Source of the DNA: Strigamia acuminata
Taxonomy: Eukaryota
NCBI GenBank assembly: GCA_949358305.1
Contig: OX442314.1
Location: 5,270,001-5,334,000, forward strand
Reading direction: 5' to 3'
DNA length: 64,000 nucleotides
Part shown: positions 1 through 64,000 of the stretch, piece by piece
How the letters are laid out: the number at the start of each line of letters is the position of its first letter
Numbering within the stretch: position 1 is the first letter of the stretch
Position numbers and translations under genes: made by a program
The notes under the pieces: generated by a model
Database searches by the model: none
Seen by the model: only the letters and a program-made list of their open reading frames with translations
Told to the model about the DNA's origin: nothing

Positions 1-289
1 ATGGAATTATCATCTCGGGTAGGTTTTTTACCGCTAATTTTAAATTTAAATTCCCTAATTCCCTAAATTTAACAATTTATTAAATATTCTAATCTGATTT
101 TTGTAAATAATAATCGGCTAATGTAAAACTCTAAAGTTTTAAACTGCATTGAATTTTGTTGCGTTAAAGAGGAAGGAGCAGAAACCGTGTGCAAAACATC
201 ACATGGGTGACTACACGTAGTTCCAGTTCAGTTTGTTTTTAGCTCATCGTAATGACATGGCGGGCACAAGAGCTCATTGTTGTGACTTG

Positions 290-1370
290 CATTGAGTTGT
301 GACAGTTTGCTTGTGTTGGATATTCTTTGGTTGAGGTGTGACAGTTTGCTTGTGTTGTGATATTCTTTGGTTGAGGTGTGACAGTTTGCTTATGTAGTGA
401 CATGTTGATTTGTTGTCAATATTGCTTGTGTTGTGTTATGAAACTTTGCTTGTGTTGTGTTGTAACACTTTGCCTGTGTTGTGTTGTGAAACTTTACTTG
501 CATTGTGTTGTGGGACTTTGCTTATGCTACATTATGTTGTGTTGTGTTGTGACTGAGTTGTGTTGTGACTTTATAGTGACCGTGTTGTGCCGTGACTGAG
601 TTCTGTTGTGACTTTGTAGTGACCGTGTTGTACTGTGACTGAGTTGTGTTGTGACCGAGCTGTGTTGTGTTGTGATTGTGCTGTATTGTGTTGTGACTGA
701 GCTGTGTTGTGTTGTGACCGAGCTGTGTTGTGACTTTGTAGTGACTGTGTTGTGTTGTGACTGAGATGTGTTGTGACTGAGTTCTGTTGTGACTGAGTTC
801 TGTTGTGACTGAGTTCTGTTGTGACTGAGTTCTGTTGTGACTTTGTAGTGACTGTGTTTTGTTGTGACTGAGTAGTTGTGTTGTGACTGAGTTGTGTTGT
901 GACTGTTGTGACTAAGTTGTGTTGTGACTGTTGTGACTGAGTTGTGTTGTGACTGTTGTGACTAAGTTGTGTTGTGACTGTTGTGACTGAGTTGTCTTGT
1001 GACTGAGTTGTGTTGTGACTGTTGTGACCAAGTTGTGTTGTGACTGTTGTGACTGTTGTGACTAAGTTGTGTTGTGACTGTTGTGACTGAGTTGTGTTGT
1101 GAATGTTGTGACTAAGTTGTGTTGTGACTGTTGTGACTGAGTTGTGTTGTGACTGAGTTGTGTTGTGACTGTTGTGACTGAGTTGTGTTGTGACTGTTGT
1201 GACTAAGTTGTGTTGTGACTGAGTTGTGTTGTGTTGTGACTGAGTTGTGATTGTGCTGTGTTTGTGACTGTGTTGTGATTGTGCTGTGTTGTGTTTGTGA
1301 TCACTGTATCGAGAGATTTGACCGACTAAATTGAGAGATTGTGTTGTGTTGTGATATTTTGTTGCGTTGT
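290..1370. repeat. Degenerate minisatellite of GTTGT/TTGTGACTGAG units
   Basis: Long run of ttgtgactga/gttgtgttgt units; the overlapping ORFs 378..599 and 571..1401 are repetitive translations of it. Boundaries approximate. Confidence 0.9.
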
Positions 1371-2436
1371 GACACTTTAATTGTTTGTCTGTACAATCCA
1401 CTACCGCATAACAATCACCACAACTTTACCGAGATCCATCACTCACCGTTCAACAACCCTCACAACACCACCACCGCAAAAGTATCAATTTATTTATTGA
1501 AACTTCCCCCTTTAAAAACGAATCCAAATTCAAATTATCTCGCCAAGTAGCGAAAAACATCATCCCTCGCTGAATTCGTCGAAACTGGGTCGAATTTCTC
1601 TTTTATTAAAATACTTCACTTATGGCAAACCGCCAGAACCGGAAAAATGAAAGAAGAAAAAAAGAAAAAGAAAACGTGAACCACTCCCATAATCCCTCTA
1701 GCGAATAATGGCACAAAAAAACGACATTTTCATTCACTTTCCTCACCCATTTTATTATTTTCATCATTCCGACGCAAACAAAAGAAAACAGATCGAGCGG
1801 CCGGCCGAAGTCGGCCATCTTTGCTTCTTCCCGCGTGGCTCGTAAACGCTCGTAAACCTTCGGAATTTACTCGGCGATGAGCTCGGTCGCAATTTATGAC
1901 CAGATCACTCTCCATAAAGTGCTCTTGTTGAACCAGAGGCAGGAAATAAGCGTCCTTAAAACGACTCTCTTCCATTCGAAATCAACTGCAACCGTCATCT
2001 CATTTCCCATCGTCCATTGCGCGCCCATTTTTTTTTTTCTCTCCAAAAATTTAGTCGAAATTGAAAATAGTAGAAATTACTTTGCCAAGAAAATGGAATG
2101 ATAGAAAGGGAAAGAAAAAAAGAACGAGAAAAGAAGAAGAAGAAAAAAAAAAGCCTCATCACTTTTTAATGGTTAGTTAAATGAAGTCTGTAAAAATCGA
2201 TTTTACTTTCAGCGATTATTAAAGAAAGTTACGACATACTTTCACCAGATGGCTCCACGCAAGATGCCATTTTGGAGAGTGTATTCAATGTCGAACACGA
2301 GTGTATTATTCGCTGAATTACTTATCGGTCTTAACCGGAAATAAATTGAATTATAATTCATCATTTATTTAAAAATATTCTATTTTTTGTAGTTACGGAA
2401 TAAATAAATATTTTTATTTTTGAAATTTTAGTCCCG

Positions 2437-2478
<42 letters not shown>

Positions 2479-3589
2479 TTTTTTTTTTTATCGTGTTTGT
2501 TTTTGGATTTAATTTTCTTTTATTTATTATCTTTTTCTGTTGTTGAATAAAAGAAATATAAGACGAAACATGGCGATGTTTATTCATGAAGCCGAGTATA
2601 GATTTCCGAGACGACAACGACACAACGGGAGCGCCATAGGCGGTCGCGAATGTTTAAAAAAAGATTGGAAAAAATGAAACACAAACAGTTACAAGCTGAT
2701 GTATGGCATTACCGAATGTCGAAGTGAATTTGTTGCAACAAACAACGGCGAAAACATGGAATCTTTGCAACGGAACGACACGAACGAAGACGAACACGAC
2801 ATCGACACCGAAACGAATAAAAAAAAATCTTTTTTAAATTAAATCTTTTGACGTTTAAATTTTTAAAATGATTTTTAGTGTTTGTAATTTGAGTTTATTT
2901 TGTGGATTTGATGTCGTCAAACGTGATTAAACTATTAAAAATTTTTTAATTACTTTTCTCACCACCTGGGATATAATTTGGGCAAATTTTTAATTATATT
3001 TTCTGTATAAAAGAGTTAATGAGCCGAAGTGGAAAGTTGAGCGAGAGAATTTTGATAGAAAAAGAAATTGGTTAGAGGGAATAAAAATGGAAAAAGAAAC
3101 GAAAGGAGAAAAAAAAAACATGCAATATCTGGGAAGAACAGAACAGATGTTGCAATTTTCCTCCACCAGATGTCGCCAAATCCCAAGTCACGCTGCGCTG
3201 CGCTGTGTGCTTATTCTGATGGATGTCACAACTGTCCACGTGATTCACACACGCACCACAGATGTTCCTTGATTTTCTTTTTCTTTTTCTTTTTCTTGAA
3301 AAACTTCAAACTTGCAAACGTCGACAATTTTGATTCGGAAAAAAATGTGTGTGTATGTGAAAAATGTCATTTTTAGTTTGATAATTTCTTTTATTTTCTT
3401 TGATATTATAAATAAAAATACAAAAAAGTTGCAGAAAGTTCATCAATTTCCCCGCGCTGTTTTGCTCCACCTTTTCGTGACTCCGTCGTTTATTTACAAT
3501 CCTACAAACCTGAAAACAAAACCACGTTTTACTAATACTCGCCCAAATATCACATTTTATGATAACTCACACAAGAATCTCATTTTCTA

Positions 3590-4440
3590 AAAGCCCACGT
3601 AAAAATCACCATTTATGAAAACCCACCCAAAAATCACATTTTATGAAAACCCACTCAAAAATCACATTTTTTGAAAACCCACCCAAAAATCACATTTTAT
3701 GAAAACCCACCCAAAAATCACATTTTATGAAAACCCACCCAAAAATTACATTTTACGAAAACCGACTAAAAAATCACCTTTTAGGAAAACCCACTCAAAA
3801 ATCACATTTTATGAAAACCCACCCAAAATCACCTTTTATGAAAACCCACCCAAAAGATATTTTGAAAAAATCACATTTTACGAAAACCCACCCAAAAATC
3901 ACATTTTATGAAAACCCACCAAAAAATCACATTTTACGAAAACCCACTAAAAAATCACCATTTATGAAAACTCACTCAAAAATCACATTTTATGAAAACC
4001 CATCCAAAATCACCTTTTATGAAAACCCACCCAAAAATTTTTTCGAAAAAAATACATTTTACGGACACCGACCCAAAAATCATATTTTATGAAAACCCAC
4101 CCAAAATCACATTTTATGAAAACCCACCCAAAAGATTTTTCCAAAAAAATCACATTTTACGGACACTCACCCAAAAATCACATTTTATGAAAACCCACCC
4201 AAAATCACATTGTATGAAAACCCACTCAAAAATCATATTCTACGAAAACCCACTCAAAAATCACATTTTACGAACATCCACCCAAAAATCACATTTTCCA
4301 AAAACCCACCCAAAACCCCCACATTCCCAACCACCACATCTTTCAAAACCCCGCCCTAAAACATCATTAATAAAAAAAATCTCCTTTTCCCAAAACCCAC
4401 CAAAACAAACCCCCAAAAAACCCAATCTCACCTTTTACGA
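3590..4440. repeat. Minisatellite, ~28-bp unit AAAATCACATTTTATGAAAACCCACCCA
   Basis: Tandem imperfect copies visible directly, immediately 3' of the Gly/His-rich gene stop codon. Boundaries approximate. Confidence 0.9.
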
Positions 4441-4444
4441 AACC

Positions 4445-4836
4445 TCAACCGTGATGACCGTGATGACCGTGCCCACCAGCCGTGAAGCCATAATCATAAT
4501 GTTCCTGCCCGTGTCCTTTAACGGCGACATTTACGTGCGAATGACCGGAAGGAGTGTGATAACCGTAAGCAAATGGTGCAAAATGATATCCATATCCATG
4601 TCCGCCATCATAACCCCCATGACCTCCGTAACCTCCGTATCCCCCATGACCTCCGTAGCCCCCGTGACCGTAACCGTGCCCGTAGCCGCCATGATGGCCC
4701 GCCTCCGTGATCACGACCGCCACACACAGCACGATCAAGCCGATAATCTGTGAAATACAAACGGAGAAACATTCGAGAGATAAGTCGGACACATTTCCTC
4801 CATACTCGCACAAATCGAACTCACTTTGGTGTACAT
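4445..4836 (-). CDS. Small secreted Gly/His/Tyr-rich protein, cuticle-protein-like (104 aa, 2 exons: 4836-4825, 4747-4445)
   Basis: ATG TAC ACC AAA|gtgagt ... tttcacag|ATT ATC gives MYTKIIGLIVLCVAVVITEA (signal peptide) followed by GHHGGYGHGYGHGG repeats. A 12-nt first coding exon is typical of arthropod cuticular genes; TATA box upstream. Confidence 0.85.
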
Positions 4837-4882
4837 TTCGAGTGTCGGTTTCGTTTTGTGCAACTCCCGCGAATATTTTCGC

Positions 4883-4889
4883 TTTTATA
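4883..4889 (-). promoter_or_regulatory. TATA box (TATAAAA) of the Gly/His-rich gene
   Basis: CTATAAAAG on the minus strand, about 47 nt upstream of the ATG at 4836. Confidence 0.7.
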
Positions 4890-6276
4890 GGCGTTCGAGC
4901 CACGCTCAACTGACCTTTCGCCCATGGTCTTTCCATTGAGTACCAGGCACGGGTTGGTGTTCCCATTTTTCCAACCCAGCCCACCAGAGGGCGTGAATGG
5001 AGTCTTGACGATGACCCCCGTGCCAGGGCGAGCGGGGAAATCGAAACCTAATTTGAGAAATGGTCGAAAAGGATGGGAAATGATGATGCGGCACCGTGCG
5101 GGCGCTAGAGATGGTTTGGGATGACAAAATGTTTGTTTTTGTTTGTGTTTTTGTTTATTTTTGGCAATGGATTCTCGTGTTTTCGCTTTTTTCTTTGTTT
5201 TTGTGTCAGTGGAATTAATTCTTTACGCTTGCTCCACATTTTTCGGTGAATGTTTTTGTAATAAACATATTTGGCGGATTATTCTTCACAATGCATGGTG
5301 CGGCACGGTTGCGCGGAATTGCCCGTAATTACTGCAAATATCCAAAATATGGGGTAGTTGGATGTAATGATGGGAATTATCGGGGGCAATGAAGGAGAAA
5401 GCAACCTTGGGATGTATGCGCCATCTATTGCTGGGATAGTGAGGTTTTGGAGTTTGCGATTTGTTGGTAACAGATGGCGTAAGATGTCGTAAGATGTCTA
5501 TTTTTCGCTATTTTCGTCGTTTGTATCCTTGTTTTGAAGAAGAAAAATGGAAAAAATCGAGTTGTGACTGAATAAATTGTTAAAATGTATAGTATTTTGG
5601 GGTTTATTTGCGTGTTTTATTACGAAATTGGCGATTTTTCCAGTGGAGGTTGGAGAACGAGCGGCCATTCTTCCCACGAATTGATATTTTTTGACGTCAT
5701 AAAATATCGCTTTTTTCTTCTTGATTCATAATTAATGACGTGTTTAATAAAAATCAAACCGAACCAAACGTCAACAACAGCAACACCAAAAACATCAAGA
5801 TACAACGAAATAAATTTAACAAAATCGATCGTATTTCATAATTATTTGAACATTTTATTATGCGATTGGCACATTTTTTCCAGCCGAGATTCAATAAGCA
5901 GCCATCATCCCCACAAACCGATAATTCATGACGTCATAAAATCTCACTTTTTCCCTCCACCTACACAATTTCTGACTCAATCAAACCAAAATCAAACCAA
6001 AATTTTAAAACAACCCCCCAAAACCAACAATTTATTAAAACATCCACAATTTCCAACCACCTAAAACAAACAAATAAATAAACAACATTAAATCCACCGG
6101 TCATTGACGTCGCCAACCTCCAACCTCCAACGCCCCTATTCGCCACCAGTCCCCGCCACCGCACACTGTTCCAAAACTATTCCCCACCGTGTTGTCTCAT
6201 CGTCTCGTTCATTCCTCCAAAACTCACACATTGACAATTAAAAACCGATCCCAGAGTCTCGCCCACTCGCGAAACC

Positions 6277-9200
6277 ATGTCAATGCGAAAGGCAACTCAC
6301 GCGGGCAGTTGGTACGCAAACTCAGGTAAAGTCAACAACAAAACCTCGCTCGTCTCGTCTCGTTTTCGTCTCGTTTTCGTCTCATTTTCCGCACCCAATC
6401 AGCTGAAACGGACCTGTTTCCATTGTCCGAATGTGTTTCGAGGCCACTCGCTCGCTGCGGGCTGGCAAAACGTCGAGAAATTAATTAATTTGATGTGAAT
6501 TTTCATCTTTTTTGTCTTTTTTTTTCTAGCACGTGATCTCCAATCGCAGCTGGACTTTTGGTTGTCGTCGGCGGAGAAATGTCACAATCCTGCACGGGCG
6601 ATTATTGCTCCGTGAGTTTTTTTTTTGAGTAAAATTGAGTTTTATATTCGATTTTAATGTTGTTTTATCTTTTTATTAGACATGCTGGATACACGTACTG
6701 CGGTGCATGTAGTGCTTTTGCGTATAGACAAGTGGATCCAACTAATATGTGATTTTTTTTGGTTTTTTTGAGGATTTTTTTTATTTTTTTATTTATTTTT
6801 TTTTGGTTTTTTTGTGTTTTTGTTTTTTTTTTTTTTTTGGGTATCTTGGCTGTTTTTTAGTTTTTTGGGGCATTTTTTTGGTTTTTGGGGCTTTATTTGG
6901 TTTTTTAGGGCATTTTTTGGTTTTTTTAGAACATTTTTTGGTTTTTTGGGGCATTTTTTGTGAATTTTTTGGTTTTTTGGGGCTTTTTTAGTTTTTTTTG
7001 GGGATTTTTTTGGTTTTTTGGGGCATTTTTTGGGAATTTTTTGGATAATTGTATTTTTTTGGTTTTTAATATTTTTTTGTTTGTCTTTTCTAGTAAAAAT
7101 GTGTTTATTTTGGGTCCGTCACATCACGTGCGATTGAGTGGTTGCGCCCTCTCAGGAGCTGCTAAATACAAGACTCCGTTCTACGATTTAATAACGGATA
7201 GAAAAGGTGTAGGAATTATGCATAAGGGGGTTGGAAAACACATTTCCATGCTAAAAATGCATTTCTAGTCATTGAAAATGCATTTCATTCGATAACAATG
7301 TATTTTTAGCTTATAAATGTGCATTTTCTGCTTAAAAATGTGCATTTTTAGCCTAAAAATGTGTATTTTCAGCTTAAAAATGTGTATTTTCAGCTTAGAA
7401 ATGTGTATTTTCAGTCTGAAAATGTGTATTTTCAGTCGATAACAATATATTTTCAGCTTAAAAGTGTGTATTTTGAGCTTAAAAATGTATATTTTCAGCT
7501 TAAAAATGTGCATTTTTAGCCTAAAAAGTGTGCATTTTCTGCCTACAAATGCATTTTCAGGCAAAAATGAATTAACAAAAATGCATTACCAGGCTAAAAA
7601 TGCAATTCTAGGCATTAAAAATGCATTTTCAGTTGATAACAATGTATTTTCTGCCCAAAAATGTGCATTTTTTGCCTCAAAATGTGCATTTTTTGTCTCT
7701 CAATGTACATTTTTTGCCTCAAAATGTATATTTTTTGCCTCAAAATGTGCATTTTCAGCCTACAAATGCCTACAAAGTGAATGAATAAAAATGCATTTCT
7801 AGTCGATAACAATGCTTTTCCAGTCAATAAAACTGCATTTTCAGACATAACTTGTACACTTCCAGTCAACAAATGCACTTTTATAGCCTGTATAGACGAT
7901 AAAATGCATATTTTAGTCACCTCCTAGATTAAACACGCAAACCTCCCTCTGCTTGTCTTGTTTATTTAATTTATTTCTCGTGTAATTTTCAGTTTGCGAT
8001 GCTCTGTACTCGACGGGCGCGTTTGAAATGATGAGCATGCAAACGGACGAAGACGAGCATAGTATAGAAATGCATTTACCTTACATTGCCAAAGTGATGG
8101 AGAAGTGAGTTTGATCACGGAAAAACACTCGCAAATCTGTTTTAATTGATCAATTGATTTTGCCATTACAGTCACAAGAACCAATTCACAATAATTCCAG
8201 TTCTGGTCGGATCGCTGACGGCCGACAAAGAGGCCGAGTACGGCAAGATTTTTAGTCCGTATTTGGCGAATCCGGAAAACCTTTTCGTAATTTCGTCCGA
8301 TTTTTGTCACTGGGGTAGAAATTAGATTTTTTGTTTTTATTTTTATTTTTTTTATAATTTTTTTATTTTTTTATTTCATTGACAGGTCAACGATTCCGAT
8401 ACACTTACTACGACAAATCGTCGGGCGAGATTTACAAATCGATAGAAAAATTAGATCGAATGGTATTGATGCGTTGGAAATGATATATTGCAATGAAATG
8501 TGTGATTGCAATATGTCATTTGTGTAGTGCAGTATTTCTTACCGTGTGAAGGCAATTTTTTCGTATGGAATGGTTGATTTTATGCTGTATGAGCCAATTT
8601 GTGCACACTTTGCCTATGAAATGGATGATTTTACGCCATAAAAGCCAATTTGTGCACACTTTGCATGTGAAATGGTTGATTTTAAAGCCAATTTTTGCAA
8701 TTATTCAGCATGAAAAGGTACATTTTTGATTAAAATTGTGCCTTGTAACGACTTATTCATCTGAAAATGCATTTTTAGTCCCGATAACATGCCTAAAATG
8801 TGCCTAAACACCATTCTTGCCTCTAAAAAAAATTGTACTCTCTTAACACTAGAACGGCCGGAATTTCGGCCTACCTAGAACGGCCGAAACCGGTTAAAAT
8901 GACCGGTTGCAATAACGTGAACAGTACGTGCACCAAATGTGCAAAATACTTTTACAATACGTGCACAATACGTGTAAACAACGTTTTGGCATCAAATTGA
9001 TTCAATAACACGCAAAATATGCGAAGAAAATACCAAAACAAAAATTGATGGTTATTATAAAACCTGGTAAAATTAAAATTCCGTTTTTAATTTTATCAGA
9101 TTTTATAAAAACCATCAATTTTTGTTTTGGTATTTTCTTCGCATGTTTCGCGTGTTACTGAATCAGTTTGATGCCAAAACGTTGTATGCACATATTGTGC

Positions 9201-10764
9201 ACGTTTGGTGCACGTTTGGTGCACGTTTGGTGCAGTTTGGTGCACGTATTGTTCAGGTGATTTTAACCGGTCATTTTAACCGGTTTCGGCCGTTCTAGGT
9301 CAATTCACTTTTTTTTTTATTATTTCTTAAGAAAAATTCAACTTTTGATGATTTATGATATAAAGCATCATAAATCAGCTAAAGTCACAAATTAGCAGCA
9401 CCGTAAACCCATTGGGTTTATTGCTGCAGCTGTTTAAACAGCTGTACCGGTCAAAATGACCGGTCTGGCCGTTCTAGTGTTAAAATTAATTTTTCTATTT
9501 TTAAGCTAAAAAGATATCCACTATGTTCAATGTAAAAGGTTGTATTCTTCATTCAATTTCAGGGCATGGATATGATAGAGCAAATGTCACCCAACGGATT
9601 CACCGACTACTTAAAAAAATACGGCAACACCATATGTGGCCGCCATCCCATAGGCGTTCTACTAAACGTAAAAATAAATAATTAAATCAATAAAAATCGA
9701 ATTCCCGTAATTTCGCATTTACGAACCGCCCTTGAACACTAGCCTGCTTCAAATAATATCGTCAAACGCTACGCAGAGTCTGTTCACACTGTAGGGCACG
9801 TGTGAACAGAGCTGAAACAATTGATGTTGCATCTGGTCAATCAGATGGCTTCAATGAAACCTGGAATTGGATCTAGTTCCAGAACTAGTTGCAGAATCTG
9901 TAAATGGCGGCCTGTTTGCATGTGGCAAAGTCTCGCCAACCAGACGTGAATCTACGAGAGTTTGAGTCGATCGTGATTGGTTGCGTCAGTTTTCTCTCGT
10001 TGCGTCTAGTGTGAACACAAGCAGTGTGAACCTTTAGAATGATAACGACTAGTATCAGTGTTGTATCAAATGCGAACTAAGTTGTTAGTTCGCGAATTAA
10101 GATCGCGAACTAGTTCTCTTTTACAAGTGAACGCAAAAAAACGAACTTAGTGAACTTGAACAAAGTTTGCGTTCACCATGTTTGATGATATAAACGTCGC
10201 AAAAACGTAACTTTTTGCATCGGTTTTAAACGTTTTGATGACTTTTTCATCATCAAAACATTCATTTTGATCAATTTTTACAACAAAAATGACGAAATAA
10301 ACCATTTTCGACATTAAAATCAATGAAAACGACTGCTTTACTAAAAAAAAAGTGTTTTTTCCATCTGCAAACCACAAAACATAATAAAAACATTTCAATT
10401 TTTTAAAAAAAAAATTGGAAAAGTGAACTGAATTACTTGTATTGGTTCAAGTTCGTGAACTTGAACTTAGTTCACATTGAAAAAAATATAGTGAACGTGA
10501 ACGTGAACTTGAACTAGTTTGCGATTTGGTGAACGAGATACAACACTGGCTAGTATTCGAGGGCGGCTCTTAATTGCGGAAAAAACTTTTAGACTTGTTA
10601 TTTAAAAGCATTAAATTGAATTTCAGGCAATTCAAGTCCTCGATAAGACGGGAAACGGGCACCGAATGCGCCTCAAGTTCCTGAAATACGCGCAGTCGAG
10701 CCAGTGCAGCTCGATGCAGGATTCCTCCGTGAGCTACGCGGCCGGCGCGTTCACTTTCGAGTAA
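6277..10764 (+). CDS. MEMO1: Protein MEMO1 (mediator of cell motility 1), 295 aa, 9 exons: 6277-6325, 6530-6611, 6680-6748, 7094-7206, 7993-8104, 8172-8314, 8386-8462, 9563-9667, 10627-10764
   Basis: All introns GT..AG and phase-consistent (888 nt in total). Hallmark motifs [72 protein letters not shown]. Confidence 0.97.
6750..7080. repeat. T-rich ~21-bp minisatellite in MEMO1 intron 3
   Basis: Units like ttttttggggcatttttttgg. Confidence 0.8.
7240..7920. repeat. ~21-bp minisatellite in MEMO1 intron 4
   Basis: Units like aaaatgtgtattttcagctta. Confidence 0.8.
8847..9479. mobile_element. Non-autonomous TTAA-target (piggyBac-type) MITE with internal foldback, in MEMO1 intron 7
   Basis: TTAA|CACTAGAACGGCC ... 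GGCCGTTCTAGTG|TTAA; long internal inverted repeat from about 8875 to 9300. Confidence 0.85.
9723..10569. mobile_element. Possible older MITE in MEMO1 intron 8 hosting a hAT MITE
   Basis: Imperfect ~20-bp inverted ends gaaccgcccttgaacactag / ctagtattcgagggcggctc; flanks ttac/ttaa match only partly. Confidence 0.45.
10056..10548. mobile_element. hAT-type MITE
   Basis: TIR CAGTGTTGTATC / GATACAACACTG; 8-bp TSD actagtat/gctagtat (7/8); subterminal GTGAACT repeats. Confidence 0.8.
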
Positions 10765-11229
10765 CTTTTGTGCCTTTGTACTAACCGATTGCTCCAAGAA
10801 TAACATTTTTCTTCATTTTTGCAAACATATTTCTAGTACATTTTTTTTCTCGCCATTTTTCTTTACTAAGTGTCTTATTAGACCCGAAGAAATTAAAAAT
10901 TTAAATTAAAAAAACAAACATGGCCGTTTTGTCATGTTTTTATTTGTTTTTTTGTTTTTTGTTTTTTGTTTTTGTTTTGTTTTTAATTCTGTATAAGAGT
11001 TTGTTTAGAAGAATTTGTAGCTAAAATGCAATGTGAACTGGAATGAAATTTAGCATAATAATAATTGTTGTGGAAAAGATGTTTTGTGTTTTAAAATGTT
11101 GATTTTTGAATCTCGTGTTCATCTCAGTCTCAGGGGCTTGTGAATATCTTCCAGTGATGTAGTGACTTAGTGTGACTGGTGGGGCGAGAATTTAAGCGGA
11201 AGTTTGCATGAATGGATTTTGGTTGGCTT

Positions 11230-11905
11230 TGAGGGGTTTTTATTTGACGGATTTCAAAAATTTAGGTGATTTTGTTGAAAAATTGACGAAATATTGTTGA
11301 GAATTCACCAATTTTGTCGAAATTTGACCCACATTTGTTGAAAATTGACGAATTTTGATGGATATTGACCAATTTTTGACAAAATTTGTGGAAATTTGTC
11401 TATATTTTGTTGAAATTTGTCGACATTTATTGAAATTTGTTGAAATTTGTCGAAATTGACCGAATTCTGACTGATTTGACTGATTTTAGTCAAAATTTGT
11501 CTGAATTCTGACTGATTTGACTGATTTTAGTCAAAATTTGACGAAAATTGATTAATTTTGTTGAATATTGACCGAATTCTGACGGATTTATGTCAAAATT
11601 TGTCGAAATTTGACCGAATTCTGACCGATTTTTGTCAAAATTTGACCAAATTTGACGAAAATTGATTAATTTTGTTGAATATTGACGAATTTTGTTGAGT
11701 ATTGACGAATTTTGTTGAGTATTGACGAATTTTGTTGAATATTGACGAATTTTGTCGAAATTTGACCAATTTTTGACGGATTTTGTTGAAATTTGACCAA
11801 TCTTTGACGGATTTTGTCGAAAATTTGACCAATCTTTGACGGATTATGTCGAAATTTGACGGATTTTGTCGAAATTTGACCAATTTTTTGACGAATTTTG
11901 TTGAA
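11230..11905. repeat. Minisatellite with 10-11/20-21/31-bp periodicity (attgacgaattttgttga)
   Basis: Directly visible tandem units downstream of MEMO1. Boundaries approximate. Confidence 0.85.
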
Positions 11906-13508
11906 AATGGCGCCCTCCTTTCCTTTTGCTAGCCGCCATCGTTCTTATACCACCGTTCATCGCCTCATTCCAACATGCAAATCCGAGCTGGTTTTTCTTT
12001 ATTCATAATGTCGCGTATTGTATAGATTTTGTATGTATTTCCCTCGTGTTGGTTTCAAGTGCCTAATTTCAACCTATGCATATTGATAGCTGAAAATGAG
12101 CAATAATAAAGATAAAAAACAAAACAAACGACCGGTTCAGTTATCGAATGCTTTTCACGTTCTTCCTATATACCAATCTGTAGATATTAAATTACATTTT
12201 TATTAAAACTTTTTCTTTTCTTTATTTTTTTTCTCAAAGGATTATTAAGCTGCAAATTTATTTACATTTCCTAAAGCACACAATTTGTTATTATTTTTTT
12301 CTAAATAATTAAACTCTGGTATATAAAGAGAACAAATAAACATGATGATGATGGTAAAATTAACATTTTATTTGTTTTGTTCGAATTTTACCGGAAGTAC
12401 TACCGGAAGCAAGAATCGGGCTGAAGTTGGCACCACATTCACATTCACCCAAACTACAGATAGAACAAATCCCCTTTTTTACGATGGATTTCAATGGTTT
12501 TTACACCAAAAGATAGAGGATTTTCTCTTTAATAAACCCTGAAAAGCACAAGTCTCTACCCATCATAGTTTTCGAGCAGCAACCGTTTGAATATGGCGCA
12601 AAAAAAGACTTGTACTCAAATTTCCCTCACAATTTCCGAATCTAGTGCCACAGTTTCATTGAGATGTTCTTAACGAATAGGCGTAGAACAAGTTTCAACC
12701 AATCACGCATCTCGGAAATCTCAAGCCCGGCGTATTAATCGTAAATACATTGCAAACACGTAACGTATTCATTATTTCAAAACATCAAATAATACTATAA
12801 TTAATAGAAACATTTAATTCTTATCTTGCACATCTTAAAATCACTTCACAATTGAATTAAACCCAAATTCTAGATATCTGACGTCATCAAAGTGCGAGGT
12901 AGACGCTAATCGCCGAAAAATTTCCCTCGAGATGTGGTCTCAGAAATTCTTAAGATCATTTAGGACCACCAAACCATCAATGGCAATCATTTCCTTGGTA
13001 CAAAATACACCCAACAAGCAGGTTAGATAAATTTTACAACTCTTTAAATTATTTTTAGAACATCCGGTGGGCGATATAAAATTGGCAACCGCGTGGCAGA
13101 AACGACTCGACAACCGCTTACATGCGGTAGCTGATTTAGACGTCCTGTCCGTAACAGAAAAAAATGCGTTTTTAAATTTTTTATTAATGATAAAGAACGA
13201 ATGTTGACATCACAATGAAACAACACGAAAACGAAGCTGATTTATTAATGCTTAAACTTACAATTACATCGTACAATGAAATAATGTACGGAAGTCTGAA
13301 TGATACATGAATTTCTACTTTCTCAATTATTTGGGTCTTTGCTGTAGAGTTTAGATTGAGAGATGTGCTGGAAGTTCAAAAGGCATTTGACTCATCACTA
13401 AATAGTTTTTGTAACAATACAAATCGAAATATAATGACAATTGGAAAATTGTCTGATATTGTGTAATTGTGAAATTGTAATTTGAAAATTGTAAACAACG
13501 CCCCAAAA

Positions 13509-13887
13509 TTAACGACGATTTACGAAACAGACTCTGAACCAATTAAAAGTGTTTTGAATGCAAAAATAGAACGATAGTATTGACATTCCCAAACCTAATC
13601 CGAGAATGCTGCCGATATCGCTTAAGAATTGGGACATTGGATATTTCTGTTTCTCCTTTATGGTTTCGGTCAAACTATCAACTAATTGAAAGCCCGCAAA
13701 CGTGTAAAAAGTGATTGGTAACTTATTCCCACGAAAAATTGTTTGGTGAAACTTATTTTCGCAAGGCCGTTGACATTTGCAATGTTTTTGATTCGAGGCG
13801 TAGTTATTGAAGTACATTAGATGAGTGGTAGTAACATCTTTTGTAGTGTTGCAATCTGGTAAATTTGATGCTGTCATGTAAGGTAAT
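13509..13887 (-). CDS. Last exon (11) of the DEG/ENaC gene: thumb cysteines and TM2 of domain 2
   Basis: tttcag|A TTA CCT TAC ATG... reads LPYMTASNLPDC...CKCQRPC...SDIGSILGLGLGMS; stop at 13509-13511. Confidence 0.88.
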
Positions 13888-16800
13888 CTGAAAGGTCGTT
13901 ATAACAAGTAATTAAGAAATAGATGACTATAAATGTGGCAATAAATAAAAATGAATGGAAAACAAGCAAACATAGATGTTTGGATTAGGGTTTCTCAAAA
14001 TCGGGACTTTTGGAAAAACCGGTATTTCGGTATTCAATATTCAAAAAACCGGTAGACCGGTATTTTTCGATAATTAAGTAAAATAAAATAGCTAATGTAA
14101 AATACTTTTATTTTAATCGTAATGTTTTAATTGTAATTTTTGTTTATTTTTATTTAAATGTTATTTTCAATGGGTTGTAGAAGTTTGATGAATGTGGGAT
14201 TGTTTTGTTATCACTATCAGGTGTTGGTTTTATTAGTTGAAATTAAGAATTCTTTTTTTTTAAATTCTCATTTTTAAGTTAAAACACTCGGTAAATTCTC
14301 ATTTGGAAGTTAAAACACTCGGTAAATTCTCATTTGGAAGTTAAAAAATCAATAAATTCTCATTAAAAAATTGATAATTTTCATTTTTAAGTTAAAAAAT
14401 CGATAAATTTTTGTTTTAATGTGAAAAAAATCAATTAATTTCTAATTTTTACTTATAAAAATCAATAAATTCCTAATTTTTACTTATAAAAATCAATAAA
14501 TTCACATTTTTAAGTTAAAAAATCAATAAATTCAAATTTTTAAGTTAAAAAATCAATAACTTTGCATTTTAATGTTTAAAAAAATCTCATTCAACGTGTG
14601 TTATAAATGTCACTATTGTAGTGACACCTAACGGAAAAAACCGGTACCAATATCGAATTAAAGACGGTATTCGGTATTCGGTATTTTCTTGACAAATACC
14701 GGTTTTTGATACCGGTATTTACCGGTAGAGAAACCTAGTTTGGATGGATATAAACATTCATGGCAAATCACCAAATCAGCATTGAGATGTGAATAAAATA
14801 AAATGTGCAATAAAATTGCCTATACTCAAAACCACTCCAAGGTTGATGTATTTCCCGAGCCGTATCACTGGTGTACTGGCACAAAAAGTAGCTCACAACT
14901 CCATATTTGTAAAAAAAGTCCAGACATGTGATTGATTACCAACATTGTCAAAGGTACAGAACTACTTTTCCGCGTAGTAGAACACTGTACACAGCTAGGC
15001 GTGAACAGGCAGAAATACATCAACCTTGGAGTGGTTTTGAGTATAGTATACCTGCAGTTCATGCTTCTAAATAAATTGTTTTGTATACAAGCATTTTTAC
15101 ACATCAAATATGTAGTTTTGTTATCTTCACATGGATTGCGCTTTGTATTTCTTTGTATAGTCTGTTTTATAAAATAAAGTTCAGTATACATTACACATGA
15201 CGTACCGTATTTTTGGTATACAGGGGGGAAGAAAAGTCTGTTCCCTTCAAATTTTTCCTGAGAAATTGCATCTACTGTAGGTCAACTTTGATGAAGCGAT
15301 TGTATAGGAATTGGGTGAGAGCAATCCAATGATGTCATCAAATTTGACCTTGAAGGCCATTTTCAAGGTTATTCACTTGCTAACTTCTAAACCAATCACA
15401 TTAGAGGAAAATTTTCAATTACAAAGTTGTAGATCACCATCAAATTAGACTATCCAATTTATCTTAGTCATCTTCAGTTAAATGATTTCTTTTTAAAAAG
15501 GAAACAAATCAGAAAAAAAATCAGCAAATGGAAATTTTTTATTCTTGTAAAAAAAAATTCTTGAGGCATTAAAAAAAGATAGTGATTTTTCTTCTGTACT
15601 TGCACAATAATGCACATTTGAATACATTTATTGAAGTAATTCAGTATTTTTGTAGTAGAAATTTAATTTTTGTCTCAATGGCTGACTTTATTTCAGCTGA
15701 TTTGTTTTCATTTTAATAACAAAAACATTTAACTTAAATTGACTAAGATAAATTGGCTAGTATTAATTTGATGGTGCTCTACAACTTTGCAATTGGAAAT
15801 TTTGTTCTATCCTGATTGGTTTAGAAGTTAGCAAGTGAATGACCTTGAAAATGACCTTCAAGGTCAAATTTGATGACATCATTGGATTACTCTCACCCAA
15901 CTTCCTATATGATCGCTTCATCAAAGGTAGCCTAGATTGTTGCGGCTGCAACTCGAATTGTAATATTGGACAAATAAAAGTTACTTTGAATTCTCGATGT
16001 TTCCGAAATTGGGCTGATTCTTGAAGATGACAAATAAAGCACACGTTCACACGGATTTACATTTGACAGTAATTAATTTATTCAAAAACGGAAATAGGTA
16101 ATGTTCTATTCCCTACCCTTAACTCTAACAATAAATCATCCCAGTACAGAGTGGGTCACCGAAGTGACTTTCTGGTGGCCAAACATGGCGCCACCTACAA
16201 TTCCCCCTAAATGTTGACTTCTACAGGAACTCCAGTTTCCACAGTCCCCCCCTCCCGGGGACGTTCCAACTCGTTTTCAATCTCCAGTGGACACAGTCGT
16301 TGTATCGGTCGGCGAAGCTTGGTTCAGTTGGGAAGCTGTAACTCACAAGATCTAATTAATCCGTCGCGACCGACTTTTACGTCGGTTATTCTTCCTATTT
16401 TCCAAGTAAGTCTTGGCTGATTTTGATCTTCAATCAGAGCCAAGTCGCCCACTCGAAACTTTGCGTCGCTCGAATTTCCCCTTTGTTGTCGCAGCTCGAC
16501 GAGGTACTCATGCGTCCACCTCTTCCAGAAGTGGGCAATAATCGTCTGGCGTTGTTTCCAAATTCGTAAAATCTGGGCCTGTGTCTCCGGTCGATCTACA
16601 GTGCTAGGGACGTTAGGTAAACTTATTAGACGCTTTTCCACAAGAAAATGTGCGGGTGTGAGTGGATCTGGTTCCGTTGGACTATCGTAGACATATGTCA
16701 ACGGCCGTGAGTTTATCACAGCCTCCACTTCGACCAACACAGTCAAAAGTCCCTCGTAGCTTAGGGACGTGCGACCGATTGTTTTCTTTAAAGCGATTTT

Positions 16801-19800
16801 CACCGACCGCACCATGCGTTCCCAAAAACCGCCCCACCACGGCGCGGTCTCGACGATGAACTTCCACGTAATTCTTCGCACGTCTAGAAACTGTCGAAAT
16901 CGACCCACCAACACTTCGTTTAAAAACACACTTAATTCACGGTCAGCTCTTTTAAAAGTTTTTGCGTTATCTGAGTAAATGGTCGTTGGTATTCCTCTTC
17001 TGCCGACAAACCGCTTAAACGTATCCACAAATCGATCCGTCGACAAATTCGAAAGTATTTCTAAGTGTACGGCTCTCGTGACCGCGCACGTAAACAATGC
17101 GATATAAAGTTTTTCACCTTGATTGGAATACAGTGGCCCTGCAAAATCCACGCCACTTGTCTCGAATGGTGCACTCGGTGTTATGCGGTCGAGTGGTAAC
17201 AGTCCCCATCGTTCCTTCGCCAATCGTCCCTGCATTTTTTGACAGAGTACGCATTTACTCAGTACCGCCTTGATTGTCTTTCTGGCTCGTGGTATCCAGA
17301 ATCGTTCACGAAAACTGCTGAGTGTGTCTGCCAGTCCTCCGTGCATTGTTCGTTCGTGCTCTTCTGTAATAATCAATTTTGTTATACAGGGTGGAACAAA
17401 AGTCTGTTCCCCTCGAATATTTCCTGAGCAATTGCATCTAGGCCAACTTTGATGAAGCGATCATACAGGAAGTTGGGTGAGAGCAATCCAATGATGGCGT
17501 CAAATTTGACCTTGGAGGCCATTTTCAAGGTTATTCACTTGCTAACTTCTAAACCAATCAGGTTAGAGCAAAAAAGTCAATTACAAAGTTGAAGAGCACC
17601 ATTTGTTTAGTCAATATCCACTTTTAAATCTTATTGTTACCTTTTCTTATCTTGTGAAAAAAGTGAAAACATAAATTTCAAAACTTCCTCAGTTACTAGA
17701 AAAAAATCAAATCAAATCAAATTGAAGTTTTCTTTAACTTCTGTATTAGAATAATGAGGATAAGGAAAGGATAATTAGTCCAGTATTTGCTCAATGTGCC
17801 GACCACCAGCACCAAGACACAATTCTGCTCGGTTTTGTGTAGATTTGTACACTGCATCGATTGTTTGTGGTGTGATTCCAGCACATGCTGCTGTTATTCG
17901 ATCTTTGATTTCATCTATAGATGCTGGCTGAGTTTTGTAGACAACATCTTTTACATGACCCTAAAGAAAGAAGTCTAATGGTGTTAGGTCAGGAGATCTT
18001 GGTGGCCATGCTATTGGCCCTCCTCGTCCAATCCAATGAACTCCAAATAAGGCATTTAAATGCTGACGAGAAGCAAGTGCGAAATGTGGAGGGGCACCGT
18101 CATGTTGATACCACATTTGACGTGCCGAGGCCAGTGGTAAGTTGTCAACATACTCCTCAACTGTATTTGTCAAGATGAGATCACAATAACGCTGGCCTGT
18201 TAAAGTGCCATTGAAGAACACAGGACCAATGATTTCTTTGTTGTAGATTCCACACCACACATTACAGCGCCAATTTACTTGGTGTGCTACTTGGCGTAAC
18301 CATCTAGGATTTTCTGAAGCCCAATAATGGAGATTGTGTCTGTTGACAGTTCCATTGCGTGAGAATTGGGCCTCGTCTGACCACAAGACTTTTTGAGGAA
18401 ACAGTTCATCATTATCAGTTTGGGTTAGGAACCAGTCACAATACTCTGCTCGAGTATTGAAATCAGTTCCATGAAGTTCTTGGTGGCAGTGTAAATGGTA
18501 TGGATGGAAATGATTGGTATGCAGTACTCTTAACACAGATGTATGGGCACAACCAACATCATTAGCAATTGCTCTGCTGCTGAGATGTGGGTTTGCTCCT
18601 ACTGCTGCCAGAATTGTTGTGCTCATGTCATCATTTGTCACTGTTCTTGGCCGACCTTGTCGAGGACGTGACTGTACACTTCCCGTTTCCCGGAATCTCT
18701 GAACAATTGATCGAAGTGTTCGTGGTACTGGATGACGTCGATTTGGATATTTTGCACTGTACAACCTAGTTGCGGCTGCACCATCTTCATTTGCTGCACC
18801 ATAGCAGAACATCATGTCTACCATTTCTTGGTTTGTGTATTCTGACATAATGTCTGAAATTTGGATCTGGAAATTTTTTGAGTTTTTCTGGGAAATGAAC
18901 GTGAGAACTTTGTACTGAAAAGCAAGCACTTATTAGGATCAGCTTGTAATGAATCGCGTTTCTAAGATTAAATTAGACACGTTTTGAAATGCAGTATCTC
19001 AGGAGCCTGGTTTGAGTACCTGCCCGGCAGTCAATGTACACCGGAAGTTGGTGGCATACACTCCAAATACCTCTAGTCTTTACACAATTTTATTTTTTAC
19101 CGGGCCTTACCAAGCCTTAAAAATGGAGACAGAAATGTTGAAACCAAAGAAATTTGGAAATTGACGCGTACTGACCAAGCAAATGCAAGGCAGCACGCCC
19201 GAAAAGAAACTAGACACGGAAATAATGGCTACATAAATCTTGCCCGGTTCTGAGGCACACGTCACGTTGCTAAAATAAACAAAGGGAGAAAACAAAGGAA
19301 TTCAAATGGAATAAAAACGAACGAAATGCGTATTCAAATGTGGTGAAAATGGAAAAAACTCAGTGGTCAGGAAATTGGTCCACACTGAGCAATGGGAAAG
19401 CAAAATATCAGCTCCCAAGTGAATTATGCAGGCTTGTGAGAATACCGGCTAGTTAAAGCTCTTACACATTCAAAGCTCAAAGCACAACTGACTTGAAAAA
19501 GGAAAAAGAGGTGAGAGCTAAACTTGGTCCAGAATAGACTGGGCCAAGCTTAACCAATCACGGAAAGGTCAGGAAACCAATCAAATGCATCGGTGCATAC
19601 CAAATGGGTATGACTCATGACGATGCATTGAAGGTTTAGAAATATGCAAAACAAAACATAGAGAAAAGAAAGTAAACCAGGAAAGAAAGGTCGAAATTGA
19701 AACAAAATAAGAAAAAGTTAGGAGAAACTAACATAACAAACTTCAACACAAAATAAGGTAGGACTAGGAATTAGGTTTAATGAACGAACAAAACAAACAA

Positions 19801-22800
19801 TGCACGAATTATGCCAACAAAACAATTGGAAACACAGGGGAAAAAGCGCGTAGAACTCGTGCGCGTAACCCTGGACCGTGACAAGCTGAACTGACAGTTA
19901 AGTTTTTATGTTCAGTTAACATGCTTAGTTTCTGATTTTTTTTTGTCAAATTTTTTTTTGAGTTTTGAAATTTATATTTTCACTTTTTTCACATGATAAG
20001 ATAAGGTAACAATAAGATTTAAAAGTGGATATTGACTAAACAAATGGTGCTCTTCAACTTTGTAATTGACTTTTTTGCTCTAACCTGATTGGTTTGGAAG
20101 TTAGCAAGTGAATAACCTTGAAAATGGCCTTCAAGGTCAAATTTGATGCCATCATTGGATTGCTCTCACTCAACTTCCTATATGATCGCTTCATCAAAGT
20201 TGGCCTAGATGCAATTGCTCAGGAAATATTTGAGGGGAACAGACTTTTGTTCCACCCTGTATAATTGTTACACGGTAAAATGTATGGCTCTCGGATGTCG
20301 CGTTCAATTTCTGCTAGTGCCCATCTGTGTGTTGCACGCATCACTTCGTCTTCGTCTATCGTCGGGGAAAATTGCAACAGCAGTGAGGTTTTTTCTACGA
20401 GTTCTCCTTTCTGTAGACACTTTAGCTCTCAATGAAAATAAAAGTTTTGTAAGTATTTTATCCAGTATCTCTCTCCTTTTTCAATCTCGTCTCCGCTCAA
20501 TTCTCCCGTGATTTTATCTTCACTTCGCAAGTTTTTAACAAACCGTAATACCCAAGCAGTCGTTCTCTTTAATTTCGACCATCGACTGAACCTTGTGTAG
20601 TCAATTATCTGGATTTGTTCATTTATCGTGTTCACTTGGACTTCTTCGTTCGTATCCGTTGTTCTCACAATGTCAGTTTCAGTTGGCCAATTCGAATCGT
20701 CGCCACTCAACCACTGCGGTCCTTTCTGCCAAAAATCACTATTGGTTAGTTCTTGTACCGTTACGCCTCGTGTTAGTAGGTCGGCCGGATTCTCCTTGCC
20801 CGGGCAGTGGCGCCAGCAGTTGGTGTTTACTGTTTCCCCGATTTCTTTTACGCGATTGAATACAAATGTGACTGGACGATTCTTTGTTTCTCGTAACCAA
20901 TGTAGCACTATTTTCGAATCGGTCCAAATTGTTACATTGTCGCATCCGATTGTCGACTGCAGCGTCGGCACAAGTCGGGCTGCCAGCAATGCTCCCATCA
21001 GTTCTAATTTAGGAAGGGTTAGTTCCTTTAGCGGTGCTACTCTGCATTTAGAAACGATAAAAGTAATGTTAATTGCACTTGTTTTCGAGTCCAGGACTCG
21101 AGCATAAGCTACTACGCCGTATGCCCGAGGACTAGCGTCGCAGAATATGTGTATTTCTTTTTTTACATCAATTCCTCCCCAGTTTAATAAATTTCGCGGA
21201 ATTTTTAAATCATTTAGATATGTTATCTGAGCACACCATTCTTCCCAAGTTTTTTTCACATATTCTGGGATTTTCTCGTCCCATCCAACCCCAAGTTTCC
21301 ATAATTCTTGAAATAAAATTTTAGCAGTGACCACAAAGGGATGAGCAAATCCCAATGGGTCGAAAATCATAGCTGTTGTTCTAATAATTGATCGTTTTGT
21401 GTATTTCGTTAATTCGACCCCGTTAATTAATTCAGTAATATCTAAACTTAATTCATCGGTTCTTGTGTTCCATCCCACCCCCAAAACTTTAGTCTCTTGT
21501 TGAGAGAGCGATTCTTCACAAGTCGGGTCATCAGTTACAATTATTTTTCTCAGTTCTTCACAATTGGTCTTCCATTTTGTCAGTCTCATACCCGCCTTTC
21601 TCAGGATCTCACAACTTTCACGGTACAGTTTTATAGCGGTCTTTAATTTGTTTATACTTGAAACGAGGTCGTCTACATACCGCTCGTCTTCCAATCGCTT
21701 ACACGTTTCCGGATATTCTTCCTTAAAGTCCTCGACATGATGATCGATGGTGGCCGAGAGGAGAAAAGGGCTGGGAGATGTGCCGAACGGTACTCGGGTT
21801 TGTCTGAGTTCTCTTATCTTCGCCGGTTCGGTTCCATTCCAGTTTTCCTCGAGCCAAAGAAATCTCATGACATCGCGTTCCTTTTTCTTCAGATGGATGC
21901 GATGGAAAGCTTTTTCAATATCCGCGATGGCAGCGATGATTCCTGTTCTAAATTTAAGAATCACGTTTAGTAATTTTGGCAGTAAGTTCGGTCCTTTGTA
22001 TAAACAGTCATTCAACGAGAAGCATCCTTTCGCGTGTGATGATGCATCGTACACAATTCTGAGCTTGGTCGTCGCTCTTGTCTCGTCGATCACGGGTCTG
22101 TGTGGAATGTAATAAATTGGATTATTTTCTTCGGTTTCTTGTGGTACTTCCTCGACAATTCCAGTTCTAAGTTGTTCCGTGATAACTTCTTTGTATTGTA
22201 AATACAGCTTCGGCTTTTTCCTAAATCGGTTGACCAAACTCCAAAATCTTTTTAATGCTGGCTGTCGGTTGTCGTCCAGTTCTTTTGCGTTTAGCTTCCA
22301 CGGCAATTCGACTTCGTAGTGATCTTGTACCCATTCGATGCTTTCCTTGAATCGTTTTAACGTTTGTTCTTCGTCCTCGTTTCGTTCTACGGTTTCGTGT
22401 TTAATTCCAATCGATTCAAGACTCCAAAATTTTTCCAAAAGTTCATTAGTATTATCAATTACGAGGACTTTGTTTACCCGTACGAGCGCCGATACTGTCG
22501 CTTCATTCTCCCCAGATGAGCCGTGTAGCGTCCAACCGAAAATTGTTTCGACCGCCATCAAATTTTCTTCAAGTCGGTGTTGTTTTCCGGTTGTCACCTT
22601 CCAAAAGTTGTCTACACCGATCAGAATTGAAACGTCGTCGTCCATTCGTACGCTGTTGTTGTCTGCTAGTTTGATGTCGTATTTCTTTCGCTTATTTATT
22701 ATTCCTTGATCGGTTTTGCCCTTCAACGCTGGTGTGATCCACGGAGTCTCCAATGCCTCGATTTCTAAACTACAAGCAATGTTATCGCAATTATTTATCA

Positions 22801-25800
22801 ACAGTTTCACTCGATTCCTCTTCGTAATTGTTGGGTCTGTCGCTCCGAATGTTAACAATGCGAGGTTTTGTTCACCAACTCTTTCTAAGTTAAGTTCTCG
22901 AGACAATTTCTCCGTAATAAATGTCCTTTGAGACCCGCCGTCCAAAAAACACTGCACTTTACGCTTTTTCGATTGTCCACACGCATCCACAACGACCACT
23001 TGCAAATACAATACAGATACCGGTTGTTCTTGTTCCAAAACGGCTGATGAAATGCGAGTGACTTCCTCCGTAGTTTTCTTCTCTTCGGCGTCGCACAGGT
23101 AAGTGTGGTGGTTCTTTTCGCATTTCTTGCATCGAAATCTGGTTTTGCATTTGAAAGCAATGTGTCCCTCCTTGAGACAACGGTAACACCTCCGAGACTT
23201 CATACACGCAGCTTTACGTTCGGTCAGAGTCAGCGGACAGTCTGGGCTCGTGTGTTCTTCTTTTTGGCAAAACGTGCATTTGTACGTAATCGCTGCCAAC
23301 GCTGAGGCGGAACCAAGTGTGTTAGTTTTTGTATTTATTTTCTTATTTACCTCTTCTTGTTTTCTCGTAATCGCTTCTTTCTTCTCGATCAAGTTGTTTT
23401 TCTCACTCATCGCTTTCGTCCTCTCGCGCATTTCGATTTCGAATCGGAAAAACTTCAAAAAATCTGTCATCGACCATGGTAATTCGCCCCTGGATCTGGA
23501 GAAGTCGTGTTGCATCGAATCTGGCGTCGCACGAGTTAAAATTGGGCCCAAAAGTGCCCCAAACGTTGATGCATCTACTCCTAAATTTCCTAAACTTGTT
23601 ATGTGGAGGTCGCAATAATCATAAAGTTCTCGAAGTGCGACAACGTCGTCTGCATTTTTCACGGGCTTCACCTCGAGGAATTTTTGCATGTGTGCATTTA
23701 TAATCAGGTCCGGCTTACCAAATCTACTTGCCAACAAAACGACCGCACTGTCGTAATTCTCGTCTGTTACCGTGTGTGGAAACTGGCGGTTTCCAAAGTG
23801 AAATAATTTAGTTGAGTGTTTTGACCACCGTGGCACAAGTGAAAACTTACTTGTGACCCGGATTAAATGTATTCTTGGAATTTAAGGATTAACTTAATCC
23901 TCTTGTTTTATATATCTAAAATTTTGAATAAAAAACTCACTGTCTTTTCAAATGTAACCTTGTCTACATCGTTTCTTTGAGTCTACAACAAACTTCGATC
24001 CGAATCCGACTCCATCCGTCGTTTTAACAAGTTTTAGGAGTGTTTCATTTATACAAGTTGCTCGTGCAACGTCTCACCGTGAGTCCACTTATCGCATTGG
24101 CGGCCAATCCTTCGACCAACGACCGTAAATACACGAACTTCGCCGTTTTGGGAAGCGAAATGTTATTATGCACGCTCAACTGGAAGTCTCCTTAGAACTG
24201 AGTCCACGTTTCGGGTGTTCCCTTAAATTTGACAATTTCCAGCTTCGGCAATTTCATGCTTGTGCATTGTTGGCCTCCGACTGGCGTATTAACGAGAACG
24301 GGATTAATAGGTGGCAAATTAGGATTTGGTACTTGCGTTTTCAGTTGTGTGATTTCTTTCAAAGCCAGTTCCAACGTGACTTTTGCTGCTACCAATTCGT
24401 CTTGAAACTCCTCGGCTGCGATAGTGTCGTCTGCGACCTCGTCAATTTCGGTGATTGCGTCGGCCACCAAAATGTCCAGTTTTTCGATCTTTGGTCCCTT
24501 TAAAAGTAACTGTGCTTGTATGCACAAAAGCTTTACTTCATTTACCGGATCTTGCTTCAGCTCATTCTGTTAGATTTAATTGTTGTAAATTATCATTTGT
24601 TTGACGTTTTATCCAAGTTTGTAATGTTTGCGACACGTTATGCGCGTGTCATTCTATTATTGTAAAAACTTTTTCTGAAGAGTAAAGACGTGTTTTTCTG
24701 TTCCGTTAACGTGTGATCTTTTAATTCGATTTGGACATTCGAAATACAACAAGTGGTAGCAGAGGGTGGTTTTCTTCGAAGAGAAGCTCTACACGGCACT
24801 CCGACGATATTTTCGAGTGTTTCTGCAAGTACGAAGGAGAAACGTGACGGAATCGAACGTAACGAAAATCGAACGTTGTGAAAAATGGCGGATTCGATCT
24901 CGGGCGGTTCGTTAAATCGAATTGAACTTTTGAAACCAAACAACTACTTCATCTGGCAGTTCAAGGTAAAGACTTTATTGGCTGCAAAGAGCTTAACAAA
25001 AATGATAACGGAGCCAGCAGAAGTAAAGCCAAACCAAGGCGATGCAGATTATGCAAATAAACTCGTCAAGTACGACGAATGGGCGAAAAAGAACAACGAG
25101 GCGCTCGGCATCATCATTTTAACAATGTCGGATGAGGAAGCAGCGAACTGCATGAATATGACCGAAGCAAAAGCGGTGTGGGATGCTTTAAAAGCATTAT
25201 ATGCCGGTGCGACCGAGGAGCAGCAAATCGACGCGGCAACTGAACTGGCGGAATTGCGCATGAAAAATGACGAAAACGTGGACAGCTACTTGAACAGAGC
25301 CAAGTCCATTCAAGCCAGATCTAAAGCAGTTGGTCGAGACGTGAAAAATCGTGAGTTGATGTTATTTGTTACACGCGGACTTTTGCAAAAACACGAGCAT
25401 ATCGCGAGGAATTTCCGAACGAATGCAACGGCGACAATTGAAGAGTTGCGGCGGGCGTTGAAACTAGAAGAGCAACACTCAATATTCCGAACGAGGGGAC
25501 CAGCAATGGAAAACACAACAATGGCATTTCGGGCGCAAGTTGGCAAGAACTCTGGCGGCAAAAAGTTGAAAGGTGGGATTAAAATAGTATGTTACGAGTG
25601 TGGCAAAAGCGGCCATATTGCCAAAAATTGTTGGCAGCGCTATCCTGAGAAGCGACCAGCACAGGCAGCGCAACGAACCAAAGAAACGGCAAAAATTGCG
25701 CAAGTGGAGGAAGCAACAATACAGCATGCGCTCATTGTTGATTTGGAGAACGAGGACCACATTGATGATTGGATTTTGGATTCGGGCGCTTCTGCACATA

Positions 25801-28800
25801 TGTCAAGTAAACGTGGATTGTTCAGTTCATTTGTTGAAATGGAAACAATAGTCACGACAGCAAAGAAAGGAGTGAAGCTCATTTCTACAGGAAAGGGCAA
25901 CGTGATTTTAAATTGCCAATTGGATGGAGGACAGACAATGAAGATTTTGTTGATGGATGTGCTATTTATTCCAGAACTAAAGGGGAATTTGATGTCAGTT
26001 CCACGTTTGACGGCGAAAAATTACGGAATTTTCTTCAAAGGAAATTGGGCAGACATAAAGAGCCCAAATGGAGAAACAATTGCTAAAGGAATAAGAGATG
26101 GGAACATGTACCTGTTGCAGTTAACAAAAGAAGAACAGGTGAATGCAGTAACCACGACAACCAAGGAATCGAAGGAATTATGGCATAAACGCTTGTGTCA
26201 TATGAGCGAGCAGACGATGGATAAAATGACCAAAAAGGAAATGGTTCACGGTTTGGAGTACGTAGATGCACAATTGGAAAAATGCACGGCATGCATTTTG
26301 GGCAAGATGACCAGAAGTCCCTACAAGAAAATCAAGGAAAAACAATCAAACGAGATTTTACAATTGGTGCATGCAGATCTAATAGGACCGATTCAGGTTT
26401 CATCTTTGGCGGGAAGCAAATACGCATTAATAATGACGGAAGATTTCACACGCAAGAAATTCGTTTATTTCTTAAAGGAAAAATCGCAGACATTTGAGTT
26501 TTTTAAAACGTTTAAGGCGATGACAGAGAAACAAACTGGACAAAAATTGAAAAAATTCAGAAGTGACAATGGAGGCGAGTTTGTGAACGCGAATTTCAAA
26601 CATTTTTTCAATGAAGAGGGCATAATCCACGAACTGACAGTGCCATTTAATCCGTCCAGCAACGGAATTTCGGAACGGACGAATCGAACGCTCGTGGAGG
26701 CGACGCGGACATTACTGCTGGAATCAGGGTTACCATTGAGTTTTTGGGCAGAGGCTTTAGCCACGTCGGTGTACGTGAAGAATCGCTCTTTGACCAAACC
26801 AAACGGGGATCTAGTACCGGAGGAGATGTGGACGAAACGCAAGCAAGCAATAAATTTTTTGAGAAATTTTGGATGCGAGGCTTTCCTGCACGTCCCAGCA
26901 GAAAAACGGCAAAAACTCGACCAAAAGGCGAAACATGGGATTTTTATTGGCTATTCGGTTGATAGAAAAGCGTACAGAGTCTACGTTCCGGATGACAAGA
27001 AGGTACAAGAAGGAAGAACAGTTATATTTAACGAGAAAATTCGGGGAGCGGACATTTTTAGTTTAAACGAGAAAAATGAAAAACGACGATTTTGCCAAGA
27101 AATCGAGGATGAAATCATTGTTGCAGAGCCGAACGTGGATGACAACAACCAACAGCCAGCGGTTGCAGTCGAAGACGAACCACAACCAGAGCAACAGGCG
27201 GAGCAACAATTGGATCAACCAGCACGAGTTGGGAGGCCAGTGGGATCGACGAAGGCCGTACTCGAACAGCGCCACGCAGAGCAACTCGAACTGCGTGAAC
27301 AACAATTGCAACAAGAGGGAGTACGCCGCTCACAGAGAATTGCAGCGCAGCATGAAGCGGTCAATGCAGCAGTCGAAGCTGCAGATGAACTATTAGTAGA
27401 TGAGTTTTTTACACCGGAAACCTTTGACCAAGCAATGAACTGTGCCGACAAGGAAAGATGGAAAGAGGCAATGAACAGCGAAATTGATTCGTTACACGTA
27501 AACAACGTGTGGACCCTGGTCAAGAGAGAGAAGAAAATGGCAACAATCAAGAGTAAGTGGATATTTCGCATTAAGCTGAACGCCGATCGAAGCGTGAACA
27601 AATACAAGGCGAGGTTGGTGGCGGTGGGATATTCACAGCGAGCCGGAATAGATTTTACAGAAACCTTCTCACCGGTGGTCAGACTGGAGTCGCTTCGAAT
27701 CATCTTGTCCATGGTCGCGAAGCACAAATTATTCACAAGACAATTTGATATCAAGACAGCCTACCTTTACGGTCTGATTGACGAAACAATTTTCATGGAG
27801 CAGCCGGAAGGGTATGTGCAAGAGGATTTTGTTTGCAAGCTCGAACGCAGCCTGTATGGCCTGCGCCAATCGGGCAGATGTTGGAATCAACGACTGGACG
27901 AAGAACTGACGAAAATAGGCCTGACACCGCTAATAAATGACAGGTGTGTTTATGTTTACAAGAAGAGAAATGACTATCTTATTCTGGGAGTCTATGTGGA
28001 CGATATTTTGGCAGCGTTCACTCGACCAAAGATTTTGGATCGAATAATGAGACGTTTGAAAAGAGTTTTTGAAGTGATCGACATGGGAGAAGTGCATTTC
28101 CTACTAGGGATGGAAATTTCGATTACAGAAGCAGGAGTCTTTATTGGTCAACAGAAATACATTAGCGAAATTTTGGTGAAATATGACTTATTGGACGGGA
28201 TCGTCGCGAGCACGCCAATGGCGACCGGTCAGGACCTGAACGATTTTGAAAATTCGAAGAAAGTTGATCAGCAACTATATCAACAAATTTTGGGATCACT
28301 GATGCACGTGATGGTGGTCACCCGACCGGATCTATCATTTGCGATAAGCGCATTGTCGACGTATGCAAGGGATCCACGTCAAGTGCATTTCAGGGCAGCT
28401 AAACGTGTCCTGCGTTACCTGAAAAAGACAAGAGAAACGCGACTATTTTTTCCGAGTGAAGACGGAAATTTACAAGGTTTTGCTGATGCAAGCTGGTGCT
28501 CAACCCAAGAAGCGAAATCGTACACGGGAATAATCGTAAAAATCGGACTTTCAACAATAAGTTGGAAAACAAAGAAACAACGTCTCGTTGCGATGTCGTC
28601 GACGGAGAGCGAAATTTTGGCCATATGCGAACTGCTCAAATCCATAAAATGGGCACGTGATTTTCTATATGAAGTTGGAGAAGGAAGCAGTGTTCAAAGA
28701 AGTGTGCCAATCTACACAGACAGTTCACCAGCGATTCAAGTTTTGTGTGGGGCGAACCAATTTGGTCGCACAAAACACATTAATAGACATTTAATGTTTA

Positions 28801-31800
28801 TTAAAGACGAGTTGAAGCTCGGCAATATCAAACTAATTCATTTACCTTCAACAGAAATGATCGCGGACTTTTTAACCAAAGCTGTGGCAAAGGATAAATT
28901 CACGGAGGGTCGAAAGGGCGTAAGCTTGAAGGACGAGGGGAAGATGAACGAGATCGAGGAGGAAGAGAAAAATGAAGACAAATAATAATTTATTCATTTT
29001 GTGTTTTTGATATTGTTGAATGTTAATTTTTAAGTTTGTTTCAAAACCCATGATAATTTATAAGCGGGGTTTGTTAGATTATGACGGTTTATAAGTGCTA
29101 TTTATTAATAACACGGCCGAATTTTAAGTGTTTTTTGCGAAACCCGCATTTGTCAATGCTCCGAGTCGCCACTAGATGGCGCGATTATAATTCAGCGGTA
29201 AATTCGAATTGCGAGTTAAGAAAACTGGTAAATAAATATAAGAATATATTTATTTATATGAAACGACACTTTATTAGGATTAATATAAATATATATTAAT
29301 AATTATTGTTCACACTAAGTGATGGGAATCTCTAGTTCAGCAGAAATGGAGATTTGATAATCCATCGATCAACCGATCGATGTGATTGGTGGATCCATTT
29401 CCGGTCCTGGGTATCCAGTTCCGGTTGTGGTGGGAATTAGCATATTGCTCCTCCGTATCCACTTCCGGCGATACGGGATTGGAGGGATTCGTGGAACCCA
29501 TGTTCCAATTGGTTGATTGGATTAATCTCTAATCCAGTCAGGTTATATAAACCCAAACAACCGGCCATCCGGCGGCTCTGTTTGATTATTTCTGTTTGGT
29601 ATTATTACTTAAGAAATATGATTCGTTGTCCATTAAAAAACCTTTTGGTTCTTTGTTGATTTATTCACAAAGAACCGCGGCATGATTCTACCGAATCATG
29701 CAACCACCGGCAATTGAAGCCGACGTATTGGATTGTTATGTTGCATACATGTTTCAAGTTACGGTCTCGCCGAGGAGAACCTGCCTTCTGTGCAATTCAG
29801 TATCCTCCGGGCAGGATTAAGTGGTCATTTTCGGTATGAACGCATCTCGTAACCGCAAGTAAGCACCGGAACTGTTGAGAGTTGGTTCCTTCACCTGTTG
29901 GTGCAAAAGCAGTCTGTTTCACAGTAACCACGAGTAGCACCAAGTGTTTGGCAAGCTGATTCTCATGGTATTTGGTGCCAAAGCAGTCGTTTTGTTATTA
30001 GTACCGCGAAGGGCTAAACTGCTGTGCGGAGCCGCGAGCTATCGACTCCTGTGTACGTGATACCGTCAATCGCTAGACGAACGACCGTGTTGCGGCGCAG
30101 GGGACGCTTGATACCGTTCTGCATGGCAAGGCGTTTTCTATCGATGGCAATTGTGTGTTGCGACGGGAAGTCTAACATTTATCCTTTACGTTTATAACAG
30201 AACAATATTAACTTGGCCACAAGTTAATTAATCAAAGTCAGGAAGACTTAAAAAACAAGAATACATTGAACTCAATGTGACAAATAAGTTGACGACAACT
30301 TATCGATGAAATATCCAGTAGAAAAACTCACAACACTTATGAATTAAATATAATTCATAATTGGAATATTGATAAGTAAATGAATACATTTACTTACACC
30401 AATATCCTCCCAAAGTTGTGGCGGTGCAGACAAAGTCAACCGCAATGCTCAGATCATTCGATTTATCGACGTGCGATAATATTACACAGCGAACCAAGGA
30501 ACCAGCGAAGCCGTATCGGACTCCAGGACACAGCCATCCGGCTTAGATGACATCTATAATCAGGTCGAGCGATGGGGAAACCGCTCCCATCTCCCAGACC
30601 CGTAATGATATTATTTTAGGGCCAGTTGGCCAATTCTTTGTATAGTTTAATAGTTGATTTAACTTGCCAAATGTCGGCATTAGTCCTATGTATAATTTAG
30701 CTCATTTCATATTGTTTGCCAACAATAAACTGTCTTGTATTTATCTCGTATTGTATTCACTGTTTATTTATTGCGATCTCTTCCCGGTACCATTGTTAAA
30801 TGGGAGTTGTGGTCGTCACCGTCACACGTGGAGGTCCCACCGAGATTAGGTTGCAATTAATTCGATTGAATTGTAAAAGTGAATTTTTTTGAGATAAATA
30901 AGGCTAAAAAATTTGTAAATAAATTTTACAAATTGCAGTTTTAGAAAGTACATTCTGTTTTCTCGAAGAAAATGAATAATACAATTCTGGACGAAGGAAT
31001 TGCAACCAGGAATTCTAAATCTATCACACGATGGTTGAGATAGATTTAATCGAAGTATTTAAAAACTAAAAGCTTCGGAGAATTTGATGGATATAAAACA
31101 CAGAATAGTTATATTTTGATATTTACTTTATTTTTCCGTGAAAAAGTAAAAGTAAGACAAGTTTAAACATGTTTAACGAATCGCAAGACAAAGAAAACTT
31201 GCAAAATATGGAACTTCAAAGCAAAATCCAGTATTAAGGAGAAGATATAATAATTGGAAACAATTGACAAAGGTTGAAAGTGAATTTATTTTATTTTTAT
31301 GAAATATATAATTTTGGGAATATTTACAAATAATCTCTCGAAGGAATTTTATTTTATCGGTAAAGACTAAAAGTCGAAAAGAACGGACTTAGTAGAGAAC
31401 TGATGACGAAAATGATACGTTCGTTATACAATCAGTTGATAACGAACCAGCCAATCAGGAACTAGGTGATCTAAGGATCCCCAGCCCCTTGCTATTAAAG
31501 GAGAGCCAGATCAGATTGAGATCATTCGCTTCCAGACCAGACCAGCAGACGTGTTTCAGTAACCATCCTGACTGCGCCATCCGATTCTAGTTACGATTCG
31601 AAGTTTTCCACCGCTAAAATAGTAAAAAAGACCGATTCAATTATATTTTTATAAAATGGATCCAAACAATCTTCCTAACGAAGAAAAAGTGGCTGAAGAA
31701 AAGGCCGTAGAAGAAATAGTTAGCTTGGATTCAAGTTATGTAAAACTTTGTGACCAAACGGAAATGATTCCCGATGAACTCACACAGTTTTGTACGCATT

Positions 31801-34800
31801 ACGAACTAGATAGAACTCAGTTCAAAACCATAATCGAAGCTTCTGAATTTGTGACGAAGCGGGCGTTACGTAACATACGTATTAATCCAACTCCGGAAAA
31901 ACGAGCAGAACTTTCGAAGGAGAGTTCGGCGAACCATAATTCTGGAAAGGACCCAATCCCGTCGCCAAGAGATCTGTCTGAAGAAAACCGATCACGATCT
32001 AAAACTCCACAACGTAAGTTGGGGGATCAAGCAAGAATTAAAACTCCGTCGGTTCGTAACCAAGATATTCGAGAATTATTTCGAACATCAAGCAAGGAAT
32101 CGCTTGATCAGTCCAGTTTAGGAAATAGAACTCCTCACTCCCGCAACGCCAGTTACCACAATACTCCAAGTATTTCGGAGGTAGGAGGATCCAATTTTTC
32201 AACTTTTCAACCTGAAAATGCTAAAAAGCAACCCAATCCACATATTTATACGGAGAATGGGACGAGACATTTTGCCAAACAAACCCCTAGAGGGCGAGGC
32301 AATAAATCCGCCATTCGACGGAAATTATCTCCACTACCATCTCCAGTCTTACCTCAAACTCGACAAGAACAATTGAGATTAGACGAAGTGGAAAAGGAAC
32401 GAATTAGGCTGGAAGCAACTAATCAAAAACAGATTAACGACGAAAAGATTCGCCAAGATAAACTTGAAAAAGAAGTTGTCAATCAAAACGAAGTTCGTAA
32501 GTCGATAGACAAAAACGATAAAATTCTAATTGATCAATTACGGGCCCAATGGCGACAGGAACACGATGAAAAGTTCCAAAAGCAACAAGATCAATACAAT
32601 AAGAAGTGGGCGGAAGTGAACAGAATTGAAGACAATCAACGCAAGCGGGAGAAAACCTTACAGGAAAGCATCCGGCTAAATCTCGCGGCGTCCACTCGGG
32701 CTAGCCATGGTAGTGAACCCCGAGACCAGACAAATCCGTCACGTGCATCTACCGATGACATTCCAAGTTCACATTCCTCGGCAGAAAGTTCTACAGGAAC
32801 TAGACTTCCCTCTGACGGAACTAATATTTCATTTGACTATATTTTGAAAATGCAACAAAATATGGCCGCCCAATTCCAAAAACAATTGGATAGTCGAATA
32901 GATACATTCGTTCAAACTCAACAAACAACTGGGCCGCAACGATCTAATAATCCAGGACCCAGTAAAGTCTTTTTCAAAGGACAAGACCTTCCAGTTTTCG
33001 ATGGAAAACAGGAGGATATAGATAAATTTTTATCAGTAGCTAAAACTGTAGCTATTTCAAAGGGATTAACTCTGGACGAAATGGTTAATCAAGGTATTCC
33101 CACCTATTTGTCCGGATTAGCCCAACAATGGTATGACGAGAATAAAACCAAGTTTACCAACTGGGAAACCTTCGTAGAATTATTTCGTGAAGAATTCGAC
33201 ATGATTCCAACTACTCGACTCCGAAATCTACGAAAAGTAATCCAAGGAGACGATGAACCTTTATATGAATTTCTAGTCAGATTCACTAAAGCCCAAGGAT
33301 CGTACTCCGAAAGAGGAAATGTTGCCACACTTTTCGACAACTTGAATTGGACAAGTTACAATAGATTAATCGATCGAAATCTATACAGGAGCGATTCAGT
33401 GGATAAAATCTTTCAATTCGTACGAACGAATAGAGCACTCTTTGAACCCCAAAGAATCCGTACAGAGAATTCCAAGGAAATTGATAAAGTGGTATCTAAC
33501 AACCAGAAGTATTCTAAAGATACCAAAAATACGAGACCTTCGGCTCGATCCACTCAAATGATGGAAATAGAGCCGGAAGAAGAAATAATGGAAGTCAATG
33601 AGTTGACAGAGAATAATGTATCAATGGATAATTTATTATGTGCCATGTCGGAAAATCAGACAGGGAAATGTTTTCATTGTAAACAACCAGGTCATTTCAA
33701 AAGAGAATGTCCTCTGCTTCCAAAGCGAAAATTTAGCAATAATTTCCCTGGAAATAATAATTCCAATAACAATAGCGCTAATCAGCAGCCGAACGAATTT
33801 AAGCGACCACGCCAAAATTGGGTAACTGCCGAAGCTATTGATCAAAAAATGGAAGAGTTAAAAACTGATATGAATAACAGTATGCAAACAACGATAAGTA
33901 AGACAGTGTCGGATTTATTTAGTAAATTCTTAGACCCGAAGAACGCTACTACGGCACCAATTACTGAAACCCCACCGGTTCCAAAAAACTAGTGGCGGGG
34001 GTCCTCGAGCCCCCTATTAATAATTCCGAAGGAATTTTACCACCAGACTTGGAACAAGCACTTTCCGAAACTTTGGATAATTTAACTATTCAAGATAAAG
34101 AAATTAAGCGTGCTCGTCCTAACCGGAAGACACGGAAAAGGAACTGGAATTATAAGTTTAAAATCGCGTCAAATACGCCCTTTTCGGCAGAGGAGACAGC
34201 AAACCCGTTCTTGAATTTTCACGACGACCTGTTTTCTCTAGATAAGGGGGACGAATCTTTAGCTAGATTGATACAAGATACATCCAATCTTAATATTCGT
34301 GATGAATCCACCAGTTCTAGTGGAGGAGTATTCGAGAATTTACAATCAATGATTGATAATTTGAATCCCGACTCCAAATCCTCCAGATTTGCGAGATTAA
34401 AATCTTACATTAACGAGAATCAGTTAAAACGAAAAGATGGCATCGAACGAATTAATAAATTGGGAAATCACATCGACGACCCCCGAATGAAAATTACAAT
34501 AGGTGGACTCACCTATAATGCTTTGATGGACTCAGGAGCCACACAGTGTTTTATTGGGTTGCAATTACTAAGTAAAACTTGTGCATCTCCCGATTTCATA
34601 CAAGATTGTCCAAAACACATGAGAGTTTGTGCAGTCGGAGTTACTCATATTCCACTAGGACAAATTACTTTGTGTGTACAATGGGCAGATGGAGCAGAAT
34701 TCACACCAATAAATTTTATCATTTTGGATAATAATGTGTGTGGATTAATTATCGGACATAATTTTATGCGCCGAACCAAAATTAATTTAAATCCAGCACG

Positions 34801-37800
34801 AGCTGTATTTACTTGCGACAGCAAGTCCGACTGGACTGCACCCTACGAAACTGACGAGTTAAATTGTAATTTAGCTCGAGTACAAGTGTTGACTGACAAC
34901 GCAACAGCCACACACACGCCAGATAATTGGGAAGAATTGCTGGTAAAGGATTGTGACTGTTCAGATGAGGAAAAAAGTAAATTACGCGAAGTAATTGCTA
35001 GTGTTAAGAACGTCTTTAGAGATAAAGTCGGATGTACTAACATAATAAAGCATAAGATCACCTTTAAAAAGGATGTAACGTGGAAAAAACAACCATTTCG
35101 AATGTATAACCCTGCTAAAATAGCCATTATGACTAAATTAGTAGAAGAATTAGAAGCGGATAATTTGATCGAAAGAGCTACTGGACCTTACATAAGCCAT
35201 CCAGTGATCGTAGCCAAACCAAATGGTACTTATCGTTTATGTATCGATTATCGGTGGTTGAATGCAATCACCGAAATTAACGCCATACAAATGCCAAGTA
35301 TTGATTTGTTACTCCACAATACAAATCAGGCAAAATATTTCACGTCTCTTGACCTTACCAAAGGTTATTATCAGGTCGAGATGGACGAGGAAGATAGACA
35401 GAAAACAGCCTTTTATACTCCGAAAGGCAATTACCAATTTGTCCGCATGCCTTTTGGTCTTTGCAATGCGCCGTGTACATTTCAGTTCTTAATGGAACGA
35501 GTGATGGGCGAAGCATTATACAAACACGCGTTAGTCTATTTGGACGACGTGATAATCTTCTCCACCACTTGGGAGAAACATCTTGAACATATCAAAGATG
35601 TGTTGGAAAGACTAGATAAGGCCAACTTATCAGTAAATAAAGAAAAATCAAAATTTGGAAAAACTACACTCAAATTTTTGGGTCATTTGATAACTCCAAC
35701 CGGATTAGCACCTGACCCAGACAAGATAGTATCCGTTAGGAAATATCCAACTCCTAAGAATTCCAAGGATATTCAACGATTTCATGGCTTGTCAAATTTC
35801 TTCCGGAAATTTATTCCCGAACATGCAAAAATTGCTAGGCCTCTAACTAGCATGATGCATGATAAAGCAGTGTTCGAATGGGGAGAAGAACAAGAGAAAG
35901 CTTTTGAAACAATAAAAAATATTTTATGTGACGAAACACAGGTTTTGTTAATGCCAGATATGATGAAACCATTCGTAATCTTGACAGACGCATCGCATGA
36001 TGGACTTGGTAGTGTGTTATGCCAAGATGTAGAATTCTTCGATGAAGGAAAAAGAGAAATGATCATGACTCCTAGACCCGTAGCTTATGCTAGTCGAGTC
36101 TTACGAGGGGCAGAAGTACGCTACTCAACACCCGAACTCGAGTGTTTAGCAGTAGTATGGGCAGTCGACAAATTCCGACCGTATATCGAATATACGACTT
36201 TTACTTTGGAATCAGACGCCGAAGCATTAAAATGGCTGATGGGAACACCAGAACCATCGGGACGATTTGGTCGTTGGGCAATTAAACTTCAATGTGGCGC
36301 CTTTAAGATTAAATATCGACGAGGTACCCAGAACCAAGTTGCCGACGCCTTCTCGAGAGCGCCTTTGGAGATCGAAGACATCCCAGAGAATGATTATTGT
36401 GAGCCAATCGAGATTACTCAATTCTGGCCGGAATGGGACGGAAATCGAGAAATTATTCGAAGGAATAATAGAGAAGATTGCCAATTTCTCACGAATGTGC
36501 AGCTTCATTTCGATTATTCCAAATTATTATACAATACTTTGGAAAAGGGGGAGAAGATGGATGAAGCTACAGAAGAAACACTATTTAGTGCTTTAACTGA
36601 AGTTTTAAAGGAAGTTCCACCGACTCGAGAAGAAATTATAAAAGCTCAACTAGCCGACAAAGAGTGTAGAATAATAATCGATCATCTGAAACGAGCTGAA
36701 ATCGAACAAAGAAAGTTTAAGAAAACTAAAGAATGGATGAAAGCAGTCCAAGGTTACCAATTAGATTTTCAAGAAGAAAATGGTAATGAAATGCTGATTT
36801 ATTTCAAACCAACGTTTGAAGAGGAATTGAATGACTCTGGAAACGGATTTAAAGCTGTCATTCCACCGTCATTAGTACGAAGAGTACTGTTTGCCTGTCA
36901 CGGACATCCATTAAGTGGACATGCAGGGATGAGTAAGACGCTCGAACGAGCAAAACTTATATATTACTGGCCGAAGATGAATAAAGATACTCGCAATTAC
37001 GTCCGAAGTTGTATTCATTGCCAGCAATACAAGCCCTGTCAACATAAAAAGCATAGAGCGAGTTACACTCCTCATAACATGTCTTACCCGTGGGAAGTAA
37101 TCTGCATTGATTTAATGGGTCCCAAACCGACAGGAAGAAGCCAATACAGATTTGTATTAGTAATTATAGATCAATGTACTAAATGGGTAGAATTATTCCC
37201 TTTAAGTAAGGCATCTAGTGAATCTATTGTGAATAGGTTAGGAGAAGTGATTCATAGATGGGGATACCCAAAGAAAATTGTTAGTGATAACGGGAGCCAA
37301 TTCATATCCACGATTTATGAAGAGTTTTGTAAAAAACACAACATCAGAATGGCTCATGTGAGTCCATATCACGCTCAGGCCAATCCTACGGAAAGGGCCA
37401 ATAGAGACATCAAAATAATGCTGGCTCTTTATTCAGACATTCACTCCCATTGGCCGAGATTCTTAAACGAATTTGCATTTGCCTCGAGAACGGCTAAATC
37501 AGAAGCTACAGGCGCAACGCCATTCTTATTGAACACAGGAAGAAATGTACCTCTTCCCTTTGATCCTCGGATCATTCAACATGCAAATGCATTTGACAAG
37601 AATAACCCGGAAGAATACGTATATAATTTACTTGGAATTTTACGTCGAGCACATCAAGAGATGCATTTGCGTATTCAAGCAAATTATGAGAGACACGACA
37701 AGATTCACAGAAATAAATTTCACATTTGTGAATATACTGTCGGTGATTTGGTATGGAAAGCCACTCACATCCTTTCAAATAAAGAGAAAGGAATTACTAA

Positions 37801-40800
37801 AGGTTTCGCCGAGAAACGAGATGGACCGTGGGAAATTACGGAAGTTTTACCTGGAGGTGCTTATAAGTTGAGAAAATTAGTTGATGGATCAATAGAACCA
37901 TCCATAAATACTGATGATCTCTCACCTTATATCCCATCTTACCCGATTGAGACTTGGACACTCGACCAAAAGAGTGGAAGAATAGAGAATCACCCAAACC
38001 CTGATTGGATGAACGAAAGTTCAACCGTAAATAATTCAAGTGAATTAAATAATCAAGAATTAGGAAATAATTCTGCTAATATGGAATTAGATCCCGAAGA
38101 AGTTACAACACCCGCTTCAAAAGAAAGCGACATCGTAGTTAATAATCCAAAACATGATTATAACCTTAGGAAAAGGAAAAGAAGTTGTGAACTTTCACAA
38201 CTGCAACCTCGTACGAAGCGAATTTCTACGACAGATCAAGAATGCACAACAGATTTTATACATCTGATTCAAGATCGCCGCTAGTGATAGCGTATTTTTT
38301 TAAATAAAAATTTAAAAAAAGATAAAAAATCGGGTCACTTTTTGACCCACAAATTAGTCATGGTTAAATCATAAACCTATAGGAGAATAGGGTGAAAATA
38401 CCCCGGGTAGAGAGTAGAGGATTTGTTCTCTCACAAGCTTCACACACATGTGCGAGTCAACTTTGACACCTGCGTCGATAGAAAAGTTCGTCGCGATTTC
38501 TTTCAAGAAAACCTCGAGATTCGTGGTAAGACTCATGTATTACCAGTAAACTCGGAAAATTATGTGTCAGGACTTAATGTTATAATCCTTTCATGATAGA
38601 AAAGGACGAGAGAAAACTTCGGTGATTAATTTCGTCTGAAAGAGACGAACACGTGACCTCGGCGTGAAGAAGAAAATTTCTCCTTCGAGAAAATTCGAAA
38701 TATCATCACGCCAGTTCAACGTTTACTAGAGTGTTACGTGTAAGTAATGATAAATTTAATATATCAAGAGATATTCACGGCTATTTTATATATAAAATTA
38801 GGATTTCTACGTTGGCGGAGAACACCTTCGCTAAAAACAACGAGTTTTGTCAATTAGAAAATCGGCACCACATCATTTTGAATACTTAAGTGGATTCCGG
38901 AGATTCCTAGTGTAAGTATTCTAAAGATAATTCTATCGAATATTACGAATAGTAAAAAAGCCGCACGTAAAATCCCGATATAAAAATATATCGAAACCAT
39001 CGATAAAGTTGATAAATTTTCACGATAGATGGCGGTATAAATTTTGTTAAATAAATCGTATTGATAAGATTCTCTATATTATTTTCTCTAGAAAAAATGG
39101 GAAAAAAGATCGAAAAAAAGAGAAAATACGTGTTGGTCGAATCCTCGCCTTTGGAGATCGAAGACATCCCAGAGAATGATTATTGTGAGCCAATCGAGAT
39201 TACTCAATTCTGGCCGGAATGGGACGGAAATCGAGAAATTATTCGAAGGAATAATAGAGAAGATTGCCAATTTCTCACGAATGTGCAGCTTCATTTCGAT
39301 TATTCCAAATTATTATACAATACTTTGGAAAAGGGGGAGAAGATGGATGAAGCTACAGAAGAAACACTATTTAGTGCTTTAACTGAAGTTTTAAAGGAAG
39401 TTCCACCGACTCGAGAAGAAATTATAAAAGCTCAACTAGCCGACAAAGAGTGTAGAATAATAATCGATCATCTGAAACGAGATGAAATCGAACAAAGAAA
39501 GTTTAAGAAAACTAAAGAATGGATGAAAGCAGTCCAAGGTTACCAATTAGATTTTCAAGAAGAAAATGGTAATGAAATGCTGATTTATTTCAAACCAACG
39601 TTTGAAGAGGAATTGAATGACTCTGGAAACGGATTTAAAGCTGTCATTCCACCGTCATTAGTACGAAGAGTACTGTTTGCCTGTCACGGACATCCATTAA
39701 GTGGACATGCAGGGATGAGTAAGACGCTCGAACGAGCAAAACTTATATATTACTGGCCGAAGATGAATAAAGATACTCGCAATTACGTCCGAAGTTGTAT
39801 TCATTGCCAGCAATACAAGCCCTGTCAACATAAAAAGCATAGAGCGAGTTACACTCCTCATAACATGTCTTACCCGTGGGAAGTAATCTGCATTGATTTA
39901 ATGGGTCCCAAACCGACAGGAAGAAGCCAATACAGATTTGTATTAGTAATTATAGATCAATGTACTAAATGGGTAGAATTATTCCCTTTAAGTAAGGCAT
40001 CTAGTGAATCTATTGTGAATAGGTTAGGAGAAGTGATTCATAGATGGGGATACCCAAAGAAAATTGTTAGTGATAACGGGAGCCAATTCATATCCACGAT
40101 TTATGAAGAGTTTTGTAAAAAACACAACATCAGAATGGCTCATGTGAGTCCATATCACGCTCAGGCCAATCCTACGGAAAGGGCCAATAGAGACATCAAA
40201 ATAATGCTGGCTCTTTATTCAGACATTCACTCCCATTGGCCGAGATTCTTAAACGAATTTGCATTTGCCTCGAGAACGGCTAAATCAGAAGCTACAGGCG
40301 CAACGCCATTCTTATTGAACACAGGAAGAAATGTACCTCTTCCCTTTGATCCTCGGATCATTCAACATGCAAATGCATTTGACAAGAATAACCCGGAAGA
40401 ATACGTATATAATTTACTTGGAATTTTACGTCGAGCACATCAAGAGATGCATTTGCGTATTCAAGCAAATTATGAGAGACACGACAAGATTCACAGAAAT
40501 AAATTTCACATTTGTGAATATACTGTCGGTGATTTGGTATGGAAAGCCACTCACATCCTTTCAAATAAAGAGAAAGGAATTACTAAAGGTTTCGCCGAGA
40601 AACGAGATGGACCGTGGGAAATTACGGAAGTTTTACCTGGAGGTGCTTATAAGTTGAGAAAATTAGTTGATGGATCAATAGAACCATCCATAAATACTGA
40701 TGATCTCTCACCTTATATCCCATCTTACCCGATTGAGACTTGGACACTCGACCAAAAGAGTGGAAGAATAGAGAATCACCCAAACCCTGATTGGATGAAC

Positions 40801-43800
40801 GAAAGTTCAACCGTAAATAATTCAAGTGAATTAAATAATCAAGAATTAGGAAATAATTCTGCTAATATGGAATTAGATCCCGAAGAAGTTACAACACCCG
40901 CTTCAAAAGAAAGCGACATCGTAGTTAATAATCCAAAACATGATTATAACCTTAGGAAAAGGAAAAGAAGTTGTGAACTTTCACAACTGCAACCTCGTAC
41001 GAAGCGAATTTCTACGACAGATCAAGAATGCACAACAGATTTTATACATCTGATTCAAGATCGCCGCTAGTGATAGCGTATTTTTTTAAATAAAAATTTA
41101 AAAAAAGATAAAAAATCGGGTCACTTTTTGACCCACAAATTAGTCATGGTTAAATCATAAACCTATAGGAGAATAGGGTGAAAATACCCCGGGTAGAGAG
41201 TAGAGGATTTGTTCTCTCACAAGCTTCACACACATGTGCGAGTCAACTTTGACACCTGCGTCGATAGAAAAGTTCGTCGCGATTTCTTTCAAGAAAACCT
41301 CGAGATTCGTGGTAAGACTCATGTATTACCAGTAAACTCGGAAAATTATGTGTCAGGACTTAATGTTATAATCCTTTCATGATAGAAAAGGACGAGAGAA
41401 AACTTCGGTGATTAATTTCGTCTGAAAGAGACGAACACGTGACCTCGGCGTGAAGAAGAAAATTTCTCCTTCGAGAAAATTCGAAATATCATCACGCCAG
41501 TTCAACGTTTACTAGAGTGTTACGTGTAAGTAATGATAAATTTAATATATCAAGAGATATTCACGGCTATTTTATATATAAAATTAGGATTTCTACGTTG
41601 GCGGAGAACACCTTCGCTAAAAACAACGAGTTTTGTCAATTAGAAAATCGGCACCACATCATTTTGAATACTTAAGTGGATTCCGGAGATTCCTAGTGTA
41701 AGTATTCTAAAGATAATTCTATCGAATATTACGAATAGTAAAAAAGCCGCACGTAAAATCCCGATATAAAAATATATCGAAACCATCGATAAAGTTGATA
41801 AATTTTCACGATAGATGGCGGTATAAATTTTGTTAAATAAATCGTATTGATAAGATTCTCTATATTATTTTCTCTAGAAAAAATGGGAAAAAAGATCGAA
41901 AAAAAGAGAAAATACGTGTTGGTCGAATCCTCTTCCTCCGATGAAGAAGTAACGGCACCTCCTTCGGCCGCTGCCGTATTCGTAGAAGGGTGTCCCAAAA
42001 CACCCGTGATTATCAACGCCAGAGGCTGGGATATTTTGAGTTGGGCTCGCCAACATCCCGAATTGCTCCCCGCTGAGCTTGGTCCACCCGGAACCCCCAC
42101 GTTACAGGAGGAACCGGCCAAAAAAGAATCAACGGCGAAGCCATTTGTTATTCCAAAGATAAAAGCGGATGATTTCGCCAGAAATAATCCGCCAATTGCA
42201 AAAAACCAGCCAAGTACCAGTAAACCGCGAAAGGTGGAAATTGTGTACAACCGAGTCAAGTCGCCCGAACGAAGAAGGAAATCCCCACCAATGGAAGCTA
42301 AACGCCGCCGAAATCCGGAAGACGCTACACCTTCCTCTTGTAATGGCCAAGAGCGTCCAAAAAGAGAATACGTTAGATTTAACGATTCACCAGACCGAGA
42401 CCGGGAAAAAAGGTCGTATTCCTCCTACCGAAGGTCCGACCGACCTAGGAATAGGTCAAATACCAGCGCATGGTCAGAGCGCCAAAAGTTGGCAAATAAA
42501 GTTCGTCAGATCCAGAAAAGACGAGAACAGTGTAAACAAGATAAAGAGAACGGAAAACCACATGATGATATGGTACTCTCGAAGGACGAAGTGCCATGTC
42601 CTTTTTGTTCCGCCGTCGGGTGGGTCTCGGGATCGGGAACCGGAGGCCACCTGGCGCAATGTTCCAATTGCGAGGGCACAAAGAAGCGGCCCAAAGGCCA
42701 ACCTTGGCGCCCCAGCTTTCTGCCGTTTGTGGTCATGGGAATTCACCCTCCCCCGGCCAGGTTGTGGGCAACTTGCCCGGAGTGTAAAATTGTCCTCTCC
42801 AGTGACGGAAGATCGCCGTACATCAGCCCGGAGTTCTTGAACGCCATAACCACTCCACTAGGAAGGGAAATGCAAGATCTGAGAATTCCGCCAGAAGCTC
42901 TAGAGAGTTCCCGAAAACCACAGAGTACGACAGTCATCGATAAAGGATGTCAAACGGTATCCAAGGAGAACGAAAAAGAAGCCGAAAATGAACTTCTTGT
43001 GGAACCCTTTTTCCCTCCACCAGGAGCGAAAATAGCGCATCTATTCGAATACGAGGTGAGCTACTATTTTCCGACGCTTTTTAGAATTGCCGAGAAAATC
43101 ACGGAACAAATGCGCTCAGACTCTACCGATCCCTCGAATATCAATTATGCTGTCCATGTGATGAAATTGATATTTAACGCCAATCGAGGCGAATCTTTTG
43201 CTGTGCTGGAGCACATATGGACACTGTTAATTGACAGAGTCAACACCGACGGAAAAGGATTAATAAACCCTTCATGGTTCTACGGACTCCCCTGCATTGC
43301 GGAGATATACGACGCTTCGAAGAAGGCTATTGAAGAAAGTTATGAGTTAGTTGAGAAGACTCCAGAATATGAACCAAGGTCTCCGGAGTACGCGCCGAAA
43401 TCTCCACCCGCAGAAGATATAGGTGAAGAACCCAATTTCGTCATCGACCGAAGACCAGCGGAATTTCTTCCCCTAGAAAAGTCCGAAGTCGGTGAGTCCA
43501 GTGAGACTCTTAAGAAAGAGAGTGAAGGATCGGAGTCTGATGAAGAAGAAGTCAAGTGACTCGCGGAGTTAATTTTCGAATTTAATAGAATTTAAGGAAA
43601 AAATGTTAGAATTAACGAAAAACTCAAAAGTATTCTGTTTAGTATTTAATAAGCGGTTGTGATATGCAAAAGTCATGTTATTTTTAAAAAAAGGAAAATC
43701 GAGAGATAATCCTATAAATCAAAAGAAATCTTTTAATAATTGTTAAGCTAAAAAGAAATAATTTACCAAAAAAATTATGTTAAGATTCCCGTTATTTGAA

Positions 43801-46800
43801 ATAATAATTGTGTGAAGAAATGAGGCTAAGTGTTGTAAAGTTCCAAGTTTGTTTTATTGTAACCAAATAATATTTTATTCTTGATAATTCATTAAAAAAG
43901 AATTGTTGCGCACATCAGAAATATGAAATTTATTTTGAGTCACCCGCATACGCACTCAGCTGTTCGGGATGAAAAAAGTCCTGTTTTGAGATATTAATAA
44001 AATCATTTCGCAAGAATAACATAAACTTATGAATAAAATTTATAAGTTGAGTAATTAAGGGGGATGTATGACGGTTTATAAGTGCTATTTATTAATAACA
44101 CGGCCGAATTTTAAGTGTTTTTTGCGAAACCCGCATTTGTCAATGCTCCGAGTCGCCACTAGATGGCGCGATTATAATTCAGCGGTAAATTCGAATTGCG
44201 AGTTAAGAAAACTGGTAAATAAATATAAGAATATATTTATTTATATGAAACGACACTTTATTAGGATTAATATAAATATATATTAATAATTATTGTTCAC
44301 ACTAAGTGATGGGAATCTCTAGTTCAGCAGAAATGGAGATTTGATAATCCATCGATCAACCGATCGATGTGATTGGTGGATCCATTTCCGGTCCTGGGTA
44401 TCCAGTTCCGGTTGTGGTGGGAATTAGCATATTGCTCCTCCGTATCCACTTCCGGCGATACGGGATTGGAGGGATTCGTGGAACCCATGTTCCAATTGGT
44501 TGATTGGATTAATCTCTAATCCAGTCAGGTTATATAAACCCAAACAACCGGCCATCCGGCGGCTCTGTTTGATTATTTCTGTTTGGTATTATTACTTAAG
44601 AAATATGATTCGTTGTCCATTAAAAAACCTTTTGGTTCTTTGTTGATTTATTCACAAAGAACCGCGGCATGATTCTACCGAATCATGCAACCACCGGCAA
44701 TTGAAGCCGACGTATTGGATTGTTATGTTGCATACATGTTTCAAGTTACGGTCTCGCCGAGGAGAACCTGCCTTCTGTGCAATTCAGTATCCTCCGGGCA
44801 GGATTAAGTGGTCATTTTCGGTATGAACGCATCTCGTAACCGCAAGTAAGCACCGGAACTGTTGAGAGTTGGTTCCTTCACCTGTTGGTGCAAAAGCAGT
44901 CTGTTTCACAGTAACCACGAGTAGCACCAAGTGTTTGGCAAGCTGATTCTCATGGTATTTGGTGCCAAAGCAGTCGTTTTGTTATTAGTACCGCGAAGGG
45001 CTAAACTGCTGTGCGGAGCCGCGAGCTATCGACTCCTGTGTACGTGATACCGTCAATCGCTAGACGAACGACCGTGTTGCGGCGCAGGGGACGCTTGATA
45101 CCGTTCTGCATGGCAAGGCGTTTTCTATCGATGGCAATTGTGTGTTGCGACGGGAAGTCTAACATTTATCCTTTACGTTTATAACAGAACAATATTAACT
45201 TGGCCACAAGTTAATTAATCAAAGTCAGGAAGACTTAAAAAACAAGAATACATTGAACTCAATGTGACAAATAAGTTGACGACAACTTATCGATGAAATA
45301 TCCAGTAGAAAAACTCACAACACTTATGAATTAAATATAATTCATAATTGGAATATTGATAAGTAAATGAATACATTTACTTACACCAATATCCTCCCAA
45401 AGTTGTGGCGGTGCAGACAAAGTCAACCGCAATGCTCAGATCATTCGATTTATCGACGTGCGATAATATTACACAGCGAACCAAGGAACCAGCGAAGCCG
45501 TATCGGACTCCAGGACACAGCCATCCGGCTTAGATGACATCTATAATCAGGTCGAGCGATGGGGAAACCGCTCCCATCTCCCAGACCCGTAATGATATTA
45601 TTTTAGGGCCAGTTGGCCAATTCTTTGTATAGTTTAATAGTTGATTTAACTTGCCAAATGTCGGCATTAGTCCTATGTATAATTTAGCTCATTTCATATT
45701 GTTTGCCAACAATAAACTGTCTTGTATTTATCTCGTATTGTATTCACTGTTTATTTATTGCGATCTCTTCCCGGTACCATTGTTAAATGGGAGTTGTGGT
45801 CGTCACCGTCACAAGATTTAATTGTTGTAAATTATCATTTGTTTGACGTTTTATCCAAGTTTGTAATGTTTGCGACACGTTATGCGCGTGTCATTCTATT
45901 ATTGTAAAAACTTTTTCTGAAGAGTAAAGACGTGTTTTTCTGTTCCGTTAACGTGTGATCTTTTAATTCGATTTGGACATTCGAAATACAACACATTCTT
46001 CAACGTGCTGAAAATGTTTCGAACGTTAGTCCTCGCGGCTTCCCTTTGTCTTCGGTTCTTCTCCAAATCTGCCATTGCAATCGATTTTCCTTGGTTTTCT
46101 TTTAAAAAGTCCCGGGTTTCGGCACCATATGTTGCGGCTGCAACTCGAATTGTAATATTGGACAAATAAAAGTTACTTTGAATTCTCGATGTTTCTGAAA
46201 TTGGGCTGATTCTTGAAGATGACAAATAAAGCACACGTTCACACGGATTTACATTTGACAGTAATTAATTTATTCAAAAACGGAAATAGGTAATGTTCTA
46301 TTCCCTACCCTTAACTGTAACAATAAATCATCCCAGTACAGAGTGGGTCACCGAAGTGACCCTCTGGTGGCCAAACATGGCGCCACCTACAATTCCCCCT
46401 AAATGTTGACTTCTACAGGAACTCCAGTTTCCACATAGATGCAATTGCTCAGGAAATATTTGGAGAGGACAAGACTTTTAGAACACTCTGTATATTGTTT
46501 AATTTGTTACCATAATTTCTCTAAGCATAACTTCATTTATCCATCCATAGATTAACGCCAATGGTTCCAGGATGTTAACTTCCTCTTCTTTATTATTCAG
46601 GAATAACTGAATAATATAAGATAATTAAAAATTATTTGCTAGCATATTGGATCACTTCCTGTAATTGATGAGTAATTTCAGACAAATCAGTCACAATTCA
46701 TTTGAGTACACCTAGGTTGGGCCACCTATAACCGGTACTATACAGCCTATTGTACTGGTTATAAGTGGCCCAAATAAAACAGGCCCAACAATAGTAATCC

Positions 46801-49800
46801 TCCTCATACTTGTAACGAGCTAGAATATTCTTGTTATTAAACAAATAATATTCCTTAACGTTGATGCCGCGACGGGACTTATCCTACATCTACAAAAACT
46901 AATTCTACTAAAATACTTAACTAATTCAATCTTTAAGCTGTGGGAGAAATATTCAATAAATATCAAATATTTCTCAAAACAAATACAATTAGATTTATTC
47001 TATTTTGGTGAATAAACTCAATTAAACTTACAAAAAGAAGATAAAATACATATTAAAATTACGAAGAAAAGATAAAATACATATTAAAATTACGAAGAAA
47101 AGATAAAATACATATTAAAATTATAAGAAAAGATAGTGAAAGAAGAAATAATACGAAAATGGCGTTGTTCACGATAACTTGTCGCTTGACGACGAAATGG
47201 CGGCGATGGGTTGGTGCTCGCTCTTGAATCTCGTTCTTCACTCGACGCTCGATCCGAATCTCGAAACAGCGTCGTCCCTCGCTCGACGACAAGGACGACA
47301 ATTTTAACGAAAACAACAACGACTTTGACGAAAAAAGCGAAATAAATCGAGATGCGAGTCCAGACGAATTTGATGCAAGTCCAGACGATACAAATCGAGG
47401 GAATTGGATGCGCAACCGAACAAACTTGACGTAAACAACAAATTGGACGAACTCTTGCCGTACAGAGAAGCGCGACACAAGAAATTCAAGAACGAAGAGG
47501 AGAACGATGGAGATGGAGCCGAAGGAGACAGGACGAATACCAAAGCATTTAACACAAATCTTAGTGCAAAATTGGAAGAGAAAATTGATACGGGATCGAA
47601 CGGCGATGGAGGGATGAGAAACAGACAACTAGGGAACAGAAGTCGAGGGAGGAATAAAATGACGAGCAGCGATACGACAAAGACGCGAACGAAAGAGAAG
47701 GAAATGGCTGTGATTCGATCCACGAGAGGCGTAGAGGCAGGGCCGTCTTTACAGTTCTCAGCGCCCTGGGCTAATAAAACTCAGGCGCCCCTTGCCCAGC
47801 ACTTTTCTGTGCCCGACGCCCTTCTGTGCCCATCGAGCCCCTGTGCCCGGCGCCCCCCTGTGCCCCGGCGCCCCTGGGCTGCAGCCCAGTTAGCCAATGG
47901 TAAAGGTGGGCCTGCATAGAGGATCGAGAGACGGACCACGAGGATAACACGAGTTACGAGGATAATACGAGATATGAGAAAAGCGATAGAAGTGATACGA
48001 AATACAACGAGTGCTGGACTGGCCTGTCGGGCTACCGGGAGTTTCCTGGTGGCCCGTGGCCTCTGTGCTTTGTCGCGGCCCTCTGTGGCCTGTCCCGACT
48101 TCATTAATTGTGGCCCGGACACCCAGCATTCCCGGCAATAAATTTGTTCCCCGTCCAGCCCTGAATATAACAAAGACGACGAGAGCAATGCGAAATACGA
48201 GAACGATGCAAACTTGAGGGAAGACAACCCAAATCGTGAGTTGAAAAACGCACGAAGAGGAGCGATTCGAAATTGGCGCGCGAGACTCAAACCAACTAGA
48301 CGGAAGAAATAAGCGTTCGATACAATGTCGGGAACAGAGGACGAAGTGTCGGCTAGGGCGCCGACATTTAGTCTAATGACCGAGTGTGGAGTTTGTCGAG
48401 TTCGAGACAGACGTGTTACGTCGCCAGAGGGCGCTTGGACGTAACAAGCGCATTATCAAAACGTCCGATAGACGTTTATTGGCAACAGTCAATAGGAGCA
48501 AGCGATTGTTGTATTTAAACCAGTTGAATTGAAATAAAGAATCACTTTGATTTGAACTGAACATGCGTGTGTGTCGCAGACGAGCGGATCTGCCATTTTA
48601 TTTCGAAGTCAGCTAACAATTAGTTTTGATAGTTTACATTACCTTCATATCATGGTGGCATACGTCTGAAGGTTGTAAGAATTCAAATGCAAACGCCAGA
48701 TCAACTATAAGGTTATGTGTTTTTTCTGGAAAACATTGGAAAGATCACAGTCAATTTTCATAAGTTTCAGCTACTGTATGTCTAGAGTGCAATTTTAATT
48801 AACTTACAGTCAAAACTCTTTATATCGAATCGCGATACAAAGAATACCTAAAAATGGCTGGTTTGGTTGACTGGCCATAGAACACCATGTTAAAAAATTT
48901 CGATATAACCAATTCTCGTTATAATGAATCGATTTTTCGGGTCTCTTGCGATTCGTTATAAAGAGTTTTGACTGTAAGCTTATAGTCAAGTAACTGCTGT
49001 AGTTGTAAGAAAAGTTGAAGGTGTATGACGGCATAAAGCTGAAGGCATAAAGCTGAAGGCATAATACCAAAGGGATGTTGAAATCATTTAGTGTGAATGT
49101 GCTGTAACTATTGGGTGGCCCACATAAAACCGGCACGACAATATGTAAGAATGCCAAAACAATGTGTCAGTAACAGCTCACAACTGCTCTCTGTTCTGCC
49201 CTTTTTATTGCTCACTGCTTAATGATATACAGGTATACCATTCAAATCTCATGTTTACTATTGCATCTGAGCATAGATCTTGCAATCCTCAAAAACTCTG
49301 TAACTATTGTTTATTGTGTTATCCAATTTTGAAATTTATACTTTTAATCTAATTCTGTTTTAAATCTTATTTTCTTTGTCAAATCTCACAGCCTCCCCTT
49401 CTTAAATAGAAATTTAAAATTTTTTTCTGAGTTATCTGAGTTTGCAAAATCTAGCATTTAATGTAATACTAACAACATTCCATAATTTATACAATAAAAT
49501 TTCAATTGTAAGTTTTTATTTTAACAGTACTTGTAGGTGCATTCAATATCGATAAGGAGAAGTGACTTCTCTTTAAGTTGATTAAATAAGTCATTTGAAA
49601 GAAGTGACTTATGTTTGAACGCGCTTATTATTTTACCTAAGTGTTTGGCTTCTATCCAGCAGTGTTGGGCACGGTACAGTAACGGTACCGGCAGTACAGT
49701 AACGCCGGTACCGTTACTATACCGGAGGCCTGTACCGCGGTACTTTTTAAGAAAGCATCATGTACCGTTACTGGTACCGCGTTACTTTTTATGGGAACAG

Positions 49801-52800
49801 CAAGTACCGGGTACTTTCGCCGCCATGCAGTACCGGTACCGGGATTTTGCGGTACGCGAGAAAACACGAGATTCTCGTGTTTTCTCCCGTTTTCCACGAT
49901 AATAAAGTTAAAAAGTGTATGTTTTGCTGCAAATTCAATACCCCGGATTGGCTACTACAACAAGCATGCGTAATCCAAATAAACAGTCGTTTGAATTTTA
50001 ATGAAAATTGGAAATTTAAAATTAGACTCATTCAAATTGAGTGCGCAAAGTAAAGTGCGGCGACGCCGAAGCCTGCCCGTCTCACACGAGATACGCGAGT
50101 AATAATTCCCGGCGTATTGAATTTGCAGCAAAACATACACTTTTTAAGTTTATTATCGTGGAAAACGGGAGAACGAGAATCTCGTGTTTTCTCGCGTTTT
50201 CTCGAGTACCGCGAGATGTACCGCAAAATCCCGGTATCGCTACTGTACCGGGACCGCGGTACTTTTTTAGGACGCAGCAAGTACCGCGTACCGGTACCGC
50301 GTTACTCTTGGCGGACGCAGCAAGTACCGCGTACCGGTACCGCGTTACATTTCTCCTTTGGCGCAAGTACCGGTAACGGTACCGCGGTACGTGTTGGAAG
50401 TACCGTGCCCAACACTGCTATCCAGTTGTGACGAGTTCTGAGCATGCTCAGAACAAGTATTGCAAATGGCTGCCAAACCAAGATGCAAAAGATCAACGCA
50501 ATGTGGCCTAAAACAAAAAAAATATGTGCTCAAAAATTCTAAAAACCACATGCATCTCTTTTTCTTGTGTTAATTAGAAGTTCATGGAAGTTTTAAAATT
50601 TTAGAGCACACATTTTTTTTGTTTTAGGCAACATTGCGATGAGCGAATTAGATCGGAAAAGAATGCGGCCAAAAAGGTCTAATTACATTTCTAATGGCGA
50701 AATGGAAGAAATTATAAATTATAAATTATAAATAATAGTGAGTTTGCGGTTGCCAATTGTTCCTTATAATTATCAGTTACAAGCTCATAATTATAAAAAT
50801 GGACTTATAACATAACGTAACTCCTCAACTTTTACACTATTTTGTAAAATAAGGGAGCCAATCAGATCGCTTAACACTATTGGAAGCTCCTCTCACTATT
50901 GCAAATGGCGCTGATGGTGCTAATGGAAATTCAAAATGGCTGCCTGACCTGTTTCAACATTCAGCCTCAATCACAATTTCTTTCTGCCATCGAAGGATAT
51001 AAACAACTAAAATCATTCCAGGTAAGCAAATAAATAAACTGGAAGACAATTTCATGTATGAAAACTGTCAAATTAGTAAAACTACAGATTTTCATTTTCT
51101 TTTGCATAGGGATTTGTTCTACCATTACATGGTATTGTATAAGTATAATTTATAAAATATATTTATTGTACCGCAAGTGCCTATTTCAAGAAGGAATTAT
51201 AATTATAATTATGAGCTTGTAACTCATATTATAAGGAACAATTGGCAACCGCAAACTCACTAATGTCGCGCTAGATGTGCGCATCTAGCGCGACATTATT
51301 TACCGAGACATGAATCTTCCGCAACAAGCCGTCCTGAAAAATGGTTTTGCATAAAAAAACCAGTAAGGTTAGTTTTGCGGGGGGTCAAGGGGGGGCGCAG
51401 CCCCCCCCCCCCTTGTTAGGGCCTTCTTAGGAATTGGAAGAAGAAATACCCAAAATACAAGTTCCAAAGTCGCGCTAGATGACACGCCCACAGATTCGCC
51501 ATTGGAAACGCAAATAACGTTTCCAATAGCAAATTTCAATATACACGTTTCCAACGGCGAATTTCCGAGATTCGCCATTGGAAACGTCAAAATAGCTTTC
51601 CAATGGCGAATTTTGGACGATTCGCCGTTGGAACGGGTACCCCTTCTACTCTCACAGTTTTTACTGGCCTTTAATCTTACTTTTTCTGGGTACTCGTAGA
51701 ACTAAGCTTGTAAGGAGAACTGAATTCAAGTTTATATGTATATTTATTCGTGCTTACGAACGTATACCTGTATTGATTTGTGTACAATGTCCAAAAGGAA
51801 GGGGAATCAGACTTTTTGATGCATTCAGAATTGTTTTATATCCACGAAAATACTATAAATATCAAATAATTTAATCTAATATTTCACCCATGGTTATATT
51901 TAAGAAACATACCTTATCAGCTATTTCATAATTAAGTGTGACTGTTTCATGGACGTTGAGTTTTTCCCAGATTTCTTCCAATGATAAATTGTTGTTGAAC
52001 AATTGCCAGGGTGATATGTTATTGCAGGTCTTGTTAGTTTGATTCATTAAGTTCAACTTGGTTTTATCAATTTCACCATCTTGTGGTTCACCACAGACCG
52101 TCACAGACGGATATTGGGTAAAGCGTCGTTGAACTACGAGTACTGTTTTTGTTATCGGTTCTTCAATGTAGTAGTTCAAACGAATTTTCAAGCAATACAA
52201 AGTGAATCCAGTGCATATTATAACCAGAATTGTCTTAAGATCAAGTGAAATTACATTTCTTTGTTGACTCACAATTATATTTTTTGTGAATTTGTCATAA
52301 ACACGGCGAATCTTATTAACCGTTTTTTTTTTCCGAATGTTTGTTAGATACCATGCGATTTCAGGCAACGAGGTTAAAGATAGACCGAGAAATAGGCCCA
52401 GATTGCCTCCTAAATCTGATAGTAAAGCAATAACATCATATGTGTACCGTTCTTCATACACGGTGATTTTATCATTGGTTGCTAACGATGCAGATATGGT
52501 GTTTTTATCATCTGCTATGCCCGCGTCGGCGTATGTTATAAACATTAACTGTTCACATGGACGTCGACACAGACAATCAGCAATTGGGTCGGTAGTTTCA
52601 ATTAAACGATTTGCAATACCATATAGTTCATGGGTGGTATTTGAACATTCACAGAGTGGTAAATCTGTCTTTGTAAAGGGTAATCTGGCAAAGATGATGT
52701 TTCATTTATTTATATTTTTATTTTAGTTGTATTTGTGTATTGTGCATCTTACCTGCATAACACACATATTTTTAATTTTTTAAGTAAGCATTCACGATAA

Positions 52801-53879
52801 CATTCTTTGTATTCCTTTTCACTGGAGCATGAACTCATAGATGAATTAAGAAATATGAACTAAAATGTAACAAGTAATAACATAATTAGTTGCTAATTTC
52901 CATTTACAGTAACATTTAAAAATTTACTTTGTTAAAACTCAACTTTATTTTTAACGCTTCACCAATCATTTGTGTTGTTACATACTGGTTTCTTCCAAAA
53001 TCGTAGAATGACATGTAAAACTACGTGGGTGAAAATAGGAATGAATAAGAAAAATTTCATTGTCTGATATATTGCAAATAATTTAGTACGATTACTTGGT
53101 AAGGAGCTGTAGGACATACGTAGTCATAAGTTTTTTCGATAGTTGCTGTAAATAATTCTTGATGAAATGATTTACTATAAGCTACAGTTATACCAAAAAT
53201 AATAATTGTATTATCAATGAGACGGGTGGTTTTTGTTTAGTTACAGAATTGAAATGTTGAGCACATTCCATATGATGTGTCAGTTTCCGTGAGAACAAGT
53301 GTTTTGTTTGAAAATTCCTGAACATGTTAAATTATGATTTCTTATTTAAAAAATAATTTCTACTACATTTACCTTCATTTTAATGCTGACTATCTCTTTG
53401 CTCAAATTTGTTGCTCTCCATAGTTCATCCATATTGTAAGTTGGAATTGCCATCAGATTTTTTACCATGTTTGCACATTCATATTGGATTGAACCGAAAT
53501 CAATTGGTCCAGTAGTCTTGATGTTCTCATAAGTTTTATTCCAAAGCCTGGCCATTTCTTTCGTGTTGCCACTGCAGATCATCAAATTTGGTAACTCAAT
53601 ATCTTCCGATTTGGTCGTTACGTCAACAGCCGTAGGATAACTTAAGTAATGCATTACTCTACCGTATGTCTGATAAGTGAGCAAGCATGTGCAAAACAGG
53701 AGCAAAATTAGCCAAAGTCTATGACGTGTGCTCCAATGTTTTCTACTGTTTACGAAATCATCCAGACCAATTAAACCGCAGTTTGGTTTGTTGGCATCAT
53801 CTTTTATGACGCGTTGAATTTCTGAACGTAGTTTTCTTAATCTTCCCATATTTCTTCCCATCAAGTAATTGTTCTGCAT
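13509..53879 (-). CDS. Tandem two-domain DEG/ENaC (pickpocket-like) channel, 796 aa, 11 exons: 53879-53373, 53317-53245, 53181-53096, 53020-52928, 52859-52753, 52684-51913, 51852-51768, 48725-48643, 46606-46511, 15161-15052, 13887-13509
   Basis: Exons join with GT..AG and consistent phases (2391 nt, open). Domain 1: TM1 RLWLILLLFCTCLLTYQ, YLSYPT..LPNLMIC, TSYGMCSTF, CLCRRPC, TM2 LLSDLGGNLGLFLGLS. Domain 2: TM1 TILVIICTGFTLYCL, YPSVTVC, PFGHCTQIN, CKCQRPC, TM2 FLSDIGSILGLGLGMS. Start codon assumed to be the first ATG of ORF 53346..53879. Confidence 0.85.
13986..14737. mobile_element. hAT-type MITE with internal ~31-bp minisatellite
   Basis: Ends TAGGGTTTCTC / GAGAAACCTA; perfect 8-bp TSD GTTTGGAT (13978-13985, 14738-14745); subterminal ACCGGTA motifs. 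Confidence 0.85.
14821..15045. mobile_element. Small TA-flanked MITE (Tc1/mariner-type), ~34-bp TIR
   Basis: tatactcaaaaccactccaaggttgatgtatttc ... gaaatacatcaaccttggagtggttttgagtata; ends about 5 nt from the exon-10 splice donor. Confidence 0.75.
15052..15161 (-). CDS. Exon 10 of the DEG/ENaC gene (Cys-rich thumb)
   Basis: aaacag|TIQRNTKRNPCEDNKTTYLMCKNACIQNNLFRSMNCR|gtatac; parallels domain-1 exon 5. Confidence 0.85.
15938..16243 (-). repeat. BEL/Pao 3' LTR
   Basis: Near-identical to 46130-46435; preceded on the minus strand by a polypurine tract. Confidence 0.95.
16250..17386 (-). pseudogene. pol: BEL/Pao integrase segment
   Basis: HHCC (HERTMHGG..CVLC), GVDFAGP, YSDNAKTF, APWWGGFWERMV. 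An in-frame TGA at 16324-16326 precedes the typical RRPIQRLCPLE end. Separated from the rest of pol by the DD41D insertion. Confidence 0.9.
17387..20259 (-). mobile_element. Tc1/mariner DD41D (rosa/Visitor-type) DNA transposon with ~300-bp TIRs
   Basis: TA|CAGGGTGGAACAAAAGTCTG ... CAGACTTTTGTTCCACCCTG|TA. Removing it restores the BEL frame (NNYITKLIITEEH). Confidence 0.95.
17775..18848 (-). pseudogene. DD41D transposase (357 codons) with one nonsense codon
   Basis: WSDEAQF, YQHDGAPPH, WPPRSPDLTPLDFFL with 41 residues between the second and third Asp. The conserved Trp codon is TAG at 17961-17963; the frame continues GHVKDVVY... to TAA at 17775. Confidence 0.9.
20262..23769 (-). pseudogene. 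pol: BEL/Pao gag C-terminal part, protease, RT and RNase H
   Basis: CTFCQKEEH..C / CYRCLKEGH..C / CKKCEKNHH..C, FLDGGSQRTF, ADIEKAF, RVPFG, YVDD, FCDASPRAYG, NPADLLTRG; in-frame TGA at 20429-20431. Confidence 0.92.
23775..24076 (+). mobile_element. Solo LTR (302 bp), probably BEL-family, inserted antisense into the BEL gag
   Basis: TG..CA ends; perfect 5-bp TSD CCGTG (23770-23774, 24077-24081); excision restores SGLTVTDENY. First 12 nt TGTGGAAACTGG match the start of the host BEL LTR; AATAAA inside. Confidence 0.85.
24082..24562 (-). pseudogene. gag: BEL/Pao gag segment (continues the N-terminus at 46075-45994)
   Basis: MKLPKLEIVKFKGTPETWTQF*GDF..VHNN..KFVYLRS motif typical of BEL gag; joins MADLEKNRRQR..TLKN across the Copia insertion. 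Confidence 0.85.
24754..24771 (+). promoter_or_regulatory. Copia primer-binding site, initiator tRNA-Met
   Basis: TGGTAGCAGAGGgTGGTT, complementary to the 3' end of animal tRNAi-Met with one G:U pair, 2 nt after the LTR. Confidence 0.85.
24885..28985 (+). CDS. Copia gag-pol polyprotein (1366 aa)
   Basis: CYECGKSGHIAKNC knuckle, WILDSGASAHM protease, WHKRLCH/HADLIGP/RSDNGGEF integrase, KARLVAVG/YVDDIL RT, FADAS..TKHI..ADFLTK RNase H. IN-before-RT order defines Copia. Confidence 0.97.
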   Translation: MADSISGGSLNRIELLKPNNYFIWQFKVKTLLAAKSLTKMITEPAEVKPNQGDADYANKLVKYDEWAKKNNEALGIIILTMSDEEAANCMNMTEAKAVWDALKALYAGATEEQQIDAATELAELRMKNDENVDSYLNRAKSIQARSKAVGRDVKNRELMLFVTRGLLQKHEHIARNFRTNATATIEELRRALKLEEQHSIFRTRGPAMENTTMAFRAQVGKNSGGKKLKGGIKIVCYECGKSGHIAKNCWQRYPEKRPAQAAQRTKETAKIAQVEEATIQHALIVDLENEDHIDDWILDSGASAHMSSKRGLFSSFVEMETIVTTAKKGVKLISTGKGNVILNCQLDGGQTMKILLMDVLFIPELKGNLMSVPRLTAKNYGIFFKGNWADIKSPNGETIAKGIRDGNMYLLQLTKEEQVNAVTTTTKESKELWHKRLCHMSEQTMDKMTKKEMVHGLEYVDAQLEKCTACILGKMTRSPYKKIKEKQSNEILQLVHADLIGPIQVSSLAGSKYALIMTEDFTRKKFVYFLKEKSQTFEFFKTFKAMTEKQTGQKLKKFRSDNGGEFVNANFKHFFNEEGIIHELTVPFNPSSNGISERTNRTLVEATRTLLLESGLPLSFWAEALATSVYVKNRSLTKPNGDLVPEEMWTKRKQAINFLRNFGCEAFLHVPAEKRQKLDQKAKHGIFIGYSVDRKAYRVYVPDDKKVQEGRTVIFNEKIRGADIFSLNEKNEKRRFCQEIEDEIIVAEPNVDDNNQQPAVAVEDEPQPEQQAEQQLDQPARVGRPVGSTKAVLEQRHAEQLELREQQLQQEGVRRSQRIAAQHEAVNAAVEAADELLVDEFFTPETFDQAMNCADKERWKEAMNSEIDSLHVNNVWTLVKREKKMATIKSKWIFRIKLNADRSVNKYKARLVAVGYSQRAGIDFTETFSPVVRLESLRIILSMVAKHKLFTRQFDIKTAYLYGLIDETIFMEQPEGYVQEDFVCKLERSLYGLRQSGRCWNQRLDEELTKIGLTPLINDRCVYVYKKRNDYLILGVYVDDILAAFTRPKILDRIMRRLKRVFEVIDMGEVHFLLGMEISITEAGVFIGQQKYISEILVKYDLLDGIVASTPMATGQDLNDFENSKKVDQQLYQQILGSLMHVMVVTRPDLSFAISALSTYARDPRQVHFRAAKRVLRYLKKTRETRLFFPSEDGNLQGFADASWCSTQEAKSYTGIIVKIGLSTISWKTKKQRLVAMSSTESEILAICELLKSIKWARDFLYEVGEGSSVQRSVPIYTDSSPAIQVLCGANQFGRTKHINRHLMFIKDELKLGNIKLIHLPSTEMIADFLTKAVAKDKFTEGRKGVSLKDEGKMNEIEEEEKNEDK
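29080..30826 (+). repeat. Gypsy 5' LTR
   Basis: TATGACGG ... CCGTCACA; TATA-like TATATAAA near 29544; AATAAA near 30724. Confidence 0.95.
30829..30846 (+). promoter_or_regulatory. Gypsy primer-binding site, tRNA-Gln
   Basis: TGGAGGTCCCACCGAGAT, complementary to the 3' end of animal tRNA-Gln (..AUCUCGGUGGGACCUCCA). Confidence 0.85.
31656..33992 (+). CDS. gag: Gypsy Gag (778 aa)
   Basis: LPVFDG..YLSGLAQQWY..WETFVELFREEF capsid-like region; CFHCKQPGHFKREC knuckle. Confidence 0.93.
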   Translation: MDPNNLPNEEKVAEEKAVEEIVSLDSSYVKLCDQTEMIPDELTQFCTHYELDRTQFKTIIEASEFVTKRALRNIRINPTPEKRAELSKESSANHNSGKDPIPSPRDLSEENRSRSKTPQRKLGDQARIKTPSVRNQDIRELFRTSSKESLDQSSLGNRTPHSRNASYHNTPSISEVGGSNFSTFQPENAKKQPNPHIYTENGTRHFAKQTPRGRGNKSAIRRKLSPLPSPVLPQTRQEQLRLDEVEKERIRLEATNQKQINDEKIRQDKLEKEVVNQNEVRKSIDKNDKILIDQLRAQWRQEHDEKFQKQQDQYNKKWAEVNRIEDNQRKREKTLQESIRLNLAASTRASHGSEPRDQTNPSRASTDDIPSSHSSAESSTGTRLPSDGTNISFDYILKMQQNMAAQFQKQLDSRIDTFVQTQQTTGPQRSNNPGPSKVFFKGQDLPVFDGKQEDIDKFLSVAKTVAISKGLTLDEMVNQGIPTYLSGLAQQWYDENKTKFTNWETFVELFREEFDMIPTTRLRNLRKVIQGDDEPLYEFLVRFTKAQGSYSERGNVATLFDNLNWTSYNRLIDRNLYRSDSVDKIFQFVRTNRALFEPQRIRTENSKEIDKVVSNNQKYSKDTKNTRPSARSTQMMEIEPEEEIMEVNELTENNVSMDNLLCAMSENQTGKCFHCKQPGHFKRECPLLPKRKFSNNFPGNNNSNNNSANQQPNEFKRPRQNWVTAEAIDQKMEELKTDMNNSMQTTISKTVSDLFSKFLDPKNATTAPITETPPVPKN
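33983..34014 (+). promoter_or_regulatory. Putative -1 programmed ribosomal frameshift signal (A AAA AAC + GC-rich stem-loop)
   Basis: Slippery heptamer immediately before the gag TAG, a 7-nt spacer, then GGGGGTC..GAGCCCCC. pol lies in the -1 frame and has no ATG at its start. Confidence 0.8.
33992..38284 (+). CDS. pol: Gypsy Pol (PR-RT-RNaseH-IN, ~1430 aa), intact
   Basis: LMDSGATQC, RLCIDYR, MPFGLCNAP, YLDD, TDAS, HGHPLSGH..CIHC, IDLMG, SDNGSQF, NPTER. Confidence 0.96.
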   Translation: MAGVLEPPINNSEGILPPDLEQALSETLDNLTIQDKEIKRARPNRKTRKRNWNYKFKIASNTPFSAEETANPFLNFHDDLFSLDKGDESLARLIQDTSNLNIRDESTSSSGGVFENLQSMIDNLNPDSKSSRFARLKSYINENQLKRKDGIERINKLGNHIDDPRMKITIGGLTYNALMDSGATQCFIGLQLLSKTCASPDFIQDCPKHMRVCAVGVTHIPLGQITLCVQWADGAEFTPINFIILDNNVCGLIIGHNFMRRTKINLNPARAVFTCDSKSDWTAPYETDELNCNLARVQVLTDNATATHTPDNWEELLVKDCDCSDEEKSKLREVIASVKNVFRDKVGCTNIIKHKITFKKDVTWKKQPFRMYNPAKIAIMTKLVEELEADNLIERATGPYISHPVIVAKPNGTYRLCIDYRWLNAITEINAIQMPSIDLLLHNTNQAKYFTSLDLTKGYYQVEMDEEDRQKTAFYTPKGNYQFVRMPFGLCNAPCTFQFLMERVMGEALYKHALVYLDDVIIFSTTWEKHLEHIKDVLERLDKANLSVNKEKSKFGKTTLKFLGHLITPTGLAPDPDKIVSVRKYPTPKNSKDIQRFHGLSNFFRKFIPEHAKIARPLTSMMHDKAVFEWGEEQEKAFETIKNILCDETQVLLMPDMMKPFVILTDASHDGLGSVLCQDVEFFDEGKREMIMTPRPVAYASRVLRGAEVRYSTPELECLAVVWAVDKFRPYIEYTTFTLESDAEALKWLMGTPEPSGRFGRWAIKLQCGAFKIKYRRGTQNQVADAFSRAPLEIEDIPENDYCEPIEITQFWPEWDGNREIIRRNNREDCQFLTNVQLHFDYSKLLYNTLEKGEKMDEATEETLFSALTEVLKEVPPTREEIIKAQLADKECRIIIDHLKRAEIEQRKFKKTKEWMKAVQGYQLDFQEENGNEMLIYFKPTFEEELNDSGNGFKAVIPPSLVRRVLFACHGHPLSGHAGMSKTLERAKLIYYWPKMNKDTRNYVRSCIHCQQYKPCQHKKHRASYTPHNMSYPWEVICIDLMGPKPTGRSQYRFVLVIIDQCTKWVELFPLSKASSESIVNRLGEVIHRWGYPKKIVSDNGSQFISTIYEEFCKKHNIRMAHVSPYHAQANPTERANRDIKIMLALYSDIHSHWPRFLNEFAFASRTAKSEATGATPFLLNTGRNVPLPFDPRIIQHANAFDKNNPEEYVYNLLGILRRAHQEMHLRIQANYERHDKIHRNKFHICEYTVGDLVWKATHILSNKEKGITKGFAEKRDGPWEITEVLPGGAYKLRKLVDGSIEPSINTDDLSPYIPSYPIETWTLDQKSGRIENHPNPDWMNESSTVNNSSELNNQELGNNSANMELDPEEVTTPASKESDIVVNNPKHDYNLRKRKRSCELSQLQPRTKRISTTDQECTTDFIHLIQDRR
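36361..41932 (+). repeat. Tandem duplication, 2 x 2786 bp (36361-39146 and 39147-41932)
   Basis: Constant 2786-nt offset between duplicated ORFs; junction gaatcctc|gcctttggag; one substitution seen (36696 C vs 39482 A). Confidence 0.93.
39097..41070 (+). CDS. Chimeric ORF: ORF3 N-terminus fused in frame to a complete second integrase (657 aa)
   Basis: MGKKIEKKRKYVLVES followed by SPLEIEDIPEND... matching the pol C-terminus, including HHCC and DDE. Confidence 0.8.
   Translation: MGKKIEKKRKYVLVESSPLEIEDIPENDYCEPIEITQFWPEWDGNREIIRRNNREDCQFLTNVQLHFDYSKLLYNTLEKGEKMDEATEETLFSALTEVLKEVPPTREEIIKAQLADKECRIIIDHLKRDEIEQRKFKKTKEWMKAVQGYQLDFQEENGNEMLIYFKPTFEEELNDSGNGFKAVIPPSLVRRVLFACHGHPLSGHAGMSKTLERAKLIYYWPKMNKDTRNYVRSCIHCQQYKPCQHKKHRASYTPHNMSYPWEVICIDLMGPKPTGRSQYRFVLVIIDQCTKWVELFPLSKASSESIVNRLGEVIHRWGYPKKIVSDNGSQFISTIYEEFCKKHNIRMAHVSPYHAQANPTERANRDIKIMLALYSDIHSHWPRFLNEFAFASRTAKSEATGATPFLLNTGRNVPLPFDPRIIQHANAFDKNNPEEYVYNLLGILRRAHQEMHLRIQANYERHDKIHRNKFHICEYTVGDLVWKATHILSNKEKGITKGFAEKRDGPWEITEVLPGGAYKLRKLVDGSIEPSINTDDLSPYIPSYPIETWTLDQKSGRIENHPNPDWMNESSTVNNSSELNNQELGNNSANMELDPEEVTTPASKESDIVVNNPKHDYNLRKRKRSCELSQLQPRTKRISTTDQECTTDFIHLIQDRR
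41883..43559 (+). CDS. Gypsy ORF3, non-env accessory protein of unknown function (558 aa)
   Basis: Long open ORF between pol and the 3' LTR; basic N-terminus, R/S-rich region, CPFC-x17-CSNC, CPEC, acidic tail; no signal peptide or TM segment visible. Confidence 0.85.
   Translation: MGKKIEKKRKYVLVESSSSDEEVTAPPSAAAVFVEGCPKTPVIINARGWDILSWARQHPELLPAELGPPGTPTLQEEPAKKESTAKPFVIPKIKADDFARNNPPIAKNQPSTSKPRKVEIVYNRVKSPERRRKSPPMEAKRRRNPEDATPSSCNGQERPKREYVRFNDSPDRDREKRSYSSYRRSDRPRNRSNTSAWSERQKLANKVRQIQKRREQCKQDKENGKPHDDMVLSKDEVPCPFCSAVGWVSGSGTGGHLAQCSNCEGTKKRPKGQPWRPSFLPFVVMGIHPPPARLWATCPECKIVLSSDGRSPYISPEFLNAITTPLGREMQDLRIPPEALESSRKPQSTTVIDKGCQTVSKENEKEAENELLVEPFFPPPGAKIAHLFEYEVSYYFPTLFRIAEKITEQMRSDSTDPSNINYAVHVMKLIFNANRGESFAVLEHIWTLLIDRVNTDGKGLINPSWFYGLPCIAEIYDASKKAIEESYELVEKTPEYEPRSPEYAPKSPPAEDIGEEPNFVIDRRPAEFLPLEKSEVGESSETLKKESEGSESDEEEVK
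44067..45813 (+). repeat. Gypsy 3' LTR
   Basis: Copy of 29080-30826; followed by the TSD AGAT and the remainder of the Copia LTR. Confidence 0.95.
46110..46127 (-). promoter_or_regulatory. BEL primer-binding site, tRNA-Phe
   Basis: TGGTGCCGAAACCCGGGA, complementary to the 3' end of animal tRNA-Phe, 2 nt from the 5' LTR. Confidence 0.85.
46130..46435 (-). repeat. BEL/Pao 5' LTR
   Basis: Near-identical to 15938-16243; adjacent to the PBS. Confidence 0.95.
46511..46606 (-). CDS. Exon 9 of the DEG/ENaC gene
   Basis: attcag|LFLNNKEEEVNILEPLALIYGWINEVMLREIM|gtaaca; 96 nt, phase 0-0, parallels domain-1 exon 4 (93 nt). Confidence 0.75.
47738..47914. mobile_element. Small GC-rich hAT-type MITE
   Basis: CAGGGCCGTCTTTA / TAAAGGTGGGCCTG; 8-bp TSD cgtagagg/catagagg (7/8). 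Confidence 0.7.
48009..48163. mobile_element. Small hAT-type MITE
   Basis: gagtgctggactgg / cccgtccagccctg imperfect TIR; 8-bp TSD aatacaac/aatataac (7/8). Confidence 0.6.
48643..48725 (-). CDS. Exon 8 of the DEG/ENaC gene
   Basis: ttccag|(E)KTHNLIVDLAFAFEFLQPSDVCHHDMK|gtaatg; 83 nt, phase 1-0, parallels domain-1 exon 3 (86 nt). Confidence 0.7.
48807..48974. mobile_element. pogo/Tigger-like MITE
   Basis: TA|CAGTCAAAACTCTTTATA ... TATAAAGAGTTTTGACTG|TA. Confidence 0.85.
49660..50417. mobile_element. hAT-type MITE with GTACCG subterminal repeats
   Basis: TIR CAGTGTTGGGCACGGTAC / GTACCGTGCCCAACACTG; perfect 8-bp TSD CTATCCAG. Confidence 0.92.
50737..51261. mobile_element. MITE with ~60-bp TIRs (possibly PIF/Harbinger-type, AAT TSD)
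   Basis: aat|AGTGAGTTTGCGGTTGCCAATTGTTCCTTATAAT ... ATTATAAGGAACAATTGGCAACCGCAAACTCACT|aat; a TA-TSD reading is also possible. Confidence 0.75.
51768..53879 (-). CDS. Exons 1-7 of the DEG/ENaC gene (entire domain 1 and start of domain 2)
   Basis: ORFs 53346..53879 and 51871..52545 plus short exons separated by introns of 55-75 nt. Confidence 0.88.
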
Positions 53880-55742
53880 TATACAGTAATTCTGTAGTTT
53901 CCGTATTTGGGGCCAGACCAGAGCTGAGTTCAGACTTGGCTCTTCAATTCTGTTTACTGTAATGTCTTATGTCGCATGGTAACTCTTTCTATGACAATGA
54001 TCGATTCATTTATAGAAAATATAAAAAATATGGACTTGACTATCTTGACCGCCCTCTTAGGGAACAATTAAAATTGATTTTATTCTGAAAGAAAATATTT
54101 TTTTGTCATTTTTGGTCGCATGACTGCACCTTTGCACACGCGCACAAAACATTTCTATCCATCTGATTCAATAATTTCAATTTTGCTAATGAGATGTAGT
54201 CAAGTCAACCAATAAACATAACACAAATAAGAATTTTCTAGAAAAGTAATTCTTAATCACTTAAGAATTGGTCTCCCCTGTCTCCCTAAGATGGGCATTT
54301 TTTGACCCAGATTCTGAGCATGCACAACATCCGGGTCTTAGGGAATTTCAAAGGAATTTGGCCAACACATGTTGTTCACCACAACAAAGATGGCCGCTGC
54401 TGCATCAAGGACACATGCAAATGTCCCTTTGCCATCAATTTTATGGACATTTTGATACAGAAAATATACATTTTGATCTATTTAATATGTTTTGATCAAT
54501 TTTTTATATTTTGATTAATTTTTTTAATCTTTGGGTTCAAATTCAGGGTTTGCGCGATAGCTAATTGCGCATGCGCAGTCTTGCCAGCGCCCTCTAGTGG
54601 CGAAATTCGTAAATACGACTGAGGGACACGTGTTTCTAACTACACGTGTTTTTACCGGTTTTTAAGCATCTAGCATGGCAATTCCAAGTGCTTTTTATTT
54701 TCAATCGTTCAAAGGTAATTGGGGGAAGAGTTTATAAACTTTTCCTTCTATAAAAAAGGAATGCATAGCAAATTTTCTGCAAAACAATTCAGAAAAAAGG
54801 TATAAATATGCTTTTGGAGGAGGATATGTCAAAAAAATTTTGACAATTCACAATCCTCATCCAAATATTGAAGTGGCTGTGAAATGTGATGTTTTGCCAT
54901 CCCAGAGACCACACCCTCACAGTGTTTGTGTTACATTTTCAAAAGAAAATATTTTGGATGCAAATTGTTCCTGTCCAGCTGGGTTAGTATTATTTTAATT
55001 TTTTTTAAAAATAAATGTGTAACTAATGTGTTCTTGTGGAATGATGATTGAAATAAAGTTGGACAAGGTTAAAAGACAGCCATGTTGTACGGTAAAATTA
55101 ACATAAGTGATTTATTTAACAAAAATACAGTAGGTGGCGCTTTGACAGGAAGCGCGTCAATAATTATCATATTTCAAAGATGGGGTCGAAACACCCCAGT
55201 AACAATCTCAATTTTTGTAGATTATCTGCATCATGCCACCATGTTGGAGCATTGCTAGAGGTTTTGTTATTTTTTTTGGAAAAAAAATTTATGCTGATTC
55301 CAGATGACAAATCTTGCACTGAAGTTTTATGCAAGTGGCTGCCACAAATTGGAAGTGGCACGTGCAAGCGCATAAATGATCTGTCTATACAACGGCATGA
55401 ACAGGTATTGTTAAATAAAATTTACATTTTAATTGTTACTTTAATGTTTTAATAAATAAATTACTAGGGAAAATTTTAACGCTGCAAATCAAAAAGACCT
55501 GTTCCAGAGGAATATGATCCACGTGCAGAACAACACCGCAGTATAGACAGCTATCAACTGAAGTCTCTTTTTCAGAGTAGCGGTCTAACTTCTGCTTTTT
55601 TTGTAACACATAATGCAGGTTTGTTTAAATTTGTGTTAAAAAAATAATAATTAGTCTGATTAATTAATTATTTAATTAATTAAATTTTAACTAAATATTT
55701 ACTGTATTCAAATAGATGTAACTGTAAGTTCTGCAGCTGTAC

Positions 55743-56742
55743 TGTCACGGCCCGGCATTTACGCGCTTTGTAATCCTCACCTAATTGTTGTGTTGTGCGC
55801 GTTATTCCGTGTGTTTTCCACCATTGTTAAAACTCCCAATAAATCCCTAAACCTATTTGTGTTTGAATTTGAGTTTTGATTTGTCCTCATTTCCTATTCA
55901 TGTTTATTCCTTGACCTGGCCTGGTGTGGCTCAATTTGGCTACATCAGACTAGTCTAAGTCAGGTATTTCCCACTGTTACCCCTCCTGATTTCGTTTAGT
56001 TTATCCTACCTAATTTAAATGTTTAGTCACTCGCGACTGACTCATCGCGATGATTATTCACGAGCGCGCCTGATTGGCCCACGCGTGCTTGACTCATGGT
56101 TCTCCCCTTGTTTTCTGTGATAGACTTGGCCCAAGTTCACTTCTGAGCGTTTTCAGCCAAGTCCGATCAGAAGGCATCAGACCATGAGCTATCGTAAGTG
56201 CCTTAACTGGCCGTTGTGCATTTGGCAGTCTCTCCTGTGTTAACTCACAGTATAACTCCATGCCACGTAATTGTGCATGTTTGAGTATATTCATGGTCAT
56301 ATCGCGTGCTTAATCCCGCGTCTCACCTTTGAATTCCTTTCCCTTCGTTGATCTTTTGTGTTTACACGACGTTTTATGCCGCTGACGTGCCTCTGGACTA
56401 GAAGTTTGATTCGAGTAGCTAGCGAGTTATTATTTCGTCTTTTGTGCGCGATCCGCGCGCGCTTGCTCGGTCTGGCCACTCCGCCTCCAGGAGTCCCATC
56501 CAGATTAGCATTAGCCACGCTAGCGTTGTTTAGTCCGCGCGTGTGCATCATCTTCTATTTTTACGATTCCAACAAACCCGGTAAAATTTGTGAAATGATC
56601 GAATAGGGGAATAAGCTTGCCGCCACCCTCCAGGCTGCTTATTGTTGCCCGGGCCCTTATTCGGGACCAGGCTCTCCCAGTATCGTAACTGGCGCGCCTT
56701 TCAAACGCGGTTTCAATCATCCGAAACAACCGGTTCATGACA
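55743..56742 (+). repeat. 5' LTR of the RT-less Gypsy
   Basis: TGTCACGG ... CATGACA, followed by cg + TGGTGCCGAAACCCGGGA. Confidence 0.95.
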
Positions 56743-56958
56743 CGTGGTGCCGAAACCCGGGACCTTGTTGGAATTTTTTCAGTCTCGTTGCGCATATAAA
56801 CTGCTTGCTATCTAACAAAGCATCAGTGGCGTTTTTAGAGATTTTGCCAAAGGGAAGGTTTCGAAGTTTGTATAACTTATCATATTTTTTTGCGTGTTGT
56901 TTAAATACAACGCGTTTTATTTGCATTGAGTTGCTAGTGCCCTTATTATCTTGTTAAG

Positions 56959-59900
56959 ATGGCGAATAGGGATGAAACACCCGAAAAGAAACGGGGATAT
57001 TTTGCCGACCTCGTCGATCGCTGGGATCCTGTGCGAATGCGTGCAGAGAGACAGCGGCGCGAGGAAGCGGAACGTTCGCGTGGTTTAAGACCGGGCGCTC
57101 TCCGTGGTCGATTAGAAGAACTGGTTACAGACTCCACAGACCAGCCAAGCTCTATAGAAAGAGAAATTATTCCCGCAATGGTGGAGCCATCACGCGACGT
57201 AACTCCGGAAGGGGTTGCGAGAGAGTCAGCGCGTGTGCCTAACATCGCATCGGCTCCCGAGTTGGACGAATCCGTGCTTCCCATTGAGGTGCGTGGTTTG
57301 AGGGAGTATCTCCAAGAAATGGAGGTGGCAATGGCCGCAAGACTAGACCGGGCCATGAATGCACAGTTGCATCTCTGGGCTGATGATACGGTTGCGCTTG
57401 TCAGGCATGTGGTTGAGGGTTGTGTTGCTCAGCAGCCGCCATTGGGGGATGGAATCCCACTGATTCAGAACCCACAGGAACCTCATATCGTCCTGGGCGG
57501 TGCAGGGCAGCCTGCTCTAAATCCTGTACCACGTCCCGCTGGAGATGCGTCAATAATCCTAACGCCGAGCGAGATAGTACGGGGTGGGGCCCACGTAGCA
57601 CCTTTTGAGCAAGGGAGAGTTTACGTACAGTCGCACCTCGAGGACCCAGCTGTATCTAGAATAAATAGCAATATTATGCGAACAATTATCCGTAGTAAAG
57701 CGTCAGTTCTGGGTCCGCAGCCCTCGATAGCCTTAACTCAGTTAGAGAGGGATAGAGGTTCCGCAATAGGGAATATACCTGGGGCCAATGTTCCCCCCTG
57801 TGCTGGTGTTCCCCTTCCTATGCCTGCAGTTCATCAGGCGGGTGGAATGCAACAACAGCAACAACAGCAATGGCGGCAACAACCTCCACCATTTGCGCGA
57901 TCTCACGGTATGGGAAAATTACCGGAGTTCGACTTTGGCAAAGGCGCTTATAACGCCGTAGATTTGTTTCTAACTCAGTTGCGAGCCCATTTCTATACTT
58001 CTGGAATGGCAGAGCCGGTATATCTTGAATATTACGTACCGCAGGCTCTGAAGGGCGAAGCTCTGGACTGGTATATTGATTTGCTTCCCAAGCCAGTGTT
58101 ATGGGAAGAATTCGCGCAGATGTTCAAAGACGCGTTTTCCCTCACCGTGGCCGAAGCTACTGTCAATTTGGCAGAGAAGCGACAGGCCATGGGGGAGCCG
58201 ACTGCGAGATTTTTGCGCGAAACAAATCGTTTCCTACAAAAAACAGGGATAGTTGGAGACAGCCAAAAATGGGATTTGGCGCAGCGACGACTGCAACCTG
58301 ACGTTGCGGAAATCATGCGTCAAATGGGGGTGATGACTTTGTCGCAAGCCATTGCTAGGGGACAGCAGGCGGATAGCGAATTACAGTTACGTTCCCTCCA
58401 TAAGAGAGATTTCGACTTGCACGGTGTGAAAAGGGGGCAAATGCCGGTACCTCACACAGCAACTCCTACCAAGCAAGAAGCCGCCGTGAAAAAGTCGGAA
58501 GAGGCGACTAAGATCTCGTCTCGACACTTTTTTACGCGCAATAAGGTTGCGGCCGTGATGGAAGTCTTGGGTGAATTGGAAGATGGTGGGATGTTCGATG
58601 ATGATAATCAAAGCATCATGGCGCAAACAGTCCGTAGTTTTATGGCTGAAAAAGTTGCGCCTTCTACTGAAGTTGGGCCACTAGTGAAAACTGGGGTTCC
58701 GCATGTCTGCACCCAAAACAATTCTTTTCCCCAAGGTTCCGGCCCTCCTATGGACATTAAATTGCCACCCGGAGCGGAGTGGGCTAAAAACAGGCGCGAT
58801 CGCTGGTATATGCGCGACATTAAATTGAACGCGCCACTGTGCCCGCACTGTTATAAACCCTGGGTCGTTCCGGGAAACGGGAAAGGGCCACCACCGAAGT
58901 CCGATACCAAGGTGGCGGACCCAAAAAAAGAAGTAGGTGAACAACCTAAAGCTGTATCGGAACCACTGAGAGTGGGGCGCGTGTTGCCACCAAAATCTGT
59001 GTTGACCGCGCCAAATACTGACCCTGTACTTCCGAAGTTGACTTCCTTTGTGATGATTTCTCCTAAAGAGAAAGATGCATCCAAGGAGCCAAGAATCGAC
59101 ATTGGGTTGGGAGAGAGAACGCGACGTGATGCTCCTTACGTGAAAATCGTTTGGAATGACATCCAATTTATCGCGATGTTCGACTCTGGTGCTCAGACCT
59201 GCATCATAGTCAAGGATCTCTATGACCAACTGCATGAGAAGATGGGAGTGGAAATGGTTGTGCTGCACGAGACCATTCGCGTTGCTAATAATCTTTTAGT
59301 TGAGGTTTTAGGTAGCGTAGAAATGACGGTGCGCGCCCCCGATACGCTCATCTCTTTTGTGTGCTTGATTATAGAAGAGGCAACGACAGACTTGCTTCTT
59401 GGCCGGGACTTCTGTCGAGCAGTGGGGTTATGTACTGACCATGGTCTTAATTGCTGGTTCATTAGGGGTTCGGCGGAACGGCGTAGTTTCATGACTCTGA
59501 AACAGGCGCAGGCCTCCGACCCCGTGCTTTTATTTCCGCTGCTCCCCACCACCCCTAAGATGGCAGATCCTGCCCCGATCAGTGAAATAAACTGTGTTTT
59601 GTTGAATCATCGCGCTTTACCTGCCGAAACTTTTGAATTGCCGCATGACGATGCGCCATTTCGGGTTAAGGTAGCAGTATCGCGTAAAAAGGCAGAAAAT
59701 AGGGACTGGACTTTCCTATGGTCACCTCCGCGACGCGAAAAGTCGCGCAGAGTAAAATTCCGCGATACGACACGTGTCTACTTTTCGTTCTGCGCTATTT
59801 CAGGCGCATTGTGCGGGAATGGGCATCGTGAACAAGTACATTTCAGTTTACCACCCACAAGGGAACTTGGCGGAGCGCCTAAACCAGTCGTTGAAAACCT

Positions 59901-60057
59901 GCATCCTCGCGTACATCGACGAACATGTGAATTGGGACCGTCATATTGGCTACTTCATCTTAGCGATCAACAGCAGCTACCAAACATCGTTGAAGTTCTC
60001 GCCATATGCGATGGTAGTTGGTCAAGAAGCGCGTTATCCAGGCGACCTCGACAGTGA
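56959..60057 (+). CDS. gag: Gag-protease polyprotein (1032 aa; the last ~100 aa are out-of-frame read-through over integrase remnants)
   Basis: KLPEFD..LKGEALDWY..WEEFAQMFKDAF capsid-like region; FDSGAQTCII..LLLGRDFC aspartic protease; no YxDD motif. Confidence 0.85.
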   Translation: MANRDETPEKKRGYFADLVDRWDPVRMRAERQRREEAERSRGLRPGALRGRLEELVTDSTDQPSSIEREIIPAMVEPSRDVTPEGVARESARVPNIASAPELDESVLPIEVRGLREYLQEMEVAMAARLDRAMNAQLHLWADDTVALVRHVVEGCVAQQPPLGDGIPLIQNPQEPHIVLGGAGQPALNPVPRPAGDASIILTPSEIVRGGAHVAPFEQGRVYVQSHLEDPAVSRINSNIMRTIIRSKASVLGPQPSIALTQLERDRGSAIGNIPGANVPPCAGVPLPMPAVHQAGGMQQQQQQQWRQQPPPFARSHGMGKLPEFDFGKGAYNAVDLFLTQLRAHFYTSGMAEPVYLEYYVPQALKGEALDWYIDLLPKPVLWEEFAQMFKDAFSLTVAEATVNLAEKRQAMGEPTARFLRETNRFLQKTGIVGDSQKWDLAQRRLQPDVAEIMRQMGVMTLSQAIARGQQADSELQLRSLHKRDFDLHGVKRGQMPVPHTATPTKQEAAVKKSEEATKISSRHFFTRNKVAAVMEVLGELEDGGMFDDDNQSIMAQTVRSFMAEKVAPSTEVGPLVKTGVPHVCTQNNSFPQGSGPPMDIKLPPGAEWAKNRRDRWYMRDIKLNAPLCPHCYKPWVVPGNGKGPPPKSDTKVADPKKEVGEQPKAVSEPLRVGRVLPPKSVLTAPNTDPVLPKLTSFVMISPKEKDASKEPRIDIGLGERTRRDAPYVKIVWNDIQFIAMFDSGAQTCIIVKDLYDQLHEKMGVEMVVLHETIRVANNLLVEVLGSVEMTVRAPDTLISFVCLIIEEATTDLLLGRDFCRAVGLCTDHGLNCWFIRGSAERRSFMTLKQAQASDPVLLFPLLPTTPKMADPAPISEINCVLLNHRALPAETFELPHDDAPFRVKVAVSRKKAENRDWTFLWSPPRREKSRRVKFRDTTRVYFSFCAISGALCGNGHREQVHFSLPPTRELGGAPKPVVENLHPRVHRRTCELGPSYWLLHLSDQQQLPNIVEVLAICDGSWSRSALSRRPRQ

Positions 60058-60633
60058 CACCGACGACGGGGAGCCTCTTCCACCAAGGCGAGGCATCTAC
60101 ATCGTTACATGTTACGCGTTGGAGTCGAGGCGCGAAAGAACTTGAAAATCGCGAATTTACGTCACAAGCGATGGTATGACAGGAAGCGGAGGCCCCACGA
60201 CTTCAAGCCTGGCGACTGGGTCACGCTGAAGAGCAGGATTCTTTCGTCGGCCGACAAGCAGGTCTCCGCGGGATTTCAGCAACGAACGGAGGGAATTTAC
60301 ATCATACACCGGATCATCGGGCCGAACACCGTGCTGCTGATGAAGGAGGACGGCAGTGTCACTCAGCCTTACCACATAGTGGACCTTCGACATTGGTACA
60401 GCGACCCCGAGGAAGACGCGAGGGTGGCGGCGGATGCTTTGGACCCTCCGGACGCGCTGAGTATGGCTGGAACTGGTGGCAGCGCCAAGTATTTTATTTC
60501 CAAGGCGGACATGGACGATATTCACGCCCGAGTGGACAAATTCAGTGCGGAATCACGCGAGATTTGCATGAAGTATTACGCCGAAAATAGGGTTCGGCTG
60601 AAGGATTGTGAGTTGGGAGAAAGTTCGTCATAA
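59774..60633 (+). pseudogene. Integrase C-terminal remnant (frameshifted)
   Basis: YHPQGNLAERLNQSLK..W..AINSSYQTSLKFSPY and, in another frame, YDRKRR..FKPGDWV..ILSSADK; HHCC and the first catalytic Asp residues are missing. Confidence 0.85.
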
Positions 60634-61183
60634 GTGCCTTCTTTTTCTACTTTTAAAGTGTTTTTTGTAATATTAATCCGTTGTTTAGCATAGTTTCGAT
60701 TTTTAGCTGAGTTTTGATGTTCGTGAATTTTGTTTATTGGAATGAGTGTGTTCGTTGGTTTTTTGGTGTCTTTTATAACATTTTTACTGATTGTTGTCGT
60801 TTGTCAGCGTTTCGACGGAGATGCGGGGTTAAAACTCCATTCTTTTCCTGTCGGGATGTTTACGCGACTTTGTTTTCATTAATTTGAATTTAGTGTTTAT
60901 TTGTCTCTGTAGTGAGTAGTAGTCGCGAGCATTGAGATCTCTATGCGAGTGATTGATGCAATTAGTGCATTTGTGCCTGGCGCTCGGGCTAGTAGTTTAG
61001 TTTTTGTTTTCGGCGCTTAACGCTTGTATTGTTGAGTCTACGCGATGAGTCTCGCGCCTCATTAGTGTTTGATTTTTGTTTTTGATCATTCCAACAGTGT
61101 CATTTGATTTGATTTCTTGTATCGCATTTTACTTTCGTTTTCAGATTTTGAACAGAGATTAAAACACTCTGGTCCGAGGGGTG

Positions 61184-62183
61184 TGTCACGGCCCGGCATT
61201 TACGCGCTTTGTAATCCTCACCTAATTGTTGTGTTGTGCGCGTTATTCCGTGTGTTTTCCACCATTGTTAAAACTCCCAATAAATCCCTAAACCTATTTG
61301 TGTTTGAATTTGAGTTTTGATTTGTCCTCATTTCCTATTCATGTTTATCCCTTGACCTGGCCTGGTGTGGCTCAATTTGGCCACATCAGACTAGTCTAAG
61401 TCAGGTATTTCCCACTGTTACCCCTCCTGATTTCATTTAGTTTATCCTACCTAATTTAAATGTTTAGTCACTCGCGACTGACTCATCGCGATGATTATTC
61501 ACGAGCGCGCCTGATTGGCCCACGCGTGCTTGACTCATGGTTCTCCCCTTGTTTTCTGTGATAGACTTGGCCCAAGTTCACTTCTGAGCGTTTTCAGCCA
61601 AGTCCGATCAGAAGGCATCAGACCATGAGCTATCGTAAGTGCCTTAACTGGCCGTTGTGCATTTGGCAGTCTCTCCTGTGTTAACTCACAGTATAACTCC
61701 ATGCCACGTAATTGTGCATGTTTGAGTATATTCATGGTCATATCGCGTGCTTAATCCCGCGTCTCACCTTTGAATTCCTTTCCCTTCGTTGATCTTTTGT
61801 GTTTACAGGACGTTTTATGCCGCTGACGTGCCTCTGGACTAGAAGTTTGATTCGAGTAGCTAGCGAGTTATTATTTCGTCTTTTGTGCGCGATCCGCGCG
61901 CGCTTGCTCGGTCTGGCCACTCCGCCTCCAGGAGTCCCATCCAGATTAGCATTAGCCACGCTAGCGTTGTTTAGTCCGCGCGTGTGCATCATCTTCTATT
62001 TTTACGATTCCAACAAACCCGGTAAAATTTGTGAAATGATCGAATAGGGGAATAAGCTTGCCGCCACCCTCCAGGCTGCTTATTGTTGCCCGGGCCCTTA
62101 TTCGGGACCAGGCTCTCCCAGTATCGTAACTGGCGCGCCTTTCAAACGCGGTTTCAATCATCCGAAACAACCGGTTCATGACA
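61184..62183 (+). repeat. 3' LTR of the RT-less Gypsy
   Basis: Copy of 55743-56742; followed by the TSD GTAC. Confidence 0.95.
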
Positions 62184-64000
62184 GTACTGACAACAGAAAA
62201 TGAAGAAGAAACAGAGCAAGGTAAAAAAATTAATACTACATTTTGTTTTCACTTTTAACACATCTTTTTAAACATTTAGAAACAGCTAACCTCAGTTTTA
62301 ACAGTCCAGTTAATTTGAATGCTGGTCTAGAGTTCATTATTGGTAAAATTAAAATTTTAAATTCATCCCTACAGATTAATTAATTAATTTATTTTTATTT
62401 TTATTCTTATAGCTGAAGGTCTTAAAATTCAATCTAATGAATTTCAAGAAATTGTTAACCAATACATTACCGCTAAATATCCACCAGTTTCACTTGAGCA
62501 AATTCTTGTGATTGAGGCTAAAACCAGAGGACAAATTAATAATGCAAACTGGTTAAATCACAGAAAAGGAAAATTAACATCCTCTAAATTTGGAGAGATG
62601 GTTAAGTGCATAAAACCACACAGTTTACTAAAAACTCTCCTATATGCATCTGATATTAGCCATCTACCTGCCCTGAAATATGGAAGAAAAAATGAGGCTC
62701 TGGCTGTACAGATGTACATTTTAGGTAGACAAGCAGAGGGTGTTAAGGTGAGTGAGTTTGGTCTCTTTATAGACAACACTTTCCCTTATTTAGCAAGCAG
62801 CCCTGTCAGATTGGTATTCGATCCCAGAAGTGATCCACCTGAGGGTGTATTAGAAGTTAAATGTCCTTTAAGTAAGAAATGTCTCAGTATCAAAGAATCT
62901 TGTACAACAAAAACTTTTTGTTGTACTTGTGATGAGAAGGGTGAAATTAAACTTAAAAAAATACCTACTACTATCAGGTAAGTGGAATAATTATAGTAAT
63001 TATATATTAATCATTTTCTAGTTTTTAAAATCTAACTTTATTTGTAGGTTCAGGAACAGATGGCCATTTCTGGACGACAGTGGTGTGATTTTGTCATTTA
63101 TACAAAGGCAGACCTTCATGTTGAGAGGATTGCAGCTGACCTCGTGTTGAATCCAATCGTTTAAATCGTTCCAAAAGTCTCTGGCTTCTTTGTAAATGTA
63201 AATGTTGGTTGAAATAAAATGGATGCTTGTTGTCACCATGAAATTTGTATGTTCACTGGGGTCAAGTTTATTGTCTCACAAAAACTATATACAAGAAACG
63301 CTCCTATTGGAGCAACACTAATCCGTTAATTGGCTTCAGCTGCATTCTTAAGAGGGGAGCTGAAGCCAGGTTGAGTGACAACAAATCTAACCCAATCTAA
63401 TTAAAAAGGTTAATGACACTAAAAATGTAAATAAACAAATAAAAACATAATAAATGCAAATATCAAATATCAAATCATAAAATATGGAAATTAGCAAATA
63501 AAGGACACTAAGATGTCATAATAAGAATTAATACAAGCAAATATTAATTAAAAAACATTATTAAATTAAGTTTTACAAAATAGCAATAATAATGGCACAT
63601 TAAAGGGAATGTGCACCCGAATTAAATGTCATGAAATCAAATACAAATTGCAAAAATATTAATGAGTCAAAATGCACAAAAATAACACATAAACATTACA
63701 TTAAAGGGATTGTGAACCTTGGAGTAAAACGCCAGTTTTCACACCTCGTTTTCTGAAATGATTGCATACAATCATTGAATAATTTTTTTAGATTTGCTTT
63801 CATTCCAGAAATCCTACTACAAAGGGTTAAAATAGGACTGCCTCTGTATGAAAAAAGTTGTTATAAAAGATTAAAATAATATTGTTGATTTTTGTGGTTT
63901 ATTGTTGTTATAATAAATTAATTCAACATCAAATGACAGATATATTTTGTATATATATTTATTTGCTACAGAGATTGTGATATTTACAATAAAGTTATAT

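What the first reader, a model, noticed from the sequence alone, without database searches (positions are those of the whole stretch)
41883..43559. Gypsy ORF3 in the env position is a nuclear-looking Zn-finger protein, not an envelope
Seen: an intact 558-aa ORF in a very young element, with no signal peptide or TM anchor. It has a Lys/Arg N-terminus, an Arg/Ser-rich disordered region (KSPERRRKSP, RSYSSYRRSDRPR), CPFCSAVG-..-CSNCEGT (resembling the DnaJ-type CxxCxGxG finger), CPEC, a probable helical domain and an acidic tail. Known: third ORFs of animal Gypsy elements are usually env-like. Inference: an accessory regulator (transactivator, RNA export or splicing factor, or anti-silencing protein). 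Together with the spliced leader and long structured LTR, it suggests a complex-retrovirus-like regulatory system in a retrotransposon.
Basis: partly seen in the sequence, partly recalled or inferred. Interest (0 to 1): 0.78.

Follow-up and report, generated by a model that had tools for sequence, protein, structure and literature searches.

The report
Centipede-type Gypsy nuclear accessory gene
A young Gypsy retrotransposon carries, where retroviruses keep their envelope gene, a conserved gene for a soluble, likely zinc-binding nuclear protein that probably helps the element's own full-length RNA survive and leave the nucleus, a kind of helper known from a nematode retrotransposon but not with this protein.

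Summary
Confirmed. [quoted passage not shown] It has no hydrophobic anchor and matches no env family. It is a real gene: 24 of 39 listed variants in sister copies are synonymous (28% expected) and the listed coding indels keep the frame. Its only credible homologues among 1.84 billion proteins are three Strigamia centipede gene models, two joined to a closely related pol; four Cys of a DnaJ-like finger plus a second Cys/His set are conserved. A strong splice acceptor sits 5 nt before the ATG. New here: two tandem Pol II CTD-like heptads and an MTR4 arch-interacting-like motif in the tail, a phospho-SIM-like stretch at the start (post hoc, untested). Best reading (0.4): a nuclear factor that protects and exports unspliced element RNA, like CERV of C. 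elegans Cer1; rivals are transactivator and anti-silencer. No fold was obtained; no expression shown. The concept is not new (CERV), and this scan noted similar but unrelated ORF3s on other DNA; the protein family appears new.

The parts
29080..30826 (+). 5' LTR (about 1.75 kb); TATA-like box near 29544, AATAAA near 30724
   Evidence: identical to 44067-45813 over 1747 nt; motifs; 4-5 nt target duplication
30829..30846 (+). primer-binding site (looks complementary to a tRNA-Gln 3' end; that assignment is recalled, not tested)
   Evidence: sequence directly behind the LTR, starts TGG
31656..33992 (+). gag, 778 aa, one CCHC knuckle
   Evidence: zf-CCHC E 4.5e-6
33983..34015 (+). likely -1 frameshift site: slippery heptamer followed by a hairpin
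   Evidence: 51-nt stretch folds at -17.7 kcal/mol; pol frame opens at 33968; function inferred
33968..38284 (+). pol: PR-RT-RH-IN
   Evidence: nearest named relative Strigamia T1IZB8, IN 62.6% identical
36360..41932 (+). 2786-nt tandem duplication (3' pol, intergenic region, first codons of ORF3), one mismatch
   Evidence: real or assembly artefact not decided
39097..41070 (+). chimeric ORF made by the duplication: ORF3 start fused in frame to end of RH and IN, 657 aa
41858..41877 (+). splice-acceptor-like site (pyrimidine tract + TAG) 5 nt before the ORF3 ATG
   Evidence: among the 9 best of 1076 AG sites of the element by pyrimidine count; 8 short upstream ORFs lie between pol stop and ORF3
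41883..43559 (+). ORF3, 558 aa, non-env accessory gene
41889..41948 (+). basic NLS-like stretch followed by phospho-SIM-like motif (aa 3-22)
   Evidence: post hoc pattern; 0.1-1.3% of block shuffles; not in the Strigamia models
42255..42458 (+). Arg/Ser/Pro-rich disordered region (aa 125-192); RxxRSYxxxRR shared with two Strigamia models
42495..42857 (+). conserved basic helix + Cys/His module (aa 205-325): C239, C242, C260, C263 (DnaJ/anti-TRAP-like) and C217, H227, C298, C301
   Evidence: first six invariant in 4 of 4 sequences, C298/C301 in 3 of 3 that reach them; zinc binding inferred
43035..43352 (+). predicted helical domain (aa 385-490); W446, W465, L469-P470 shared with T1IH97
   Evidence: 8 synonymous of 10 listed variants
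43368..43409 (+). two tandem Pol II CTD-like heptads, Y-x-P-x-S-P-x (aa 496-509)
   Evidence: 0 of 5000 block shuffles, 0 tandem matches in 156,275 aa of pol proteins; the two units differ at all 4 codons of shared residues
43434..43457 (+). MTR4 arch-interacting-like motif (aa 518-525) in the acidic tail
   Evidence: fits the consensus of PMC6662825 and shares FVID with the DNTTIP2 motif; strict pattern in 4% of shuffles, loose pattern in 33%
44057..44064 (+). polypurine tract
44067..45813 (+). 3' LTR

Best explanation
ORF3 is a conserved, non-envelope accessory gene of a centipede-type Gypsy lineage whose protein is likely made from a spliced message, likely enters the nucleus, and probably acts as an adaptor that protects the element's unspliced full-length RNA and gets it exported. 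Shown: gene intact, selected, not env, old and linked to related pol genes. Inferred steps: (1) a leader or LTR donor is spliced to the acceptor 5 nt before the ATG, since eight short upstream ORFs bar scanning from the genomic RNA; (2) the basic start carries it into the nucleus; (3) the Arg-rich helix and two predicted zinc sites recognise element RNA (or the LTR); (4) the disordered tail recruits or decoys host factors: CTD-like heptads for CTD kinases or CTD-binding processing factors, and an arch-interacting-like motif for MTR4, which would keep the nuclear exosome off the intron-containing RNA; (5) the full-length RNA then reaches the cytoplasm for Gag-Pol synthesis and packaging, as CERV does for Cer1.
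For: Selection: 24 synonymous of 39 listed in-ORF variants against 28% expected, p 1.6e-5; 8 of 8 in-ORF indel rows add up per contig to multiples of 3, 4 of 4 rows upstream of the ATG do not. Age and linkage: Strigamia models T1IH97 and T1IMA5 hold pol and ORF3 homology in one chain (E 8.6e-32, 8.1e-26); nearest named pol is also Strigamia. Not env. Splicing; the T1IH97 model joins IN to ORF3 two codons before the matching Met-Gly start; one contig of run X6 stops matching within 2 nt of the acceptor, with 138 unlike letters before. Motifs. Precedent: CERV, same position, spliced, nuclear, Cys loop with invariant Arg, needed for gRNA export (PMC10309623); NRDE2 binds MTR4 and protects mRNA for export (PMC6499326, search listing only).
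Against: No activity, location or RNA binding was tested. No homology to CERV was shown or tested. Both folds failed (mean pLDDT 37.6 and 34.7). The tail and start motifs were picked after looking, are short, and are absent from the three Strigamia models, whose ends may be scrambled by gene prediction. The listed variants in the Cys/His module are mostly non-synonymous (1 of 6 synonymous, none at a ligand). NES-like patterns occur at chance level (6 found, 7.2 expected). The X6 upstream piece could not be placed in the LTR or leader above chance and the kind of that run is not on record. Only 40 of 391 variants were listed, chosen by support, and they are not independent. Simple retroviruses splice env without any Rev-like protein (established knowledge), so splicing does not require this function. 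An acidic tail with aromatic residues fits an activation domain as well.
Confidence: 0.4

Rival explanations
1. ORF3 is a transcriptional transactivator of the LTR (Tas/Tat/Tax-like): the zinc module binds LTR DNA or a nascent RNA hairpin, and the acidic tail with CTD-like heptads draws in elongation kinases.
For: Basic plus Cys/His module followed by an acidic tail under constraint (6 of 6 listed tail variants synonymous); CTD-like heptads; long CpG-rich LTR (1.75 kb, CpG o/e 1.21) with several stable hairpins. Many viral proteins work through P-TEFb (PMC7070488, passages).
Against: No known DNA-binding family matched; LTR folding no stronger than pol; Arg/Ser-rich region and MTR4-like motif point to RNA handling; one search listed no invertebrate Gypsy transactivator.
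Confidence: 0.25
2. ORF3 is an anti-silencing protein that binds SUMO-modified chromatin repressors through its phospho-SIM-like start and blocks piRNA/heterochromatin or DNA-methylation silencing of its own family.
For: Phospho-SIM-like motif beside the NLS, kept through synonymous or conservative changes; Strigamia methylates transposons and its Copia elements captured a chromatin reader (PMC6673714, abstract); faster change in the disordered and Cys/His regions could reflect conflict.
Against: Motif absent from Strigamia models; no chromatin-reader or known suppressor domain matched; PxVxL-like pattern at chance level.
Confidence: 0.15
3. ORF3 has a cytoplasmic or particle role (assembly, RNA chaperone, nuclear import of the integration complex) or is a highly derived env.
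For: It sits in the env slot behind an env-like acceptor; basic and Cys-rich proteins can be nucleocapsid-like.
Against: No hydrophobic segment, no env family, no similarity to Gag; sequons and furin-like sites lie only in the basic disordered part.
Confidence: 0.1
4. ORF3 is a recently captured host gene or a passenger without use to the element.
For: GC3 0.47 against 0.34 in gag and pol suggests a separate origin; T1IU31 is a stand-alone model without pol.
Against: No host family among 1.84 billion proteins, Pfam, PDB or the Atlas; homologues linked to pol in a distant relative; purifying selection across copies.
Confidence: 0.05

Closest known systems
CERV of Cer1, Ty3/Gypsy element of C. 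elegans (PMC10309623; passages read)
   Same: ORF between pol and 3' LTR, not env; spliced; NLS; Cys-rich region with invariant Arg; similar size (517 vs 558 aa); lineage-restricted.
   Different: CERV shares N-terminal exons with Gag and has a G-protein-like domain and ring-forming M domain. ORF3 has its own ATG (the spacer after the acceptor varies by 1-2 nt among copies), no Gag similarity, a CxxC-type eight-ligand module and CTD-like/AIM-like tail motifs. CERV is reported to have no homologues outside nematodes; homology was not tested directly.
Errantivirus/retroviral Env (ORF3 of insect gypsy)
   Same: Position and a splice acceptor just ahead of the start.
   Different: No signal peptide, fusion peptide or TM anchor; no family match; Gag here has a CCHC knuckle.
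Non-env ORF3s of bdelloid LTR elements (GDSL, DEDDy; PMC5408684, passages) and plant additional ORFs of Retand/Grande (PMC7264820, passages)
   Same: Family-specific extra ORF between pol and 3' LTR; some plant ones are nuclear.
   Different: Those are recognisable enzymes, TM proteins or antisense ORFs; this one is a sense, orphan Cys/His protein.
DnaJ/anti-TRAP CxxCxGxG zinc finger
   Same: Two CxxC pairs with following Gly; perfect CxxCxGxG twice in T1IU31.
   Different: Only sub-threshold scores; one finger, flanked by a second conserved Cys/His set; no J domain.
MTR4 adaptors with arch-interacting motifs (NVL, ZCCHC8, NRDE2, DNTTIP2; PMC6662825 and PMC13542088, passages) and CTD analogues such as PIE-1 (PMC10395837, passages; its heptad-like motif is recalled)
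   Same: Short motifs in a disordered tail fit the published AIM consensus and the Y-x-P-x-S-P register.
   Different: Host proteins, no homology; binding untested; searches listed no retrotransposon protein with either motif.

Membership tests
Ty3/Gypsy LTR retrotransposon | LTR-PBS-gag-pol(PR-RT-RH-IN)-PPT-LTR with target duplication | tested here: met
Env / viral fusion glycoprotein | signal peptide and C-terminal TM anchor | tested here: not met
   highest 19-residue hydropathy 0.95; hydropathy only, no SignalP/TMHMM
Env / viral fusion glycoprotein | sequence match to an env or fusion family | tested here: not met
CERV | ORF in env position, not env, Cys-rich, with NLS | tested here: met
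CERV | sequence or fold homology (H, M, G domains) | tested here: inconclusive
   no nematode protein among the 4 hits; folds failed; no direct comparison made
CERV | N-terminal exons shared in frame with Gag | tested here: inconclusive
   a donor-like site at 32014 would join in frame in this copy, but the spacer before the ATG varies by 1-2 nt among copies, which argues against a required fusion
CERV / Rev-like export factor | needed for export of unspliced RNA | not testable with these tools
   needs cells
DnaJ-type zinc finger | CxxCxGxG repeats scoring above family cut-off | tested here: inconclusive
   four Cys invariant in 4 of 4; best E 0.019-0.13, below cut-offs
MTR4 arch-interacting motif | x-aromatic-x-x-D-(x)1-2-G/P in a disordered region | tested here: met
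   aa 518-525; the loose pattern arises in 33% of shuffles, so this is weak
MTR4 arch-interacting motif | binds the MTR4 KOW domain | not testable with these tools
   no MTR4 sequence or complex prediction was available
Spliced subgenomic gene | junction seen in RNA | tested here: inconclusive
   no run on record as RNA; one contig of unknown kind breaks at the acceptor

The most novel reading that the evidence does not exclude
A retrotransposon protein that mimics the Pol II CTD and carries an MTR4-docking motif, so that it hijacks host RNA processing at its own loci: it would suppress early 3'-end formation at the poly(A) signal of the 5' LTR, shield the unspliced RNA from the nuclear exosome and license export. 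That would be a transposon-encoded antagonist of nuclear RNA surveillance, on a new two-zinc fold, kept across centipede-type elements for a very long time.
Probability: 0.2. Interest if true: 0.85.

Novelty: new variant of a known kind. Interest (0 to 1): 0.6.

Why it matters
How LTR retrotransposons get intron-containing RNA past nuclear surveillance is known for few elements, and of the papers found here only CERV shows an animal Gypsy ORF3 with a tested nuclear role. An unrelated protein in the same slot, conserved in arthropod elements, would show that Rev-like or Tat-like regulators arose repeatedly outside retroviruses and that the env slot is a general place for accessory genes. The short tail motifs give direct, cheap binding tests (MTR4, CTD readers, SUMO).

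Tried and rejected
No whole genome is held for this window, so copies could be seen only through contigs of public runs. Word-indexed search with aa 200-520 found nothing among 1756 candidates; the 4-sequence profile found only T1IU31, itself in the profile, among 3318. P0003 (E 2.8e-4) is a tandem-repeat protein and was dropped as spurious. No related loci in metagenome or viral contigs. Atlas: no usable hit for the whole protein or aa 200-330. PDB sequence searches gave only chance rows (seryl-tRNA synthetase E 0.05, TMEM106B E 0.43). Pfam ZNF512_C2HC (E 0.0018, below cut-off) covers only part of the Cys cluster and was not accepted. PHROGs and NCBIfam: nothing above cut-off. Both AlphaFold2 models were unusable; Foldseek on the first gave no match at E 0.001 and says nothing. 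Complex prediction for a homo-dimer was not available. None of the 120 pol hits carries ORF3 homology, which is expected as they are pol-only chains. No RNA holder listed. No Rfam match in the element. An obligatory Gag-ORF3 fusion was considered and set aside. The apparent stop at codon 221 is an artefact of scoring two linked changes singly. Special LTR structure rejected. Gypsy sub-clade was not assigned: no labelled references were at hand. A paper search for the PIE-1 heptad motif found nothing. Whether sister subfamilies keep the tail motifs is left open in this report. Supplements of PMC13524379 (element lists that include Chilopoda genomes) were not read and could bear on novelty.

Full report
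Observation. The ORF at 41883-43559 is intact and encodes 558 aa; the longest open frame in 2000 shuffles of the same DNA was 319 aa. It belongs to a Gypsy element spanning about 29080-45813: LTRs identical over 1747 nt, a primer-binding site, gag with a CCHC knuckle, a slippery site with hairpin, pol in the order PR-RT-RH-IN, then ORF3, a polypurine tract and the 3' LTR. The element is inserted in the 3' LTR of a Copia element.

Not an envelope. The highest 19-residue hydropathy is 0.95. No env or fusion family matched in Pfam, the PDB or 1.84 billion representative proteins. ORF3 is not similar to Gag.

A real, selected gene. Contigs of four public runs of one coded organism hold many copies at 80-100% identity. 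Of 391 differing places 40 were listed, 39 in the ORF: 24 synonymous and 15 not, against 28% synonymous expected (p 1.6e-5, ratio about 0.25). By region: N-terminal disordered part 8 of 16 synonymous, Cys/His module 1 of 6 (none at a ligand), linker 1 of 1, helical domain 8 of 10, tail 6 of 6. The rows were chosen by support and are not independent. All 8 indel rows inside the ORF add up per contig to multiples of three, as does one 69-nt skip, whereas 4 of 4 rows just upstream of the ATG do not.

Conservation. phmmer over 1.84 billion proteins gave 4 hits. One is a tandem-repeat protein and was dropped. Three are Strigamia maritima gene models: T1IH97 and T1IMA5 contain pol segments followed by ORF3 homology (28-34% identity) and are near-identical to each other there; T1IU31 is a more distant, short model. 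The nearest named pol is also from Strigamia (IN 62.6%; other named hits 42% or less), so the host is probably a myriapod (inference). Invariant in 4 of 4 sequences are R213, R214, C217, G224, H227, C239, C242, G246, W247, G250, C260, N262, C263, G265 and W275; C298 and C301 are kept in 3 of 3 that reach them. This suggests two zinc sites, an inner DnaJ/anti-TRAP-like finger (only sub-threshold scores) and an outer Cys/His set. Two Trp and Leu-Pro of the helical domain align with T1IH97. Wider searches found nothing more. Both AlphaFold2 models failed (pLDDT 37.6 and 34.7), so the fold is unknown.

Expression. Eight short upstream ORFs lie between the pol stop and ORF3, and a pyrimidine tract plus TAG ends 5 nt before the ATG, among the 9 best of 1076 AG sites. 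The T1IH97 model joins two codons ahead of the matching Met-Gly. One low-depth contig of run X6 matches 41880-41962 and has 138 unlike letters before it; they could not be placed in the LTR or leader above chance and the run is not on record as RNA. Splicing is therefore likely, not shown. A donor-like site in gag would join in frame in this copy, but the spacer before the ATG varies by 1-2 nt among copies, so ORF3 most likely starts at its own ATG. The LTR folds no better than pol and has no Rfam match.

Short motifs, all picked after looking. Residues 496-509 are two tandem heptads in the Y-x-P-x-S-P register of the Pol II CTD: 0 of 5000 block shuffles and no tandem match in 156,275 aa of pol proteins; the two units use different codons at all four shared residues, so the repeat is kept at the protein level. 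Residues 518-525 fit the redefined MTR4 arch-interacting consensus (PMC6662825, passages) and share FVID with the DNTTIP2 motif (PMC13542088, passages); the strict pattern arises in 4% and the loose one in 33% of shuffles. Residues 7-21 are an NLS-like stretch and a phospho-SIM-like motif (label recalled; 0.1-1.3% of shuffles). None is in the Strigamia models, whose ends may be mis-predicted. NES-like patterns are at chance level.

Mechanism. The best-supported reading (0.4) is a nuclear adaptor that binds the element's unspliced RNA through its Arg-rich helix and zinc module and uses its tail to engage or decoy CTD-linked processing factors and MTR4, so that full-length RNA survives and is exported. 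Gene reality, selection, age and non-env nature are shown; splicing, location, zinc binding, RNA binding and every partner are inferred. Rivals: LTR transactivator (0.25), anti-silencing factor (0.15), cytoplasmic or particle role (0.1), passenger host gene (0.05).

Comparison with what is known. CERV of C. elegans Cer1 is a 517-aa nuclear protein from a spliced message whose unique part lies in the env position; its Cys loop and an invariant Arg are needed for export of genomic RNA (PMC10309623, passages). It is the closest functional precedent; homology is not evident and was not tested directly. Bdelloid elements carry GDSL and DEDDy ORF3s (PMC5408684, passages), plant elements carry nuclear additional ORFs (PMC7264820, passages), and Strigamia Copia elements captured an MBD (PMC6673714, abstract). 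A metazoan survey of env-carrying elements included Chilopoda genomes but its main text does not mention centipedes (PMC13524379, passages; supplements not read). PMC13269885, PMC7070488 and PMC10395837 were read as passages for context. Searches listed no report of this protein family, nor of a retrotransposon protein with CTD-like or arch-interacting motifs; the library lacks most subscription papers. This scan has noted non-env zinc-finger ORF3s in two other genomes (unchecked notes, none similar in sequence).

Verdict. Observation confirmed; interpretation partly supported. A new, old, lineage-restricted protein family filling a known kind of role, with testable motifs that would make it much more interesting if they work. 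Interest 0.6; new variant of a known kind.

Noticed in passing
window 36360-41932: 2786-nt tandem duplication inside the Gypsy element, one mismatch, at most 1 nt of junction homology, giving an in-frame ORF3-start/IN chimera of 657 aa. Template switch or assembly artefact; no listed contig bridges it (32 of 8765 pieces shown).
   Followed up: partly
window 24572-29079 and 45814-45993: Intact-looking Copia element (1367-aa frame); the Gypsy element is inserted at the very start of its 3' LTR; the empty site is seen in runs X2 and X3.
   Followed up: partly
window 55743-62183: Second young LTR element (1000-nt repeats, 99.6%) with gag-protease (1039 aa) and an integrase C-terminus-like frame but no RT or RH match: looks non-autonomous.
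   Followed up: no
window 16324-23881: BEL/Pao element on the minus strand, interrupted by a DNA transposon with about 300-nt terminal inverted repeats (17382-20264) that holds an HTH/DUF4817 frame.
   Followed up: no
window 62388-62981: YqaJ/viral alkaline exonuclease-like frame on the minus strand (E about 2e-9).
   Followed up: no
window 51871-53966: Exons of an amiloride-sensitive sodium channel (DEG/ENaC) host gene on the minus strand.
   Followed up: no
window 29544-30760: If the TATA-like box at LTR position about 465 and the AATAAA at about 1645 are both used, R would be over 1.1 kb and hold a donor-like (29859) and an acceptor-like (30200) site; the 5' LTR poly(A) signal would need suppression.
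   Followed up: partly
window 29077-41900: The Gypsy RNA folds better than shuffles throughout (mean z -1.2 to -1.5) compared with the neighbouring Copia (-0.28) and BEL (+0.21) frames.
   Followed up: partly

What the first reader, a model, noticed from the sequence alone, without database searches (positions are those of the whole stretch)
51913..52684. Natural tandem-dimer DEG/ENaC channel: two subunits in one polypeptide
Seen: within a single 772-nt exon, TM2 of one DEG/ENaC subunit (LLSDLGGNLGLFLGLS) is followed, with no stop and no intron, by a ~37-aa basic linker and then TM1 plus the YPSVTVC motif of a second, highly diverged subunit, which is completed by exons 7-11. Known: DEG/ENaC/ASIC/pickpocket subunits have two TM helices and assemble as trimers. 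Inference: a 4-TM, 796-aa genetically encoded heterodimer that would fix two of three positions and need a third partner (2+1), leave one domain out, be proteolytically split, or form a non-trimeric assembly. The GxS filter is kept in both halves (GLS, GMS); the N-terminal HG motif is altered (GLIGL) in domain 1 and absent in domain 2. I cannot check whether such fusions are already reported in this lineage.
Basis: partly seen in the sequence, partly recalled or inferred. Interest (0 to 1): 0.88.

Follow-up and report, generated by a model that had tools for sequence, protein, structure and literature searches.

The report
Two-in-one centipede sodium-channel subunit
A gene, likely from a centipede, joins two different DEG/ENaC sodium-channel subunits in one unbroken reading frame, as many related centipede gene models also do; because these channels are trimers, the pair likely takes in one separate subunit to form a pore of fixed, lopsided make-up.

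Summary
Observation confirmed. Eleven GT-AG exons give an open 796-aa frame with four hydrophobic segments. The 772-nt exon 6 runs from TM2 of one DEG/ENaC subunit through a 37-aa basic linker into TM1 of a second, only 18% identical one. It is not a one-off: 16 named Strigamia maritima proteins carry such a junction, and paralogue contigs in three runs keep the linker in frame. First and second halves each form their own clade and share five intron phases, so this is an old duplicate-and-fuse event. A predicted paralogue model gives two full folds that match the centipede channels PDPNaC1 and BRTNaC1 (Z 20.5, 21.6). The second half has mostly lost the gate glycine (kept in 1 of 8, against 23 of 23). 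Best reading: a hard-wired heterodimer completed by a third subunit (about 55%; structural support weak). There is no transcript evidence. Decapod proteins with three subunits in one chain also turned up. I found neither in ten paper searches nor in earlier scan notes.

The parts
53373..53879 (-). Exon 1: ATG, N-terminus with GLIGL in place of HG, TM1 of subunit 1 (aa 55-73), LPNLMIC
   Evidence: (ASC 40.5 bits)
53245..53317 (-). Exon 2 (73 nt), YGMCSTF motif of subunit 1
53096..53181 (-). Exon 3 (86 nt); donor chosen by match to P0001
52928..53020 (-). Exon 4 (93 nt)
52753..52859 (-). Exon 5 (107 nt), cysteine-rich thumb of subunit 1
   Evidence: P0005 has the matching stretch
51913..52684 (-). 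Exon 6 (772 nt), the fusion exon: last exon of subunit 1 joined to first exon of subunit 2
   Evidence: (ASC, 2 stretches)
52351..52434 (-). TM2 of subunit 1, pore motif DLGGNLGLFLGLS
52240..52350 (-). 37-codon basic linker, inferred cytoplasmic
   Evidence: in-frame 9-nt insertion in paralogue contigs
52093..52239 (-). TM1 of subunit 2 through YPSVTVC
51768..51852 (-). Exon 7 (85 nt), FGHCTQI motif of subunit 2
48643..48725 (-). Exon 8 (83 nt)
   Evidence: matches P0001 and P0007 by BLASTP
46511..46606 (-). Exon 9 (96 nt)
15938..46435 (.). Young BEL/Pao-type LTR element with nested copia-type, gypsy-order and inverted-repeat elements, filling intron 9; 306-nt LTRs 98.7% identical, TAGAT target duplication; 846 nt of intron remain without it
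15052..15161 (-). Exon 10 (110 nt), thumb of subunit 2
   Evidence: P0007 is co-linear across this junction
13509..13887 (-). Exon 11: CKCQRPC, TM2 of subunit 2 (DIGSILGLGLGMS, 13619-13581), stop
   Evidence: (ASC 32.1 bits)

Best explanation
The gene encodes two divergent DEG/ENaC subunits joined head to tail in one 796-aa, four-helix reading frame, which likely folds as two neighbouring subunits of a trimeric cation channel and is likely completed by a third, separately encoded subunit (2+1). Shown: the open frame, both domains, the family-wide junction, position-specific clades and the position-specific pore motif. Inferred: an ancestral six-exon gene duplicated in tandem, and the last exon of copy 1 fused with the first exon of copy 2; the basic linker lies in the cytoplasm. 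Inferred: the fusion fixes one subunit-2 helix, with Ser or Asn at the gate glycine, per pore, and leaves the third seat open to the lineage's single subunits, which would give a combinatorial family of likely sensory channels. The stimulus is unknown; protons or heat are leads from the centipede relatives only.
For: Open 796-aa model, all introns GT-AG. The five introns of each half have the same phases (0,1,0,0,2); 3 of 5 sit in identical alignment columns, one within 2 residues, one 9 residues off. TM2-to-TM1 junction in 37 of 153 proteins examined. Of these, 16 are named S. maritima, 13 in this family and 3 in a separate clade; 10 similar ones were not looked up. Complete two-subunit architecture ending soon after the second TM2 in P0009 and P0014; P0030 has it with a longer tail. 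All 28 linkers measured are basic (+3 to +11; 23-57 aa), longer than the 19-aa linkers of functional engineered ASIC trimers (PMC10329638, passages; those also keep native tails). Paralogue contigs bridge TM2 to TM1, and all 11 gapped pieces among the 24 listed have 9-nt gaps. Tree: 8 first halves form one clade (94/97), 8 second halves another (97/97); holding this gene's halves together is rejected (AU p 0.0003). AlphaFold2 model of paralogue P0014: pLDDT 79, pTM 0.72; residues 51-375 match PDPNaC1 (Z 20.5, rmsd 3.1, 311 aligned) and 423-772 match BRTNaC1 (Z 21.6, rmsd 3.8, 322 aligned). Gate glycine kept in 23 of 23 first halves, 1 of 8 second halves and 38 of 42 scored singles. Complete-looking single subunits exist in S. 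maritima (P0023, P0025). P0014(62-760) with P0025(54-352): ipSAE 0.58 against best control 0.11, 63% contact agreement, partner pLDDT 71. The tool rates this weak support (passes at 0.60 or under were 5 of 78 solved complexes and all 4 passing mismatches), and like trimers are solved, so it may come from memory.
Against: No transcript, protein or current was seen. All homologue evidence for this family is from gene models of one species plus genomic contigs; I could not see S. maritima DNA to confirm the junction is one exon there. Linker sequence shows no purifying selection: of 21 listed single-letter differences, 4 are synonymous (21% expected by chance), against 11 of 19 in the flanks, and 0 stops among them is not significant (about 1 expected; only 40 of 88 rows were shown). 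One X3 contig has a 5-nt insertion at 52168. An engineered ASIC1a dimer gave currents without an added partner, with cleavage-size by-products (PMC4529235, passages), so a separate third subunit is not obligatory. The complex test used a paralogue and an arbitrarily chosen partner, without alignments or the outer helices, and cannot tell a monomer from a domain of another chain. The gate-glycine counts are from related sequences, so not independent. The tree has many long branches and the first-half clade is just short of the star mark. Intron 9 holds 30.5 kb of young elements, which could disable this copy.
Confidence: 0.55

Rival explanations
1. The tandem protein is self-sufficient: the third seat is filled by a domain of another tandem chain, whose other domain dangles or enters a second pore, so that three chains build two tethered trimers.
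For: An engineered ASIC1a dimer conducted without an added partner (PMC4529235, passages). Linkers of 23-57 aa are long enough to leave a trimer. Among the best S. maritima-type hits, junction-bearing proteins are numerous, though the query selects for them.
Against: It needs unpaired transmembrane domains or a geometry for which I know no precedent in this family (recalled). Single subunits are available in the lineage. No two-chain model could be run (1000-residue limit).
Confidence: 0.23
2. The chain is a polyprotein or read-through form: the halves end up separate (cleavage in the basic linker, internal poly(A) or internal start) and work as ordinary subunits made in a 1:1 ratio.
For: The linker is Lys/Arg-rich and its sequence drifts at a near-neutral rate. 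Engineered concatemers yield lower-order products.
Against: The linker has no Met in this gene. It is inferred cytoplasmic, away from luminal convertases (established knowledge). No conserved cleavage motif is visible in the alignment. Frame is kept across paralogues.
Confidence: 0.09
3. The family is real, but this copy is silenced or mis-spliced by the 30.5-kb nested insertion in intron 9, giving at most a three-helix product.
For: LTR pairs are 98.7-100% identical, so the insertions are recent; a further LTR-bounded element lies 1.9 kb upstream of the ATG.
Against: All 11 exons are open with canonical splice sites; the insertion is 75 nt from the donor and leaves both splice sites intact.
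Confidence: 0.08
4. Two tandem chains form a four-subunit pore with two-fold symmetry, breaking the trimer rule.
For: Two does not divide three; a cross-linking study argued for ASIC1a tetramers (PMC4529235, abstract and passages).
Against: The closest solved relatives are three-chain entries (BRTNaC1, PDPNaC1). Three-domain chains in decapods fit a trimer. A third subunit docks weakly on the predicted dimer.
Confidence: 0.05

Closest known systems
Centipede DEG/ENaC channels BRTNaC1 (PDB 8YMR/8YMW; PMC9974506) and PDPNaC1 (PDB 9JF7; PMC12714832)
   Same: Best sequence and fold matches for both halves; compact ectodomain; PDPNaC1 also lacks a canonical HG motif; same D-x-x-G-x-x-G-x-x-x-G-x-S spacing in TM2 of the first half.
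   Different: They are 421-431-aa two-TM monomers with three chains per entry. Here two subunits share one chain, identity is only about 20%, and the second half has Ser at the position of PDPNaC1's lower-gate Gly375 (mapped by motif spacing).
Engineered ASIC concatemers (PMC10329638, PMC4529235)
   Same: Head-to-tail TM2-linker-TM1 fusion that fixes subunit composition; shown to give working channels.
   Different: They are laboratory constructs of near-identical subunits. This one is natural, old, 18% identical between halves and expanded into a family.
Heterotrimeric ENaC and insect pickpocket heteromers
   Same: Mixed-subunit pore with unequal pore-lining helices (ENaC trimers listed; function recalled).
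   Different: Their subunits come from separate genes.
Naturally fused repeats in other channel families (K2P, TPC, Nav/Cav; recalled, no call)
   Same: Internal duplication that hard-wires an asymmetric pore.
   Different: There the repeat number divides a four-fold pore (2 or 4 of 4); here two repeats do not divide a three-fold pore.

Membership tests
DEG/ENaC (Pfam ASC PF00858) | ASC profile match above the curated cut-off | tested here: met
   Exon 1 40.5, exon 6 46.4, exon 11 32.1 bits against 23.6; the second half of exon 6 alone is 18.1 bits
DEG/ENaC (Pfam ASC PF00858) | Each subunit has TM1, a large cysteine-rich ectodomain and TM2 | tested here: met
   Four hydrophobic segments and two thumb cysteine sets; architecture 1-2-1-2
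DEG/ENaC (Pfam ASC PF00858) | One subunit (two TM helices) per polypeptide | tested here: not met
   Two subunits in one frame; this is the departure reported
DEG/ENaC (Pfam ASC PF00858) | ASIC-like fold in each half | tested here: met
   On the predicted model of paralogue P0014, not of the window protein: Z 20.5 (51-375) and 21.6 (423-772)
DEG/ENaC (Pfam ASC PF00858) | GxS tract in TM2 | tested here: met
   GLS at aa 389, GMS at aa 771; family: 22 of 23 first halves, 5 of 8 second halves
DEG/ENaC (Pfam ASC PF00858) | Pre-TM1 HG motif | tested here: not met
   GLIGL in half 1, nothing like it in the linker; functional PDPNaC1 also lacks it
DEG/ENaC (Pfam ASC PF00858) | Trimeric assembly | tested here: inconclusive
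   Weak pass, 0.58 against 0.11, on a paralogue; may reflect likeness to solved trimers
DEG/ENaC (Pfam ASC PF00858) | Voltage-independent cation current | not testable with these tools
   Needs electrophysiology
BRTNaC1 / PDPNaC1 orthologues | Orthology and heat or proton gating | not tested
   About 20% identity in structural alignments; their sequences were not in my trees

The most novel reading that the evidence does not exclude
Arthropods have repeatedly evolved natural DEG/ENaC concatemers. In Strigamia-type centipedes a large family of fixed heterodimers leaves one seat of the trimer open to interchangeable single subunits (or tethers pores in pairs), while decapods and a second Strigamia clade encode a whole three-subunit channel in one chain. 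This would be the trimeric counterpart of the fused-repeat Nav/Cav and K2P channels.
Probability: 0.7. Interest if true: 0.88.

Novelty: new variant of a known kind. Interest (0 to 1): 0.8.

Why it matters
DEG/ENaC subunits are described as two-helix monomers, and their stoichiometry has had to be forced with engineered concatemers. A natural two-in-one chain poses a symmetry problem (two into three) that can be tested directly. It supplies evolved, position-specific pore helices for studying asymmetric gating, and it reveals a large candidate sensory-channel family that sits in databases as 'uncharacterized protein'. The three-in-one decapod proteins would be complete channels from one gene, and so simple expression and cryo-EM targets. 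Family surveys that expect two helices, or treat multi-domain hits as merged gene models, would miss or split them.

Tried and rejected
No whole genome is held for the window, so in-genome paralogues and partner genes could not be listed. No RNA holder was listed among the four runs; this is no evidence either way, and X4 gave no laid contig. A profile search with alignment A2 returned only its first sequence among 7988 scored candidates, so the range beyond S. maritima is untested, not negative. Single-sequence folding of P0014 failed (pLDDT 32.6) and was not used. My 788-aa model was replaced by the 796-aa one; searches used the 788-aa version, which differs by 8 residues in the first ectodomain. 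In the first tree the halves of P0009 grouped together through P0102, which looks like a first-half/second-half chimera from skipped exons. I left P0102 and other rows out, using 41 of 109 domain rows, chosen. Four single-domain rows (P0026, P0045, P0039, P0102) were left out of the singles count, and 8 of 50 singles had no scorable motif. P0018's junction overlaps in my HMMs (gap -14) and is doubtful. A hidden third domain in the window was rejected: only two TM2-type motifs exist in 64 kb, and stops bound both ends. P0001's extra N-terminal 172 aa nearly repeat its own residues and look like a model or assembly artefact. Contig depth was not used as copy number. The Fisher test is not cited because the rows are related. 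Literature: searches gave no listing that describes a natural fused DEG/ENaC. Term searches in PMC5203786, PMC8438182, PMC9974506 and PMC10507113 found no relevant 'fused' or 'tandem' passage, and PMC4244043 has no ENaC mention in its main text. No supplements were read, and the Vizueta et al. 2020 survey of S. maritima DEG/ENaCs was not held; either may mention multi-domain models. Earlier scan notes: no match by sequence or place.

Full report
1. Observation. The minus strand carries an 11-exon gene from 53879 to 13509. All ten introns are GT-AG and the spliced frame is 796 aa with no internal stop. Exon 6 (52684-51913, 772 nt) encodes the end of one thumb domain, TM2 (DLGGNLGLFLGLS), a 37-aa basic linker, a new hydrophobic segment and YPSVTVC without a stop. 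Hydropathy gives four segments. Pfam ASC passes its cut-off on exons 1, 6 (two stretches) and 11; the second half of exon 6 alone falls below it (18.1 bits). Taken alone the open linker is weak evidence: 2.5% of shuffles, but 23% of equal-length intron stretches, are stop-free.

2. It is a family trait. The exon-6 protein finds four Strigamia maritima proteins at 51-62% identity, and all four run through the same junction. This is also the basis for inferring that the window comes from a related centipede. A full HMMER search gave 173 hits, of which 150 were listed. Small TM1 and TM2 profiles found a TM2-to-TM1 junction in 37 of 153 sequences. Of these, 16 are named S. maritima, 10 similar ones were not looked up, 10 belong to other arthropods or unnamed contigs, and one is my model. 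P0009, P0014 and P0030 hold both complete subunits at only 23-25% identity to the window protein. All 28 linkers measured are basic and 23-57 aa long. Three sequencing runs laid 591, 607 and 514 contigs on 2.4 kb, mostly 85-99% alike, which points to many paralogues. Several single contigs bridge TM2 and TM1, and the 11 gapped pieces among 24 listed all carry 9-nt gaps. Against this: linker substitutions look neutral (4 of 21 synonymous, against 11 of 19 in the flanks), one contig has a 5-nt insertion near TM1, and the S. maritima rows are unverified gene models.

3. Origin. The halves are 17.8% identical over 315 columns, yet each has five introns with phases 0,1,0,0,2. Three sit in identical alignment columns, one within two residues and one nine residues off. 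Exon 6 is therefore the last exon of one six-exon gene joined to the first exon of its duplicate (inference). In a 41-row tree, eight first halves form one clade (94/97) and eight second halves another (97/97); grouping this gene's halves together is rejected (AU p 0.0003; long branches, rows chosen). The fusion thus predates the family's expansion, and the two positions have stayed distinct since. Two long linkers (P0017, P0032) keep a PG-containing pre-TM1 stretch like that of single subunits, as expected if the linker is old C-tail plus old N-tail.

4. Structure. The spliced window protein could not be folded, so paralogue P0014 was folded with a 73-row alignment: pLDDT 79, pTM 0.72, four long helices and a low-confidence linker. 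Residues 51-375 align to PDPNaC1 (Z 20.5) and 423-772 to BRTNaC1 (Z 21.6), ahead of the best ASIC1 rows (Z about 15). Both halves are thus predicted whole subunits. In TM2, the position matching PDPNaC1's lower-gate Gly375 (PMC12714832, passages; mapped by motif spacing) is Gly in 23 of 23 first halves but Ser or Asn in 7 of 8 second halves, Ser in this gene. The rows are related, so this may be one ancestral change that was kept.

5. Mechanism. The closest solved relatives are trimers, so a two-subunit chain leaves one seat. My best reading (0.55) is that a separately encoded subunit fills it. The fusion would guarantee one gate-variant helix per pore, and single subunits exist in the lineage. 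A docking test of P0014 with the single subunit P0025 scored 0.58 against a best control of 0.11 (63% contact agreement, partner pLDDT 71). The tool rates this weak, it may reflect memory of solved trimers, and it cannot identify the partner. Rivals are a self-sufficient form with dangling domains or tethered pore pairs (0.23; an engineered ASIC1a dimer conducts alone, PMC4529235), separation of the halves (0.09), a copy disabled by insertions (0.08) and a four-subunit pore (0.05). That the gene family encodes intact two-subunit chains I put at about 0.9. A sensory role is inferred from the antennal relatives BRTNaC1 and PDPNaC1 (PMC9974506, passages; PMC12714832, abstract, introduction and first results section) and from the lineage-specific expansion, as proposed for mite ENaCs (PMC5203786, passages).

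6. The long intron. Intron 9 is 31,349 nt. Of this, 30,498 nt is one LTR element (306-nt LTRs, 98.7% identical, TAGAT duplication) with Pao, copia and other retroelement domains nested inside. Without it 846 nt remain, and P0007 is co-linear across the junction, so the exon 9-10 join is credible. Whether this allele splices is untested.

7. Wider context. The same search returned three-subunit chains: Halocaridina rubra (P0042, P0061), Palaemon carinicauda (P0093), Eriocheir sinensis (P0118), a cluster holding a Penaeus vannamei protein (P0100, P0158), and 1001-1272-aa proteins on contigs of only 3.4-4.7 kb, which leaves almost no room for introns. Their domains group largely by position and apart from the centipede ones, which suggests an independent fusion. 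S. maritima P0008 and P0010 overlap like parts of a further three-subunit chain.

8. Novelty and verdict. Each half meets the DEG/ENaC tests that could be run, except the HG motif; the one-subunit-per-chain rule is not met. Ten paper searches and term searches within PMC5203786, PMC8438182, PMC9974506, PMC7067487, PMC4244043 and PMC10507113 showed no report of natural fused DEG/ENaC subunits. The library lacks most subscription papers, one relevant survey was not held, and no supplements were read. Earlier scan notes hold only tandem but separate genes and one merged gene model. Verdict: real, a new variant of a known channel family, interest 0.8. The assembly state and expression remain open.

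Noticed in passing
P0042, P0061, P0078, P0129, P0053, P0056, P0062, P0086, P0093, P0100/P0158, P0118, P0149: Three DEG/ENaC subunits in one chain (1001-1289 aa), named members all decapod crustaceans; several are single ORFs on 3.4-4.7-kb contigs. The roughly 1000-1045-aa group appears to have a shortened middle domain. Candidate single-chain trimeric channels; worth their own follow-up.
   Followed up: partly
P0008, P0010, P0012, P0028: A second Strigamia clade with closely similar repeated domains; P0010 (1-2-1-2-1) and P0008 (2-1-2-1-2) overlap like parts of a three-subunit chain, fused independently of the window's family.
   Followed up: partly
P0021: Polypedilum vanderplanki 1460-aa model with three similar ASC domains; may be a true fusion or three tandem genes merged by annotation.
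   Followed up: no
window 15938-46435: Nest of young elements in intron 9: BEL/Pao type outside, a copia-type element (24572-45993, 180-nt repeats 100% identical, open 1367-aa frame), an element with 1750-nt LTRs (29077-45813) and a 2787-nt internal tandem duplication (36360-41932).
   Followed up: partly
window 17382-20264: Element with 304-nt inverted repeats (97%) and a 322-aa ORF with helix-turn-helix hits, probably a Tc1/mariner-type transposon (label recalled).
   Followed up: partly
window 55743-62183: LTR-bounded element (1000-nt repeats, 99.6%, GTAC duplication) 1.9 kb upstream of the ATG; its 1039-aa ORF had no Pfam hit at 1e-5.
   Followed up: partly
window 4445-5047, minus strand: Gly/His/Tyr-rich ORF with a hydrophobic stretch and no Pfam hit at 1e-5; resembles arthropod cuticle proteins (recalled).
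   Followed up: no
P0001 residues 1-172: Near-exact repeat of the protein's own later residues; likely an assembly or gene-model artefact in UniProt T1JEH2.
   Followed up: partly
P0039: S. maritima model with one second-half-type subunit preceded by a thumb fragment but no first TM2; probably a broken model of a tandem gene, but a free second-half subunit is not excluded.
   Followed up: no
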